A DNA stretch of 64,000 nucleotides from Alphaproteobacteria bacterium. Its GTDB lineage: Bacteria > Pseudomonadota > Alphaproteobacteria > Rickettsiales > SXRF01. Under the pieces are notes generated by a model. It searched no databases. It was not told where the DNA came from and saw nothing but the letters and a program-made list of their open reading frames with translations. Below, piece by piece: positions 1 through 64,000 of this stretch (the stretch's first letter is position 1; the number at the start of each line of letters is the position of its first letter). Made by a program: the position numbers and the translations under genes. The stretch spans positions 114,168 to 178,167 of the forward strand of contig JANYES010000019.1 in the NCBI GenBank assembly GCA_025362975.1, in the 5' to 3' direction.

Positions 1-266
1 TCCGCGACTTCGAAGGCACCACCGGCTGGGTGCATAAAACCATGCTGGACGGCAAGCGCTCGGTCATGATCAAAGGCAAGGATGCCAAGATCCTGCGCAT
101 AGAAGCTGAGAAAGACGCCAAGCCCTTGCTCAAAACCGAACCGATGGTCACCGCCAAGCTCATGGAATGCCAGCACGATTGGTGCCGCATTCAGGTGTCG
201 GGTCGAAAGGGCTGGATGGAAAAACAATATCTCTGGGGGGTCTACCCCGAGGAAGTATTTGAATAA
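1..266 (+). CDS. SH3 domain-containing protein (bacterial SH3_4 type), 5'-truncated by window edge
   Basis: Open frame from the window edge; RDFEGTTGWVHKTML and C..DWCRIQVSGRKGWM...LWGVYP motifs typical of alphaproteobacterial tandem SH3 proteins. Confidence 0.75.
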   Translation, partial: RDFEGTTGWVHKTMLDGKRSVMIKGKDAKILRIEAEKDAKPLLKTEPMVTAKLMECQHDWCRIQVSGRKGWMEKQYLWGVYPEEVFE

Positions 267-278
267 TCAAGAGGGAAG

Positions 279-761
279 ATGTTAAAGCCAATAAGCCTAA
301 GCGAACTTCGCCACCGCCGCAAGCCATTGCACAACGTTAATAATGCCATCTGCGAGCAGATGCGCCCCATCGACAAGCTCGCCCTTAAAATCACCAACCG
401 GGTCGGCACTATCGGATTCTTCCTGATCATCTTCGTCTGGACGGTCTGCTGGCTGGGCTGGAACCTGATCGCCCCCGCCCAGTACCAGTTCGACCCGCCG
501 ATGGGCTTCGTGCTTTGGCTGTTCATCTCCAACCTCATCCAGATCATGCTGATGCCGCTGATTATGGTCGGCCAGAACATCCAAGGCAAACACGCCGACG
601 CCCGCGCCGAAAACGACCTCGAGGTCAACATCAAGGCCGAACAGGAAATCGAGGTCATATTGCACCATCTGGAATACCAAAATAACATCCTGCACGCCAT
701 GCTGAACAGAATGGGCGTGAAACTCGAAGACATTATAGCCGCGGTAAAGCCTGAGAAATAG
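279..761 (+). CDS. DUF1003 family membrane protein
   Basis: Two TM helices; FDP..F......SNLIQI...PLIMVGQN.Q...RAENDLEVNIKAEQEI pattern; GAGG RBS upstream. Confidence 0.8.
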   Translation: MLKPISLSELRHRRKPLHNVNNAICEQMRPIDKLALKITNRVGTIGFFLIIFVWTVCWLGWNLIAPAQYQFDPPMGFVLWLFISNLIQIMLMPLIMVGQNIQGKHADARAENDLEVNIKAEQEIEVILHHLEYQNNILHAMLNRMGVKLEDIIAAVKPEK

Positions 762-872
762 GCGCTTTCCGCCGGTAAAAATATCCTTGCAAGGAAACAC
801 TTGCAAACGAAATGGAATTGCCTATTATCCGGTTCCTCTTTAGTTGCTTTATGCAATTAAACGAACACGGAA

Positions 873-947
<75 letters not shown>

Positions 948-1063
948 GTTTCTCTCCCCCAAACAACGCAATTCATTAAAGAAAGGCAGCGATTAAACTT
1001 ATTGATCGCAAACGCTTATCTATGGTAGAATAAAGTTATCAGCTATTCTTCAGCAGGGTTTTC

Positions 1064-1372
1064 ATGCGCGCACTCACCACACACATTAAGGCCATCAGCC
1101 AAACGCTTGCTTTGACCAGCCTGTTCCTGGTCGCAGCGACGCCGTCCGCCTTTGCCTTTACATGCCTACCAAACGGCGAAAGCGTCATCATCTGCGGCTG
1201 TACCTCAGATGCAGATTGCCCCATCGGTTCGACGTGCAACATTGGTACTATGCAATGCCAGGCTGCTATCGAGTCGGCCACCACCCCTGAAATGTCCGAC
1301 TATGCTGCCATGACCTTCATCCTCGCTGCCAGTGGCGTCATGGTGTATTTACGCCGCAGGGCATTGCAATAA
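1064..1372 (+). CDS. Small secreted six-Cys protein with PEP-CTERM-like C-terminal sorting signal
   Basis: Signal peptide ending SAFA; C-x9-C-x-C-x5-C-x5-C-x6-C core; TPEMSDY motif + hydrophobic helix + RRR; exosortase gene follows 22 bp downstream. Confidence 0.8.
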   Translation: MRALTTHIKAISQTLALTSLFLVAATPSAFAFTCLPNGESVIICGCTSDADCPIGSTCNIGTMQCQAAIESATTPEMSDYAAMTFILAASGVMVYLRRRALQ

Positions 1373-1394
1373 CCCCAACCTATTTTATCCGTCC

Positions 1395-2369
1395 ATGAAG
1401 GCGCCTGACTGTTTTAACACGCCTTTTATGCTTCACCTGCGCCGGGTTTGCAAAAGCGGCGGGGTGTCGCTGGCGATCGCACTGGCCTATTTCGCTTTTT
1501 GCGCGCTGAACGGGGAGTGGCATTTCGTTCAGGTGCATGCCCAGCATGTGGCGCCCCGCGCCGTGGAATTCGCCCCTATTCCGATCATGTTTATCCTGTG
1601 GGTGCGAGCGGTGGAGCAAAAAACGCCGTTTCAATTGCGTTTCTCCCCTATCGCGACTGGCCTGTGCGCGCTTGCGCTGGTGCTGATGAACAGCAACATT
1701 GATGCGGCGCCGCTGCCGCGCTGTACATTTTTGGCGGCGATACTGAGCAGTTTATTCGTGTTCGTACCATTTAAACAGGTGATACGGCAAATCACACAGA
1801 ACAAGCGCCTGAGCGTCGTAGCGCTCATCGGCGCCACCTCGGCGGTGAATTACTACTGGCTGATGCTGACCATCTGGTTCGCCATGTGCCGGTGGACGAC
1901 GATGGGGGCGTATGCCCTGCTGAAACTTCTCGACCTGAACGCCGTCGCCGTCGTCCACCCGATCACGGATACCACCATCGCCCTGATTTCAAGATATTTT
2001 CAGGTATGGGTCAATATCGGCTGCAATGGACTGGAGGGCGTGTTCCTGTTCAACTTCATGCTGGCGGCGACGCTGTTGTTCGACTGGAAGCTCCTGCACA
2101 AATACAGCATCACGCTGCTGTTTTGCACCGGCGTGCTGTACATGTTCTTGATGAACGTGTTGCGCATCACGGTCTTCTTCATTATCGGCTACTGGGCCTA
2201 TAAGCCCGGCGCATGGAGTTTCATGCATCTGTTGCAAGGAGCGCCCCTTGCGCTGTTCCATTCCTATGTCGGCTGGGTGTTTTACCTGTTCGCCTTTGCC
2301 CTGTTCATGGGGCTGCTCTATAGCCCACCTAACGTTAAAAAGTTAAAGTCACTTTTTCGGCATAAATGA
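1395..2369 (+). CDS. Exosortase/archaeosortase family protein (XrtE-like core, no CAAX-protease domain)
   Basis: Multi-TM protein with the Cys-Arg-His triad contexts GCNGLEG, MNVLRI and FHSYVGW; ATG at 1395 chosen because 1332 overlaps the upstream gene. Confidence 0.85.
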   Translation: MKAPDCFNTPFMLHLRRVCKSGGVSLAIALAYFAFCALNGEWHFVQVHAQHVAPRAVEFAPIPIMFILWVRAVEQKTPFQLRFSPIATGLCALALVLMNSNIDAAPLPRCTFLAAILSSLFVFVPFKQVIRQITQNKRLSVVALIGATSAVNYYWLMLTIWFAMCRWTTMGAYALLKLLDLNAVAVVHPITDTTIALISRYFQVWVNIGCNGLEGVFLFNFMLAATLLFDWKLLHKYSITLLFCTGVLYMFLMNVLRITVFFIIGYWAYKPGAWSFMHLLQGAPLALFHSYVGWVFYLFAFALFMGLLYSPPNVKKLKSLFRHK

Positions 2370-2498
2370 CAAGCTATTGGTTTATATATATTAACGAAAA
2401 ATAAACCATTCAAAAACCCGGCCAGTTTCACAAAACATTCACAATCCTTAGTAATTTCTTGGGTTAGAATAGATTTGAATCATGAATCAGGATAACGC

Positions 2499-5400
2499 AT
2501 GCCAACTGACCTACAGATACGCGATGGGATTTTCGACAACGCCACGTTAGAAGTTGCGAAAAAGTTCAAAACGCTGTTCACCAAGATGCAAGCCTCCTTG
2601 CCCGCTGGCACCAAGCCGCCGACGGATAAAGAATATCTTGTAATGGCCGCGCAGGCGATCAAGGATCGTAAGATCACCTTCCCGGGCGACTCCGGCAAAG
2701 CCATTAAAGAAATGAACGGCAGCGAAACCGTCGAACTGTCAACGCTCGACGAGCTGATGGACGAACAGCAGAAAAAAGACTTGGGCGGCAAACCGTCCGA
2801 CCTCGTTCCCCTGACCGAAGATTTAGAAGAAGTGGCGCGCGTCGCCCAGCGTTCGGTTAAAAAAGCGCAAGGCCCGTTCAGCATCATGGGCGCCAGCATT
2901 TTCACGCTTATCAGCGCGCTGTTCGAAGCCCTCGGTGATCTGTTCGCCGGTAAAATCGAAGGCGGCATCGGCGGGTTCTTCAGCCATGTTAAAAAAATCG
3001 CCGCCGAACGCACCGGTGAAGAAGCATCGGAAAGCTTCGAAACCGGCCTGACCGCCCTTTCAAGGCAAAATCCCCGCATCGGCGCATGGCTGACGCCTGA
3101 CGCTATTTCCGCCGCCGGTGCTGGCATGCGCGATCAGGCTCGCGTCGCAGGTGGCGCGCCCGCAGGCAAAAATGCTGAACAGCAGCTCGCCGAACTCAAT
3201 CCCGGCAGCCACTACACCAGCCTCGTCACTGGCCATGCCCACGGCATGATCCGCGACAGCGTCGGCAAGGACATGCTCGACGTGGTCAAAGGCGCTGTCG
3301 GCGTCGATGGCAAGCCGAGCATCATCGGCATGGGTAAAGCCCTCCTCGGCTTCGCACCGCGCCCCGAAGACGCGGTGAAGTTCACCGACACCGTTTCCGC
3401 CACCATCGCCCGCGTCACCACCGACCCGGCCTACAAATACAACGGCAAGAACGAACGCCTCATCGCCGAACTCAAAATTAAAAAACCCGGCCAACTGAGC
3501 ACGGAAGACATGCAGGTGCTGCTGAAAGAAGAAGTCGGCAACGACCTTCGCACCCTTAAACCCGGTTTCTTCTCCTTTACGCTGAGTAATGAGCACATCA
3601 CCGCCATCGCCGACAAAGTACCTGAATATGTCACCAAAAACGAAACTATGCTGCGGGAGCTTAGCAAACGTGTGACCGACAGCACACGCCCGCCGCTGGC
3701 TCCCGGCGGCCCCGTGCCCGTTCCGGCCGGCCCCGGCGCAGGCCCTGTTACTCCAATCGTTCCGGGCGGCACCGGCACCTCAGCTCCCGACGGCGCTGGT
3801 ACTCCGGCTCCGGGCACCCCAGCTCCAAGCACGACCGTCGATTACGCTAAAGTTAAAATCGCCCTCGAAACCACCTTCGACGGCACGAAAGACGAAATGC
3901 TCAAAGGCATGCAGGCGCAAGCCGCCAAAGGCGTCGTCATTGCCGCCGACGACCCGTTCTTTGCTGCGACTCGCGAGCAGTTTGTCAAAAAAGGCCTCGA
4001 AGTGGCCAAAGAACGCCCTGAATTATTGCAACCCGGCCAGCAGGCCGCCTTTGCACAGGCTATTACCGATAAAATGATGGCTGACACCGCCTTCCGTGAA
4101 GTGGCGGGCGCTAAGCTGCGCCAGATCAAACCGGTGCTCGACAATCCAAGTAAGATCAACTTCGCCCTCAAAAAACTGGCGGAAACGACGGCACCGCAGC
4201 TTACAGTAGCGCTGAACAACCCAACCGTCGTCGCTGCTTTCGCTAGCGCGATCACCACGACCACCCCGATTGCAGCCGCTCCGTCGATACCCGCCGCTCC
4301 GGTTCCGGGTGGCGCAGCTCCCGGAACCGCTCCCGCTTCGCCGCCTGTTGCTGGCACCCCACCCTTGCCCGCACCGCCTGTTGGCCCTTCCGGCACTCCC
4401 GGCGCTGGCTCCGGCAGCACGCCTTCCGCTCCGCCCGTCGAGCTCAGCGCACAGGATCTGATCGATTTGTTCAAAGGCGAAATCGAAATCAAAATGAACG
4501 AAACGCTGGCCGATAAAAAACCGGACGGCACCTCAAACCCCTCCGCCGAAATCTTCAACAAGATGACCGGCCTCAATAAAACTCCGCCTGCCGATCGTGG
4601 CGCAGCGCGCGCAACCATCATCGCGCCGTTTGCTAATTCGATCGCCACCAGCGGCATCGTCGTTACCAGCGACAATCCGGGCGGCCTGTTCGTGCTCGAT
4701 GCCGACGCGGGCAAGCTTAAATTCAAGGACGAAGCCGTTTTAACCAGCCCGGAAAAAGCCTTCGAGGTTTTTGCCGAAGCCAAGAAACGCATCACCGCCA
4801 AGTTGCGCGCTGACAACCCAGCCGCCACGCCTGAAACCCTGAAACTCTACGATTCGATGGCCGAAAACACCGCCATGCAGACGGTGAATAAAGCCCTCGA
4901 AGATGCTGAAAAACCGCGTCTCAACATTAAAACCGACCCGCGCCTCGCCGTCGCCCAGACCGAAATGGCCCGCACCTACCTCACCGCTGAAATCGAAGAC
5001 GGCTTCAAAAAAGACCCGAGTACCAACATGCTGGGCCTTGGCGTTGGCGGCGGTGCCGACCGCATGAAACTGATCGCCAGTAAAGCCGCGGCCGCCCTCG
5101 CTCCGCTGCTGGTCGTGGAAAACACCGACCCTGCCGCCCTGAAAGACGCCATCGACAAAGCGCTTTCCACCGGCGAAGGCGCTATCACCGATAAGGACAA
5201 ACGCGCCCTTGTGGTCGACGGTATCAGCAAATCCCTCATCGAGCGTATGAAAGGCCCAAAATCGCCCGAACAGGAAGCGCAGGATAAAATCCGCAACCTC
5301 GACGAAGCGACCCGCATCGTGCGCGACAAAATTGGCAAAGATGCCGATGCCGCCTTCGCGCCGCTCAAAGACATCATGAAGGCCGAAATCAAAGCTGGCG

Positions 5401-5927
5401 ATATCTGGCTCGACCCTAGCAAAATGTACTGGCCCGCCAGCGCCGCCGCCCGCAGATTCAAGCCGCAGGCCGACGCCTTTGTCGACAATAAGGTCGATCA
5501 GGAAGTCGATGCTTATTATAACCGCATCAACCGCACCGCATTGAAAAAAGTCTTCTCCGACGCCGCCGTCGAAGCCGCGCAAGCCACCTATGACGGCCGC
5601 CAGTTCTTCGAACTCTCCGATGAAGAAAAGAAACAAACGGTCGCCGATCGCGTTTCCGCCAAGCTCAACGACGGCAAAACCTTCGAAGGCATCTTCCCGA
5701 ATCCGAAAATCACTATCGGCTCCATCGGCAGTTTCAATATCGGCACGGTCGATTATGAAATGGCTGGCCAGAAGCAAAAAATCATCGGCATGCTGACCCA
5801 GAAAGTCAAAGACAGCATGAACTTCGCAGCCGCCACTCCGGACGTGGATCCAACGCATGCCGATCCTCTGGCGCCGCTGTTAACCCCCGATGTGCGCGCC
5901 GGTCTCGGCGCTGTTCGCACGGCTTAA
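2499..5927 (+). CDS. Large hypothetical protein (1142 aa), helical domains separated by Pro/Ala/Gly-rich linkers
   Basis: Long ORF with host-like codon usage and AGGA RBS; amphipathic/hydrophobic segment near aa 125-165; no recognisable family. Confidence 0.8.
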   Translation: MPTDLQIRDGIFDNATLEVAKKFKTLFTKMQASLPAGTKPPTDKEYLVMAAQAIKDRKITFPGDSGKAIKEMNGSETVELSTLDELMDEQQKKDLGGKPSDLVPLTEDLEEVARVAQRSVKKAQGPFSIMGASIFTLISALFEALGDLFAGKIEGGIGGFFSHVKKIAAERTGEEASESFETGLTALSRQNPRIGAWLTPDAISAAGAGMRDQARVAGGAPAGKNAEQQLAELNPGSHYTSLVTGHAHGMIRDSVGKDMLDVVKGAVGVDGKPSIIGMGKALLGFAPRPEDAVKFTDTVSATIARVTTDPAYKYNGKNERLIAELKIKKPGQLSTEDMQVLLKEEVGNDLRTLKPGFFSFTLSNEHITAIADKVPEYVTKNETMLRELSKRVTDSTRPPLAPGGPVPVPAGPGAGPVTPIVPGGTGTSAPDGAGTPAPGTPAPSTTVDYAKVKIALETTFDGTKDEMLKGMQAQAAKGVVIAADDPFFAATREQFVKKGLEVAKERPELLQPGQQAAFAQAITDKMMADTAFREVAGAKLRQIKPVLDNPSKINFALKKLAETTAPQLTVALNNPTVVAAFASAITTTTPIAAAPSIPAAPVPGGAAPGTAPASPPVAGTPPLPAPPVGPSGTPGAGSGSTPSAPPVELSAQDLIDLFKGEIEIKMNETLADKKPDGTSNPSAEIFNKMTGLNKTPPADRGAARATIIAPFANSIATSGIVVTSDNPGGLFVLDADAGKLKFKDEAVLTSPEKAFEVFAEAKKRITAKLRADNPAATPETLKLYDSMAENTAMQTVNKALEDAEKPRLNIKTDPRLAVAQTEMARTYLTAEIEDGFKKDPSTNMLGLGVGGGADRMKLIASKAAAALAPLLVVENTDPAALKDAIDKALSTGEGAITDKDKRALVVDGISKSLIERMKGPKSPEQEAQDKIRNLDEATRIVRDKIGKDADAAFAPLKDIMKAEIKAGDIWLDPSKMYWPASAAARRFKPQADAFVDNKVDQEVDAYYNRINRTALKKVFSDAAVEAAQATYDGRQFFELSDEEKKQTVADRVSAKLNDGKTFEGIFPNPKITIGSIGSFNIGTVDYEMAGQKQKIIGMLTQKVKDSMNFAAATPDVDPTHADPLAPLLTPDVRAGLGAVRTA

Positions 5928-6038
5928 ATAGCCTCGTAATCCCTACAAAGCGACAAATGCGCGGCCGCGCAACTGAAACGATATACTTTATCGCCACATT
6001 TCAGTATACTATGTCCTTACCCTTAAGGATCGTCATGC

Positions 6039-7208
6039 ATGGATAATACCCAGTTCTGGATCAAAGTATTTGCCTCGATGAATCAGGAAACGAAATGGTT
6101 CATTGAAGCCATCCTTGTTTCGGCCCTGTTCTTCCACATCCGCTTCACCCCCGATAACGTCGCCAAAGCGCCTTCGTTCCTCACCACACTCGGCATTCTC
6201 GGCACCTTCATCGGCATCGCGATGGGCCTGCTCGACTTCAACGCCAACGACATACAAAAAAGCGTACCCACCCTGATCGACGGCATCAAAACCGCCGTCT
6301 GGGCATCCGCCTGCGGCATCGGCTGCGCGCTGACCGTGAAGCTGCGCGATATTCTCGTGGGTAGGCGCATTGGTGCCAAAAAATCCAGCGGCGCTACCAT
6401 CAACGACCTCGCCAGCAGCCTGAAAGCCATCGAAGGTGGCATGGACGAACTGAACCGCTCGCTCTCCGCCTCCACCGAACTGTCGCTTATCGGCCAGATG
6501 CGCCTGACCCGTCAGGACAGCAACGAAAAACTATCCATGCTCAACCACACGCTGGAAAACTTCTTCGACAAAGTCGCTGAAGCCAATTCCCGCGCGCTGA
6601 TCAAAGCCCTGCAGGAAGTCGTGCATGACTTCAACAACAAAATCAGCGAGCAATTCGGCGAAAACTTCAAACACATGAACTTAGCGCTCGAAAAAATGCT
6701 GCAATGGCAGCAAAGCTACGCCCAGCAAATCACCGACCTCATCAACCAGCAAGGCATCACCGCCCGCTCGATGGCGGTAGCCACGGAAAAATATCAGGTA
6801 CTCGTCCAGAACGCCGACGTATTCAACACCGTCGCCAACAGCTTCACCATGCTGCTGGCAGGGCTGGAAACACAGCGCACGCAGCTTGACGGCAACATGC
6901 GCAGCCTCGCCGGGCTGATCAACACCGCCTCTACCGGTCTGCCCGAAATCGAGCGCAAAATTGTCGAAATGACCCGCCAGATCGGCGAAGGCCTTAAAAC
7001 CGGCAACGATGAGTTCAACCTCAACGTCAAAACAATGATCCAGAATACGAAGGACCAAGTGCTGGTGCTCGACAACGCGCTCTCCGAAGAACTTACCAAA
7101 TCGCTCGACAGCTTAGGGCGTCAGCTCGCAGCCCTGTCGCAAAAATTCGTCGCCGATTACGCCCCGATCACCGAGAAACTACAGTCCGTTCTGAAGCTGG
7201 CGGGCTAA
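6039..7208 (+). CDS. zorA: ZorA-like MotA/TolQ/ExbB proton-channel protein with long helical tail
   Basis: APSFLTTLGILGTFIGIAMGLLDF...I..LIDGIKTA.WAS..G TM motif, then ~280-aa helical tail with FN.KISEQFGENFK.MN...EKMLQWQ..Y. Confidence 0.75.
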   Translation: MDNTQFWIKVFASMNQETKWFIEAILVSALFFHIRFTPDNVAKAPSFLTTLGILGTFIGIAMGLLDFNANDIQKSVPTLIDGIKTAVWASACGIGCALTVKLRDILVGRRIGAKKSSGATINDLASSLKAIEGGMDELNRSLSASTELSLIGQMRLTRQDSNEKLSMLNHTLENFFDKVAEANSRALIKALQEVVHDFNNKISEQFGENFKHMNLALEKMLQWQQSYAQQITDLINQQGITARSMAVATEKYQVLVQNADVFNTVANSFTMLLAGLETQRTQLDGNMRSLAGLINTASTGLPEIERKIVEMTRQIGEGLKTGNDEFNLNVKTMIQNTKDQVLVLDNALSEELTKSLDSLGRQLAALSQKFVADYAPITEKLQSVLKLAG

Positions 7209-7211
7209 TCG

Positions 7212-7928
7212 ATGTCGGACGAAGACGAATTCCTCTCCACCAGCCACGGCCATGAAGACCAGTGGATTTCACTGGCCGATCTGATGACCGGCCTCATGAT
7301 GATCTTCTTGCTGCTGGCCATCGCCTTCATGCTCAAAGTCGAGGAAAAGAACTTCAAAACCAAGCAGGTCGCCGTGCTCTATGATCAGGTGCGCCTCGAA
7401 CTCTACAGCGAGCTGATGCGCGAATTCGGCAAGGATTTACCCGTCTGGGGCGCAGAAATCACGCAGGATTTAATTTTCCGTTTCAAGGACCCCGAAGTGC
7501 TGTTCAACACCGGCAAAGACGAACTGAAACCAAAATTCCAGTCGATCATGTCTGATTTCTTCCCGCGCTACGTGCGCATTGTTACGGACCCGAAATGGGG
7601 AAGTTCGATCACCGAAGTCCGCATCGAAGGCCACACCTCCAGCCAGTGGGGCCCCAACACCCCGCCGGAAGAGGCCTACTTCAAAAACATGGAACTGTCG
7701 CAGTCGCGCACGCGCTCGACGCTGCGCTACGTGCTCGAAGAACCGCCCGTGTCGCAGCAGGTGCCGTGGCTTAAAAAACACATGACCGCCAACGGCCTTT
7801 CCTCCTCGCACCCGATTCTGGGCGCTGACGGTAACGAAGACCCCATCCGCTCCCAGCGCGTCGAATTCCGCATTAAAACCGACGCCGAAGGTTGGATTGC
7901 AACCATTCTCGAAACCCTGAAAAAATAG
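7212..7928 (+). CDS. zorB: ZorB-like OmpA/MotB family protein
   Basis: WISLADLMTGLMMIFLL TM with the conserved Asp; OmpA-like IEGHTSS...NMELSQSR...RRVEF-like (QRVEF) motifs; 3 bp after the zorA-like gene. Confidence 0.8.
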   Translation: MSDEDEFLSTSHGHEDQWISLADLMTGLMMIFLLLAIAFMLKVEEKNFKTKQVAVLYDQVRLELYSELMREFGKDLPVWGAEITQDLIFRFKDPEVLFNTGKDELKPKFQSIMSDFFPRYVRIVTDPKWGSSITEVRIEGHTSSQWGPNTPPEEAYFKNMELSQSRTRSTLRYVLEEPPVSQQVPWLKKHMTANGLSSSHPILGADGNEDPIRSQRVEFRIKTDAEGWIATILETLKK

Positions 7929-7939
7929 AAAGTGGAAAA

Positions 7940-8557
7940 ATGAAGCTTCCCGATTTTTCCACCTTCAAGCCCCTGAATGAAAACCGCAAACAGATGAACG
8001 CCGATCTGCCGGATAATCTGAGCTTCGTCACCATCGACAGTCGCCTCGATAACGCCGATCTCGAACGCCAGCACGCCCCGAAACGCGTCATCGAAACTCC
8101 GGCAAAACCCGCGCCTGAGCAAGCCCCGCCCGCGCCCGCCGAAAGCGCTCCGGTTGCCGAGCCGCACACAGCAGGTGCCGCACGTTCCGTCACGCCCAAG
8201 GGCCGCGTTTCCTACACGCAGATGGTGGTCAAAACGCCGGTCACGCAGATCATGCTGATCGTGCAGATTCTCGTGCTCCTCGATATCGGCATCATGACCG
8301 GGATTTTCTGGTATTTCGGCGCTCCGTGGCAGCGCCATCCGATGGTGGTGCAGAACTTCATCACACAAGTCGGCGAGCCGAAAAAATACGTGAGCAAACA
8401 GGCTGTCAAACCCGGCCAGAAGCCGAAGGAAGCCCCGCTAAAACCCTTCTACAAACGCAATGAATACTGGGATAAAAACGGCGTTCGCCATACCGTCATC
8501 GAAATGCTGCCGAGCGAGCCCGCGCCTCCCGCCGCGCAAGCCCCTCAGAAAAAATAA
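7940..8557 (+). CDS. Hypothetical single-pass membrane protein, Pro/Ala-rich
   Basis: ATG 11 bp after the zorB-like stop; one TM (IMLIVQILVLLDIGIMTGIFWYFG). Confidence 0.7.
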   Translation: MKLPDFSTFKPLNENRKQMNADLPDNLSFVTIDSRLDNADLERQHAPKRVIETPAKPAPEQAPPAPAESAPVAEPHTAGAARSVTPKGRVSYTQMVVKTPVTQIMLIVQILVLLDIGIMTGIFWYFGAPWQRHPMVVQNFITQVGEPKKYVSKQAVKPGQKPKEAPLKPFYKRNEYWDKNGVRHTVIEMLPSEPAPPAAQAPQKK

Positions 8558-8560
8558 CGC

Positions 8561-9997
8561 CTAGCGGCGATGCGCCACGCGCAGCTTGGTGCCTTCGATA
8601 TCCTTGATGTCGAAACTGCCGGTCATCAACGCTTTATCGATCAGCGGCTGGTCGCGGTCGCCGCGGAACCAGATGAGCGTCTGGATGTTGCCCATCTCCT
8701 CAGGCTTTATCGACACGATCCACGTGCTCCAATACGCGCCGAACTGATACGGGTACAGCGCCAGCACGCCGTGGCTCGCCCGCACATTTGGATTCAACGA
8801 CCCTTCGGCTTCGAGCTGTTTTTGCCCAAACTCACGGTAAAGATTGGCATGCGACACCAACGGCTGCGGCAGCCAGCGACTGGCCGCTTGATGAAACGTC
8901 TGCGCGCGCATAGAAGCAAGCCCACACACCAGCACCACAGCCTGCAACACCGCATAGCGCCTGCGCTCATTTTCAGGACGCGCCAGCGCCATAACCGCAG
9001 GCCACATCACGCACAGGACCAGCACGAACGGCTTATAGCTCGACCACTGCGCCGACATCTCGCTTTTGGAAAAAAACATCGCCAGTAAATATGGCGCAAA
9101 CGCCACCGCCCCGATCAGCAACTCCACATCCTTAAACCACACCCCCGCCACCGCCAATGCCACCAGCGGCAACCAAATACCCTGCTGCACGCTAAACAGA
9201 TGCCACGCGCGGTCCGCAATCAGCTTAGCGCTTAAATGATGGAACGGGTCGACCGCATCGTAATACTGCTCATGGAACAAATCGTAGACCTGGAAAAAAT
9301 GCTTCTGCACGTAAATCGTGGCCATCGTCCACACCACCGTCACGATGAGTATCCGCAAAGCCCAACCGCGTTTTTCACGTGCAAGCGCCCTATCGCTTTT
9401 ACGCAAAACCCAGAACTGCCACCCCGCCAGCAGCGCCAAAGGCGCTGCCGCCATCAGGCCCAAATCCTCACGCACCATCGTCGTCAGGATAAACCAGACA
9501 AGACAGGCGCGATACCGGCGCAACTGCCACGCAGAAAATGCCATCAGCATGCATAGCGGTGCCACATAATCGCTGCGCATTTCCCACGAGCCGCCGAAAA
9601 TAATCTCGCCGCAAAACAGCATGAACGCGCCGAGTGCCGCCATCCACGGCGCGGGCGCCAGCCGCAGCAGCAAACGAAACGCCGTAAAAATCGTGGCAGC
9701 ATAGACGCACGCATACACCAGCGCATAAAAATCCATGCGTTCGCCCATCCATAAATACGAGAGCACAGTAGGGAAATAATTGATCGTCGACGCATGCGTC
9801 GAATAAATCGAACCGCCAAATGCCGGCCCCATGAACAGCGTCAACCCGCTGTGCCAGAGGACGGTGGCGAACTCCGCCGAATCGTAGAACGTCGAGCCAT
9901 ACTCATAGGCGTTATTCATCGTCGTATTATATACGCAGTACGCGGCGAACAGTGCCACTACTATTCCGGATCCGAAACGTGATGCAAACGACTTCAT
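8561..9997 (-). CDS. Polytopic membrane protein, probable GT-C fold glycosyltransferase (DUF2079-like)
   Basis: Many TM helices, N-terminal loop with YDSAEF, VREDLG motif; 4-nt overlap with the upstream GT2 gene. Confidence 0.55.
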   Translation of the reverse strand: MKSFASRFGSGIVVALFAAYCVYNTTMNNAYEYGSTFYDSAEFATVLWHSGLTLFMGPAFGGSIYSTHASTINYFPTVLSYLWMGERMDFYALVYACVYAATIFTAFRLLLRLAPAPWMAALGAFMLFCGEIIFGGSWEMRSDYVAPLCMLMAFSAWQLRRYRACLVWFILTTMVREDLGLMAAAPLALLAGWQFWVLRKSDRALAREKRGWALRILIVTVVWTMATIYVQKHFFQVYDLFHEQYYDAVDPFHHLSAKLIADRAWHLFSVQQGIWLPLVALAVAGVWFKDVELLIGAVAFAPYLLAMFFSKSEMSAQWSSYKPFVLVLCVMWPAVMALARPENERRRYAVLQAVVLVCGLASMRAQTFHQAASRWLPQPLVSHANLYREFGQKQLEAEGSLNPNVRASHGVLALYPYQFGAYWSTWIVSIKPEEMGNIQTLIWFRGDRDQPLIDKALMTGSFDIKDIEGTKLRVAHRR

Positions 9998-10707
9998 AAA
10001 ATTTTACGCATCTCCAGCAGATCGCTCAGCGATTTTTTCGCGCCCCGCAACAGCGCCGAGCTGACGATGGATTTGCCCGACACCCGGGCGCGGTGGCGCA
10101 CCGGAATATGCAAAAGCGGCTGCTTGCGGTGCGCTGCAATCACAGCGAGGCAGATATTCGGCGCGAAAGCGCCGCGCGGCACCAGTGGCAACGCTTCGGC
10201 GAGGAACCCGCGCTCCATCAGCCGGAACGGCACGTTGCTGTCCTTAAAACTAATCTTGAAAATCCCATACACCAGCAAATTCGCCACTTTGGAAAACACG
10301 ATGCGGAACACCGAATCGTTGCGGTGCTTGCGCATGCCGAGGATGAATTTAGACTCAGTGCGCCGCTCCCACAACAGGGTGAAATCGGCCGCTTCGAACT
10401 GGTCGTCGGAATCGGTCTGGAAAATATAATCCGTATCCATCTGCACCGCTATGCGGTAACCATTCATCACCGCTACGCCGTGGCCGCCATTAGGCTGGTG
10501 GTGCACGATCAGGCGGGGAAATTCGCGGGCCAAGCGGTCCAGCATGGCGCCGGTGTTGTCGCGCGAGCCGTCGTTGACGATGAGCATGCGGTAGCCGTCG
10601 CCGAACAGGCGGCTGAGTTCGCGGTTCCAATCGGCCACCACGCGGGCGATATTGCCTTCTTCATTATAAGCAGGGAGTACGGCGACACAGGAAAGCGGCA
10701 TAGGCAT
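9994..10707 (-). CDS. Glycosyltransferase family 2 (polyprenol-phosphate glycosyltransferase-like)
   Basis: VLPAYNEE, IVNDGSRD, NGGHG, TDSDDQF and DSNVPFRL motifs. Confidence 0.9.
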   Translation of the reverse strand: MPMPLSCVAVLPAYNEEGNIARVVADWNRELSRLFGDGYRMLIVNDGSRDNTGAMLDRLAREFPRLIVHHQPNGGHGVAVMNGYRIAVQMDTDYIFQTDSDDQFEAADFTLLWERRTESKFILGMRKHRNDSVFRIVFSKVANLLVYGIFKISFKDSNVPFRLMERGFLAEALPLVPRGAFAPNICLAVIAAHRKQPLLHIPVRHRARVSGKSIVSSALLRGAKKSLSDLLEMRKIL

Positions 10708-10771
10708 CCGGCAATGGGTTATCGGCCCAATGTAGTGGCTGCACTGGCCAAATCAAGAAATATCAATGAAT

Positions 10772-12832
10772 TTAGCGTTTCGGCTCTTTATCGCTAAGTG
10801 CCGGGTCGGCAGGCGGCATGGACCACACAGGCGCGCTGGCCGGGGTCGTCGTGGCGTCGGTGTAGGTCAGTAGCGGTGAAGCACCACGCTCGGAAGCGGC
10901 CAGATCGAACGCCGTGGGTGCGCGCTCGGAGGCGGCAACTGCGTAAATCGCAGGATCTTCCAGTATCTGTTCGAGGCCGACCATGCGGGCGATATCACCG
11001 GCTGGCAAAACTTTATTTTTAAGCCCCACCGTGCGGTCTTCGCCGTTGATTTTGATGCTCTTGATCGTGCGCGGCTTGCCGGACACGGGCGCTGCCTCGT
11101 AAGCGATTTCAACCTTCACGGATTTGCGCTTGTCGTCGCGCGTGTCGAGCAGTTTGAGCGTCTGTTCCTGACCGTCAATCGTGCCTTCGTCAAGCACCAG
11201 GAATTTCTTGCCACCCTGCTCAAACGCCGCGATGCGCTTGCGCACGCGATCAACCTTCCACGCATGCGCATTCAGGCCGTTTTCATACTGCTCCAGCGCC
11301 GGCAATTGCTTTGGAATCAGGTCGGTCTGAATAAAGCGGTCAAGTGCCAGATTTTTGTCATGCGCGCGGAAGCCCATGATGTAGGTTTTCATTTCGCTGC
11401 GCGATTTTTCACTCAGCAGGTGAATCTTTTTTGTGGGGTTGCCGTCGGCGCGTTCGGTGTCGTCCTTGGCGAGGCGCGCTTCTAGCAGCTTGGCCATTTC
11501 TTCGAGGTTGCCTTCGCGGTACGCGTCGTAGAATTTATCGCCCGGCGAGCGTGTGGTGAGTCCTAAGCGTTCGCCGAGGAATGTCGCGGGGCGCAACAGC
11601 ACATTGGGGCGGTAGAACACATCGCCGTTGCCGCTGTCGATCGAAAATTGTTTTTTCGCGGCGGTGGCAAAATCGCTCGCGCCCATCAGGCGGTCAAGGC
11701 TGTAATTTTCCTCAGGGAAATACGACAGCATATTGCCCGGCTGCGACAGCGCATCGAAAATCGCGCGGTTGGCGAAGTTGGTAATCAAATTGCGCTTGGC
11801 GATCACGTTTAAATTATCCCAAGCCTTATCGAACATCACCGCTTTTTCTTCCAGCGGCAGGCTGTCCGCCGAGACGCCACGTATCTGCGCCATTTCGGCG
11901 ATCAGCTTGGCTTTGATTTCACGCCCATATGCGTCCAGCTCGTCGGTCAGCTTACCTTGCTGGCCGGGGACATCGTCCATTTTCAGGCCTTTTTCCGCGA
12001 GTTTGGGCGTCATGATCGGATCGAGCTTGACCGACAGCGATGCGCGCGCTTCTTCGCCGTACTGGGCTAAGTATTTTTCGACTTCTTCGGCCGGGGCTTG
12101 CAGGGCTTTGGGGAATTCGTCCTTGAGGTAGCGCAGATTCAGCTCGTTGGAATTGGCGGATTTTTCAAGCTGGCGCACATAGCTGCGCAGGTAATAGTTG
12201 TTCGCGTCGATCGCGTAGCGGCTATCGTCGATGCCTTTGCCCGCGATGGCGCGCAGGCGCTCGATTTCAGCGCGGCTGGCGAGTGCCGCCGGGTTTTGCG
12301 TTTTATCATAGGTCGGAATGGTCACCGTCAGCTTCGTGGCCTTCAGCGCCGGGACTTCAGGAAACACTGACTGGCTGCGCGCGATCACCAATTCATTAGC
12401 CTGCCCTGCGAAGGGCCGGTCCACGCCGCGCGGAATCGGCTTCACTTTGCTGCCGGATTCGCCGCGCAGGAAATCCATCAGAAACACACCGACCGTACCG
12501 GCCAGGCCCGCGCCCAGAAGCGCTGAAACGCCCATGCCTAAAATGCCCGTCTGCCCGGCCATCGCTCCGCCCAGCACCGCGCCCACGCCGGTAATGCCGA
12601 TTTTCATCCAGTCCGTGTCGCCGGTTGCGCGGCGGGTGAACTGGTCGGTGATCATTTTCCAGATGGGGAATTGTGAGGTTTCAGCGCTGTCGCCGACGAG
12701 TTTGCGGGCGCGTTCCGCCGCGTCCTTCTGCTCTTTGGCGTCGGCTTCTTCCTTGATTTTTTTGCGTGCGAGTTCCTCGGCGGCCAACCGGGCAGCTTCT
12801 TCCGCTTTTCTCTTGTCGTCTTCGTCAGACAT
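10772..12832 (-). CDS. Hypothetical protein (686 aa) with N-terminal glycine-zipper membrane hairpin
   Basis: Long ORF; WMKIGITGVGAVLGGAMAGQTGILGMGVSALLGAGLAGTVG segment. Confidence 0.8.
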   Translation of the reverse strand: MSDEDDKRKAEEAARLAAEELARKKIKEEADAKEQKDAAERARKLVGDSAETSQFPIWKMITDQFTRRATGDTDWMKIGITGVGAVLGGAMAGQTGILGMGVSALLGAGLAGTVGVFLMDFLRGESGSKVKPIPRGVDRPFAGQANELVIARSQSVFPEVPALKATKLTVTIPTYDKTQNPAALASRAEIERLRAIAGKGIDDSRYAIDANNYYLRSYVRQLEKSANSNELNLRYLKDEFPKALQAPAEEVEKYLAQYGEEARASLSVKLDPIMTPKLAEKGLKMDDVPGQQGKLTDELDAYGREIKAKLIAEMAQIRGVSADSLPLEEKAVMFDKAWDNLNVIAKRNLITNFANRAIFDALSQPGNMLSYFPEENYSLDRLMGASDFATAAKKQFSIDSGNGDVFYRPNVLLRPATFLGERLGLTTRSPGDKFYDAYREGNLEEMAKLLEARLAKDDTERADGNPTKKIHLLSEKSRSEMKTYIMGFRAHDKNLALDRFIQTDLIPKQLPALEQYENGLNAHAWKVDRVRKRIAAFEQGGKKFLVLDEGTIDGQEQTLKLLDTRDDKRKSVKVEIAYEAAPVSGKPRTIKSIKINGEDRTVGLKNKVLPAGDIARMVGLEQILEDPAIYAVAASERAPTAFDLAASERGASPLLTYTDATTTPASAPVWSMPPADPALSDKEPKR

Positions 12833-12913
12833 TCGTTGGCTACCAATAGATTCTACATGTCTAGATTAAGCCATGTTTCAAGCCATTATCACATCGCTAT
12901 GGTGTGCTTTCCA

Positions 12914-13013
12914 GTGACAATTCCATGAAGACTCTATGACATTAGCGAAAAACCATTAAGATTGCGTTTTTCTTAACACTTTTTTGTCATAATGCTTGTC
13001 ATAAATGTTTCAT
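12914..13013. promoter_or_regulatory. Divergent PhoB/OmpR-like direct-repeat boxes
   Basis: Minus strand TGTCAT/CTTCAT/TGTCAC at 11-bp spacing (12914-12941); plus strand TGTCAT/TGTCAT/TTTCAT at 12- and 11-bp spacing (12985-13013). Confidence 0.45.
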
Positions 13014-13131
13014 TAACCACCATATATTTGCATGATATTATAGCCGAATGAGATGTGTCCTCTGGCTCCACTTTTTACCCTCAGGCACATCAAGGCGAAC
13101 ACGCCGTAAAACATTGATTTAGGACGATACT

Positions 13132-16100
13132 ATGTCAAGCACGACAACGCCCACACCATCACCGGCAACGCCGCTCGCGACACCGCCGGACGATGAAAAG
13201 AAATCCCGCTCCCGGTGGATGATGATCATCGGCGCCGTTCTCGGCGGCGGTTTAGGCATCTTCACCGGCGGTATCGGCGGTGCGATTATCGGCTTGCTCA
13301 CCGGCCTGATGGGCGGCTTCGCCGCGCAGGAAATCTCGAACCAGTACGGCAAACCCGCCGCTGGCAGTAACCCCACAGCGCCCACAGGCCTTCCCGCCCC
13401 CGGCGTCCCGGGCGATGGCAAGGACGGCCCCGCAGGCCCCGATCAGAGCACCCTGCTCAAAGACGCGCAAAAAGTTTTCGCTGAAGGCCAGGTAGTCGAT
13501 CCGAATAATCCGTACGACCCGAGCAACCCCGCCTCGCGCCTGAAAGTCAACGACCCGACCGTGCCGACGCTCGCCATAACCGGGCTTGCGATGGCCCTGC
13601 AGCGCGGCCTTGTGCAGCCGAGGGTCAACGGCCTGCTGGAATTTACCCGCATCAACCCCATCACCCGCTGGGTCACCGGCAAGCTAGGCACTCCGCGTGA
13701 ACTTGGCTTGCGCAATGGTCTCATGCCGGGTTTGTGGGCCACGCCTGAAGGCATCAAGGAAAACGCCATCAAGGCGCTTGAAGACATCAAGGCCCGCGAA
13801 GCCAACCCAAAACTCTCCGCCGCCGAAAAGCTGGCGACCAAAGCCGAAGCCAAAGCCATGAAGCGCGCCACCGGCAGCAGCGCCGTTAAAGGGCTGATGA
13901 ACGGAACGCGCGATATCGATCCGATGCGCGCGCGTCTTGGCGCCTATTACAGGGAAAACCCGACCCTGTTGCGTCAGTTCTGGAACGAAACCACAGGCCT
14001 TACCGGAGCACCCGTTGAAGACATCAAAGTCACCGCCCCCACCGAACCGGGCGGCGCACCCGGAGTCGTTGTTGACAGTGGCGGCGACGTCATCCGCATT
14101 ACGCCCGAGGGCAGAAGCGAGTTTGTCGACCCCAAAAGCGCGCCCAAAGGCGTGCGCGTCAGCTACAGCGCCGCCGGCGAATCGGCTACCTACATTCTCG
14201 ACCCCGAGCTGGAACTCGGCAAATTCACCGAAAAATTTCCCGAGCTGAAAGCAAGCGTGCGCGCCGCGCTCATTGAAGAAGCCACCGTCGCCATCAAAGC
14301 CCACGCTGAAAAAATGCCCACCGGCCTCGACCGCCATGTCGCCCAAGCCCGCGCTGTCGCCGAAGCTACCGTGGCTATCGACAAAGTACTGTCGCGCCCT
14401 GCGGGTGCGCCTCAGGACGTAAGCGTCCGTTCTTTGCGCACCAGCGTCAGCGAAATCATCAAAACCAACACCGGCATCACCCCGGCTCCCGAACCTGTTC
14501 CCGCCGCCGTGAAACCCACCGCACCCGGCGCCACGCCGACTGAACCCGCAGCCAAAGTTCCCGAGCCAGTGAAACCCGCAACCGCGCCCGAACCGGCTGC
14601 GACTAAACCGGTCGAACCTGCTAAAATCGCCGGTCCAGAGCTAAAAACCGCCACCAAAACCGGCTTCGATTCCGCCTCCGGCAAGGAAGTCACCCGCACC
14701 ATCTACACCATCGACCTGAAAGAAAAGGGCAAAGCCCTCATCGCTGTCGAAAAAGCCGATCCCGCCTACGGTGAAAACATCTATCGCAGCACCACCAAAG
14801 GCCCGGGCGGCGAATACCAGCATTACTCCGTCAAAGACGGCGCCGTCAAGCCGATCACCCCGTCGAAAGCAGCCTTCAATGTCATCGACCTCAGCGGTCT
14901 TGAAGAAGGCTTCGCTGGCAGGGTCGAACACCAGCTTTCGCCGGTCAACGAACCGGCGCGCAGCGTCAGCCCCGTTCCCGCCGAAGAAGGCCTTGGCGCC
15001 AATATTTTCCGCGATGAAAACGGCCGTTATTTCCGAGCCGAAAAACTCCCCGGTGCTGCCGATTATACCGTCACCGAAACGACCGCCACGCTCGAAGTCC
15101 GCCAGCTCGAAGCCTTACGCAACGCCGGTCTCAAAAACGCCAATACAATTACCGATGTGATGAAAACCCTGACCGACCCCACGCAGGACCCCGCCGTGCG
15201 CGCCATGCGCGGCAAGCTCTCACCCGAGCAGCTTAAAGTTATCGCGCAGGAATACGACGCGGCCCTCACCCGCGGCGAAAAACCCGCCAGCACTTACTTA
15301 ACCGAAAAAGTCACCCAAGCCGGCAATATCCCGGGCGTCCAGCCTGAAACGACACCGGAACCCGCAGCTGCCGCCAAACCCGGCAAGCCGGTCAACCCGC
15401 TGAAACCGACCGCCGCCGGTGCGGTTGCTAAACTGCTCGTCACCGAAGGCAGCATGGTCGATGCCGATGGCAAAACCGTCACCAACCGTACCTTCTCGAT
15501 GATGGAAAAAGGCAAGCCTGTATCGCTTGAACTGGCCCCCGCCGAAGAAGGCATCGGCAACAACGTTTACCGCACAAAAACCACAGGCGCTGCCGAACCC
15601 ACCTATTACCGCAGCACCGATGGCGAACTGACCCCGATTAAAAAACCTGCCACCTCCACCTTCTCCTCCACCGACATCGTCGGCGGCGGCGTCGATACGC
15701 GCATCAGCATCGAAGGCCGCAGCTCGATTGAGGTCTTCAAGGTCAAAGGCGCTGCCGTGGGCCTCGGCGAAGAAGTCTACAGCTCGCAGGACGGCTCGCA
15801 TATCTACCGCGTCCTCGAGGGTAAAAAAGCCGACGGCACCCCGCTCGGCGGGAAAACCGTCAGCGAAATCACCACCACGCCCGAAGGCGTGCGCGCCAGC
15901 GAAATCCTGCGCATGCCACACGGCAAAACCGTGATGGAACACTTAACCGAAACCCTCGCCGCCAAAGACATCAAGCCGCTCGCTGAAAAGCTGAGCCCGG
16001 CGCAGGTCAAAGAAATCGCCGAAATGTACAGTAAAGCGCTGGAAGTCGAATCCACCGGCGGCAAAACGGCGGGCAATGATTTCCTCGCCAAAAAAATTAC

Positions 16101-19100
16101 GGGGGTCGCCTCGCGCGAGCCTGTTAAAGCCCCGGAAACTGTACCTGAATCCGTCAAACCCGCCGCCACTGACCCGCTGAAACCGACTGCCGCCACCGCC
16201 GCGCGCCCCTCACCGGTTAAAATCAGCCCGACGCTGGTTACCAAATCCACTACCAGCTTCGATACCGCTACCGGCAAAGAAGTCAGCACCACAAGCCATT
16301 TCGTCGACCCGAAAGACGGCACCGCCCCCATCGCCGTTGAAAAAGTTCCTGCCTCGGAAAATCTTGGTCAGAACACCTACCGCACCAAAGCCGCGCCCGG
16401 CAGACCACAGCAATATTTCTCCGGCGAAAGCGAACTCAAACCGATCTCACGCCCGATGCCGTCGGACTTCACCTCCGCCGACACCAGCGCCCTCGGCGGC
16501 ACGAAAGAATTCACCCTGCGCCCGGTCAACGAAGCTGAAATCCCGGTCGTCAAAGTTCCGCCGGAAGCAGGTCTCGGCGAGGGCATGTTCAAAAATGCCG
16601 AAGGCACGCGCTTCTTCCGCGTCAATGAAGGCGCACCTAAAGGCCAGCAGGTCACCGAAGTCACCAAAGCGCCCGAACTCAGCCACCTTGAGCCGATCCG
16701 CACCTTGCAGCTTGCCAACCCAACCGAGGTCATGGCCCATATCAGCGAAACCTTCAACGCCACTACCCACGCGGACGTCCTCGCCCTGCGCGGCAAGCTG
16801 TCGCCGGAACAAATCCAGCGCCTCGCCGTTGAATACGATAAAGTCCTCGAAGCGGGCAAAGCCACCGGCACCAAACCGCCGCACGATTTCCTCACCACCC
16901 GCGTGCGCGCTATCGCTGCCGAACCGGCAACCGTGGTGACCCCGGCGGCCGCTACGGGCGCTGCCATCAAACCGAACACCTGGGGCACAAAAGGTGCCGT
17001 CAACCAGCGAGGCGGTGGCTGGGGCATGCACATCTTCGCCACTGGCATGGGCGCTAAATCCTTAAACGAGCAGATGAGCGAATACCGCAAGCTCGACCCG
17101 AAAGACCCCGCCTATGAAGCCAAAGCCGCCAGCCTGCGCCACGATATGTATATCAGCGGCGGCATGACCGGTATGGGCGGCAGCGGTATGGCCATTGAAC
17201 TCGCCTCCGCCCGCCAGATGGCCAACGTCCAGCGCGCCGTGACCGCCGGTACGATGGATGCCAGCGCCCTCAGCCGCGTCACCCCGCTCACCCGTGCTTC
17301 AGGTGGCCTCGGCGTCGCCGGTGGCGGCCTGACTATCATTCAGGGTTACGATCATCTCAAACATGCCAAAGACGAAGACACCGAAATCGGCAAAAACGCC
17401 GCCACCGCCACCGGCTGGACCGAAATCGCCGCAGGCAGTTATTTCACCGGCGCGGGCGTTGCGACCGTCGCAGGCTTCGGCAGCGCTGGCTGGGTCGCCG
17501 CGGCGGGTCCAATTGGCGTCGTTCTCATCGGCGTCTCTATTTACAGCGATCTTGTCGTCGGTGCACTCAAGGACTGCGAACGCGCTTCCACGGAATTTTC
17601 CACCTTCGGTCGCATAACCATGTCGGCGCGCGCGCAGCCAGCGGTCAATGAAAAGGGCTATAACGAGTTTATCACGCAGCTCAAACCGGACCCCGCTAAT
17701 CCAAGCAAAGAACCGGGCATGCCGAAGCTCAGCATGTACAAGAACCTCACCACCGCGTCCCACGCGATCAACGAGCTCGCCCGCAGCGCCGGTCCGAGCC
17801 TGTCGGATCCGAGCGTCAACAAGATGGACTTCTTCCTCGACGAGTCCGCCTCGCCGGAACAGATCCGCAAGAGCATCGACTGGGCCCGCAAGGAACTTAA
17901 AGCCGTGCAGGAAAAAGTTATCGCCGATAACGGCTTCAACCGCGACGAAGTCCTCGATGCGAAAAAACGCGCCGACAAAATGATCGACGTCCAGAAGCCC
18001 GACGGCTGGTGGTGGCTGCCTGTATACAGCGCCTACGCCGCAGGCAAGATGAACGACCCCGCCGACATTAAAGCGCGCAGAGACTTAGGCAACGGCCTGC
18101 TCGCCATCGACTCGTCGGAAATGGCCCTTGCCTCGCTCGTAGGCGCGGAAAAAGAAGTCTTCGGCGAAGAAGACGTCGGCAGCGGCAGCAGTAAAGGCCG
18201 CGCCTTCCGCGTGCGCCAGCAGACCGGCATCGACACCTTCCAGGATGTCACCCGCGACATCGGCAGCTTGGAAAAAGAAAACCGGCAGCCGATCCGCATG
18301 GTCAGCTACGCCAGCAACTACGAAACCATAAAGAACTACAACCTCCAGCGCGCGCAAGCCGCAAAAAAAGTAGCCGACACCGTAAAGCAGGACGATCTGC
18401 CGACCATGTCCACCGACGTCAAAATCCTCACCCCGTGGACCCAGCCGGGCGGCGAACGCATCGAAAAAGATGGCAAAGTCACCTTCGCACACGGCTACGA
18501 ATCCATCGGCAATGTCGAGTTGAAATACACACCGGAAATGATGGCGCGCATTACGGCCCATAACGAAAAAGCCGTTACTCTGCGCAAGCGTTTCGACGAT
18601 CTGGAACAAAAAATCCTCGCCCGCATCGAAGTGTTCGAACGAGACGCCATCGTGCGCAAAACCGAAGCGGAACACACCCCGCAAGGCATGACCGCGGTAC
18701 CCGATCACGTCAAAAATGGCGATTTCTATAAGAATAAACTTGCCAAGCGACTCGCCGACTATAAAGGCGTCCAGAACAGCGGTCCGCAGCGTGCCGCAGC
18801 CGTGCGCTACATCCTCGAAGACACATTCGCCAACGCTCCCAAAATGCGCGCCATCATCAACGACACCGCCCTCACCAAAGAGCTCGACCACTACCGCATC
18901 GCCGTTGCCGGCGACGCCAAAGACCCGAGCGCCAAAAGCTTCAAGCAAGAAACCGTCGAACTCGAAAAAGCCATGCTCGACGAACAGGTCCGCATCAACC
19001 GCGAGCAGTTCGAAGCCATGTTCGACCGCGCTGCTACCAAGAACGCCAAAAGCTGGGAAGGCCTGCTCACCGGCAAAACCGACGGCAAGCCCGACCCGAC

Positions 19101-22100
19101 CCGCGCCCGCGTGCTCAAAGCCGACGACAAAGCCGGCGGCACCATGCTCGCAGGCTGGCTGAACAAGGACGAAGAAGTCCGCGTGCTCGCCAAGGCGCAC
19201 AACGCCATGAAGCTCTTGCAGGAGCAGGGCAAGAAAAACATTCACTATAACGAGTTGGGCCTGGAAGACCGCGAACTCGCCATTATCTACAACATCCGTA
19301 AAGCCCGTTCCGACAGCAACCTCTACACCCGCACCGACCGCGGCGCTACCACCGTTAACGGCACAACCTACGGCTCGTACGATTACGTGTTCTACGAAAA
19401 CATGCCTGCCGTGGTGTTCTCCGCCAGCCAGCTCGCCAACGAAGACCTACTCTCCGAAACGCTCGCCACCTCGAACCGCAACGCCATCGTCGCGCAAAAC
19501 GATTTCCTCACCCATCTTGAAAAGAACGGCGTCGCCGATCCGAAACAGGCGAAGTTTATCAAAGAAACCGAAGCCAGCGCCAATGCCTTTGTCGATTGGG
19601 CCAAGGAAATCACCGATGCCGCCATCGAGCGCCAACGCCTTGCCTCCACGCCCGAACAGCGCGAACAGGCCGACCGCGAACGCGAGATGGTCGACCAGAT
19701 GATCGAAACCCGCCAGAATCTGGAGCGCAATTACCAGACCTTTGTGCTTGCCTACGGCAGGAACGAATTCGACGGCCGTAAATTCAATCCGCTGCAAATG
19801 CTCTACGCCGACAAGGTGCAGGAAGGTTCGCTCGAAATGTACGACCCCGCCACGATGCAGAAACGCTTCATCGATACGCTGAGCAAGCTTAACCCGGAAA
19901 CCGCCCGCAAGATCGTTGCCGCCAACGCCAAGCTAAACGCAGCTGGCGGCCATCTCGACGTCCAGACCGACACAATGGCGCTGCCCACCAATGACAACAT
20001 CCCGCAGCTTGCCCAGAAATCGGCCTATAAAACGCGCACCGAATTCCGCCATAAATCCCTTGTCATTACCGGTCTGGCTTCGCTTGGCGATGGCAAAAGC
20101 ACCATGCCGGCCAGCATTATCCTCGGCCAGGCGGGTGAATACATCACCGGCAATCTGGGCATCTTCGCCAGCAAAGACCGCGACGATCTCACCCGCCTCG
20201 TACAGGCTAAATACGACGTCACCCGCGCCGAAGCCGAAGACATGGTCGATAAAGTCTCGCAGATGTTCACCAAGGACGCACGCACCGCGCAGGATCTCAC
20301 GTGGAACGTTATCGACCCCGCCAAGCTCGAAAACGCCTACGAGATGGCAAGGAACCATAACACGCTGATGACCGCCGTCATCAACAAATTCGCCGATGAA
20401 AACAAACCCGCCCGCCTCACTATCGAAACCACGTTCAAGGCCATCGCGGGCCATCCGCTCGAGCAGCAATTCCTGCAATTCCTGGAAAAAACCAAGATGC
20501 CGAAAGACCTCAACTCGTTCTACAACTTCACCGGAACGCCGGAGTTCATAGCCTACGAGAAAAAGTACAACGAAGAGCAGGCCGCTGGCGCCAAAGCCAA
20601 GCTCGAAGAGTTCATGAAGACCGATCCGGTCGTCGCTGGTTACGAGAAATTCCGCATCGCCAAAGGCTATCAAGGCAACACGATGGACATGTACATCGAA
20701 TACGCCAACACGCCGGGCTTCGAAGCCATTATCGAACAGCGCACCACCGAACTGGCCGACACCTACAAGCGCTTGAGCGACAACTACCGTAAAGTCGCGG
20801 GCGAGTATTTCGATTCGCCTGAAATGAAGGCGCTCAAAGTCAATGATCCGAAGCGCTATGAAGATGCTATCAGCGATTACCACCGCTTCCCCCGAACCCC
20901 CGCCCCCAAACAGGAATGGGGCAACGCGGGCATCTATCTAGAACGCGTGAAAGAGTTCAAGAAAAACGATGCCGCCATCGGCAAGCTCCCGGCCGAACTC
21001 AAGACCAAGCTCACCGCACTTGCCGCCCTTCCGTCCGACGTAAAGCTGCTGCAGGCGAAAGCCTTCCTTGGCCTCACCGCAGGCACCGAATCGCAAGATC
21101 CGCGCCTCGTCAAAGGCATTGATATGGCTGTCAACCACAATGGCAAGCTGATCAACGGCGCTACAATCCAATATGCGCCTAATAGTACTGCCTACAAGTT
21201 CTACGATTCCTCAAATCTCGTGCCGGTCCTCGGCGATGACAGGCTGATCGCTTCGCTCACCGGCATCGACACGCTGGTGATGAAACAGGGACAGGCCGTC
21301 GGCGGCAGCTATGCCAACGGCGACCAGCTCGACGAATTCGCTAAGCTCGGCTTCACGCAGCGCCGCATGCGCATCCTCGAAAGCGTGTCCGCACAGCTTA
21401 CAAAGGAATTCGCCAACGGCAAAATCCCGCACGTCAAAGAAGACGTGGGCAAACGCTTAGAGCGCGTCAACGCCCTCATCACCCAGTGGAAAGCCCCCGG
21501 CAAACAGCTGCTCACCGCCGAAACAAAAGTGATGGATGGCAACACCACCTACATGAACAGCAGCACCGGCTACGCACAGCGCAACACCGACGTTAACAAC
21601 CCGCTCGCCGCGACGTTCATCACGGTCGATCAAATGGCCAATAAACTGCTGAGCAACACCAAAGACGGCACCGCTCGCTACGGCTTCGCCGAAGTCGAAA
21701 CCTTCGATTACGGCACGATGGTCACCCAGACCAGCAATGCCAAAATCCCGTCGGATGTCATGCTGGCCGCGCTGAAACTCGCCGACCAGAAAATCCAGAA
21801 ACAGATAAAGGAAACGATTACCCGCCGCACCAAGGGTGTCGACGCCGCCACCGACGCGGCGATCTCCGGCCTCGACGTGACCAAAATTCGCGCCTCGCTG
21901 AAAGCCAAGGAAGAAAAGATCGACGCCGATATCGTCAAAGTGAAAGACCAGATCGCTAAATTCAAAGACGAAGCCAAGGAACTCGTCCTCAAGAAAAAAG
22001 CCCTCGAGATGAAGCTTTCCGATCCTGACGAGAAAGTCAAAGCGCAGGCCGCCAAAGACATCGAGGCCCTCGACGAACGTGCTGAAAATGTTGATACCCA

Positions 22101-22962
22101 GCGCTCTCTGGCCGAAGACAAGCTCACGCGCGGCTGGCGCGACGACAAGGACGGTAAAGGCGACCCTGAAGACGTCGCAAGCCTTGAATCTCAGAAGGCC
22201 GATATCCTCGTGCAGTACGACGCCGGGAACCTCACCCGCCAGCGCCTTGAACTCATCAACGACAAGGCCTTTGCTGAAGACTCACTGCTCTACGAAATGC
22301 ACAGAGTCCGCGAATTCCGACAGCAGACGCTGGAACGCTACGGCGTGAACCTCGCCGAAGGCGACCAGTTGCTTACCGAAGCCGAAGTCGCTGCCATGAA
22401 CACCGCCGCCGCCAGCGCCGTCATCCATATGAGCACCTACATCGACGACCTCAAGAAATACGGCATCGTCGAACGCAAAACCGGCATGACCGACGAGCAA
22501 TACGACGATGCGGTCTATGAGGAGGCCAAGTACAGGTTCGGCAACCGCATAGAAAGTGTCTCCAAAGCGATCAACGATCTGGAGCTTGACGGCCGCGAAT
22601 ACGATTTGACCGCCGACCAGAAACGCGCCATCGGCAATCTGATCAAATTCTCCGATCGCTACAGCGACGATATGAAACACCCGGAAACCAAGCTGGCGCT
22701 GCGAAATTCGGTCGCCAAGGTCTTCGGCACCCAGGACTTCGTGGCCTCCGCCAACACGCCCGCACCGGCCGTGGGCCTGACCGCGCAGACCACTCAGGTG
22801 GGTGCGGCCACCATGGGTAACGAATCACTGGATATCGGCCGCTCGCTGCTGTCGTTGCTCAGTGGCACCACCAAGCCAGGCGAACAGCCCGTTTCCGGCA
22901 CATTCCGGCCCGACCTGCCGTCAGGTGCCGTCAAGAAGCCGGAAAAGGGCCAGCTGACCTAG
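13132..22962 (+). CDS. Giant hypothetical protein (3276 aa), candidate secreted effector/toxin or surface protein
   Basis: Uninterrupted 9.8-kb ORF with AGGA RBS; N-terminal Gly zipper, three ~230-aa repeats, Gly/Ala-rich hydrophobic region, C-terminal coiled coil. Confidence 0.85.
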   Translation: MSSTTTPTPSPATPLATPPDDEKKSRSRWMMIIGAVLGGGLGIFTGGIGGAIIGLLTGLMGGFAAQEISNQYGKPAAGSNPTAPTGLPAPGVPGDGKDGPAGPDQSTLLKDAQKVFAEGQVVDPNNPYDPSNPASRLKVNDPTVPTLAITGLAMALQRGLVQPRVNGLLEFTRINPITRWVTGKLGTPRELGLRNGLMPGLWATPEGIKENAIKALEDIKAREANPKLSAAEKLATKAEAKAMKRATGSSAVKGLMNGTRDIDPMRARLGAYYRENPTLLRQFWNETTGLTGAPVEDIKVTAPTEPGGAPGVVVDSGGDVIRITPEGRSEFVDPKSAPKGVRVSYSAAGESATYILDPELELGKFTEKFPELKASVRAALIEEATVAIKAHAEKMPTGLDRHVAQARAVAEATVAIDKVLSRPAGAPQDVSVRSLRTSVSEIIKTNTGITPAPEPVPAAVKPTAPGATPTEPAAKVPEPVKPATAPEPAATKPVEPAKIAGPELKTATKTGFDSASGKEVTRTIYTIDLKEKGKALIAVEKADPAYGENIYRSTTKGPGGEYQHYSVKDGAVKPITPSKAAFNVIDLSGLEEGFAGRVEHQLSPVNEPARSVSPVPAEEGLGANIFRDENGRYFRAEKLPGAADYTVTETTATLEVRQLEALRNAGLKNANTITDVMKTLTDPTQDPAVRAMRGKLSPEQLKVIAQEYDAALTRGEKPASTYLTEKVTQAGNIPGVQPETTPEPAAAAKPGKPVNPLKPTAAGAVAKLLVTEGSMVDADGKTVTNRTFSMMEKGKPVSLELAPAEEGIGNNVYRTKTTGAAEPTYYRSTDGELTPIKKPATSTFSSTDIVGGGVDTRISIEGRSSIEVFKVKGAAVGLGEEVYSSQDGSHIYRVLEGKKADGTPLGGKTVSEITTTPEGVRASEILRMPHGKTVMEHLTETLAAKDIKPLAEKLSPAQVKEIAEMYSKALEVESTGGKTAGNDFLAKKITGVASREPVKAPETVPESVKPAATDPLKPTAATAARPSPVKISPTLVTKSTTSFDTATGKEVSTTSHFVDPKDGTAPIAVEKVPASENLGQNTYRTKAAPGRPQQYFSGESELKPISRPMPSDFTSADTSALGGTKEFTLRPVNEAEIPVVKVPPEAGLGEGMFKNAEGTRFFRVNEGAPKGQQVTEVTKAPELSHLEPIRTLQLANPTEVMAHISETFNATTHADVLALRGKLSPEQIQRLAVEYDKVLEAGKATGTKPPHDFLTTRVRAIAAEPATVVTPAAATGAAIKPNTWGTKGAVNQRGGGWGMHIFATGMGAKSLNEQMSEYRKLDPKDPAYEAKAASLRHDMYISGGMTGMGGSGMAIELASARQMANVQRAVTAGTMDASALSRVTPLTRASGGLGVAGGGLTIIQGYDHLKHAKDEDTEIGKNAATATGWTEIAAGSYFTGAGVATVAGFGSAGWVAAAGPIGVVLIGVSIYSDLVVGALKDCERASTEFSTFGRITMSARAQPAVNEKGYNEFITQLKPDPANPSKEPGMPKLSMYKNLTTASHAINELARSAGPSLSDPSVNKMDFFLDESASPEQIRKSIDWARKELKAVQEKVIADNGFNRDEVLDAKKRADKMIDVQKPDGWWWLPVYSAYAAGKMNDPADIKARRDLGNGLLAIDSSEMALASLVGAEKEVFGEEDVGSGSSKGRAFRVRQQTGIDTFQDVTRDIGSLEKENRQPIRMVSYASNYETIKNYNLQRAQAAKKVADTVKQDDLPTMSTDVKILTPWTQPGGERIEKDGKVTFAHGYESIGNVELKYTPEMMARITAHNEKAVTLRKRFDDLEQKILARIEVFERDAIVRKTEAEHTPQGMTAVPDHVKNGDFYKNKLAKRLADYKGVQNSGPQRAAAVRYILEDTFANAPKMRAIINDTALTKELDHYRIAVAGDAKDPSAKSFKQETVELEKAMLDEQVRINREQFEAMFDRAATKNAKSWEGLLTGKTDGKPDPTRARVLKADDKAGGTMLAGWLNKDEEVRVLAKAHNAMKLLQEQGKKNIHYNELGLEDRELAIIYNIRKARSDSNLYTRTDRGATTVNGTTYGSYDYVFYENMPAVVFSASQLANEDLLSETLATSNRNAIVAQNDFLTHLEKNGVADPKQAKFIKETEASANAFVDWAKEITDAAIERQRLASTPEQREQADREREMVDQMIETRQNLERNYQTFVLAYGRNEFDGRKFNPLQMLYADKVQEGSLEMYDPATMQKRFIDTLSKLNPETARKIVAANAKLNAAGGHLDVQTDTMALPTNDNIPQLAQKSAYKTRTEFRHKSLVITGLASLGDGKSTMPASIILGQAGEYITGNLGIFASKDRDDLTRLVQAKYDVTRAEAEDMVDKVSQMFTKDARTAQDLTWNVIDPAKLENAYEMARNHNTLMTAVINKFADENKPARLTIETTFKAIAGHPLEQQFLQFLEKTKMPKDLNSFYNFTGTPEFIAYEKKYNEEQAAGAKAKLEEFMKTDPVVAGYEKFRIAKGYQGNTMDMYIEYANTPGFEAIIEQRTTELADTYKRLSDNYRKVAGEYFDSPEMKALKVNDPKRYEDAISDYHRFPRTPAPKQEWGNAGIYLERVKEFKKNDAAIGKLPAELKTKLTALAALPSDVKLLQAKAFLGLTAGTESQDPRLVKGIDMAVNHNGKLINGATIQYAPNSTAYKFYDSSNLVPVLGDDRLIASLTGIDTLVMKQGQAVGGSYANGDQLDEFAKLGFTQRRMRILESVSAQLTKEFANGKIPHVKEDVGKRLERVNALITQWKAPGKQLLTAETKVMDGNTTYMNSSTGYAQRNTDVNNPLAATFITVDQMANKLLSNTKDGTARYGFAEVETFDYGTMVTQTSNAKIPSDVMLAALKLADQKIQKQIKETITRRTKGVDAATDAAISGLDVTKIRASLKAKEEKIDADIVKVKDQIAKFKDEAKELVLKKKALEMKLSDPDEKVKAQAAKDIEALDERAENVDTQRSLAEDKLTRGWRDDKDGKGDPEDVASLESQKADILVQYDAGNLTRQRLELINDKAFAEDSLLYEMHRVREFRQQTLERYGVNLAEGDQLLTEAEVAAMNTAAASAVIHMSTYIDDLKKYGIVERKTGMTDEQYDDAVYEEAKYRFGNRIESVSKAINDLELDGREYDLTADQKRAIGNLIKFSDRYSDDMKHPETKLALRNSVAKVFGTQDFVASANTPAPAVGLTAQTTQVGAATMGNESLDIGRSLLSLLSGTTKPGEQPVSGTFRPDLPSGAVKKPEKGQLT
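14640..16925 (+). repeat. Three diverged ~230-aa intragenic repeats separated by Pro/Ala/Thr linkers
   Basis: Recurring D..(S/T)GK.V, P.EEG(L/I)G.N.(Y/F)R (twice per unit) and KLSP(E/A)Q...(I/L)A..Y...L motifs in the translation. Confidence 0.8.
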
Positions 22963-23037
22963 CAATCCTTTTTTAACCTATCCCTGATACCTTGAGCGTC
23001 ATAACAACGCTTTAAGCGTGTTCCGGGGCCAAAAAAA

Positions 23038-23760
23038 GTGAATATAAAAGACGTCAATTTTAAAGAAGTCAGCTGGTGGGTGTTGCTTGCCACAGCGGTT
23101 TTAGTGGTCCCCTGCATCGCCTACCTCATCACCACCCTCGCCCACGTCACCGGCGGCAGCGAAGTGCTGATTTTCGTTATCTCTTGCTGGGCCTGCGTTT
23201 TCTTCGGCTTAAGGCTGATGAAAGCCCCGCGCATCAACTCCATCATGTTTGAAAACATCATCATCACCGAGCCGACCAAGCTGCGCTTCATCAGCATGAT
23301 CGCGATGGTCGAAAGCGAAATCACCAAGTGGAAAAAGCGCTACGACAAATCGGAAGCCATTTTCATGAGCCTCTCAAAACAACCCGCATGGAGCTATATC
23401 GACGAAGTCGTCGTCATCCTGACCTGCATCAAGCACAGCGTCACTAAGGACGCCTCCATCAGCTTCACCGACATCAAAGCCCTCACCGAATGGGTTGAAA
23501 GCGCCAAATCCAGCGTCATCGAACAATACCTGCACTCCCTCGAAGCCAGCTACGGCTATGCCAAGGCCGAATACGCCCAGCAGGGCAAATCCATCGATGA
23601 AACCTATCCGGAACTCAGCAACGGAAACAGCATCAACAGCTTCATCAAAGCTCCGCTCTTCGCCACCACCTACGCGCGCGAAATGATGAAAACGCTCGAA
23701 AAAGAATACCCCCTAATCGGCCGTTTCTCAGCCGTCAAACCGATTTCCAAAGCTGCCTGA
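23038..23760 (+). CDS. Hypothetical protein with two N-terminal TM helices
   Basis: 240-aa ORF, host-like codon usage. Confidence 0.7.
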   Translation: MNIKDVNFKEVSWWVLLATAVLVVPCIAYLITTLAHVTGGSEVLIFVISCWACVFFGLRLMKAPRINSIMFENIIITEPTKLRFISMIAMVESEITKWKKRYDKSEAIFMSLSKQPAWSYIDEVVVILTCIKHSVTKDASISFTDIKALTEWVESAKSSVIEQYLHSLEASYGYAKAEYAQQGKSIDETYPELSNGNSINSFIKAPLFATTYAREMMKTLEKEYPLIGRFSAVKPISKAA

Positions 23761-23800
23761 TTCTTTGCACTAAGCTGATTTTAATTAGGTGATTATCCCC

Positions 23801-23829
23801 TTGACGTATGTAATAAATTATCATATACT
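23801..23829 (+). promoter_or_regulatory. Sigma70-type promoter of the transposase overlapping the left TIR
   Basis: TTGACG-N17-TATACT. Confidence 0.6.
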
Positions 23830-23852
23830 ATTCTCATATTTAGGGAGTGGTT

Positions 23853-24713
23853 ATGGCTAAAATGTTTTCGGTACAAGATTTCTTCAAGCGGTTTCGTGAT
23901 GATGACAAGTGCCTCGATCACCTAATGCAGGTTCGTTTTGGTACGGAGCTTGATTGCCCGAAATGCAGCAAGCACGGCAAGTTCACCCGCATCAAGAAAA
24001 TTCCCGCCTATCAATGCGCATGGTGTGGCCATCACATTCACCCGATGGTTGGCACTCCCTTCGAGAACTCCCGCACCCCCCTGCAAAAGTGGTTCTACGC
24101 CATGTACCTGTTCACCGCCTCGCGCCACGGCGTTCCCGCCAAAGAACTGCAACGCCAGTTGAGCGTAACTTACAAGTGCGCTTGGCGCATGGGTCACGAA
24201 ATACGCAAGTATCTCGGACAAGTTGATGGTGACGAAAACCTTTCCGGTCACGTTGAAATTGACGAAACCTATATCGGTGGCCGCACCACTGGCGGCAAGC
24301 GTGGCCGTGGCGCTCCTAACAAGACGGTTGTTTTTGGGATGCTGGAGCGTAACGGCGATGTCATGACAAGGGTTGTCCCGAACGTCCGCCGCAACACTCT
24401 GCTTCCTATTGTGACGGAGAAGGTTACTCAGGGCAGCACTATAAGCACCGATGAATTGCCGACATACAGCAGCCTTGCCAAGTTGGGCTACGATCACGGT
24501 ACGGTCAATCACGGACATGGCGAGTACGTCCGCGCTTCCCGCCACGTCAACAGCATGGAAGGCTTCTGGGCTAGGTTGAAGCTGTCTATTCGTGGCACGC
24601 ACGTTCATGTCCCCGCCAAGCACATGAGCAAGTATCTGGCTGAATTCGAGTACAGGTACAACATGCGGAATAACCCAGAGTTCATGTTTTCCCGCCTTCT
24701 GTTGAGCTTTTAG
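23853..24713 (+). CDS. IS1595 family (ISXO2-like) DDE transposase
   Basis: CPKC...CAWC zinc ribbon, VEIDETYIGG, ISTDE, HVNSMEGFW, YLAEFEYRYN. Confidence 0.95.
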   Translation: MAKMFSVQDFFKRFRDDDKCLDHLMQVRFGTELDCPKCSKHGKFTRIKKIPAYQCAWCGHHIHPMVGTPFENSRTPLQKWFYAMYLFTASRHGVPAKELQRQLSVTYKCAWRMGHEIRKYLGQVDGDENLSGHVEIDETYIGGRTTGGKRGRGAPNKTVVFGMLERNGDVMTRVVPNVRRNTLLPIVTEKVTQGSTISTDELPTYSSLAKLGYDHGTVNHGHGEYVRASRHVNSMEGFWARLKLSIRGTHVHVPAKHMSKYLAEFEYRYNMRNNPEFMFSRLLLSF

Positions 24714-24849
24714 GCTTACCCTTCGCCATCGCATCTAGCAGTTCGTCAAACGCGGCCTCATCCGCCGTTGATGGGTGCTCTTTGCAGAAGCGATCTAGCT
24801 GCTTTAGTTTTCGAGCTTCTTCTAGACTGAGATATTTCCCTCGTGACAC
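24682..24849 (-). CDS. Small (55 aa) IS-associated hypothetical protein, absent from the ORF track
   Basis: GGAG RBS then GTG; MSRGKYLSLEEARKLKQLDRFCKEHPSTADEAAFDELLDAMAKGKPKSSTEGGKT; overlaps the transposase 3' end. Confidence 0.6.
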   Translation of the reverse strand: MSRGKYLSLEEARKLKQLDRFCKEHPSTADEAAFDELLDAMAKGKPKSSTEGGKT

Positions 24850-24860
24850 TAAATAACTCC

Positions 24861-25727
24861 TTATCCGATTTCCTCAAAACGCAACTGCCCTTGGCCTATC
24901 CAAGCAAGGCATTTTACTTCATGGGGCTGGCTTTCGGTAGATGTAGCACGTAAAATGAGCATCTGGGAAGTCAAGGGAAGGCGAATTATCCCGCCATCAT
25001 ACACTGGCGCTAGAGGCGCACAAATCCTGATGTCAGTGTCTGAGTCATGTCCTGCGATTCCCTCCCCATACGACACTACATCGATATACCGCTTTTCACC
25101 CGATTGTAGGGTAAAGGTATCCTCCAGCAGGGCGCTTAACTGCTTGTCATAGAGGAAATATGTCACGTGCAATTTGCAATTCGATACAAAACCATCGCCG
25201 GTATTTTCGACAGCTACCCTGTGTGTGCGTGTGATTCGATATGGAGTAGCCTCGGTGTTTTGAAACTCGCCATCTGTCCCGGTCTTTATTTGTAAAGCGT
25301 GAACAATTGTGTTGGCAGGCGCAAGACTTGATGACAGCAATCCTAAAGCTTTTCTTTGCTTATGTTCAATAGCCTCTGTCATTGCCTTAAGTATAGGGTC
25401 GTTTTGACGCTCCCGAGATTCATGTTGACGCCGCGATTCGTCTGCAAGCGCGTGAATCGCTTTCGCAGTTGCAAGAAGTTCCGCATTTTCCATGCGATGG
25501 CGTATCAGGCGCAAAATTTCTGGCAATAACACGGTTGATAAGACTATCGCCGTAAAAAGCGAGAACAGCATCGGGTAATCCGCGTGGTTAAATATGAATG
25601 TGTCCACGGTGTTCATGCCGTTTTTTGCTGCAGGCCAATTGTCTGGCAGTATAGACTTGCCGCAAAATGATAGGAACAGGCCAAGGCCGCTGAAAAAATA
25701 ATAAATGTATTGAATGGCTTTCCACAT
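24861..25727 (-). CDS. IS passenger protein: two N-terminal TMs, helical linker, beta-rich C-terminal domain
   Basis: 288-aa ORF, lower GC than the host genes, lies between the TIRs. Confidence 0.75.
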   Translation of the reverse strand: MWKAIQYIYYFFSGLGLFLSFCGKSILPDNWPAAKNGMNTVDTFIFNHADYPMLFSLFTAIVLSTVLLPEILRLIRHRMENAELLATAKAIHALADESRRQHESRERQNDPILKAMTEAIEHKQRKALGLLSSSLAPANTIVHALQIKTGTDGEFQNTEATPYRITRTHRVAVENTGDGFVSNCKLHVTYFLYDKQLSALLEDTFTLQSGEKRYIDVVSYGEGIAGHDSDTDIRICAPLAPVYDGGIIRLPLTSQMLILRATSTESQPHEVKCLAWIGQGQLRFEEIG

Positions 25728-25790
25728 ATTGCTGAAGATGCCCCAGATTGCCTGCGTCTGTCAATACATACGTCTAGGGGATAAACGCCT

Positions 25791-26645
25791 TTAATTAAAC
25801 CTGAACCGTAGCGAACAGCTAGTGTCGCTGCCGCCTGTCGCCGGGATGCGGTTATACGTCGCCGCTATATCCGTGGCGTTGGCGCCATTTGACAGGCACT
25901 TACTGGCCGTCGAGCTCGACGCCCAGCTCGCCGGCATATTCACCGGGCTCGTCTGGCGCGCCAGCACGCTGCCGCCGTTGGGCGTGCCGTCATCTATCTT
26001 CACGTCGATATTATAGGCCTGCACAGGCGTAATGCCGATCTGGCCGCTGGTGTAGACGCCAGCGTTGCTGATCTGCGTCACTGGATAAAGCTGGAAGTAA
26101 TTGAAGCCGCTGTCGGCATACACGATGAAATATTGCTGCGGCCTGATTTTAGAAGGCGGCAGCGAGGTCGAAATCGAATTACTGGTCGTCGTTAAAAGTC
26201 CGGTCAGGGCGGTAATCGCGCCGTTGCCGTTGGTGCCGAGCGCGCCGTCGACCAGGTTCGCGTCCGACAGATGCCGCCAGAACACCAGCGTTTCGCCCGA
26301 CGGCGCCGTCGAGGCCGATGCCCCCCCTTCAATCAGCCCGTTGCCGTCCCCCTCGCCGGAGCTACCGGCGGTGAGCGTAAACAAACCGAACGCGGAAGCG
26401 TAGGCCTGCAGGATATCGCCGGGAATAGCGTTAAATTTGGTTCGGAAAGTGTTGACGGCGGAATTGTATTTTTCCACCTGCTGCATGGTGCCGCGCAATT
26501 CGGCCGCTTTAATCATATCCGTACCGACGAAAATACCGCCCACGATGAGCCCGATCACGACAAGCACGATCGATAACTCTATAAGCGTAAAACCTGCGGT
26601 GGCTAAACCTGCGGTGATTTTGTTAGCGTGGGCTTTTTTTGTCAT
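25791..26645 (-). CDS. Prepilin-type N-terminal cleavage/methylation domain protein
   Basis: G|FTLIELSIVLVVIGLIVGG class III signal; ID.KIDDG.P..G motif; C-terminal Cys pair. Confidence 0.9.
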   Translation of the reverse strand: MTKKAHANKITAGLATAGFTLIELSIVLVVIGLIVGGIFVGTDMIKAAELRGTMQQVEKYNSAVNTFRTKFNAIPGDILQAYASAFGLFTLTAGSSGEGDGNGLIEGGASASTAPSGETLVFWRHLSDANLVDGALGTNGNGAITALTGLLTTTSNSISTSLPPSKIRPQQYFIVYADSGFNYFQLYPVTQISNAGVYTSGQIGITPVQAYNIDVKIDDGTPNGGSVLARQTSPVNMPASWASSSTASKCLSNGANATDIAATYNRIPATGGSDTSCSLRFRFN

Positions 26646-26928
26646 GGCCACCCTTAAGTTTAGTATACTCCTTTTAGCATGTTATTGATATATATTTGAG
26701 ATTAATGCTGGCAATCGTTAATTTTCTTATTTTGCGACAACCAGTTAGACAGACATCCATGTGGTTGAACCTATCCATCAAACCTTAAAAAACCCTGAGC
26801 AATGCTCGATTTACTACGCTTTTTTGAGTGGTTGTGCCGTAAATAACACGACAATCTTTTTAATCGGGTAACTTTTATTTGATAATTTAAGCCCCATATA
26901 CAAGGGATGACTCACACCAAAAACCGAT

Positions 26929-28164
26929 ATGAGTAACGTTTACGATGTGCTGTTCAAACAGCCAAAGGTGCACAAGAAACTGGGTAAGGAAGCCGAAGCG
27001 CTTGCCCAAACCATCATCGCGTCCGGGCGCATGCGCCTCGACGCCGACGACGAAACGAATTTCACCCGTTTTCAGATGCCGCAGGAACGCATCAACCTCA
27101 CCTTCACCTTCCGCGAAATGGCCGAGCCTGAACTCATCAAGGAATCGCACGCCCGCATGAAAGCCGTGCTGCTGGAACGCCACAGCGAAAAAGCGGCGCA
27201 ATCGATGACCGATGATTACATGAAGATGGTCAACGCCAATTTAAAAAAACGTCGCCCCGTGCTACCAAAAATCGAAGTGATGATGGCGCGCGCTTTCGTC
27301 AGCTGCAACGCGCTGCCCGTCATCCGCCTCATCCATCTCGAAAAGGCCGAGATTTACCTTTCCTACGGCCACACGGTAAGCGACGTGATGGACATCGCCA
27401 CATGGCAGCAGGTCGGCGAAAGCAACGGATTGCAAGCCGTCGGCGCCGGTGAAAACGCCGTCTACGTGTCCTGCGGCGGCCACCCGTTTTTAGAAGGCGA
27501 AGAGCGCAACCACAGCGGCGATGGGTTCCCGGCACTCGCCCGCTGCATGATCATCGCTGGTCAGGAAACCGGCCATAACGGCGACATGATCCGCAACGAA
27601 TATGGTCAGTGGATCGGCCGCTATTCCGCCTCAAACTGGGACCGCGCCCCGAGCGACATCGCTGGCAAAGGACGCCGTCGCGACGCCAAACGCTGCGACC
27701 ATATCTACAAGGAAGCCCGCCGTTTCGGGCTACACCGCATCGCCGAATGGGAGCGGCATTTGAAATTCTACCACGACAATAAGCTCAACAACATGCGCTC
27801 GCGCTGGGCATGGACCAAAAGCCGCCTCGCGTGGCAGATCCTAAAAATCATCATGCGAATTCGCGGTTTCAAAGGCATCACCAAAATCCAGAAAGATCGC
27901 TACCCCGCCACCCTCATGGTCAAATTCTTCCGCGACCAGATTTTCAACCTCTACCCCCAGCACGAAGCCTACACCCGCTCGGATCCCTTAGCCCAGGAAG
28001 CCATTGTCGTCATCGAAGCTGTCGCCCGCGTGCCCCAGCAAGTCGTCAAATGGGGGCATGAAGCGGTGCGCACCACCGAACCGGCGCTCTACAGGCTTTA
28101 CTACGGCACTATTGTGCCCGCGTGTGAGAAAGCGAACCGGCGGTATCAGCAAAGCCCTAAATAA
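26929..28164 (+). CDS. DUF2748-like protein (family described from Rickettsia)
   Basis: LAQ.II.SGR.R.D.DD..NF.RF N-terminus, AVYVSCGG.PF, QETGH..D..R and EA.ARVPQQV.KWGH motifs recalled for this family. Confidence 0.65.
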   Translation: MSNVYDVLFKQPKVHKKLGKEAEALAQTIIASGRMRLDADDETNFTRFQMPQERINLTFTFREMAEPELIKESHARMKAVLLERHSEKAAQSMTDDYMKMVNANLKKRRPVLPKIEVMMARAFVSCNALPVIRLIHLEKAEIYLSYGHTVSDVMDIATWQQVGESNGLQAVGAGENAVYVSCGGHPFLEGEERNHSGDGFPALARCMIIAGQETGHNGDMIRNEYGQWIGRYSASNWDRAPSDIAGKGRRRDAKRCDHIYKEARRFGLHRIAEWERHLKFYHDNKLNNMRSRWAWTKSRLAWQILKIIMRIRGFKGITKIQKDRYPATLMVKFFRDQIFNLYPQHEAYTRSDPLAQEAIVVIEAVARVPQQVVKWGHEAVRTTEPALYRLYYGTIVPACEKANRRYQQSPK

Positions 28165-28207
28165 AAGGGCACCGGGTTCCTGGAAGCTTTGATTGATTCA
28201 CTTAAGC

Positions 28208-28319
28208 CGTCATCCCCGCGCGAGGCGGGTATCTAATCCATAGCTACGGCAGCAGCGTAAAGAATTTTATCCCTCGCTACCGCGAGGTGAACTGGATACC
28301 CGCCTCCGCGGGAATGACG
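28208..28319. repeat. Alphaproteobacterial palindromic element (REP/RPE4-like)
   Basis: CGTCATCCCCGCG..AGGCGGGTATC ... GATACCCGCCT.CGCGGGAATGACG inverted arms between convergent genes. Confidence 0.8.
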
Positions 28320-28329
28320 ATAGCAACGC

Positions 28330-28644
28330 TTAGTTGCTGATTTCTACCGGCACGCCGTCCGGTTTAATGATTTCACGCACTTCCGTCACATCAGGATCGC
28401 TCTTCGACTGGCTGCCGACGACGATAACCTTATCGCCCTTCTTCAAACCCTTCAAATGCTCACGCGTCGCTTCATTGATTTCGATGAACATGGTGTTCTT
28501 TCCGTCATCCAGAATCAGGTGCTCATGGCCGACGCCGACGACTTTGGCCTTCATTTCATCGTTATTCTTTTCCATTTTGTTGCAACCGGCAAGCGCCAGC
28601 ACTGCGGCCACTACTGCTACCATTTTTCCTGTCTGTTTCATCAT
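28330..28644 (-). CDS. Small lipoprotein, OB-fold-like
   Basis: Lipobox LAGC after a basic/hydrophobic leader; LKKGDKVIV beta pattern. Confidence 0.75.
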   Translation of the reverse strand: MMKQTGKMVAVVAAVLALAGCNKMEKNNDEMKAKVVGVGHEHLILDDGKNTMFIEINEATREHLKGLKKGDKVIVVGSQSKSDPDVTEVREIIKPDGVPVEISN

Positions 28645-28751
28645 TTTGGGGTCTCCGGCTAGGTTTACTAGGTTAAAAATGCTCATATCCAAGGCGGAAG
28701 CTAACACAAATAATCATAAAGAATCAATGCATTAAATTAACCAGTAGCGAT

Positions 28752-28767
28752 TGGCACAATCGTTGCT
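28752..28767 (+). promoter_or_regulatory. Sigma54 (-24/-12) promoter
   Basis: TGGCACAATCGTTGCT, exact GG-N10-GC spacing, about 65 bp upstream of ATG 28833. Confidence 0.65.
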
Positions 28768-28832
28768 GCTCTTTAACCAAGACGTTAATTATACCTCTAA
28801 ATAAAAATGAGAAATATTAACAGGAGAGTGTC

Positions 28833-29432
28833 ATGGAGCCGATCGCCAACCCCAATTACATCGTGGTTCCCCGCGCCAATTACGAAAGCTGGGAATACCT
28901 TCCCGTCGCGATTACCAATAAAATTAACGCCGGGAATTACTGGACCATCCTGCCCGAAAGCCAGCTCTACCAGTTCGGCGTTTTGAGTTCTTCCATGCAT
29001 ATGACGTGGATTAAATGCGTCTCCGGCCGCGTCGCCTGCTACGATCGCCTGCATCACAGCCCCACGATCAAGAACTTCCCGTGGCCAATCACCCATACGC
29101 AGGCGCACATCCTCGCCATTGAAGAGCGCGCCGCCCATGTGCTGAACCTGCGCTCCTATTATGCCAGCACACCGCTGAGCGAACTTTACAACCCGCTGAA
29201 CATGCCCATCGCCCTTCGCGAAGCCCATCAGGCGCTCGACGAAGCCGTCGACGCCGCCTACGGACAGGCATTTTTCGCGTCCGATGACAGCCGCGTCGGC
29301 TTCCTGCTCAATCTCCAGCATAAGCTCAGCGCTTTGCTGTTGCGGATGAATAACGATATCCCGGAGGTACAGTTCTCACTCCAGGCTGGCAAATTGCCCA
29401 CAAGCGCCCGCACGAACGCGAGTATTTTCTAA
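28833..29432 (+). CDS. Stand-alone MmeI-family (type IIL R-M) target-recognition/C-terminal domain protein
   Basis: FGVLSSSMHMTW..VSGR, NFPWP, L.ELYNPLNMP..LREAH..LD.AVDAAYG; no nuclease or methyltransferase part; own GGAGAG RBS. Confidence 0.8.
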   Translation: MEPIANPNYIVVPRANYESWEYLPVAITNKINAGNYWTILPESQLYQFGVLSSSMHMTWIKCVSGRVACYDRLHHSPTIKNFPWPITHTQAHILAIEERAAHVLNLRSYYASTPLSELYNPLNMPIALREAHQALDEAVDAAYGQAFFASDDSRVGFLLNLQHKLSALLLRMNNDIPEVQFSLQAGKLPTSARTNASIF

Positions 29433-29468
29433 TTTTTCTGAGTTTTTGGTTTCCATCCCCTCCCTTGA

Positions 29469-29501
29469 CCCTTCCCGGCTCACCCCGGGAAGGGATTTTT
29501 T
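29469..29501 (+). terminator. Rho-independent terminator
   Basis: CCCTTCCCGG / CCGGGAAGGG stem followed by a T run. Confidence 0.75.
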
Positions 29502-29735
29502 ACCCCCCTGAATTGCCCATAAACCGCCTCTGGAAAGCAGGAGCAAAAAAGACGAAGCATGTCAGCCAAAACCTCTTCTCCTCCTTTTCGCCCCCTCCAA
29601 AGCCGATTTTGTAATTTTTACCGGGATTTTGACGAATAAAAGATCTAATATATTGACACATAATTATTTTACCGATATTTCACCTTGCGGAATTAGATAA
29701 AATCTAACACAACCACCCCCTTTTTTGACAGTTAC

Positions 29736-29774
29736 GTTTCGGCTTTGTTACAGTTGCGTTACAACAACGTTACA
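29736..29774 (+). promoter_or_regulatory. GTTACA direct repeats at 11-bp phase (OmpR/PhoB-family operator candidate)
   Basis: GTTTCG 29736, GTTACA at 29747, 29758 and 29769. Confidence 0.55.
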
Positions 29775-29881
29775 GGTCGATGAATAATGGGTTTCCAACG
29801 TTTATTGCGTTTGATAGCACCCTGCCTTTTGCGTACTATGAATCTAAGAGCACAAACAAACACGAAACAGAGTTCACGAAT

Positions 29882-30097
29882 ATGGCATTTCAGTTTCCCC
29901 AATTAGACGCAAGCCTGCTGGTTACCAAAGGTAGCCTCGTAGAGATGGGCAGCACCCTCTCCACTAAGGGTATGATGGCTGAAACGCTTCAGACGGCGAA
30001 ACTGGACGTGAAAAACTCCACCGCCGCTAACATGACAGTAAACGCTCCAACCGTAGGCGCTGGCCAAGGTGCAGGAAAAACCGAGGGACGCTCCTAA
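29882..30097 (+). CDS. Small hypothetical protein (71 aa)
   Basis: ATG at 29882 with GAG upstream is more plausible than 29780; isolated gene in AT-rich spacers. Confidence 0.6.
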   Translation: MAFQFPQLDASLLVTKGSLVEMGSTLSTKGMMAETLQTAKLDVKNSTAANMTVNAPTVGAGQGAGKTEGRS

Positions 30098-30315
30098 TCC
30101 TCTGATACGTAAGATGAAAAAATCTTATCGGCTATAATAAACTGCCGAACCGGCATAGTTTCTCCCCAGAATTAAATAGAAATTAACTTATTGTTTTTAC
30201 ATTTACAATTGGCACATTTCCATTATAGTTAAAAATGGATAAGTGCATGTTGTAATGCTCCTAAGCGCTTGCTCTGGGGGAAAGTTTAATTGCTTGTGGA
30301 ATTTTTGAGACGCAC

Positions 30316-30678
30316 ATGTCGACAAAATGGAGCGCAGAAGTTTTAAACGGTGGCGTCGACTTTGATGATTTATTCAAAGACCAGTTCGCTATCCTTTTGC
30401 TGCGCGGAAAAAACGTCTTTGGCGATTTTATTTATTGCTATTTGAAAGTCAGCATCAAAGAACTCAAAGCGCTCAATGCTGTTTTAAAACAGGATGTAGA
30501 ATTCACCATCAGCGATTACGGTAGCGTCATCGCAGCTGGCAAAGGCGAACCGCCGCCGGATATTAAAGCGGAAATCTCCCTCGCCTTCCCCACCGCTGCC
30601 TCCAACGCCGGCGCACTCCATCAAGGCGCCAACGTGCCCGCCGAAATGATGGAAAAGAAAAGCTGGGACGAATACTAG
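30316..30678 (+). CDS. Hypothetical protein (120 aa)
   Basis: Globular-looking ORF with DYGSVIAAGKGEPP motif. Confidence 0.65.
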   Translation: MSTKWSAEVLNGGVDFDDLFKDQFAILLLRGKNVFGDFIYCYLKVSIKELKALNAVLKQDVEFTISDYGSVIAAGKGEPPPDIKAEISLAFPTAASNAGALHQGANVPAEMMEKKSWDEY

Positions 30679-30805
30679 CACTGATTTTTTTCTCCTGAAT
30701 CAGCTTGCATCCTACGCAGAGCGGCAATAAAACCCATCGCCAACGGCATCTATCTTTTTGCTGCCGCTTGTTATAAAGTCTCATTTTAACCTGTCGCCTT
30801 CTTGC

Positions 30806-31630
30806 ATGCTCACCTTTCCTAACATCGACCCCGTCGCCATCCATATCGGGCCCATTCCGTATATCGGCACCCTCGCCATCCGCTGGTATTCGCTTGCCTA
30901 TATCGCGGGCATCCTGCTTGGCTGGTGGTATGTCGTCAGGGAACACGCGCGCAAGCCCATCCCCAACCTCACCCGCGCCGGGTTGGACGACATCATCACA
31001 TGGGCTGTCGTCGGCATCGTTGGCGGCGGGCGCTTAGGCTACGTGCTGTTTTACAAACCCGACTATTATATGGAACATCCCGGCCAGATCCTGCACCTCT
31101 GGGAAGGTGGCATGTCTTTTCACGGCGGCTGCTTAGGCGTCATCCTCGCCTTCATTTTATTCTGCCACAAAAACAAAATTCCCTTTTTCGAATTGATCGA
31201 CGTCATCGCCTGCGCCACTCCGTTCGGCCTGTTCTTTGGCCGCATCGCCAATTTCATCAACGGTGAGCTGTATGGCCGCGCCACCGACGTGCCGTGGGGA
31301 ATGGTCTTCCCGCGCGGCGGCGATTTGCCGCGCCATCCAAGCCAGCTCTACGAAGCAGGCCTTGAAGGCATCGTACTTTTCACCATATTAAACACCATGT
31401 GCAAATACACCAACGCCCGCAACAAGCCCGGCATGCTCGGCGGCACCTTCATCGCCGGATACGCTATCGCGCGCATGATCGTCGAATGCGTGCGCGAGCC
31501 GGATGATTTCCTCGGCTTCTTCTTCGGCGCCGTCACGATGGGCCAGTTGCTTTCGCTGCCAATGCTCGCCTTCGGCTTCTATCTAATCGTGCGCAAACCC
31601 AACCAATTCCCAGGACCAGCCTTACAGTGA
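30806..31630 (+). CDS. lgt: Prolipoprotein diacylglyceryl transferase
   Basis: IDPVAI.IGP, IRWYSLAY, GGMSFHGG, GRIANFINGELYGR, RHPSQLYEA. Confidence 0.97.
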   Translation: MLTFPNIDPVAIHIGPIPYIGTLAIRWYSLAYIAGILLGWWYVVREHARKPIPNLTRAGLDDIITWAVVGIVGGGRLGYVLFYKPDYYMEHPGQILHLWEGGMSFHGGCLGVILAFILFCHKNKIPFFELIDVIACATPFGLFFGRIANFINGELYGRATDVPWGMVFPRGGDLPRHPSQLYEAGLEGIVLFTILNTMCKYTNARNKPGMLGGTFIAGYAIARMIVECVREPDDFLGFFFGAVTMGQLLSLPMLAFGFYLIVRKPNQFPGPALQ

Positions 31631-32700
31631 CCGTCGAACAATTCATCAAAGACCGCATCCGCGCCAACGGCTCGATCGAAATTTCGGAATACATGGCCCT
31701 TGCGCTGGCCCATCCCGAAGACGGCTATTACATCCGCAAGGACCCCTTCGGCGTGCAGGGCGATTTCACTACCGCGCCTGAAATTTCCCAGGTCTTCGGC
31801 GAACTCATCGGCGCATGGCTGGTCACCCAATGGGTGATCATGGGTAAACCCGAATCTGCGCTGGCCGAAATCGGTCCGGGCCGTGGCACGCTGATGGCCG
31901 ACATTCTGCGCGCCACCGCCAATGTCAAAGGCTTCCACGAATCCATCAGCGTTCATCTGATGGAAATCTCCACCACCCTGCGCCAGAAACAATGGAACAC
32001 ACTAGCCGGAAAACACACCGACATACTCTGGCACACCGGCTTTGCCGAAATCCCGCCCAAGCCCCTGCTGCTCGTCGCCAACGAATTCTTCGATGCGCTC
32101 CCCATCCGCCAATACCTCCACGCCCCCGACGGCTGGAAAGAACGCCGCGTGACGCTGAACGACGACGACCAGCTCGAATTCATTTTCGTCCCGCAAGCCC
32201 CGCCTGAATTCCTGCAACACGAACCCCAGTCCGATCGCATGTACGAGCATTGCGACGCGGGCCACCGCCTGATGGTCGTCATCGCCAACCGCATCGCCAC
32301 CTACGGCGGCACCGGCCTCATCATTGACTACGGTTACGAAGGCTCCCCCTTTGGTAATGTCGGCGGCAACACCCTGCAATCCGTGCGCGAACATAAATTC
32401 CACGACGTCCTAGTCGACCCCGGCACCGCCGACATCACCGCCCATGTCGATTTCTACAACCTGACCCACGCCGCAGCCGAAGGCGGCTGCGTCATCTACG
32501 GCCCCGTCGGCCAGGGCGAACTCCTAAACCGCCTAGGCGCGAAGGAACGTATCGAAACCCTATGCGCCACCGCCACCCCCTCCCAGCAAAAAACCCTCAT
32601 TTCCGGCCTTGCGCGCCTCACCGCCGTTGACCAAATGGGCGAGCTTTTCAAAGCATTGTGCATCACAGACCCGCATCTGCCGAAGCCCGAAGGGTTTTAA
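31627..32700 (+). CDS. SAM-dependent methyltransferase, MidA/NDUFAF7 family
   Basis: GDFTTAPEISQVFGELIG, EIGPGRGTL, NEFFDALP, DITAHVDF; conserved position after lgt. Confidence 0.93.
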   Translation: MTVEQFIKDRIRANGSIEISEYMALALAHPEDGYYIRKDPFGVQGDFTTAPEISQVFGELIGAWLVTQWVIMGKPESALAEIGPGRGTLMADILRATANVKGFHESISVHLMEISTTLRQKQWNTLAGKHTDILWHTGFAEIPPKPLLLVANEFFDALPIRQYLHAPDGWKERRVTLNDDDQLEFIFVPQAPPEFLQHEPQSDRMYEHCDAGHRLMVVIANRIATYGGTGLIIDYGYEGSPFGNVGGNTLQSVREHKFHDVLVDPGTADITAHVDFYNLTHAAAEGGCVIYGPVGQGELLNRLGAKERIETLCATATPSQQKTLISGLARLTAVDQMGELFKALCITDPHLPKPEGF

Positions 32701-33081
32701 ATTCAAGCTCTATAATTTGAATGTTTTTTGAGCCCCAGATTCAATTTGGGTCTTGAACTCGTTTTTGAATCAGGCATGTACGAATATGAGCCCGTCGTAT
32801 GACGGATCCGTGCATCCGCGCGGTAAGCTGGATCTGCATTCACCAGAATTACAATTCACAAGAACTTGCCTCTAAAACACCTCCTGCCCGACCACTTGAC
32901 CACATAGTATACTGATATTTCACAGCAGCTTAACCACTGCGCTGGTTTCGAAAATGTCGAGGAATGTCAAGAATTGTCAATCAATCCATCCCCCACCTTA
33001 CCACTACAACCCCTAATCGCCCCAAAATCGCATCAATAAATTTCTGGGCATCGGACAAAAAAACATTTATTATTCCGCCTC

Positions 33082-33888
33082 ATGAAACATGCTTCCCAGC
33101 CCTCAGTGCAACTGCTCACGCCCGTCACCTGCCCCGCTTTATCGGCGGTCAAAGGCGTCCGCCACGGGTTTTTCACGCGCCATGACGGTGCAAGCGCGGG
33201 CCTCTATGCCTCGCTTAACTGCGGTTACGGCTCCGGAGATGATCTGGCCCATGTCGCCGAAAACCGGGCTCTCGTCGCCTCCACACTTCAAGTCGAACCC
33301 ACGGGCCTGTGCACCGCTTACCAGATCCACAGCCCGGTCGCCGTCACCATTTCCAAACCGTGGCACTGGTCCGACGCCCCCGAGGCCGACGCCATCGTCA
33401 CAAACGAACCCGGCATCGCCATCGGCATCCTCACCGCCGACTGCGTACCCGTGCTCTTCGCCGACACCAGACACCACGTCATCGGCGCCGCCCATGCGGG
33501 CTGGAAGGGCGCCTTCGGCGGCGTGATCGAAGCCACGCTCGACGCAATGGTGGCGCTTGGCGCCAAGCGCGAAACCATCACCACCGCCATCGGCCCGGCC
33601 ATCGCGCAGAACTCCTACGAAGTCGGCATGGAATTCCATGACCGGTTCCTCGCCGCCGACGACGCCAACGCCCAGTATTTCCTCGCTGGCCCGCGTGAAA
33701 AACACTACATGTTCGACCTCAAAGCCTACGTCAAGGACCGCCTCAAAAACGCCGGCGCCAGCCACGTCAACATGCTCGCCCACGACACCTGCTCGCAAGA
33801 GGACGATTTCTACAGCTTCCGCCGCGCCACCCTTCGCGGCGAACCCGTTTATGGCCGCCAGATTTCAGCCATCGCGATGGATAACTAA
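33082..33888 (+). CDS. pgeF: Peptidoglycan editing factor PgeF/YfiH
   Basis: HGFFTR, SLNCG, QIHS, TADCVPVL, AHAGWKG, FYSFRR. Confidence 0.93.
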   Translation: MKHASQPSVQLLTPVTCPALSAVKGVRHGFFTRHDGASAGLYASLNCGYGSGDDLAHVAENRALVASTLQVEPTGLCTAYQIHSPVAVTISKPWHWSDAPEADAIVTNEPGIAIGILTADCVPVLFADTRHHVIGAAHAGWKGAFGGVIEATLDAMVALGAKRETITTAIGPAIAQNSYEVGMEFHDRFLAADDANAQYFLAGPREKHYMFDLKAYVKDRLKNAGASHVNMLAHDTCSQEDDFYSFRRATLRGEPVYGRQISAIAMDN

Positions 33889-33911
33889 AGACAACGTAAG
33901 AAAGACCGATT

Positions 33912-34787
33912 ATGACCCTGATACCTTTCGACGACCGCGACGGATTCATCTGGCAGGATGGTAAAATGCTGCCTTGGCGCGACGCGAAAGTGCATGTGCT
34001 GACCCACGGCCTGCATTACGGCTCCTGTGTTTTCGAAGGCGTGCGCGCCTATAATGGCAAGATATTCAAGCTGCGCGAGCATACCGAGCGCCTGCGCCAT
34101 TCCGCCGAACTGCTCGGCTTCAAAATTCCTTACAGCGTCGAAGAGCTGGAAAAAGTCCAGTATGAAGTGCTTGAAAAACAAGGCATCAAAAACGGCTACC
34201 TCCGCCCCGTTGCATGGCGCGGTAGCGAGATGATGGCCATCTCCGCCCAGAAAACCACCATCCATGTGGCCGTCGCCGCGTGGGAATGGCCGAGCTATTT
34301 CTCCAAGGAAGCCAAGGAGCGCGGCCTGAAGCTGCAACTGTCCAAATGGGCACGCCCCGGCCCGAATATGGCCCCCACCGCCTCCAAAGCCGCGGGTCTC
34401 TACATGATCTGCACCCTCTCCAAACACGCCGCCGAGCAGGAAGGCTTCGACGACGCCTTGATGCTCGACTACCGGGGCTACATCGCCGAAGCCACGGGCG
34501 CCAACATGTTCTTCGTCTTTGGCGGTGAACTCCACACCCCCACCCCCGACTGCTTCCTAGACGGCATCACCCGCCGTACGGTCATGCAATTGGCACGCAA
34601 CAAGGGAATTAAGGTAATCGAGCGCCACATCAAGCCTGAAGAGCTTTCCAACGTTCAAGAGGTGTTTTTGGTAGGCACAGCCGCCGAAGTCACCCCCATC
34701 GGGCGCATCGGCGAACAGCTCTTCGACGTCGGCCCCGTCACCAAAACCCTGATGCAGGCGTATACAGACCTCGTTTCCAAGGCATAA
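33912..34787 (+). CDS. ilvE: Branched-chain amino acid aminotransferase
   Basis: THGLHYGSCVFEG, SKAAGLY, EATGANMF, LDGITR, GTAAEVTP. Confidence 0.95.
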   Translation: MTLIPFDDRDGFIWQDGKMLPWRDAKVHVLTHGLHYGSCVFEGVRAYNGKIFKLREHTERLRHSAELLGFKIPYSVEELEKVQYEVLEKQGIKNGYLRPVAWRGSEMMAISAQKTTIHVAVAAWEWPSYFSKEAKERGLKLQLSKWARPGPNMAPTASKAAGLYMICTLSKHAAEQEGFDDALMLDYRGYIAEATGANMFFVFGGELHTPTPDCFLDGITRRTVMQLARNKGIKVIERHIKPEELSNVQEVFLVGTAAEVTPIGRIGEQLFDVGPVTKTLMQAYTDLVSKA

Positions 34788-34949
34788 AAAAACTCCCTTA
34801 AACGTTGGTGCGCTCAGGAAGAGTCTATTACGAGGGTGGTTCCGTCGGGAGCTACACCAACTTGTCTAGGTGGTTTTCACTCTCGGCCCATTGGCTGATC
34901 TTAACCACTTCCCGGTCGCAATCTTATATTGGAAAATGCCTTCTAGGGC

Positions 34950-35126
34950 TTAGATATGGTCGTCGCCGGTGTAGATATTCTCAATCAACAGTCCGCCATA
35001 CACGTTTTCCCACGCAACGTTGTTGTGGGGCGCCGCCCCCGGCGCACAGGCCGAAACGCTTAAAAGCGCCACAAGCGCGAGTGCCGCGCGGGCTGCTTTG
35101 GTGAATGAGCTATGTATATTGCGCAT
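34950..35126 (-). CDS. Small lipoprotein (58 aa), absent from the ORF track
   Basis: MRNIHSSFTKAARAALALVALLSVSAC|APGAAPHNNVAWENVYGGLLIENIYTGDDHI; lipobox-like VSAC; AAGGG upstream. Confidence 0.65.
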   Translation of the reverse strand: MRNIHSSFTKAARAALALVALLSVSACAPGAAPHNNVAWENVYGGLLIENIYTGDDHI

Positions 35127-35249
35127 GATAGTAACCCTTAAGTGTCTTTATTATGAGCCTTAGGTATAACAAGAACTGTGCCAATTCTGAGATTGGCTCT
35201 GAGAGCCAATTTGCTGGCATTTACCCCTATCGGCATGCTTAGATTTTGG

Positions 35250-35289
35250 ACATTTGCCTATTTTTTGTGCACAAAAAATAGGCAAATGT
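35250..35289. promoter_or_regulatory. Perfect 40-bp palindrome containing two overlapping NtrC/NtrX-like 17-bp sites
   Basis: ACATTTGCCTATTTTTTGTG|CACAAAAAATAGGCAAATGT. Confidence 0.55.
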
Positions 35290-35404
35290 ATCGAGACCAG
35301 CCATAACCGAATTAGAACGGAATATGATTATATTAATCATTAGTGCCTAAAATGAGACTTTCGCTTACTCACGACGAGAGAAACCTATACTAGAGGATGT
35401 ATGT

Positions 35405-35869
35405 ATGAACACGTTGGATCAGTCCCTGTTAAAACGCTTAAGCTTAACTCAAAAATTTGAGGCTCTTTTAGAGTCTTATGGGTTAGCGACACGCACGACT
35501 GTCATTGATGCAAACAATTAGGTGCCTAAGAATTTACAAACACCTGAAAATGGTGTTGGTATTTACATCAATGATTATAGCAAACATGACCATAACCCTA
35601 AGTATAAGCTTGTATTGAATACACCAGATAATGACGGTGAAACCATGAAAACCCTTGAGAGGATTCTGGCCGATCTCGGATTGGAGAATAAGTCAAACAG
35701 TTGGGCGAGGATAGATCTTGACTGGAAAACGCCAGAGGCAGCACATGCACAGATAGACGCCCTTCTTACCGCAAGGCAGAAGGAGCTAAGTAAAGGCAAT
35801 TGGGCTGAAACTTCCAGCAACCGTGGCGAACAGGGAACGGCCAGTCGTCAAAAAATAAGAACGGTTTGA
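35405..35869 (+). pseudogene. Low-GC hypothetical gene interrupted by in-frame TAG at 35519-35521
   Basis: GAGGA RBS + ATG 35405 opens 38 codons, then TAG, then the same frame continues as ORF 35522-35869. Confidence 0.55.
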
Positions 35870-35949
35870 AACGAAAATCTGGCATAAAACACAAAAACCC
35901 GTGTCATGGTTAGTCGCCATGAAACGGGTTTTGTGCGGAGCAGGTTTAA

Positions 35950-36285
35950 TTACTCCTTGATGATCTCGGCCCAGAGCACCTTGTTTTTGGTGATCTCAAT
36001 CCAGCGACCGGCGATGAACAGCAGCAGCCAGATGTTATACTGGAGCAACTGGAACATCTCCTTCGAGATGATCGTCGCCTGAATCATCCCCGACTGCGCC
36101 GCCATGAACGCGAACGACAGCAGGGCACCGAGCAGCAGGGCCGCGGGCACCCAGATGGTGTTGCGCGCCTTGCCCTTGGGGGGCATGAGCAGCACGATCG
36201 GGACGTAGACCGGGGTGAAGCAGAACCGAACCACCTCCGCGAGGAGGAAGAACGGCGAGAGCAGAACCGCGTAGACGATGCGCAT
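35950..36285 (-). CDS. Small membrane protein (111 aa), paralog of 36548-36835
   Basis: GAGGA RBS, three hydrophobic segments, GC-rich codons. Confidence 0.75.
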   Translation of the reverse strand: MRIVYAVLLSPFFLLAEVVRFCFTPVYVPIVLLMPPKGKARNTIWVPAALLLGALLSFAFMAAQSGMIQATIISKEMFQLLQYNIWLLLFIAGRWIEITKNKVLWAEIIKE

Positions 36286-36490
36286 GGCATCCTCAGGTAA
36301 GGAACGGGAAAGAGCCCGAAAGCTTCCGCTTTAATGAGGCCACATTGGTAATGTGGATTCAAAAAAAGTAAAGCACGAGCCTTCAGTATAGCCTGCTCAC
36401 TACGCTAATGATTGTTAATATTTTATGGCAAGATAAACGTTTTTATTATAACTATCAGCCATATAAAGAAATATTTCGGCTGTATGACAA

Positions 36491-36530
36491 ACAAAAACCC
36501 CGCTGCACCTTGGGGTGAGCGGGGTTTTTG
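36491..36530 (-). terminator. Rho-independent terminator
   Basis: CAAAAACCCCGCT...AGCGGGGTTTTTG hairpin; related hairpins near 35891 and 37133. Confidence 0.7.
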
Positions 36531-36547
36531 AAAGGCATGGTGTTGCA

Positions 36548-36835
36548 TTACGCGTGCCCTTGCGGGTGACGCGCTTTAAAACGCCGGGCAAAGATTTCTA
36601 GAATCCGGGCGATAACCCACGACAGCACCCACAGGGCGCCGGTGAATTGAAGGACTTCCACATCGCGCTTGGCGATGAGGTACAGGACATAGTAGACTGC
36701 GGCTTGCAGCCCGATGACCAAAATCGTCCCCGGCCAGCTGGCCTTCCCCGCAGCTTCAAAGCTGGGGTACTGGTAGCCGAAGTAGAACGGCGCGAACACG
36801 AACCGAGCCAGCTCACCGATGATATGAAGCATCAT
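36548..36835 (-). CDS. Small membrane protein (95 aa), paralog of 35950-36285
   Basis: GGAGGA RBS; IIGELARFVFAPFY vs LLAEVVRFCFTPVY; ARILEI vs GRWIEI. Confidence 0.75.
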   Translation of the reverse strand: MMLHIIGELARFVFAPFYFGYQYPSFEAAGKASWPGTILVIGLQAAVYYVLYLIAKRDVEVLQFTGALWVLSWVIARILEIFARRFKARHPQGHA

Positions 36836-37216
36836 GAGCGTTCCTCCGTGAGGGGTAATGGGACAGTGAAACTGTTAGGGCGTTAGGCGGCGTGCGGGAA
36901 TAGTTGAGTTTCCCGCAGGACTTACAGCGCTCTTTTAAGAATGCTGGACATAACGAAACTCCGTGGTGTCTTCGACGGACTCAGGCGATGTGCATGAGCC
37001 GAAAGCGTTTGTTTAAAAAACAAAAGCGCGAATGGATGCAGCATAGCGGGAATCGCGGTTTTACGTAAGTGATTATTAATCTGGATGCTTTTTTTAAAGT
37101 AAATAACGTATAATCAGCCGGTAAGACTGAAAAACAAAACCTGCCCGCGACCAGCGGTGGTTGCGGAACGAAGTTTTGAAATGCATGGTCGTTACATCAG
37201 GTTTGCCTTGCTGTCG

Positions 37217-37765
37217 TTAAGTCATGTGCTTAAGGCCAGTGCGCAGATAGGCGTAACCGGTGACGAGCGTCAACCCTGCCGCCGTCCATAGCAGCAAGCT
37301 GCCCAAAAACGGCGCATGCAGCCACTCAGGCCCGGCAGGCCCGAGCAGCAAGCAGCCAATCGCCAGCATCTGCGCCCCCGTTTTGATTTTAGCAAGGTTC
37401 GAGACCGGCACGCTGACGCGGATTTCTGCGAGGAATTCACGCAGACCCGACACCAGAATTTCGCGGCAGACAATCGCAATCGACGGCAGGAGTGCCGCAC
37501 GTTCCTTATCCACCAGCAGCATCAGGATAGTGGCCACCAGCAGCTTGTCGGCAATCGGGTCGAGGAACTGGCCGAGCTTCGACTGCGCATTCCAGATGCG
37601 TGCGAGATAGCCGTCGAACCAGTCGGAAATCCCGGCGAGGAAGAACAAAAGCGTCGACAGCCAGAAACCCCAGTCGCCATTGATAAAATACGTAAACGTA
37701 ATGGCCGGAATCGCCACAATTCGTAAATAGGTAAGGTAATTGGGCAGGTTTTTGCGAATGTTCAT
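37217..37765 (-). CDS. pgsA: CDP-diacylglycerol--glycerol-3-phosphate 3-phosphatidyltransferase
   Basis: [19 protein letters not shown]...[23 protein letters not shown]. Confidence 0.95.
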
Positions 37766-38982
37766 TCAAACACCCGCACGTTTTTAGGCCTCACGAACAC
37801 CTGATCGTTACGCCTGATTTCCAGCGAATCGGTAATGGTTTTGGGAATTTCGACCTGTAGAATTAGCCCGTTTTTGCGCTGCAATTCCAGCTTGGCGAGC
37901 GCACCCGCAGGGTTGATATGCACCACGTTCACGGGAATATATTCGTGATTGTCATCAGGCGTTTTTGTGACGAACATTTCATGCGGGCGGGCAAACACGC
38001 GCACCGGAATGCCGCGCTCCGCCAGCAACACACGCATCTGCGAGCGGTTAATTTTGGCAATCTGCGACGGGGCCGTGGGATCCACCGGCAGCGGAATTCC
38101 CGGCACGACTTTGCGCAGCGCGCCGATCAGCTCCGGGTAGCGGTTCAGCCAATGGCTGCGCGCGGGCGACACGGGCGTGGAGTCGGTGGTTTTGGATTCC
38201 CACAAATCGTCTTCGGCTAAATGAATTTCGCCGTTTTCGTCTTTCCAGCCGATGAATTCGTTATAGTTGCCGAGGAAGTCGTAGATGAAGCCGTTTGTCG
38301 GCTGGTGATACACTTCTTCGGGCGTGCCGACCTGTTCGATGCGGCCCTGATTCATCACCACCACACGGTCGGACACTTCCATCGCCTCTTCCTGATCGTG
38401 CGTCACGAAAATCGAGGTGATATGCATGTCGTCATGCAGGCGGCGAAGCCAGCGGCGAAGCTCTTTGCGCACTTTGGCGTCGAGCGCGCCGAACGGCTCG
38501 TCGAGCAGCAGCAGTTTCGGCTCCACCGCAAGGCTGCGGGCAAGTGCGACACGCTGGCGCTGGCCTCCGGAAAGCTGCGAGGGGTAACGGTCGTAAAACG
38601 TGTCCAGATGCACGAGCTTGAGCAGCGCCATCACGCGGTCGTTGATTTCCGATGGGCTGGGGCGGAGATGTTTCGGGCGCACGCGCAGGCCGAACGCCAC
38701 GTTGTTGAACACCGTCATGTGCTTGAACAGGGCGTAATGCTGGAACACGAAACCGACATTGCGCTCTTTCACATGCAGCGAACCGGCTTCCCGGTTGTCG
38801 ATGAGCACCTGGCCCGAATCGGCGTATTCCAGCCCGGCGATAATGCGTAAAAGCGTCGTCTTGCCTGAGCCTGACGGACCTAAAAGTGCGACCAGCTCAC
38901 CGTCGTTGACCTTCAGGTTCACGTCGTTGATCGCGGCGAAACCGCCAAAATTTTTCTTGATATTGCGGACTTCGATTCCCAT
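37762..38982 (-). CDS. cysA: Sulfate/thiosulfate ABC transporter ATP-binding protein
   Basis: [50 protein letters not shown]. Confidence 0.93.
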
Positions 38983-38989
38983 CCCTACG

Positions 38990-39841
38990 TCATTCCTTGT
39001 GCTTCGCCTTAAGTTCCGACGCGAACTTAAATTCAATAAAGGTTTTAAGCAAAAGCGTCACCAGTGCCAGAATCGTGAGTATCGAAGCGACCGAAAACGC
39101 AGCCACGAAATTGTATTCGTTATACAATATTTCCACATGAAGGGGAATAGTGTTGGTTTTGCCGCGAATATGCCCGGAAACCACCGATACCGCGCCAAAT
39201 TCGCCCATCGCGCGGGCGTTACAAAGCAATACGCCGTAGAGCAAACCCCATTTGATATTCGGCAGCGTTACCGAAAAGAACGTCCGCCATCCGCCCGCGC
39301 CCAGCATCACTGCGGCCTCTTCCTCCTCCGTGCCCTGCTCTTCCATCAGCGGAATCAGCTCGCGCGCCACGAACGGGAAGGTAACGAAAATCGTGGCGAT
39401 CACAAGGCCCGGCACAGCAAATACGATCTCGATGTTGTTATCCGCCAACCACCGCCCGAGCGCGCTGCCGGAGCCGAACAGCAGGATATAAATCACACCT
39501 GAAATCACCGGCGACACGGAAAACGGCAGGTCGATAAACGTCATCAGCAGCCGCTTGCCCTTGAATTCAAACTTCGCAATCGCCCATGACGAGGCAAGGC
39601 CGAACGCCACGTTCAGCGGCACCGCAATCGCCGCTACCAGCAGCGTAAGCTCGATCGCCGCAATCGCCTGCGGGTTCATCAGCGCATCGCGATACGCTTC
39701 CCAGCCTTGCCGGAAAGCTTCCACAAACACCGACAGCATCGGCAGCAACACCAAAACGGCCATGAAGCTTAAGCCGCTAAACATCAGCACCGCCTGCACC
39801 CAGAAAGGTTCGGCAATCGGGGAACGGGGATTCAGGCGCAT
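38990..39841 (-). CDS. cysW: Sulfate ABC transporter permease CysW
   Basis: [42 protein letters not shown]. Confidence 0.95.
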
Positions 39842-40698
39842 CAGATATCCGCCTTATCGTTGCCAGCCCAATGCTGGAGCCAGTTGATAATGAATAGCAA
39901 GATGAACGATGCGACCAGCATTACGCATGCCACGGCCGTCGCCCCGGCATAATCATATTGCTCCAGCTTGATGACGATGATAAGGGGCACGATTTCCGAA
40001 ACTTTGGGAATATTCCCCGCGATGAAAATCACCGAGCCGTACTCGCCAAGCCCGCGCGCAAACGCCATTGCAAACCCGGTCAGCAATGCCGGGGTGATGC
40101 TCGGCAGGATGATCTGGAAAAACGTCTGCCAGCGCGTGGCGCCAAGGCTCAGCGCGGCCTCTTCCACTTCACGTTCCGCATCCTGCAAAATCGGTTCAAT
40201 GGTGCGCACGATAAACGGCAGCCCGACGAACAGCAGCGCGATCATAATCCCCAGCGGCGTAAACGCGACCTTGATGCCCATCGGCACGAGGTATCGCCCG
40301 ATCCAGCCGTCCGGCGCGTACAGCGCGGTAAGTGCAATCCCGGCGACTGCGGTAGGCAATGCAAACGGCAAATCCACCATCGCATCGACGATTTTTTTAA
40401 AGGGAAACCGGTAGCGGGCCAGAATCCACGCAATGATTAGTCCGAAGAAGCTGTTGATGACCGCCGCCAGAAACGACAGGCCAAAGCTGATCTTATACGC
40501 ATGCAGCACGCGGTTTGCCGTCACAGTCTGCCAGAATTGCGCGGGCGTGAGTTCTGCCGCCTTGAAAAACAGCCCCGACAACGGGATAATGACCACGATG
40601 GCCAGATAAGCAATGGTAAACCCTAAGGTAATCCCAAAACCGGGGATGACGCTCGGCTCTTTGAACTTATGCAAGGCAAGGGTTGGGAATGAGGCCAA
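39841..40698 (-). CDS. cysT: Sulfate ABC transporter permease CysT
   Basis: SVIPGFG, DLPFALPTAVAGIAL, ARGLGEYGSVIFIAGN; TTG start with AAGGA RBS. Confidence 0.95.
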   Translation of the reverse strand: MASFPTLALHKFKEPSVIPGFGITLGFTIAYLAIVVIIPLSGLFFKAAELTPAQFWQTVTANRVLHAYKISFGLSFLAAVINSFFGLIIAWILARYRFPFKKIVDAMVDLPFALPTAVAGIALTALYAPDGWIGRYLVPMGIKVAFTPLGIMIALLFVGLPFIVRTIEPILQDAEREVEEAALSLGATRWQTFFQIILPSITPALLTGFAMAFARGLGEYGSVIFIAGNIPKVSEIVPLIIVIKLEQYDYAGATAVACVMLVASFILLFIINWLQHWAGNDKADI

Positions 40699-40834
40699 AA
40701 TATGTCCTTAAAAACGGGATATTACGAGTGCAGCCACAGTTTCTAGCAGTTATCAGCGAAGAAATAAATGCCCAAAAATGCCATTTCAGGATAATATGCT
40801 GTAAGACTACACATTATCTCCGGGGGGAGACGAT

Positions 40835-41365
40835 ATGCAACCAACACTGCCCGACAAGATCGCCGTGACGTTCAGCTCACGCCTGTCTGGCTTCCGCAAA
40901 CTCAACGTGGAAGTCATGCGCAAGGCCGGACACGTGCTGCTCAAATTCGACATTCCAGCCCCCATCGAACCTTTCACCGAGCTTGAGCGCAAGCACATTG
41001 CCCAGATCGAAGCCGTCCTTGATGGCTCGATGCGCGACCTGCGCAAAGTGCCTTCGTTGCTGATGCGGCGCATGCAATACATCGAAAACCGCGACAAGTT
41101 GCAAGCCCAGGCCTCAGGATTACTTAGCCAGCTGGAGCGCAACCCGAACTTCGAAATCGTGCCGTCGGAGAAGCTTGCCGACGAGCAATTCTTTGCCCCC
41201 GACATCACCGACGACGAACGGAGCAACACCGTTTTCCTCGCCCCGACCGGCGGCAAAGATGTGGCATCTGCCTACAATTCCGTGCTCACATCGCTACGCC
41301 AGCTTCATGGCAAGCTGAGGGAATCTCCCGGGTCTTCAACATCCACGGATTTTACGCTGAGTTAA
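40835..41365 (+). CDS. Hypothetical protein (176 aa)
   Basis: GGAGA RBS, host-like codon usage. Confidence 0.7.
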   Translation: MQPTLPDKIAVTFSSRLSGFRKLNVEVMRKAGHVLLKFDIPAPIEPFTELERKHIAQIEAVLDGSMRDLRKVPSLLMRRMQYIENRDKLQAQASGLLSQLERNPNFEIVPSEKLADEQFFAPDITDDERSNTVFLAPTGGKDVASAYNSVLTSLRQLHGKLRESPGSSTSTDFTLS

Positions 41366-41440
41366 GGCTGAAAAGAAGCCTTACTATTCTCCCTGATCGT
41401 CCTAGCAATTAATTTGTGTTAATTTTTCCGGGGGACTTAT

Positions 41441-41926
41441 ATGAGCCTGATTCAAGCTAAAAATCCGTCTGCCATTACCATCAAAGACAAAACCGTCACC
41501 GATCCTGAATATCCGGGCATGACCCCTCACCGCCTCGCTCGGCGAAGGCATGGTCGAGTTAACCTTCGATTTCGAAGGGGCGCTGGGCAATCACGAATGG
41601 AAAAACAGGTGCAGGCCAACACGCGCGCGCTTAATATGGCGCTGCTAGACAAGGGGTTCATGCTCAACAAATCACTCGGCGAAATGCCATCTGGGTAAAC
41701 ATTTGCCTATATCAACCCACCCGCCGGTAAAACGGCGCAGGAAGCCTTCGATAAAATCGTACCCGCCATCGAAGGATATGCCGTCAAAGTCGGCCCGAAA
41801 CAGGAACATGCCTCGAAAACCACCGCCAGTGCCGCCCACAGGATGCTAAAGCAAATGGAAGCGCAACGCCGCGAAGCAACGAAAAACCCACAACCGAAAA
41901 AGGAAAAAGGCTGGTTCGGCCGCTAG
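41441..41926 (+). pseudogene. Degraded hypothetical gene (in-frame TAA at 41696-41698, probable compensating frameshifts near 41525 and 41595)
   Basis: Frame continues after TAA for about 75 codons (TFAYINPPAGKTAQEAFDKIV...KGWFGR); middle part reads better in a shifted frame (LTASLGEGMVELTFDFEG). Confidence 0.55.
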
Positions 41927-42000
41927 TAATGCTTACTGCGCTCAACGCCATCAGCTCACCCACCACCTTGTCGCAGATCAAAAGCAAACTTTGGAAAATG

Positions 42001-43785
42001 CTATTGCCCCAGACGGATATCGTCGACGGTGAGATTGGCGCTCACGCGCCCGTTCCATTCCTGAATTTTCAACTGCCCCGCTACATCCACGGTTTTACCG
42101 CGCGTGTTCAGCAGCGCGTCTCCAAGTTGGGTGCCGACGCTTCGAAACGCGATGGCCTGCAATTTCGAGCTGCTCTGCGGGTCGATGAACAAAGTTTTGA
42201 TATGGTGCTCCCCGACAATCTCCGGCCTGAAATTCACCACGCGCTCGACCATCAGGCGCAAGCTCGGATTACCTTGCCCGAACGGCCCGAGGCGCTCGCA
42301 TTCACTGAGCAATTCGATGGTAGCCCCGCCGATGCTGATAATCCCGTCCAGCGTCAGCTTATGGCTGGTCGCCAATGGTTTTGCCGCCACGCGGGCAGCG
42401 AAAAACTCAGTTAAATCCTGCACTTTGCCTTCGTCGATGCTGAACCCCGCCGCCATCGCATGCCCGCCGCCGCCGAGTAAAATTCCAGCCGCATGTGCGG
42501 CAATCACCGCGCCGCCAAAATCGAATCCGGCTACGGAACGAGCGGAAGCTTTGCCCACGCCGCCGTTAAGCGCAATCACCGCCACAGGCTTATGGAAACG
42601 CTCCTTCAGCCTGCCCGCGACAATACCGATGACGCCGGGATGCCAGCCTTTGCCAGCCACCACCATCACCGGCTGCGATTCCAGCCCGTGGGCCATTTCC
42701 ATTGCCTGTTCCACCACCATCGATTCAATCGCCTTGCGCTCGGCATTGTGCAGCTCCAGCTCACGCGCCAGCATCATCGCTTCCACCTCGTCGGCGCAGC
42801 TCAAAAGCCGCACGCCCAGATCGGATTTACCCACGCGCCCGCCTGCATTAATGCGCGGCCCGATCACGAACCCGCAGTGATACACGCTCGGCGTACCGCT
42901 GGACGCCGCTAAATCAAGCACCGTGCGCAAACCTAGATTGTTGCGTCCCCCAAGAATTTTCAGCCCCTGCGCCACAAAGGCGCGGTTGACGCCGGTCAGC
43001 GGCACCACGTCGCACACCGTGCCGACCGCCACTAAATCCAGCCACTGGCGCACATCCGGTTCTTTGCGCGTTTCGTTAAAATAGCCGCTAACCCGAAGTG
43101 CGCGGTTTACCGCCACGATCAACAAAAACGCAACGCCCACCGCCGCCATCTGCCCATGCGGCGAAGTTTCATCCAGCCGGTTCGGATTAACGATGGCATA
43201 GGCTTTGGGTTTACGCGCCTCGCCGATATGATGGTCGACCACGATCACATCCAACCCCGCCTCATGTGCCGCTTCCAGCGGCTCAAACGCCATCGTGCCG
43301 CAATCGACGGTAATCACCAGCGTCGCACCGGCTTTTTGCAATCCCAGTAATGCCGGAGTATTTGGTCCGTAGCCTTCGATCATGCGGTCGGGAATATGCA
43401 CCATCGGTTTGCAGCCAAGCGCTTGCAGGTAAAGCATGATCAGCGCTGAGGATGTCGCGCCGTCCACATCGTAATCGCCGAACACGGCGATGGTTTCACC
43501 GCCCGAAATCGCACTCGCCACGCGCGTCGCGGCAGCGTCCATATCCAGCAGGTGCGAAGGGTCCGGCATCAACGCCTTTAAACTCGGGTTTAGAAATTTT
43601 TCCGCGTCTTCCAGCCCGATGCCGCGGCATGCAAGGATGCGCGCCAGCAAATCCGGCAGGTTATAAGTTCTTGTAAATGCTGCGACTAAGCGCTCATCAG
43701 CTTCCTTGATATGCCAGTGGCGACCTGTCAACGACGGCTGGTGTGTAAGCGAAATATCAGCATTTTCCAGCTGTGCCAGCATCAT
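42001..43785 (-). CDS. recJ: Single-stranded-DNA-specific exonuclease RecJ
   Basis: GDYDVDGATS, TVDCG, VDHH, GTVCDVVPL, GPRINAGGR, GGGHAMAAG. Confidence 0.96.
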   Translation of the reverse strand: MMLAQLENADISLTHQPSLTGRHWHIKEADERLVAAFTRTYNLPDLLARILACRGIGLEDAEKFLNPSLKALMPDPSHLLDMDAAATRVASAISGGETIAVFGDYDVDGATSSALIMLYLQALGCKPMVHIPDRMIEGYGPNTPALLGLQKAGATLVITVDCGTMAFEPLEAAHEAGLDVIVVDHHIGEARKPKAYAIVNPNRLDETSPHGQMAAVGVAFLLIVAVNRALRVSGYFNETRKEPDVRQWLDLVAVGTVCDVVPLTGVNRAFVAQGLKILGGRNNLGLRTVLDLAASSGTPSVYHCGFVIGPRINAGGRVGKSDLGVRLLSCADEVEAMMLARELELHNAERKAIESMVVEQAMEMAHGLESQPVMVVAGKGWHPGVIGIVAGRLKERFHKPVAVIALNGGVGKASARSVAGFDFGGAVIAAHAAGILLGGGGHAMAAGFSIDEGKVQDLTEFFAARVAAKPLATSHKLTLDGIISIGGATIELLSECERLGPFGQGNPSLRLMVERVVNFRPEIVGEHHIKTLFIDPQSSSKLQAIAFRSVGTQLGDALLNTRGKTVDVAGQLKIQEWNGRVSANLTVDDIRLGQ

Positions 43786-43837
43786 GATTTCCTGAGAATT
43801 TGTTTAACAATAAGCCACGCCGTGCTAAGGATACATC

Positions 43838-44491
43838 ATGGCACGGCACCTCACCCCAAGCATCGACTATATCCGTAAGCTCTACGCGGCGCAAGATTCG
43901 CTTCTGGCGAGTATCGACGAGAGCCTGTTGCGCCTGAATATCCCGATTCACATCGGCGCCGAAGAAGGCAAGCTGCTGCAAATGCTGATCACATTGCACC
44001 GCGCCGAAAAGATCGTCGAGATCGGCACGCTCGCAGGTTACTCCACGATATGGATGGCGCGCGCGCTGCCGCCGGGCGGCCATATCTACACCGTCAACAA
44101 AGACCCCGCGCATATCGCAATGGCCAGCCACTTCTTTGACCAGTCGGAAGTGCGCGATTCGATCACCATGTTGGAAGGCGACGCGCATGCGGTGCTGCCG
44201 CAATTATCGAGCGAAGCGCCGTTCGACATGATATTCATCGACGCCGATAAAATCAGCTATAACGACTACCTCGACTGGGCGGAAAAAAACGTGCGCCCAA
44301 TGGGCCTGATCGTGGCCGACAACACGCTCCTGCACGGCACGATGGGCCTCGACCTGCCGCCGCAGAACATCGCGCCGGCCACGTGGCACAATATGCGCCG
44401 GTTCAACGAGCGCCTCGCCGACCACGAAAAATATTTCACGACGATGATCGCCACGCAAGAAGGCCTGACGGTCGCCATCAAGCTGTTTTAA
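43838..44491 (+). CDS. Class I SAM-dependent O-methyltransferase (Methyltransf_3)
   Basis: VEIGTLAGYSTIWMARAL, FDMIFIDADK, IVADNTL. Confidence 0.9.
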   Translation: MARHLTPSIDYIRKLYAAQDSLLASIDESLLRLNIPIHIGAEEGKLLQMLITLHRAEKIVEIGTLAGYSTIWMARALPPGGHIYTVNKDPAHIAMASHFFDQSEVRDSITMLEGDAHAVLPQLSSEAPFDMIFIDADKISYNDYLDWAEKNVRPMGLIVADNTLLHGTMGLDLPPQNIAPATWHNMRRFNERLADHEKYFTTMIATQEGLTVAIKLF

Positions 44492-45669
44492 ACGTAATGC
44501 CCGGGGATGCCCCTGCTACCGCGGTCAGCTATATAGCCGCTCCACGTGCCGCGTTCATTTTCCCATAGCCATGTGTCGTGCAGATGATCGTTGACCTCGC
44601 GAATCATGGAGATCGCCTCGGAGTTCTTATCGTAGAGCGCTTCGTTGATGTAGTTATGCAGCCCGTGGAAACGCGCCTGCTGCTTGCCGCCGTGGGAGCG
44701 GAATTCGACGCTGTTGGGGATGGGGTTGTCAAAGCTCGATTCCGGCGAATCGGGATGGTCGATATGGTTTTTCATCAGGTAGCGCTCGTGCGAGCTGATC
44801 GTCCCGCCGCTTCTGACCTCAAACGCATGTCGACGATATGCCCGACGCCGATCTCAGGCACTGACTGGCGCTTCATTTCGCGCTCCTGCCAGCGCTTGAT
44901 ATCACTGGGCATCACCTTGGTGTCGAAATACACTCCCGTCGCGCAATTGCGCCTGAATTCTTCGGGTGTGCTCATCAACGCTTCGAGATTCAAATAGTAG
45001 CCTTCGGCCATGTTGGGAAGCGGCACCCCGGCGCGCTCAAACAGATAACCCAGCATCAGATGCCCCCCCCATCGAGCTGCCCGCCTCGAACGGCATATCG
45101 TGCGATAACAGTTAATAGCATTCCAGCGCGTTGTTCAGCCGGTTTGTCAGCGAGCTTTTCTCATCGACGCTTTTCTCGAAGGCCTGTGTGATGGCGCGCC
45201 ATAGGCGTTCCGAATTATTTACGCCCCAGTTGTTGGTGATTTTGCCCGCGCCCCGGTCGCGGCTGAACTGCGACAACAGGATCGGTTTGTCGCCGGGCTT
45301 CGCATCGTGCGTCGTGAAGCGGAACTGTTCGTACAGGTCTTTTTGCGTGGCTGCATCCTGCGGCCAGTGGCGCTCAAGGGCGCGTGCAAAGGAGGATTCA
45401 TACCGCCCGACCAGCGTCGTGCCTAAACTTTCGTCCTGCAGGCGGTCATACAGCACACCGAAGCGCAACGGTTCGCCGAGGCTTTCGCGCGGGCTGTCGT
45501 CGCGGCGGTACCATTTGATTTTGGGGGCAATGGCGCGGGTGAATTCGTTGATGGTGTTGGGGCGCGCATCTAGCAGCCCGTCAACCGCCTGCTCGCAAAA
45601 AACGGTATAGTCCTTGCGCTGGGGATACCCCTGCACCCTGACAACAAAGCTGCTGCCTTCGACTCCCAT
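44488..45669 (-). pseudogene. Fragmented gene with a Fido/Fic-like motif (effector-like)
   Basis: Three ORFs join through an in-frame TAA (45112-45114), a C8 run (45063-45070) and a shift near 44830-44860; reconstructed LLSHDMPFEAGSSMGGHLMLGYLFERAGVPLP...LNLEALM. Confidence 0.5.
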
Positions 45670-45716
45670 CCAATGTCCCGTTATTCAATTTTTTATTGAT
45701 TATAGCAGGTTAGCAG

Positions 45717-46277
45717 TTAAGCGCCAAGCACATCCATGATTTTTTCCAGCTCGTCCACCACGGTGTAATAGGTGGCGTTGACCGGCTTGGCAAACCCGAC
45801 TTCGATGATATTTTTCATAAGCGATATTAATGGGTTCCAGTATTCATCATAGTTAAAGATAACAACCGGTTTGTCGTGTAGTTGCAGCTGGCGCCATGTC
45901 AGGATTTCGAACATTTCGTCCATTGTCCCGAAACCGCCCGGGAAGACGATAAAAGCGTCCGTACGCTCAAACATGCCCATTTTACGCTCATGCATAGTGT
46001 TGACGATGATGATCTCGGTCAGGGACTGGTGCTCATTTTCGATGTTGCGTAACGACACAGGAAACACGCCTGTCACCTCCCCGCCATGCTTCATCGTGGC
46101 ATTGGCCACAGCACCCATGACGCCGCAGTCGCCACCGCCGTAAACCAAGCGTATGCCTCGCTGAGCGAGCATTTTGCCGAACTCCGCGCCGATGTCTAAA
46201 AACTTCTGGGGGACATTGTTTGATGCACCGCAAAAAACACAAAGGGATTTAATCTTGGGGGACGTTATTTCGCTCAT
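45717..46277 (-). CDS. LOG family protein (TIGR00730-type nucleotide phosphoribohydrolase), copy 1
   Basis: CVFCGAS, LVYGGG..GVMG, MHERK, PGGFGTMDE. Confidence 0.92.
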   Translation of the reverse strand: MSEITSPKIKSLCVFCGASNNVPQKFLDIGAEFGKMLAQRGIRLVYGGGDCGVMGAVANATMKHGGEVTGVFPVSLRNIENEHQSLTEIIIVNTMHERKMGMFERTDAFIVFPGGFGTMDEMFEILTWRQLQLHDKPVVIFNYDEYWNPLISLMKNIIEVGFAKPVNATYYTVVDELEKIMDVLGA

Positions 46278-46596
46278 TCTTCCTGCAACTTCCTGCTCTA
46301 TTTATCTTTTCTTTATATTATGCTTGCTAAACCGCCGCGTAAATGGTTATTTCGCCACAACGATCGTAAATATATCAATTTACGATCGTTTTTTTACGCC
46401 TTGTTTACTAAATGTTTAGATATCGCCTCTACAAGGGGAAAAGTGCAACATGGATTAAATTTAATCAAGATAGATCAAATTTAATGTTGTTCTAATGTCG
46501 GCATAATAGTAAGAGGCGTAGTGTTAAAGTTCAAATAACTGGCCGCAACGGAATCTAAAAATTTAATTTTGTCTAAAAACTCGAAAGGAAGAAACA

Positions 46597-46965
46597 ATGA
46601 AGAAACTCTCTTTAATCGCAGCTCTCGCAACCCTGGCTCTGGCAGCTCCGGCTCTCGCTCAGACCCCAAGCGACGTGCGCAATTTCCGTACCCCGTCCTA
46701 CTCGCAGGGCGCATCGGAAGTTCGTCTGGATCACACCAGCCGCACCATGAACCAGGATACCATGACCAATTCGTCGGCTAATCATACCGCCAATACCGAT
46801 GAAAACCACACGACCCATCATGGCAAAATGCACCACCACAAAGGTAAGCATCATGGTAAGAAGCATCACCTCAATGGCAAAAAGCACCACATGAAAAAAC
46901 ATCATGGCAAAATGCACCACACCGATGCAGCTGCTCCGACCGACACTTCAAACACCGCAAAGTAA
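46597..46965 (+). CDS. Secreted His/Lys-rich small protein
   Basis: Signal peptide ending ALA; HHGKMHHHKGKHHGKKHH...HHGKMHH tract; AAGGA RBS. Confidence 0.8.
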   Translation: MKKLSLIAALATLALAAPALAQTPSDVRNFRTPSYSQGASEVRLDHTSRTMNQDTMTNSSANHTANTDENHTTHHGKMHHHKGKHHGKKHHLNGKKHHMKKHHGKMHHTDAAAPTDTSNTAK

Positions 46966-46985
46966 TCATTGCGGCGTTTAGCGTC

Positions 46986-47018
46986 AAAAACGGCCGGCAA
47001 TTGTCCGGCCGTTTTTTT
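46986..47018. terminator. Bidirectional rho-independent terminator
   Basis: AAAAACGGCCGG...CCGGCCGTTTTTTT between convergent genes. Confidence 0.8.
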
Positions 47019-47046
47019 ATGCCCGCAATTTGGCCCGGAATTTAGT

Positions 47047-47592
47047 TTAAACGCCTAAGATATCCATGATCTGGTCGAGCTCGTCGGCCACATGGTAATA
47101 GGTGGACGTTACAGGTTTGGCAAAACCCACCTCAATAATGTTTTTCATCAGCCCGATCAGCGGATCCCAATAGCCTTCATAGTTGAAGATCACCACGGGC
47201 TTATCGTGAATCTGTAGCTGTTTCCACGTGATAATCTCGAACATCTCGTCCATCGTGCCGAACCCACCGGGGAAGACGATGAAAGCGTCCGTGCGTTCGA
47301 ACATATTCATTTTGCGCTCATGCATCGTATCGACGATGATGATTTCCGACAGCGACTGGTGCTCGTTTTCAATATTGCGTAAAGACACCGGAAACACGCC
47401 TGTGACCTTCCCGCCATGTTTCATCGTGGCGTTCGCAACCGCGCCCATTACGCCGCAATCGCCGCCGCCGTAGACAAGGCGGATATCACGCTCAGCCAGC
47501 ATTTTGCCGAACTCCGCGCCGATATCTAAATATTTCTGGGGAACATTATTAGATGCGCCGCAAAAGACGCACAGGGACTTTAGTTTATTCAT
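47047..47592 (-). CDS. LOG family protein, copy 2
   Basis: Same motifs, protein nearly identical to 45717-46277. Confidence 0.92.
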   Translation of the reverse strand: MNKLKSLCVFCGASNNVPQKYLDIGAEFGKMLAERDIRLVYGGGDCGVMGAVANATMKHGGKVTGVFPVSLRNIENEHQSLSEIIIVDTMHERKMNMFERTDAFIVFPGGFGTMDEMFEIITWKQLQIHDKPVVIFNYEGYWDPLIGLMKNIIEVGFAKPVTSTYYHVADELDQIMDILGV

Positions 47593-47734
47593 GCTATCAC
47601 CGCTTTCTTGCTTCTATTTTTTTCTGTCTGTGTCACCTTCTATTTTATGCTTGCATGAGCGACAGGTAAACGGATATTTTCCTTGTAAATACGTAAGTTT
47701 TCGCTTCGGGCTAACACTTTTTTAACGCTTTACC

Positions 47735-48523
47735 ATGTCGAAAGCCCCCATGAGCCAGCCGATTAGCATCGTTATCACCGGCGCCAGCTCCGGCTTAGGA
47801 GCCGCGCTCAGCCTGTATTACGCCGCCCCCGGCATCACGCTCCACCTGCAAGGTCGCAACACCGAACGCCTTGAAGAGACCGCGTCCGCCTGCCGAAACC
47901 GCGGCGCCACCGTCTTCTCCCAGACCGGCGACGTCACCGATGCCCAAGCCATGCAGGAATGGTTGGAGCACGCCAACGCGCAAAGCCCCATCGACCTCGT
48001 TATCGCCAACGCAGGCATCTCGGCGGGCACAGGCGGCAAAGGCGAAAGCGCAGCCCAGGTACGCAAGATTTTCGCCACCAATATCGACGGCGTCATCAAC
48101 ACCATCCAGCCCCTTATCCCCGCCATGATCGCGCGCAATACCGGGCAGATTGCCATTATCAGCTCGCTCGCTGGCATTTGTCCGCTTCCCAGCTGCCCGG
48201 CCTACAGCGCCAGCAAAGCCAGTGTGCGCTATTATGGCGAAGCCCTTCGCGGATGGATCGGTAAGCGCGGCGTCACCGTCAGCGTCGCCTGCCCCGGTTA
48301 TATCCAAACGCCGATGACTGCCATCAACAGATTCCCCATGCCATTCCTGATGGATGCCGACAAAGCCGCCCGCATCATCGCACACGGCCTTGCCAAAAAG
48401 CGCGGCCGCATTGCTTTCCCGCTCGGCCTTTATCTTCCGTTATGGCTGATTTCTTGCCTGACCACTCGCATCAGCGGCCCCTTGCTCGCCCTGATGCCCT
48501 CCAAGCCCGACGTCGAAGTTTAA
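47735..48523 (+). CDS. SDR family oxidoreductase
   Basis: ITGASSGLG, ANAG, YSASK, PGYIQT. Confidence 0.92.
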   Translation: MSKAPMSQPISIVITGASSGLGAALSLYYAAPGITLHLQGRNTERLEETASACRNRGATVFSQTGDVTDAQAMQEWLEHANAQSPIDLVIANAGISAGTGGKGESAAQVRKIFATNIDGVINTIQPLIPAMIARNTGQIAIISSLAGICPLPSCPAYSASKASVRYYGEALRGWIGKRGVTVSVACPGYIQTPMTAINRFPMPFLMDADKAARIIAHGLAKKRGRIAFPLGLYLPLWLISCLTTRISGPLLALMPSKPDVEV

Positions 48524-49866
48524 TCCGCCAGCAGCGGCAAACCCATCACTTCCGACAGCGCCTGCAACACATTGCGGCTCGCATGGTAAATCTCAGGATT
48601 ACTTAGGTCATCGGCAGAAAGCTCTTCCGGGTAAAACTTATGGATAATGCGCTCGATGGATTCGATAATATGATCGTCCGCCATCACGCCAGTCGTCGCC
48701 GACAGCGCCGACATCTGCTCGATGGTCATCGGCACGCGAAGGCGCAAACACGCCGGTCCCCCGCCATTGCGCATACTCTGGCGCAGATCGACATAGTGCA
48801 CTTCATTCACCGGATTTGCCGGGTCGATCCGCAGGCGCTCCAACATGTCGGCGGCGCGGCCTTCGAATAACAGCTTTACCTCGGCTGGCGCGATAATCGC
48901 CATGCTCGTATCGGGCCGCGTCACAATCTGACTATTGAAGAAATAACACGCCACCGCCTCATCCACGCTCAAATCACCCTCACCGACGACGATGATCGAC
49001 ATTTCCTGCCCCGGATTCATCTCCTCATACGCTACCGCCACGGACTCAATATCGCGCACGCCCTGCTCATAGGCATGCTCATGCACCAGCAATACGCTCT
49101 CATTGCTCACCGCAATCACATCATTATGGAATACGCCCGCATTGATCACATCGCGGTTCTGCCGCAAAAATCCTGCGTTATGCTCGCTCATCTCATGCTG
49201 CGCCGCAATCGCTTGCGACGCCGAGAGCGTTTGGCGCGCCGAAGCCGGGTCGTTGGGCTTATCGTTGGCACCATACACAAACGCGTTCAGCCCCTTATCC
49301 GAATGCGTCGGCGCTAAGCGCATGTGGTTGGCAGCACCCTCATCGCGCAAGCCCATCATTGCCGATAACGGCTCATGCACCACCGCATCCGGCACCTGCC
49401 TGAAAATGGCTTTCAGCACACGGTAGGTGTCGTCCGCCTCGATGCGGCGATGCAAATTGGTAAACAAATTCGCAGCCGTCAGATGCAGTCTGCCATCGCC
49501 CGCGTCCACGCCCGGCGTCACCGTCGCCGCATTGGCTACCCACATCGACGACGCAGCATAGGCCTTTTCCAGCAATTGCGGCGCCGACACGGCGGCCTGC
49601 GCGATCACATCCTCGTCACCCCCTTTGAAATGCTGGCGCAAAAGCGGCAAATGCGGCCGAAGTTGCGGCGGCAGGATGGCGGTGGCGATGCCTAACGATT
49701 TCAGCAGCCATACCAGCTCCAGAACTTGCAAGGCCGCCTGTTTTGGATTAGAAACACTACCGCGGTTATGGGTCGAGGCCTTATTATCCGCCGACAAGCC
49801 GCCGTAATGGTGGGTCAACCCCGGCAGGCCCACGAAAATAACTTCTATAACTTGGTCAGTGAGCAT
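48520..49866 (-). CDS. astB: N-succinylarginine dihydrolase
   Basis: THHYGGLS..N.AS, SSMWVANAATV, DEGAANH, GVFHNDVIAV, SMRNGGGPACLRLRV. Confidence 0.93.
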   Translation of the reverse strand: MLTDQVIEVIFVGLPGLTHHYGGLSADNKASTHNRGSVSNPKQAALQVLELVWLLKSLGIATAILPPQLRPHLPLLRQHFKGGDEDVIAQAAVSAPQLLEKAYAASSMWVANAATVTPGVDAGDGRLHLTAANLFTNLHRRIEADDTYRVLKAIFRQVPDAVVHEPLSAMMGLRDEGAANHMRLAPTHSDKGLNAFVYGANDKPNDPASARQTLSASQAIAAQHEMSEHNAGFLRQNRDVINAGVFHNDVIAVSNESVLLVHEHAYEQGVRDIESVAVAYEEMNPGQEMSIIVVGEGDLSVDEAVACYFFNSQIVTRPDTSMAIIAPAEVKLLFEGRAADMLERLRIDPANPVNEVHYVDLRQSMRNGGGPACLRLRVPMTIEQMSALSATTGVMADDHIIESIERIIHKFYPEELSADDLSNPEIYHASRNVLQALSEVMGLPLLAD

Positions 49867-49874
49867 ATGATCTT

Positions 49875-51206
49875 ATGAGTAAGGCGATTTTACGGGAACT
49901 ATTCAACCACGATTTTTCCGATACCGCAAACCCTGCCGAGTTTTCCAAGCGTTTTTTTGCAAAAACGCTTGTCGCGGGCGATTTGCGCAAAATCTGCCAT
50001 GAGATGATGGCAGCCAGCGTGACCCTCGACGGCAAGGAAATCCCGGCCGCAATGCGCATTCCCGGCAAATCCTCCGACCACCCCTACGCCATCCTCGCCC
50101 AGCTCCACGGCAACGAACCCGCAGGTCTTGCCGGTATTTTGCTGGCGATGGCACTTTCAAGCGCTGGCTTGCTGGAACGCGACGTCATCGCCGCCATCGG
50201 CAACCCGCTCGCCGCCCGCCAGTATTTCGAAGCGTTAGAGAAAAACCCGCCTACACGGCAGGAAACCCGCGACGCCTTCCGCTGCGGTCTCAGCGACACT
50301 GGCGATTTACTGCCGGATATGAACCGCATCCCCGTCGATTTCCTCACCCGCAACCCCGATAACCACCACACCAAACGCGCGCAGGAACTTCACGCCATCG
50401 GCAAGCATATCTGGGGCATGGTCGACATCCATTCCGCGCGCGGCAACATGCTATGCATCACCGATTACAAACGCATCACGGATTTAAAAGATTCGCCCAT
50501 ACGCGCAGTGCTCACGGGCCTCGCCGAAGCCATCTCCGCCCACGCCTCCGGCAACGTCACCGTCCAGACTCTCAAAACCATTTTCGGCACGCTGTTTCAC
50601 GACGAAATGGAAAGCCAGACCGGCATCGAAGCAGGCCGCCATGAAGACCCCGCCGCGCCCTACAATGCCGCCAGCTTCACGTTGTCACTGTTACATACGC
50701 TCGGCCTCACCTCCGTCTCTCCCATCTACGTACAGGAAAACGGCATTTTCGAAGGCTATCACGTCAACCCGCGCATCACCTACGCTGACCTACATTACGG
50801 CGACACTCTTCGCGCCCACGATCAGGTATTCATGGCCAAGACCTGCCAGTCGCTCGCCTCCGTACCAGAACGTTCTGACAGCGTAATCGTCAAGCAATCC
50901 GAAGACATCTACGCCATCCAGACCGTTGCCGACTTCACCAGAAAACCCGCAGGCACGATGGAATATGCCGTCTACCAATACGATGAAATGGAGTCGATTG
51001 AAAAAGATCAGGTTGTCGCCGTCGCCGTACCTTCCGGAACCGCTTTCACCGCTCCAAAGAAATTCTCGGGCATTTTCCTAAGTAAATCCGCCGCCCTCTA
51101 CGACAAAGACCCGAGCGTTGGCCCGTGGCCCGTGCACGCCGATCACATCGCCAGCATCAAATTCTGCTACCCGTGCGAGGTGTCGGATTTGAAGATCGAT
51201 TTCTAA
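49875..51206 (+). CDS. Succinylglutamate desuccinylase/aspartoacylase family protein (AstE-like)
   Basis: HGNEPAG, GNP.A, DMNR, VDIHS and IEAGRH M14-type zinc motifs; next to astB. Confidence 0.75.
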   Translation: MSKAILRELFNHDFSDTANPAEFSKRFFAKTLVAGDLRKICHEMMAASVTLDGKEIPAAMRIPGKSSDHPYAILAQLHGNEPAGLAGILLAMALSSAGLLERDVIAAIGNPLAARQYFEALEKNPPTRQETRDAFRCGLSDTGDLLPDMNRIPVDFLTRNPDNHHTKRAQELHAIGKHIWGMVDIHSARGNMLCITDYKRITDLKDSPIRAVLTGLAEAISAHASGNVTVQTLKTIFGTLFHDEMESQTGIEAGRHEDPAAPYNAASFTLSLLHTLGLTSVSPIYVQENGIFEGYHVNPRITYADLHYGDTLRAHDQVFMAKTCQSLASVPERSDSVIVKQSEDIYAIQTVADFTRKPAGTMEYAVYQYDEMESIEKDQVVAVAVPSGTAFTAPKKFSGIFLSKSAALYDKDPSVGPWPVHADHIASIKFCYPCEVSDLKIDF

Positions 51207-51250
51207 AAAATGGTCGGCGGCTTTACTCAGCAATGCAGCGGGGGGCAATA

Positions 51251-52717
51251 TCAGTCCTGATCCATCACAATATCTTTATTCTGCGCCACGCGCGTAAAAT
51301 TCGTATCGCGCGTAAACGCCCGCAGCGGATCCACCGAGTTCAAAATCTCGCCTTCGCCGGAGGCTTTATTCCCGCCAAAACCCATGTCAAACGCGGGCGT
51401 GCCTGTACCCTTAGGCGAATTAATCACTCCATGTCCCGCCTGATTTCCGCTCGCAAACCGGTCTGCTTCCGTCTGGCTCTGCGTGTAAATCCCATTCACC
51501 AACCCGGCATTAGCCGGAAGGTTCACCAGCGCAATCGCCGCGTCGATATCACCTTCATAAGGCGCGATAAACAGCAGCGGCGCGAAGGTTTCTTCCTCCA
51601 TAATTTTTCCATGCGCGGGCATCAAAGCCAGCGCCGGTTCCACGTAAAACCCATCATTTTCTTTATGAATACGATTGCCCATGACAATGCTGCCGCCTTC
51701 AGTCACCGCGTCCTGCTTGGCTTTTTCAAAACGCCTGAACGCGTCTTCATCGATCAGCGCGTTGTAGCCGAATTCTTCCCAGTTAAAGCTCTGGATTTTT
51801 TGCGTAAGAATCGCTACCGCTTTACCATACAGCGTTGCATGCACAATCAAACGCCGCGTATTCGTACAACGCTGTCCTGTCGTGCCGAGGAACGAATTCA
51901 GCAACGATGCGAGCGAAAATTCCAGATGCGCCTGCGACATCTTCTCAGAAATAATAACCCCGTTATTCCCGCCCAGCTCTAAAATCGGCTTCACCGCGTT
52001 GTTTTTTTTCTTCGCCAGATCCGCCTTGATGCCCTTGCCCATACCCACGCTGCCCGTGGCGCTGATCATATCCACGCCCTCATGCGACACCATGCCCGAG
52101 CCGATTTCGCGCCCGCCGATAATCACCTGCAATAAATCCTTATACTCGCCGAAGGCCTCATCAAACAACGCCTTGAACGCCAGCGCCGTGAGCGGCGTTT
52201 TCTCCGACGGTTTCCAGATAACGCTATTGCCCGCAAGCAATGCGGGCGCCAACGTCCAGTTCGCCACTGCCAAGGGGAAATTAAACGACGTAATCAGCCC
52301 GACAACCCCAATCGGCGGGCGCTCTTTCGTGCGCAGCATGCCCGATAACTCGGCATAACTCGCATTTTTAATGGTTTTCAGCAGCACATCGGCCGAACCA
52401 TCCACCTCCCCGCCCGCTTCTTTCGCGGTTTTGCCCCCTTCAAGGTGAATCAGCCCTGCCAACGCGTCGCGATGTTTTTTAACTGCTGCCGACAACACTT
52501 CCAGCATGCTTGCCCGCTTGGCCTGGCTTTCCCCGGCCCATTTTATCTGGGCTGTTTTAGCCTCTTTTACCTTGGCATCGAGGCTCATTGCCCCGTCGCT
52601 TGCAAGCTCCGCCACCAGTCTGCCATCCTCGGGCGCCGTCACCTTCATGCCTCCCTTGTGATGCAGGCTCAGCGTGGCTTTGAGGAAGGAAAACAATTCA
52701 TCGGCGACTTGCGGCAT
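51251..52717 (-). CDS. Aldehyde dehydrogenase (ALDH7/AmaB-like sequence in an ast context)
   Basis: ITSFNFP, WKPSEKTP, SATGS, LELGGNN, GQRCT, EETFAP; AAGGA RBS before ATG 52717. Confidence 0.88.
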   Translation of the reverse strand: MPQVADELFSFLKATLSLHHKGGMKVTAPEDGRLVAELASDGAMSLDAKVKEAKTAQIKWAGESQAKRASMLEVLSAAVKKHRDALAGLIHLEGGKTAKEAGGEVDGSADVLLKTIKNASYAELSGMLRTKERPPIGVVGLITSFNFPLAVANWTLAPALLAGNSVIWKPSEKTPLTALAFKALFDEAFGEYKDLLQVIIGGREIGSGMVSHEGVDMISATGSVGMGKGIKADLAKKKNNAVKPILELGGNNGVIISEKMSQAHLEFSLASLLNSFLGTTGQRCTNTRRLIVHATLYGKAVAILTQKIQSFNWEEFGYNALIDEDAFRRFEKAKQDAVTEGGSIVMGNRIHKENDGFYVEPALALMPAHGKIMEEETFAPLLFIAPYEGDIDAAIALVNLPANAGLVNGIYTQSQTEADRFASGNQAGHGVINSPKGTGTPAFDMGFGGNKASGEGEILNSVDPLRAFTRDTNFTRVAQNKDIVMDQD

Positions 52718-52821
52718 GGGTATATCCTTATACATAGGGGAACCGCAATAATAGCGCGCTCTGCCTGGCCTAGACAAGCAAATGCGTTTTAATGAGGCCA
52801 GGCGCAGATTTCCCCAAAATT

Positions 52822-52837
52822 TTAACCACAACTTAAC
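52822..52837 (+). promoter_or_regulatory. CtrA box
   Basis: TTAA-CCACAAC-TTAAC in the divergent spacer upstream of mreC. Confidence 0.6.
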
Positions 52838-52996
52838 GAAATTACGTCTATAATTCAGTAAGAAAAAAATTGAACTTAGGCAAAATTTCTGTTGCACACG
52901 CGAGTGTGTCCAGTAAGAATAGCCAGTAAGAATAGATTGTATCAGTGATGGCTGGAAAATAAAAATCCCGCCAAGTACTTAAGTGGAATCGACGTC

Positions 52997-53830
52997 ATGG
53001 CTGCAAAGAAAATCAGAAGCAATTCTCTCCTCCTCCCCGGAAAACAATGGTTTTACCGCGCTTCCGTCGTGATGCTGGTGACGATGTCGATGGCGCTGAT
53101 GGTCATGAGCAAAACAAACAATCCCGCCGTCATCAAACTCCGCTCGCATATTGCCGACATCGTCGTGCCCTTGCTGAGCGTGGCTTCCAGCCCGATGGAC
53201 GCTATCCATAACGCTGGCACGTGGATAGGCGAAATCTCCCGCCTGCGCACCGATAACGTCGCCCTGAAAAACGAAAATATCGAGCTCCTCAAATGGCAGG
53301 CACAGGCCAAAGCGATGGAAACTGAAAACAAATCCCTGCGCGCGTTGCTCAACGTCGTGCCCGCTGAAAAAAGCACTTACATCACCGCCCGCGTCGTCTC
53401 TGACATCGGCGGCCCGTACATCCATTCCGCCCTCATCAACGGTGGCACCGATCTCGGCATCAAGAAAGACGAAGCTGCCATCAGCGATAACGGCTTGCTC
53501 GGGCGCGTGGTCGATGTCGGCAATTCCTCGGCGCGCATCCTGCTGCTTAATGACATCAACTCCCGCGTGCCTGTCATCGCGGAAACCAGCCATGAAAAAA
53601 GCATCCTCGTCGGCAACAATTCTGACGCGCCTACGCTTAGCTACATCGGCGGCGAAAGCAAAATAAAAGTCGGTGAACGCATCGTCACCTCCGGCGACGG
53701 CGGCATCTTCCCCGAAGGCATCCCCGTCGGCATCGTGACCTCCGTCACCAAAGGCGGTGCCGTGAAAGTGACGCCCTATGTCGACGCTACCCGCGTTGAA
53801 TACGTAAGCGTCGTCGATTATTCCTTTTAA
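52997..53830 (+). CDS. mreC: Rod shape-determining protein MreC
   Basis: N-terminal TM, coiled coil ending ENKSLRALL, GLLGRV, TSGDGGIFPEGIPVG. Confidence 0.93.
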   Translation: MAAKKIRSNSLLLPGKQWFYRASVVMLVTMSMALMVMSKTNNPAVIKLRSHIADIVVPLLSVASSPMDAIHNAGTWIGEISRLRTDNVALKNENIELLKWQAQAKAMETENKSLRALLNVVPAEKSTYITARVVSDIGGPYIHSALINGGTDLGIKKDEAAISDNGLLGRVVDVGNSSARILLLNDINSRVPVIAETSHEKSILVGNNSDAPTLSYIGGESKIKVGERIVTSGDGGIFPEGIPVGIVTSVTKGGAVKVTPYVDATRVEYVSVVDYSF

Positions 53831-53859
53831 TCAAAATCCGGCTGCGTTATAACGGTTGA

Positions 53860-54393
53860 ATGCTGCAACCGTCCAAACGCTTTGAACTGATTTTCCTGTC
53901 AGCCATCCCCACGCTGATTACCACGCTTTTGGCTGTGTTTTTCCTCATCTCCAAGCATGTGAGCGGCCTGAACCATTTCATGCCCATCCTGCCGCTGATT
54001 CCCGTATTTTACTGGGGCATGTCGCATGCGCGCGATATGCCGTACTGGTTCGTCTTCCTGCTCGGTCTGGTGATGGATGCCGTTATGGGCCTGCCGCTCG
54101 GCCTATCGTCCCTGCTATATATCTTTTTCCTCATCCTGCTGCATGCCCAGCGCAAATACATTCATAAGGAAGGCTTCATGATCAAATGGGGCTATTTCGC
54201 CGCCCTGCTCGGGGTCACCTGCAGCCTCAACTGGATTATCCTGACATTCTTCAATGCACGCTCCGAAGCGTTTTTCCCCGGCTTCATGCAGTGGTTCTTC
54301 ACCGTCTGCTGCTACCCGTTCATGCATAAAGGCTTCGACGAGCTGTTCGAATATATCAGCTCGCGCCGCTGGCAAATACTCCACGGCGTCTAA
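53860..54393 (+). CDS. mreD: Rod shape-determining protein MreD
   Basis: Polytopic; VFYW, FLLGLVMDAVMGLPLG; lies between mreC and mrdA. Confidence 0.85.
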   Translation: MLQPSKRFELIFLSAIPTLITTLLAVFFLISKHVSGLNHFMPILPLIPVFYWGMSHARDMPYWFVFLLGLVMDAVMGLPLGLSSLLYIFFLILLHAQRKYIHKEGFMIKWGYFAALLGVTCSLNWIILTFFNARSEAFFPGFMQWFFTVCCYPFMHKGFDELFEYISSRRWQILHGV

Positions 54394-54442
54394 AATCTAT
54401 CTATGCTCTCGCTAGCAGGCTAGCGAGAGCATAGATAGATTT
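54393..54442. repeat. Perfect 24-bp inverted repeat with 2-nt spacer
   Basis: AAATCTATCTATGCTCTCGCTAGC-AG-GCTAGCGAGAGCATAGATAGATTT. Confidence 0.85.
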
Positions 54443-54510
54443 ACGAAGATCAGTTGCGCACGCGAGCCGCCTTGCGTATGGTAGCAGCGTAAACCCCACC
54501 GCCGAATCCC

Positions 54511-56322
54511 ATGCCAAAAGAGAACGAAAAACAACGCATCTTCACTCGCCGTGCCGTCATCTTCGGCGGCGTACAGGCGGCGGCGTTTTCAACCCTCGCC
54601 GGGCGGCTGTACTACCTGCAATTCATCCGCGCACAGGAATACGCGACGCTATCGGAAAACAACCGCATTAAACTCCAGCTCATCGCCCCGGAACGCGGCG
54701 CCATTGTCGACCGAAACGGCACGCCGATGGCCACCAACGAAAAAAATTATCGCGTCTTTATCGATTATTCCACCCTCAGTCAGGCCACCTTCCGCGCTAC
54801 GCTCGAAAAGCTCAACCAGATCGTTCCCTTAAGCGAAAAAAAACTCGCCCAGCTCAAGAAAACCCGCGTCTCCTCCGCCTCCATGCCCGAAATGCTCAAG
54901 GAGCATTTAACATGGGAAGAAGTCTCGCTGATCGAATTGCACATGCTTGAACTCTCCGGCGTCTACATCGACGTCGGACAGATCCGCCACTATCCCTTCG
55001 TTGACCGCGCCGCACACCTCGTGGGCTATGTCGGCGCCGTTTCAGAAGACGAAGTGACCGACAGCGAGCCGCTGCTTCGCCTGCCCGATTTCAAAATCGG
55101 CAAGAATGGCGTGGAAAAAATGCTCGAGGACCACCTTCGCGGCACCGCTGGCATCCGCCAGCTCGAAGTCAACGTGCACGGCGTGCCCGTGCGCGAAGTC
55201 GGCAAAAAACCAAGCGTTTCCGGCGAAGCCATTAAACTCACCATCGATTCACGTTTGCAGGATTACGCCGCCTCGCTGGTCAAGGACGAAAGTGCCGCCG
55301 TCGTCGTCATGGAAGTCGACACCGGCAATCTGCTGTGCCTTGTGTCCATCCCCGGCTTCGACCCCGACAGCTTCTCCAAAGGCATCAGCTCCGAATACTG
55401 GAAAGAACTATCGACCAATAAAAAAGGTCCGCTGCTCAACAAGGCCATTTCAGGCCAGTATCCGCCGGGTTCGACCTTTAAGCTCATGGTCGGCCTCGCC
55501 GGCCTCAACAACGGCACTATCACACCTTCCAGCACCGTCTATTGCCCCGGCCAGTTCTTCCTGGGCGACCACAAGTTCAACTGCTGGAAAGAAGGCGGCC
55601 ACGGCACGGTAAATTTCCACACCGCCGTCGCCCAGTCCTGCGATACGTTTTTCTACACCGTTGGCGAACGCTTAGGCATCGACGCCTACGCGAAAATGTC
55701 GCGCAAATTCGGCCTCGGCGAAACGCATGCGCTCGGCCTGACGGGCGAAAAACCGGGCATCATTCCAGATCCGGAATGGAAAATGAACCGCTATAAGCAA
55801 CGCTGGAGCGGCGGCGACACCATCAACTGCGCCATCGGCCAGGGTTACGTACTCTCCACGCCGATGCAGCTGGCCGTGATGACCGCACGCATGGTCAACG
55901 GCGGCTATGCCGTACAGCCGCGCCTCTGGGCACCGCATAACGATAAGCCCATCTTCGAGCCGATCGACATCAAAGCCGATTGCCTGCACAACGCCATCGA
56001 CGCCATGAGCGCCGTATGCAACGAACAGATCGGCACGGCATATGGCAAACGCATCGCCGAACCGCGCTTCCAGATGGGCGGCAAAACCGGCACCTCGCAG
56101 GTGCGCAAAATCTTGCAGCGCGGTGTCAAGCAGGATACCATCCCGTGGGAATACCGCCACCATGCGCTCTTCATCGGTTTCGCCCCCGTCGACAACCCGA
56201 AATACGCCGTTTGCGTCGCCATCGAACACGGCGGCGGCGGTGCCGCGACCGCAGCGCCGGTCGCGCGCGATGTGCTGCTTAAAATCCAGCAGCTCGATGA
56301 AGAAGATAGAAATAAGACCTGA
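54511..56322 (+). CDS. mrdA: Penicillin-binding protein 2
   Basis: YPPGSTFK (SxxK), SCD (SxD), KTGTSQ, HALFIGFAP. Confidence 0.95.
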   Translation: MPKENEKQRIFTRRAVIFGGVQAAAFSTLAGRLYYLQFIRAQEYATLSENNRIKLQLIAPERGAIVDRNGTPMATNEKNYRVFIDYSTLSQATFRATLEKLNQIVPLSEKKLAQLKKTRVSSASMPEMLKEHLTWEEVSLIELHMLELSGVYIDVGQIRHYPFVDRAAHLVGYVGAVSEDEVTDSEPLLRLPDFKIGKNGVEKMLEDHLRGTAGIRQLEVNVHGVPVREVGKKPSVSGEAIKLTIDSRLQDYAASLVKDESAAVVVMEVDTGNLLCLVSIPGFDPDSFSKGISSEYWKELSTNKKGPLLNKAISGQYPPGSTFKLMVGLAGLNNGTITPSSTVYCPGQFFLGDHKFNCWKEGGHGTVNFHTAVAQSCDTFFYTVGERLGIDAYAKMSRKFGLGETHALGLTGEKPGIIPDPEWKMNRYKQRWSGGDTINCAIGQGYVLSTPMQLAVMTARMVNGGYAVQPRLWAPHNDKPIFEPIDIKADCLHNAIDAMSAVCNEQIGTAYGKRIAEPRFQMGGKTGTSQVRKILQRGVKQDTIPWEYRHHALFIGFAPVDNPKYAVCVAIEHGGGGAATAAPVARDVLLKIQQLDEEDRNKT

Positions 56323-56776
56323 GCATGCGCGGCTTTCTTGCCCGCAGCCGCCTATAACCGAAACCTCGGCATCCTTACAGCAATGGTCGCTCGCACCTAT
56401 TTGTGTTTGAACGCCTTTCGCCCGGCTGGCTATTGATACAATCGCTGCTTATGGTGTTGGTGTTGTTCGGGTGCCATCGCGTACTTGCCTGTTGCCTACA
56501 CCTTTTGTGAAATCAGCGCCATTTCCAGCATCCACATACCTGCAAGTGGCAATTTGTTCCACACCACCTTGTTGACGACCATATTGAGCACCGCCGTGGC
56601 AGCGGGTTTTGACGAGGTCATCCTTCCGGAAAATGCTTGCATCCATCAACGTTGCGGGGCCGTTGCCAAGCCCGACGATTGCGAGTCGCTTTTTCTTCTG
56701 AACGATGCCTATAAGCGCTATCTTTACTAGCTATACCTAGATTGACAGCAGCAAACGGGCTATTTATACTCCGCAT

Positions 56777-57448
56777 ATGAAAACCGCTTTCGCCTCCGTT
56801 GCCTCGTACTCACAGAGTAAGCCCGTCTTGCAGATGGGCCCCATCCTGTCGGCCCGCCCCGAGCGCGATCCGTACCCGTATTTGCTGGTCTCCGGCGCAC
56901 TCTCGCCTGAGATCGCCCCAGCGCTTGGTGCCGACTTTCCCGTGATCAAAAAAAACGGCTATCTGCCGCTGAGCCTGCTTGAGCGCAAAGGCATGTTCGA
57001 TGCCCTGCTTCGCGATCTCGAAGGGCCGGAAATCGCCGCCATGCTAAGTGATAAGCTAGGCCTTGAATTGCGTGACAAACCCCGCATGATCACCGTGCGC
57101 AAATGGTCTGCCGGTAATGACGGGCGCATCCACAACGACGGCGCGGCTAAAATCTGCACCTCATTGATTTACCTAAATGAAACATGGCCGGAAGGCGACG
57201 CTGGGCGTCTGCGCGTACTGCGCGACGAAAACAGCTTCGACTCCACCGTCGCCGAGGTTCCGCCCGTATTCGGCACCTTCTTCGCCTTCAAACGCACCGA
57301 GAATTCATGGCATGGCCATAAACCATTCACCGGCGAACGCCGCGTGATCCAGACGACATGGCTGCGTAGCTGGGACGATTTCGAGCGCAAAGAGAAGCGC
57401 GGCCGCTTCGCCTTCATGCTTAAAAAACTGCTCTCTTCGTCGTATTAA
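56777..57448 (+). CDS. 2OG-Fe(II) oxygenase family protein
   Basis: IHND, LIYLN..W....GRL, SWHGH and R..IQ motifs. Confidence 0.85.
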   Translation: MKTAFASVASYSQSKPVLQMGPILSARPERDPYPYLLVSGALSPEIAPALGADFPVIKKNGYLPLSLLERKGMFDALLRDLEGPEIAAMLSDKLGLELRDKPRMITVRKWSAGNDGRIHNDGAAKICTSLIYLNETWPEGDAGRLRVLRDENSFDSTVAEVPPVFGTFFAFKRTENSWHGHKPFTGERRVIQTTWLRSWDDFERKEKRGRFAFMLKKLLSSSY

Positions 57449-57668
57449 CATTTACGACCTTTTTATAAGCCGAATTTTTGATTTAATATCAAAATGTTAA
57501 GTCGCGGTGACTGCGGCCTTTTTTTTGTGACAGATCTGTTAAACTTGCAATAGTTAACAAATAAGGAATTTCACGGCAAAAACCAATGTGATATGGTGGG
57601 TTTGACAGGATGTTTGGTCAGTCGCTGTCACCAAAAATAAAAAAGTAAAACGGCCAAGAGCAGGATTT

Positions 57669-60134
57669 ATGGTTTCAAACCTTGGAAATAGTCCGGGTAT
57701 CATAAACGGACCGCTGTACAAAGCGGCCCGCTTGACGACGGAATATGTGAACGTGCCGCCGAGCTTCCACCGCTTGCGAAACGCCGTAGGTCTCACGCTG
57801 GGTCTGTATCTGGGCCGCAAAGTCATGGACATCGCCGTCGGCCAGAAACCAGACGGCACCGTTGTTGACCCGCTGGATGTACCGGCACCGCTTCGCCCGC
57901 TCCTTGGCATCATCCCGTACGATCATTTCTCCGACGACCCGAAAGAGCGCTGGATGAAAGTGTTCGATCGCCTCGTGCCTGCCGTGGTCGGCGGCATCGG
58001 CGCATGCGCGGGCAGCAAATCGTTCTTCAACAAAAATTTCATGGAACCAGTGCAGGCCAAAATGGCCGCGCCCGCCAAGCAGTTCTTCATGACTGACGCC
58101 GAGCGCCAGTCGCTTTACCACCAGTCCGCGCCGTGGAGTCTGATGACCGGCACGTCGGCGCTGTTCGGCTCGGCTTCCGGCTTTGGCCTCTTCCCGTCGA
58201 TCAACCATTACGGCGCCGATCTCGGCACGTTGTTCGTGATGCGTTCCGAACGCGCTGCCGCACCGCTGGGTGCGCTAGTCAATAGCCACGCGCATTTCCC
58301 GTTCCGCCCGACGAAGATGATCACCAACATGATCGAATACGTCGCAGGCAACCCCACTGCCAACCCTGCCGCGCTCAATGAATACGCCAACGGCATCCTG
58401 AAGACTTGGTTCCGCAAAGCCACGCCCGAACAGGTCGAAGGTTTCGCCAATATCATCAAAACCCAGCGCGAGCAGTTCCTGAAAGAAGGCCGCCTGCCTG
58501 AAGCCGCCAACGCCAAGGTCAAGGAAGCCATCAAAGGCCTCGTGAGTGACGCGGGCCTTGAAAAAACCTTCATCAAGCTCGGCCTCGACCCGCGCGAAGC
58601 CTCCTTCGGCGATCAGGGTTTCATCACCATGATTTCCCATACGATGGGCGATCTGCTCGGCCAGAACACCAGCGCTAAAACCGAAAAAACATGGAAGCTC
58701 GTCAAGGAAGGCATGGAGCTGCGCAATCCTGAGCTGCTCAAGAAAGGCTTCGACGAAAGCGCGCATAAATTCGTTGCCTCCAACACGCAAAAAGCCGCCG
58801 CTTACGGCGCAATGGGCTTAGGCGCCGCCGGCTTCGGCGCCATCGCGATGGCCCGCGACGCCAATGTCGGCGATCTGAATTCCGACCCCAAGCCCGGCTC
58901 GCTGCTCGAAAAAGAACTCAAATGCACCGACCCCGCGTCCGAACTCTGCGCCATCGCCGCCCGCAAGGATGCCAGCCCGACCGTGGACGACCCGGCTTTC
59001 GGCTCGCGCATCACCCCGGAAGCAATAGCAGCCGCCCACGGTCATGTTCTGCACTCGAAAAAGCAATACGGCATGCTTAACGGCAAAGGCTTAGACGCCG
59101 CCGAAGGCCTGACCGACATGTTCAACGTCATCAACGGCGTAAACTCGCACCGCCTGTACTGTGCAGTGGGCCTGTCGGCTGGCAGCTGGCTCGGTGAAGA
59201 AGTCATGAAAGCGCTGACCGGCGTCACCTTCCTCGGCGCTCAGGTAAAAAAAGAAGACGTGCTAAAACCGCTGCAAAAAATATTTAAGCAGCTCGCCTTC
59301 AACCCGCATAGCGATCTACCTAAGGACAAATGGATGCAGATCATGCGCTGGGGCGTTCCCACTGCCATCGGCGGTGCTGCCGTGGTCGCAGCCTCAGGCC
59401 TGTTCTTCGCCGACCGTGAAAAAGATGCGCGCAACCCGAAATTCCTCGACGAAGTTGAAGAAGCAGCGACGATGGCGCAGGCTAAACCGTGGGGGTATCT
59501 CTCCGCCGTCACGGCGCTGTTCGGTGGCTCGTCCGGCTTCGCATGGATCCCCGGCATCAACTACATGACCAATCTCGGCACCCGTTACACGATGGGTTCG
59601 GGCCGCAAAGTCTCCTTACCGGTGCTCGGCAAGGGTTGGTCGAACAACTCCACGCTCTTCCCCTTCGGCCCTCCGGGCATGCTCGACTTGATCATCCGCG
59701 AATCGGTGAACAACAAAAGCGCCAACCCTGAGCTTCTCGAAACCTACGCCATCGGCGTACTCAAGCCGTGGTTCGATAACGTCACCCCCGAACAGGTCGA
59801 AGCCTTCGTGCTGAAAGTCCACGAAGTGCGCGACCAGTTCTTTAAAGACGGCGGCGTACCCGAAGATTTGAAAAAGGGCCTCGAAGAAGAACTCAAACAA
59901 CATCTCCACGGCGCCGGCCTCGAACAGACGCTACAGGAAATTGGCCTTGATCCATTGACCGCGCATATCGGCGCCAACGGTTTTTCGGGCAAAATCTCCG
60001 ACACGCTGGGTTCGAAAAAATCTATCGATAAACTCAAGGAAAACTACACGAAAACCTATCTGGAACGCCTGCACGAGCAGCGCAGCACCGCCAAAGCCAC
60101 CGACCTGCACTCCCTCACCCCCGGCGGCGATTAA
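57669..60134 (+). CDS. Hypothetical protein (821 aa) built from two tandem homologous ~330-aa membrane-associated domains
   Basis: Duplicated HRL..AVGL, SD.PK..WM, ALFG..SGF, FPF.P, YA.G(I/V)LK.WF...TPEQVE.F and GLE.T...GLDP motifs. Confidence 0.85.
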   Translation: MVSNLGNSPGIINGPLYKAARLTTEYVNVPPSFHRLRNAVGLTLGLYLGRKVMDIAVGQKPDGTVVDPLDVPAPLRPLLGIIPYDHFSDDPKERWMKVFDRLVPAVVGGIGACAGSKSFFNKNFMEPVQAKMAAPAKQFFMTDAERQSLYHQSAPWSLMTGTSALFGSASGFGLFPSINHYGADLGTLFVMRSERAAAPLGALVNSHAHFPFRPTKMITNMIEYVAGNPTANPAALNEYANGILKTWFRKATPEQVEGFANIIKTQREQFLKEGRLPEAANAKVKEAIKGLVSDAGLEKTFIKLGLDPREASFGDQGFITMISHTMGDLLGQNTSAKTEKTWKLVKEGMELRNPELLKKGFDESAHKFVASNTQKAAAYGAMGLGAAGFGAIAMARDANVGDLNSDPKPGSLLEKELKCTDPASELCAIAARKDASPTVDDPAFGSRITPEAIAAAHGHVLHSKKQYGMLNGKGLDAAEGLTDMFNVINGVNSHRLYCAVGLSAGSWLGEEVMKALTGVTFLGAQVKKEDVLKPLQKIFKQLAFNPHSDLPKDKWMQIMRWGVPTAIGGAAVVAASGLFFADREKDARNPKFLDEVEEAATMAQAKPWGYLSAVTALFGGSSGFAWIPGINYMTNLGTRYTMGSGRKVSLPVLGKGWSNNSTLFPFGPPGMLDLIIRESVNNKSANPELLETYAIGVLKPWFDNVTPEQVEAFVLKVHEVRDQFFKDGGVPEDLKKGLEEELKQHLHGAGLEQTLQEIGLDPLTAHIGANGFSGKISDTLGSKKSIDKLKENYTKTYLERLHEQRSTAKATDLHSLTPGGD

Positions 60135-60190
60135 CTTTCAAGCAATTTTTTTGCCCTATTTGATTAGTATTCATAGTCTTTATACGTTCC

Positions 60191-60207
60191 GTTAAGGACC
60201 TGTTAAG
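60191..60207. promoter_or_regulatory. CtrA box upstream of prepilin gene
   Basis: TTAA-GGACCTG-TTAA; reads TTAA-N7-TTAAC on the minus strand. Confidence 0.6.
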
Positions 60208-60254
60208 TTCTGCATTGTATCGTCAAATGTAGAGCAAACTATAATGTTATAATT

Positions 60255-61100
60255 ATGAACGTTACGCCTATTAAACCGCAGGAAGGCTTCACCCTTCTCG
60301 AATTATCCATTGTACTGGTCATCATCGGCCTGATTGTCGGCGGTATTCTCGTGGGTCAGGACATGATTAAATCCGCCGAAATCCGCGCCACCATCAGCCA
60401 GATTGAAAAATACAATTCCGCGGTCAATACCTTCCGCAGCAAATTTAACGGCCTGCCTGGCGATTTGCCGCAGAGCAGCGCCAGCAATTTCGGCCTCTTC
60501 GCGCTTTCCAACGCCACGGCGCTCGGACAAGGCGACGGTAACGGCCTGCTCGAAGGCGACGCCAGCAACAGCGTGCTTCCCGAAGGCGAAACCCTCACCT
60601 TCTGGCGCCATCTGTCGGACGCCAACCTTGTCGACGGTTCATTCGGCTCCGTCGGCAATGCGCTTATCGTCACCAGCACAGGTGTAGCCACCGGCACCGT
60701 CACCAACATTTCGACTTCCGTCCCGGCCACGAGGATCAACCTGACCAACTACATAATCGTCTATGCCGATAACGGCCTGAACTATTACCAGCTCATGCCG
60801 ATCGCCAGCATCACCGCCACCCCCACCTATACCTACGGCACCACCGGCATCACGCCGCTACAAGCTTATAACATCGATACCAAGCTCGATGACGGCGCGC
60901 CCAATACGGGCATTATTATCGCGCGAGACACCGGCTCGACTAACGGCGTCAACGGCATCCCGACATGGGCATCAAGTACCACCGCCAATAAATGCATGAC
61001 CAGCGGTAGCAACGCCACCGACCCCAACGATTTATATAACGTGAATATCCTCACCGGCGGCAATGACCCGTCCTGCTCCATTCGGTTCCGCTTCAACTAG
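60255..61100 (+). CDS. Prepilin-type N-terminal cleavage/methylation domain protein, paralog of 25791-26645
   Basis: G|FTLLELSIVLVIIGLIVGG; shared FWRHLSDANLVDG and SCS.RFRFN. Confidence 0.9.
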   Translation: MNVTPIKPQEGFTLLELSIVLVIIGLIVGGILVGQDMIKSAEIRATISQIEKYNSAVNTFRSKFNGLPGDLPQSSASNFGLFALSNATALGQGDGNGLLEGDASNSVLPEGETLTFWRHLSDANLVDGSFGSVGNALIVTSTGVATGTVTNISTSVPATRINLTNYIIVYADNGLNYYQLMPIASITATPTYTYGTTGITPLQAYNIDTKLDDGAPNTGIIIARDTGSTNGVNGIPTWASSTTANKCMTSGSNATDPNDLYNVNILTGGNDPSCSIRFRFN

Positions 61101-61903
61101 TCGGTCGCAATCCAGCTAATCGCATCGCCTGAATCCCAGTGCACTTTTCCCTGGCCCCGCACGCCGCGCGGATGCATCGCGCGCATTTCAAGCTGGATGA
61201 ATTCCGGCTGGTCGCCGATGGCCAGCGGCGCATGGGCGCTACCCCCGGCACAAATCACAATATTGCGGTCCGGCTGCAACATATCGTCGTACAACGTCAC
61301 CTCCCCGCCCATCGCCTCCTGCATGCTCGCCCCCACATGGTCGGCAAGCAAATCGAGGTCATGCGCGATAATGGCATTGGCCACCAGCACGCGGCAGCCG
61401 TCAAGCAGCGAATGCACCTGCCGGAAAAATTCCACGCTGCGCAGATGCTCGGGAATCTCGCCGCAATCGAACACGTCGAGCGCCACCGCGTCGAACGTTC
61501 CATGCGAAGTTTCGAGGAATTCGCGCGCGTCCGCCTCAACGCAGCGCACCGTATCCGGCAGACAGAAATAGCGCTTGGCCAGATCGAACGCGAACGGGTT
61601 GACATCCACCACCGTCACCTCGCATCCCGAAGTAGCCAGCATGGTCGCAAGCGTCCCGCCAGCGCAACCCAACACCGCCACTTTCTTCGCTCCCGCCTGC
61701 ACGATCAGCGTATGCATGGCGTGAATATATGCAATCAGGCTTTGGCCTTTCGCGTCGGCGCGGCTATGGAAACAAGCGTCTTGATAAAAAGTGCGCGAAC
61801 CGTCTTTTTTCGATTCGTAGATTTTGATGCGGCCAAACGGCGTTTCCATATCCTCAAGGATGATGATGCCGTTTTGCGGTGGCGGATCGTGCGGATGGGT
61901 CAT
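61097..61903 (-). CDS. Spermidine synthase-like class I SAM-dependent transferase
   Basis: VLGCAGGTL, VVDVNP, ADAREFL, FDAVALDVF. Confidence 0.75.
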   Translation of the reverse strand: MTHPHDPPPQNGIIILEDMETPFGRIKIYESKKDGSRTFYQDACFHSRADAKGQSLIAYIHAMHTLIVQAGAKKVAVLGCAGGTLATMLATSGCEVTVVDVNPFAFDLAKRYFCLPDTVRCVEADAREFLETSHGTFDAVALDVFDCGEIPEHLRSVEFFRQVHSLLDGCRVLVANAIIAHDLDLLADHVGASMQEAMGGEVTLYDDMLQPDRNIVICAGGSAHAPLAIGDQPEFIQLEMRAMHPRGVRGQGKVHWDSGDAISWIATD

Positions 61904-61957
61904 AGGCGCATAATAGGCCTATTTCCCACCCATGCACAGAAGTTTTACGTCACGGGC

Positions 61958-62761
61958 TTAGGAGAGCCCGGCAGCCGCCAGGTCGGCAGCAACACTCGAC
62001 ACGTCCGGCGTGCCGCTGGCGGTCAAGTATTTATCTGCGATGCTTTCCAGCGATTTATCTTGTGCGGCGCTGAAATGATGTGAGGCTTCGACTTGTTTGA
62101 GGAATTGCGGCAGCGGACCGGCGCTGTTCATCATATCGACGATGGCCTGATCCGTGGGCGTGCTGCCATTAGCTGACGCACCGCCAAGGACCGTGCTCAG
62201 CGTGCTGTCCGTATTGGTGGTGCCGATCAAGGCTGGGGTTGCGGTCGAGTTGCTGCCAATCTGTTCGAGCGACTGTTCGGCGTTGTCCATCATTTCGGTG
62301 ATGAACTGGAACAGCGCATCAATACCGCCGACGCCAGCTGAGGCGCCGCCAGCAGACGAAGCCGCGCTTTGCGACGCATTCGTGGAAGCGGTCGGGTCGG
62401 TCGAATCGCTGGAATCTGTGGAATCGCTATCGATATCAAAGCTGAATTCCGAGAAATGGATATGCCCATGCTTGCTGCCGGTAGAACCCGTCGAGCCTGT
62501 AGAACCGCTGACAGACGTGGCGCCCGTGTTAGAGTAAGATGAAAACGATTCGTCGACTTCGCAATATTGCCCGCTCGCCTGAGAGTTCGTGGCAGCCGAT
62601 GACGCGCCGCTCAGCGACAGCAGGAAATCCTGCGCCGAGCTATTGTTGGACATGTCCTGCGTGGACGATGCTCTCGAGGCCGCGGACGATGAAGATATTG
62701 AAGATGTCGTATTGGCTGAATAAGCGCTGATACTCGCATAAAACCCTGCAATACCATTCAT
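61958..62761 (-). CDS. Ser/Thr-rich low-complexity hypothetical protein
   Basis: GGAGG RBS; 267-aa ORF. Confidence 0.75.
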   Translation of the reverse strand: MNGIAGFYASISAYSANTTSSISSSSAASRASSTQDMSNNSSAQDFLLSLSGASSAATNSQASGQYCEVDESFSSYSNTGATSVSGSTGSTGSTGSKHGHIHFSEFSFDIDSDSTDSSDSTDPTASTNASQSAASSAGGASAGVGGIDALFQFITEMMDNAEQSLEQIGSNSTATPALIGTTNTDSTLSTVLGGASANGSTPTDQAIVDMMNSAGPLPQFLKQVEASHHFSAAQDKSLESIADKYLTASGTPDVSSVAADLAAAGLS

Positions 62762-62797
62762 AAAAACCTCCCATGTTGATTGTAATGGGGTAATATA

Positions 62798-62813
62798 TGC
62801 AACAAATGTGCCG
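62798..62813 (-). promoter_or_regulatory. Sigma54 (-24/-12) promoter
   Basis: Minus strand CGGCACATTTGTTGCA, GG-N10-GC, 36 bp upstream of ATG 62761. Confidence 0.6.
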
Positions 62814-63040
62814 AGCCCTCAGCCATGCTGGATTGTTCCGCCTGCGAATCGCTCCAGCCCTGGCTTACAGCCGTTTAGCCGGGCCCGTCACCGCCAATCA
62901 AAAACCGTCTTTCAATGGCTTAGCCGAACCATTTTGCCGAGTAATATTTGCCGTTAAGGTCATAAGTCATTGATTAGCATGCCAACCGGCCTAATTCCCT
63001 GCTGTACGCCTCTTTATATAATGCTAAGATGCAAACCCTT

Positions 63041-64000
63041 ATGGAAAAACCCCACGATATCGCCATCATCGGAGCTGGCCCCGCTGGCCTCATCGCCGCC
63101 GAACACTTAGCCACCGCCGGCCACCGCGTGCGCGTATACGATCGCATGGCAAGCCCCGGCCGCAAGCTGCTCATCGCCGGGCGCGGCGGCCTTAACCTCA
63201 CCCATAGCGAACCGTTGGAAATGTTCCTGACACGTTACGGCACCGCCAGCGACTGGTTGGCACCCTCCATCTACCATTATCCGCCGCAAGCGCTTCGCGA
63301 CTGGGGCGAAAGCCTCGGTCAGGCAACCTTCGTCGGCAGTTCCGGCCGGGTCTTTCCCAAAAGCATGAAAGCCGTCCAGCTCCTGCGCGCATGGCTCAAA
63401 CGCCTCGAACAGCTCGGCGTCACCTACGCGCCCCGACACAAATGGCAAGGCTGGCACAACGGCAAACTGCGCTTCGTTACGCAAGCTGGCGACATCTACG
63501 CACACGCCGACGCAACCCTGCTCGCCCTTGGCGGCGCCTCATGGCCACGCCTCGGCTCGGACGGCAGTTGGACCGATCTCCTGACACAAGAAGGCATCGC
63601 CATACGAAAACTCCGCCCCAGCAATTGCGGTTTCATCACGCCGTGGTCGGACTATTTTTCCACACGCTTCGCCGGGCACCCGCTCAAACCCGTCGCCCTC
63701 ACCCATGAAGGCATCACCCGTCAGGGCGAACTGATGATCACCGCGCGCGGCGTCGAAGGCGGCGCCATCTACGCATTGTCGTCAGCCATCCGCGAGACAC
63801 TCGAAAACCACGGCAAAGCCACCTTGCAGCTCGACATGCGCCCAAGTATGACGACTGATAGCCTCACCCGCAAACTCGACGCCCCACGTGGCAACAAATC
63901 GCTCAGCAACCACCTCCAGCGGGCGGTAATCTCCCCCCTCATCATCGCCCTGTTGCGCGAAGCCTTCCCCGATATCGCCACCGCCACCCCAGCCGCCCTC
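63041..64000 (+). CDS. TIGR03862/HI0933-like flavoprotein (NAD(P)/FAD-dependent oxidoreductase), 3'-truncated
   Basis: Manual translation: IIGAGPAGL, GRKLLIAGRGGLNLTHSE, FVGSSGRVFP, LALGGASWPRLGSDG; runs off the window so it is missing from the ORF track. Confidence 0.9.
   Translation, partial: MEKPHDIAIIGAGPAGLIAAEHLATAGHRVRVYDRMASPGRKLLIAGRGGLNLTHSEPLEMFLTRYGTASDWLAPSIYHYPPQALRDWGESLGQATFVGSSGRVFPKSMKAVQLLRAWLKRLEQLGVTYAPRHKWQGWHNGKLRFVTQAGDIYAHADATLLALGGASWPRLGSDGSWTDLLTQEGIAIRKLRPSNCGFITPWSDYFSTRFAGHPLKPVALTHEGITRQGELMITARGVEGGAIYALSSAIRETLENHGKATLQLDMRPSMTTDSLTRKLDAPRGNKSLSNHLQRAVISPLIIALLREAFPDIATATPAAL

Follow-up and report, generated by a model that had tools for sequence, protein, structure and literature searches.

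Exosortases with cognate tripartite C-terminal signals are already known, and so are dedicated one-to-one systems. [quoted passage not shown] The substrates combine a signal peptide with a tripartite tail, in which a Pro-Glu start abuts a helix and is followed by an Arg cluster; the same source describes this placement of the motif next to the membrane helix for PEP-CTERM and for signals that are cut by deeply embedded enzymes (10.1101/2023.06.07.544157). That text also treats dedicated sorting systems, with the enzyme adjacent to its target, as a recognised category, and describes the chemistry of exosortases, hydrolysis versus transpeptidation, as left open in the field (10.1101/2023.06.07.544157). 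In a further system covered there, JDVT-CTERM proteins are paired with a myxosortase-like protease, with a single target per genome, a co-operonic enzyme and a sporadic taxonomy (10.1101/2023.06.07.544157). Two named exosortase systems, XrtE/VPEID-CTERM (TIGR04162) and XrtD/VPLPA-CTERM, are also relevant to the present comparison. A catalogue of exosortase subfamilies was reportedly published by Haft in 2012.

Here we analysed a 64,000-nucleotide stretch of an alphaproteobacterial genome (the window; assembly GCA_025362975.1, contig JANYES010000019.1, positions 114,168 to 178,167), in which two adjacent genes look like a one-enzyme/one-substrate exosortase system with a new variant of sorting signal. 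Our explanation, to which we give a probability of about 0.8, is a two-gene, one-to-one sorting module whose enzyme would recognise a PEMSDY motif plus the helix behind it and cleave the cargo. The pair resembles PEP-CTERM systems in all the features listed above, but its motif is PEMSDY instead of PEP, TIGR02595 does not match, the enzyme has one substrate and not many, and the substrates are miniproteins of ~90-160 aa. Moreover, the window pair comes without an EPS locus or an EpsI domain, and its enzyme matches no XrtA/XrtB model. The single target, the co-operonic enzyme and the sporadic taxonomy are shared with JDVT-CTERM, from which the pair differs in having an exosortase where that system has a CPBP/Rce1-like protease, and in a motif without an invariant Cys (10.1101/2023.06.07.544157). 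The XrtE/VPEID-CTERM system shares with the pair an exosortase-family core and a PE-containing signal, whereas TIGR04162 did not match the window enzyme at E<=10, the fused protease domain is absent here and the motif is different. XrtD belongs to the same superfamily and is encoded in the same genome as the pair, where it served as a positive control. New in this locus are the PEMSDY-CTERM signal, the subfamily to which the enzyme belongs and the class of cargo, namely hypervariable miniproteins whose Cys come in even numbers. The PEMSDY motif was absent from the literature searched, although dedicated systems related to this one may appear in the 2012 Haft catalogue or its supplements.

The locus and its PEMSDY-tailed miniprotein

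The module spans ~1.3 kb. The miniprotein (putative substrate) gene encodes 102 aa and occupies positions 1064-1372 of the forward strand, stop included, and the gene for the 324-aa exosortase-family enzyme follows on the same strand at 1395-2369. A reading made earlier from the sequence alone, hereafter the sequence-only reading, had placed the two ORFs 22 bp apart and directly downstream of a tRNA-Gly, and both details proved correct. The miniprotein stop codon (1370-1372) and the enzyme ATG (1395) leave a gap of 22 nt, with a GTG at 1332 as the alternative in-frame start of the enzyme, and ARAGORN located tRNA-Gly(GCC) at 873-947 of the forward strand (Rfam RF00005, 67.3 bits over 873-944), 116 nt upstream of the miniprotein ATG. 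A promoter-like site, TTGATC-18-TAGAAT with a TG preceding the -10 hexamer, was found at 1002-1031 of the forward strand, ~33 nt 5' of the ATG. It constitutes a weak lead; two promoter-like sites were seen versus 1.9 expected from shuffles, which is chance level. On the 3' side of the module, the gene at 2499-5927 encodes a Pro/Ala-rich product of 1142 aa that matched no family, and this gene is not kept beside the module elsewhere. The GC content of the module (52-57%) is like that of the genome (54%).

The translation of the 102-aa ORF displayed the architecture that had been proposed for it, with a signal peptide, a six-Cys core, the tail, a transmembrane segment and RRR. The predicted signal peptide, residues 1-31 (1064-1156, forward strand), contains a basic n-region, the hydrophobic stretch LALTSLFLVAA and AFA before the proposed cut, which was placed by the -3/-1 rule of thumb. 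Ala31 was shared by 90% or more of the 28 relatives, and the AF2 model of the miniprotein showed a helix at residues 5-24, within the signal peptide. The mature core would comprise residues 32-74 (1157-1285, forward strand), with Cys at 34, 44, 46, 52, 58 and 65 (C-x9-C-x-C-x5-C-x5-C-x6-C, as read from the translation). Its similarity to the Cys-rich repeat TIGR04201 was weak and sub-threshold (18.1 bits, cut-off 25). AF2 predicted a small beta-hairpin (56-59/64-67) in the core with moderate pLDDT; the pTM of the whole model was 0.35, and only the two terminal helices and the small hairpin were confident.

The number of core Cys was even in 25/25 database proteins (4 in 11, 6 in 13 and 8 in 1), by counts that rest on a simple signal-peptide rule. 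Counts read directly gave 4 for the relative in locus L013, 8 for the second protein of L023 and 6 for that of L025, and an earlier, cruder rule had cut too far, leaving 5 Cys in the window protein and in that of L025. Core length ranged from 26 to 95 aa by the signal-peptide rule, with P0173 omitted because the rule found no cut. An even Cys count in a protein predicted to be exported by Sec fits with disulfide pairing, and genes of the DsbA and DsbB families are present in the same genome.

The tail is made of three parts. The PEMSDY motif, residues 75-80 (1286-1303, forward strand), was invariant in 28/28 aligned sequences and in 25/25 database proteins. It is followed by a hydrophobic transmembrane segment, residues 81-96 (1304-1351, forward strand), which lies within an AF2 helix spanning residues 77-101 (pLDDT ~92), and by the basic cluster RRR (97-99), after which ALQ forms the C-terminus (1352-1369, forward strand). 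Since the predicted helix begins at Met77, PEMSDY would abut the membrane segment. In the 28-row alignment, the invariant positions were P75, E76, M77, S78, D79, Y80, A82 and R97, while R98 was kept in at least 90% of the rows. The consensus of the 25 database proteins reads [VT]-PEMSDY-LAMAF-hhh-AGG-MIYY-h-RRR. Mean pairwise identity reached 63% across the tail, from PEM to RRR, versus 21% elsewhere in the protein.

We then scored both proteins against NCBIfam 20.0, the check that the sequence-only reading had called for. No CTERM model reached its cut-off on any of the 28 PEMSDY proteins, whose best match was a generic LPXTG-type anchor (E 0.014-0.1), and the enzyme matched TIGR04178 only. 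Specifically, the PEP-CTERM model TIGR02595, which needs 16 bits, did not match the window tail even at E<=10, and its four weak matches in the same genome were all below the cut-off and none was at the PEMSDY tail. The MYXO-CTERM model TIGR03901 gave 9.2 bits on the window protein (cut-off 20), and PEMSDY lacks the invariant Cys that marks the MYXO-CTERM motif. The earlier statement that the sorting motif matches no named family therefore stands.

The enzyme and its relatives

With 26 bits (cut-off 23), the enzyme passed TIGR04178, the generic signature of exosortases and archaeosortases. None of the named Xrt, Crt and Art subfamily models of NCBIfam 20.0 matched it, even at E<=10, and the Pfam family Exosortase_EpsH (PF09721) scored 20.5 bits over residues 62-308 (E 3.6e-4), under the gathering threshold of 25.7. 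Judged by its sequence, the enzyme is a divergent member of the exosortase/archaeosortase superfamily. The XrtD of the same genome (contig C21), which carries a fused EpsI domain, reached 554 bits (cut-off 400; E 3.2e-166) with the XrtD model, indicating that the NCBIfam library does recognise named subfamilies, whereas the window enzyme matched the generic signature alone.

An exhaustive HMMER search of 1.84 billion representatives retrieved 216 proteins with E<=1e-3, of which 88 had E<=1e-10 and 34 had E<=1e-30, with a tight group of ~13 proteins above 190 bits. In an alignment of 35 enzyme sequences, the residues C210, G212, G215, W231, N254, R257, H289 and G293 were invariant. They include Cys210, the proposed nucleophile, in the motif GCNGLEG (codon tgc, 2022-2024), Arg257 in the N-x-L-R motif that also holds N254 (codon cgc, 2163-2165) and His289 in FHSYVGW (codon cat, 2259-2261), all on the forward strand. 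The NCBIfam scan found TIGR04178 in 35/35 relatives, along with weak subfamily matches to XrtH in 20 (best 1e-7), ArtC in 15 and XrtX in 10; XrtE matched 3 (best 3.2e-9). All of these are weak beside the E of 3.2e-166 that XrtD reached with its model. The presence of the signature in every relative, together with the weakness of the subfamily matches, indicates that the enzyme belongs to an unnamed subfamily.

These results agree with the sequence-only reading that the product is a multi-TM protein with the Cys, Arg and His motifs of exosortases and that it has no fused protease domain (324 aa, with no such Pfam match). The likeness to XrtE that had also been suggested did not hold, as TIGR04162 failed to match at E<=10 and appeared weakly in just 3/35 relatives, while XrtH, ArtC and XrtX were commoner and equally weak.

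The AF2 model of the enzyme, built from 14 sequences, was polytopic and helical (pLDDT 82.2, pTM 0.81), with long helices across residues 10-309, in keeping with a superfamily of polytopic membrane proteins that have about eight helices. Foldseek found no match to this model in the PDB at E<=0.001 (best TM 0.15-0.20), and 29/30 matches in an ESM Atlas feature search were Exosortase_EpsH clusters. A complex prediction for the enzyme alignment together with residues 60-102 of the miniprotein, run without controls, scored 0.02 versus a mark of 0.32 and counts neither for nor against the pairing.

Conservation of the pair and diversity of tails

In the genome that contains the window, a tail HMM run against all 43,277 frames with a length of 40 aa or more recovered the window protein alone (63.6 bits; the next frame scored 11.0), which answers the proposed scan for further tails: the genome has a single PEMSDY tail. 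Two more genes with the exosortase signature were found there, namely XrtD and a paralogue on contig C27 that is 31% identical to the window enzyme and matches TIGR04178 only. Directly downstream of this paralogue, a 97-aa ORF closes with VPEMP followed by a helix and then a basic tail, and it was the sole other strong match (49.0 bits) when an HMM of all tails was run on the genome. The C27 tail has a Pro inside the helix, and a strict tail regex missed it.

Homologue loci were then drawn from three sources, namely relatives of this genome, a set with one genome per species, and metagenome contigs. In all seven loci whose enzyme was at least 39% identical (the window, L013, L023, L024, L025, L026 and L027), a PEMSDY small protein adjoined the enzyme. 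Its gene immediately preceded the enzyme gene, in the same orientation, in six of the seven and was divergent in L024, and L023 encoded a second PEMSDY protein just downstream of the enzyme. The suggested comparison of neighbours was also borne out, since the tail was kept in 7/7 close loci while the Cys core varied. Altogether, the partner retained in the seven close loci and the single tail of the genome bear out the pairing of one enzyme with one substrate, as in dedicated systems, with L023 having two targets. A profile of eight PEMSDY proteins searched against a collection of 5.8 billion proteins yielded 25 clusters of 86-157 aa, the window's own included, so that the window miniprotein has 24 non-self relatives. 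All 25 clusters were unnamed or annotated as 'hypothetical protein'.

Tail flavour matched enzyme clade. In a tree of 30 enzyme rows, the enzymes from PEMSDY loci formed one clade of 7 rows (SH-aLRT 99); the outgroup was XrtD, whose long branch makes the deep order unsafe. The tail labels required 8 changes on this tree versus a mean of 17.3 after shuffling, and 0/200 shuffles were as low, although the rows, loci and proteins are mutually related and such counts do not represent independent events.

In the wider family, 24 of the 34 enzyme homologues had a PE[ML]-tailed neighbour within the fetched locus. The remaining ten (L006, L017, L020, L021, L022, L028, L030-L032 and L039) had none; L020 carried a RELP variant of the tail 1.4 kb away, and the L039 locus stops at a contig end. 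A loose C-terminal filter for PE[ML] followed by hydrophobic and basic residues retained 26 of 50,898 stop-to-stop frames in the 3.26-Mb genome that contains the window, about 1 per 125 kb, so ~1-2 chance matches would be expected across 34 loci of ~5 kb. The adjacency of enzyme and PE[ML] tail thus exceeds chance.

These tails came in three flavours. In relatives from the same taxonomic family (L005, L007 and L029), VPE[ML]P tails occurred on short proteins having at most a few Cys, and a more distant clade presented PELPxxxGPF tails on Cys-rich proteins of ~100-135 aa. The PELPxxxGPF records were mostly labelled Bdellovibrionota or 'Deltaproteobacteria', with L016 labelled Pseudomonadota. 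The PEMSDY pair recurs in a few uncultured bacteria, from MAGs labelled Pseudomonadota. When ten tail partners were compared with NCBIfam, no CTERM model reached its cut-off. In both the PEMSDY and the PELP branches, the core is hypervariable, holds an even number of Cys and is bracketed by conserved sequences, the signal peptide before it and the tail behind it. Cone-snail toxin precursors have the same build, with conserved ends around a hypervariable Cys core. We tentatively suggest, as a reading that is rather unlikely, that the pair is one branch of an unnamed exosortase superfamily of ~200 protein clusters, covering the PEMSDY, VPE[ML]P and PELPxxxGPF flavours together and spanning several phyla, in which each enzyme would mature a dedicated miniprotein by way of a PE[ML]-type tail.

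The distribution of the module is sporadic. When the enzyme was searched against three other genomes of the same genus, G001 and G002 (79% complete) gave no match and G003 gave a weak one (E 8.7e-6). G003, which is 100% complete, retains the order of SH3-domain protein, DUF1003 and tRNA-Gly but carries unrelated genes past the tRNA, with no exosortase module there, so that synteny with the window stops at the tRNA. The repeat search over positions 860-30000 of the window revealed no tRNA-derived direct repeat, and no integration scar was seen. A genomic island at tRNA-Gly was considered and rejected, with nothing to support it beyond the synteny break. A search for sequencing runs listed no RNA dataset and returned five DNA rows from two studies, with four possible sources of the window DNA.

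Proposed processing, alternatives and significance

We infer the following course, including the cleavage site, the fate of the product and its role, by analogy with what is established for PEP-CTERM/exosortase and PGF-CTERM/ArtA (10.1101/2023.06.07.544157). The 102-aa precursor would be exported by Sec and lose its signal peptide near Ala31. Its C-terminal helix would then hold it in the inner membrane, with RRR facing the cytoplasm. In the periplasm, the six Cys would be oxidised to form three disulfides. The 324-aa enzyme would recognise PEMSDY plus the conserved helix and cleave at or near the motif by means of Cys210, Arg257 and His289, with Cys210 attacking and the helix being removed. 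The product would be a peptide of ~43-48 residues, and the acyl-enzyme could be resolved either by an acceptor, which would anchor the peptide, or by water, which would release it.

The last choice defines the strongest alternative, in which the same two genes act together and the enzyme is a hydrolytic maturation protease that frees a disulfide-rich peptide (a signal, an inhibitor or a bacteriocin-like product) instead of anchoring it. We regard this as possible but on the unlikely side. The predicted mature products are tiny (cores of 26-95 aa) and hypervariable, the sister loci L005 and L029 have a predicted mature part of a few tens of residues without Cys, and no acceptor-synthesis or EPS genes were seen with the module in the window or in L013, all of which would suit release. 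Against it, the studied substrates of exosortases and archaeosortases stay cell-associated (10.1101/2023.06.07.544157).

A second alternative holds that the small protein is never cleaved and that it is a permanent single-pass partner, a subunit or regulator, of the polytopic protein, with PEMSDY-helix-RRR as the interface. The helix is indeed very conserved (A at +7 in 25/25, F at +10 in 23/25, and the GG at +15/+16 in 21/25 each), beyond the needs of a generic anchor, and this conservation may stem as readily from a permanent helix-helix contact as from substrate recognition. Two further observations weigh against the sorting module: the Pfam Exosortase_EpsH score below gathering and the 10/34 wider loci without a PE[ML] neighbour. 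Nevertheless, a permanent partner appears improbable. The retention of Cys, Arg and His in all 35 enzyme relatives would argue for catalysis, a fixed tail behind a hypervariable core suits a cargo better than a subunit, and exosortase substrates are characterised by just such a tripartite tail, which forms the very C-terminus and has its PE motif abutting the helix (10.1101/2023.06.07.544157). Finally, that the 102-aa ORF is a chance frame, or its tail a poorly scored PEP-CTERM, MYXO-CTERM or other named signal, as the shortness of the ORF and the weak MYXO-CTERM match might suggest, is already refuted by conservation, with PEMSDY invariant in the 24 non-self relatives, TIGR02595 silent at the tail, MYXO-CTERM far below its cut-off and no CTERM model at cut-off in any of the 28 members.

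The one-to-one sorting module that we favour would be a clean minimal system, with one small substrate and one enzyme. At 102 aa, and with all six residues of its motif invariant, the substrate offers a convenient handle to reconstitute and dissect exosortase catalysis. Exosortase substrates are recognised by their tails, and each new tail flavour therefore exposes proteins annotated as 'hypothetical'. In addition, the hypervariable, disulfide-rich cargo hints at a peptide-based interaction role that is not known to have been linked to exosortases before. If the superfamily reading were true, exosortases would include follower-peptide proteases that yield diversifying disulfide-rich peptides for cell-cell interactions.

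A second predicted enzyme-substrate pair in the same genome

The genome that carries the window also holds a second dedicated, putative enzyme-substrate pair on contig C27 (positions 7913-9473, minus strand; loci L002 and L010). The enzyme of this pair is a paralogue of 379 aa with 31% identity to the window enzyme, and its sole match was TIGR04178, the generic exosortase/archaeosortase signature (32.8 bits). Downstream of it on the same strand is a 97-aa ORF, the putative substrate, whose C-terminus consists of VPEMP followed by a helix and a basic tail. The core of this ORF is devoid of Cys, and its single Cys sits beyond the basic tail. The pair is flanked by a 523-aa long multi-hydrophobic ORF and a 323-aa ORF.

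Contig C21 (171446-174715, locus L001) encodes a canonical XrtD fused to an EpsI domain, which scored 554 bits on XrtD's own model, TIGR04152. A likely substrate of it is a 135-aa frame of contig C5 (minus strand, ending at 50817), which terminates in a VPLPA-like tail. The PEP-CTERM model gave no matches above the cut-off in this genome.

Surroundings of the window module

When the window was compared with locus L042 of the same-genus genome G003, both shared the order SH3 protein, DUF1003 and tRNA-Gly, and synteny ended at the tRNA (window 873-947). According to the search output, the DUF1003 homologue of G003 contains one in-frame TAG. Directly 3′ of the module, a Pro/Ala-rich ORF of 1142 aa (window 2499-5927, plus strand) had no match in Pfam or NCBIfam and was not kept beside the module in L013, a close locus carrying a related enzyme and a PEMSDY protein. 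Further downstream, a 3276-aa ORF (window 13132-22962, plus strand) contains internal imperfect direct repeats, and the repeat families D1-D12 were located in its region, at 14-23 kb.

Enzyme and tail variation in other genomes

A distant enzyme clade was found in the MAGs of L014-L016, L018, L019, L033-L038, L040 and L041, mostly labelled Bdellovibrionota or 'Deltaproteobacteria' (L016, Pseudomonadota). In most of these loci, the enzyme is immediately followed by a Cys-rich protein of 100-135 aa; L015 and L016 have theirs on the opposite strand. These proteins end in CC...PELPxxxGPF followed by a helix and a basic tail, and the two tested had no NCBIfam match. A possible further tail variant is the 135-aa Cys-rich protein of L020 (1188-1595, minus strand), in which RELP replaces PELP ahead of the helix and an enzyme homologue lies 1.4 kb away on the opposite strand.

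Within the PEMSDY clade, several enzymes (L024 1290-2798, L026 1733-3397; proteins P0009, P0010, P0012 and P0013) carry an N-terminal extension of ~230-280 aa with conserved Cys and a VNG motif, which the window enzyme lacks. In the metagenome locus L023, two PEMSDY proteins (1556-1975 and 3652-4101) are placed on either side of a single enzyme, indicating that the relation between enzyme and target is not always strictly one-to-one.
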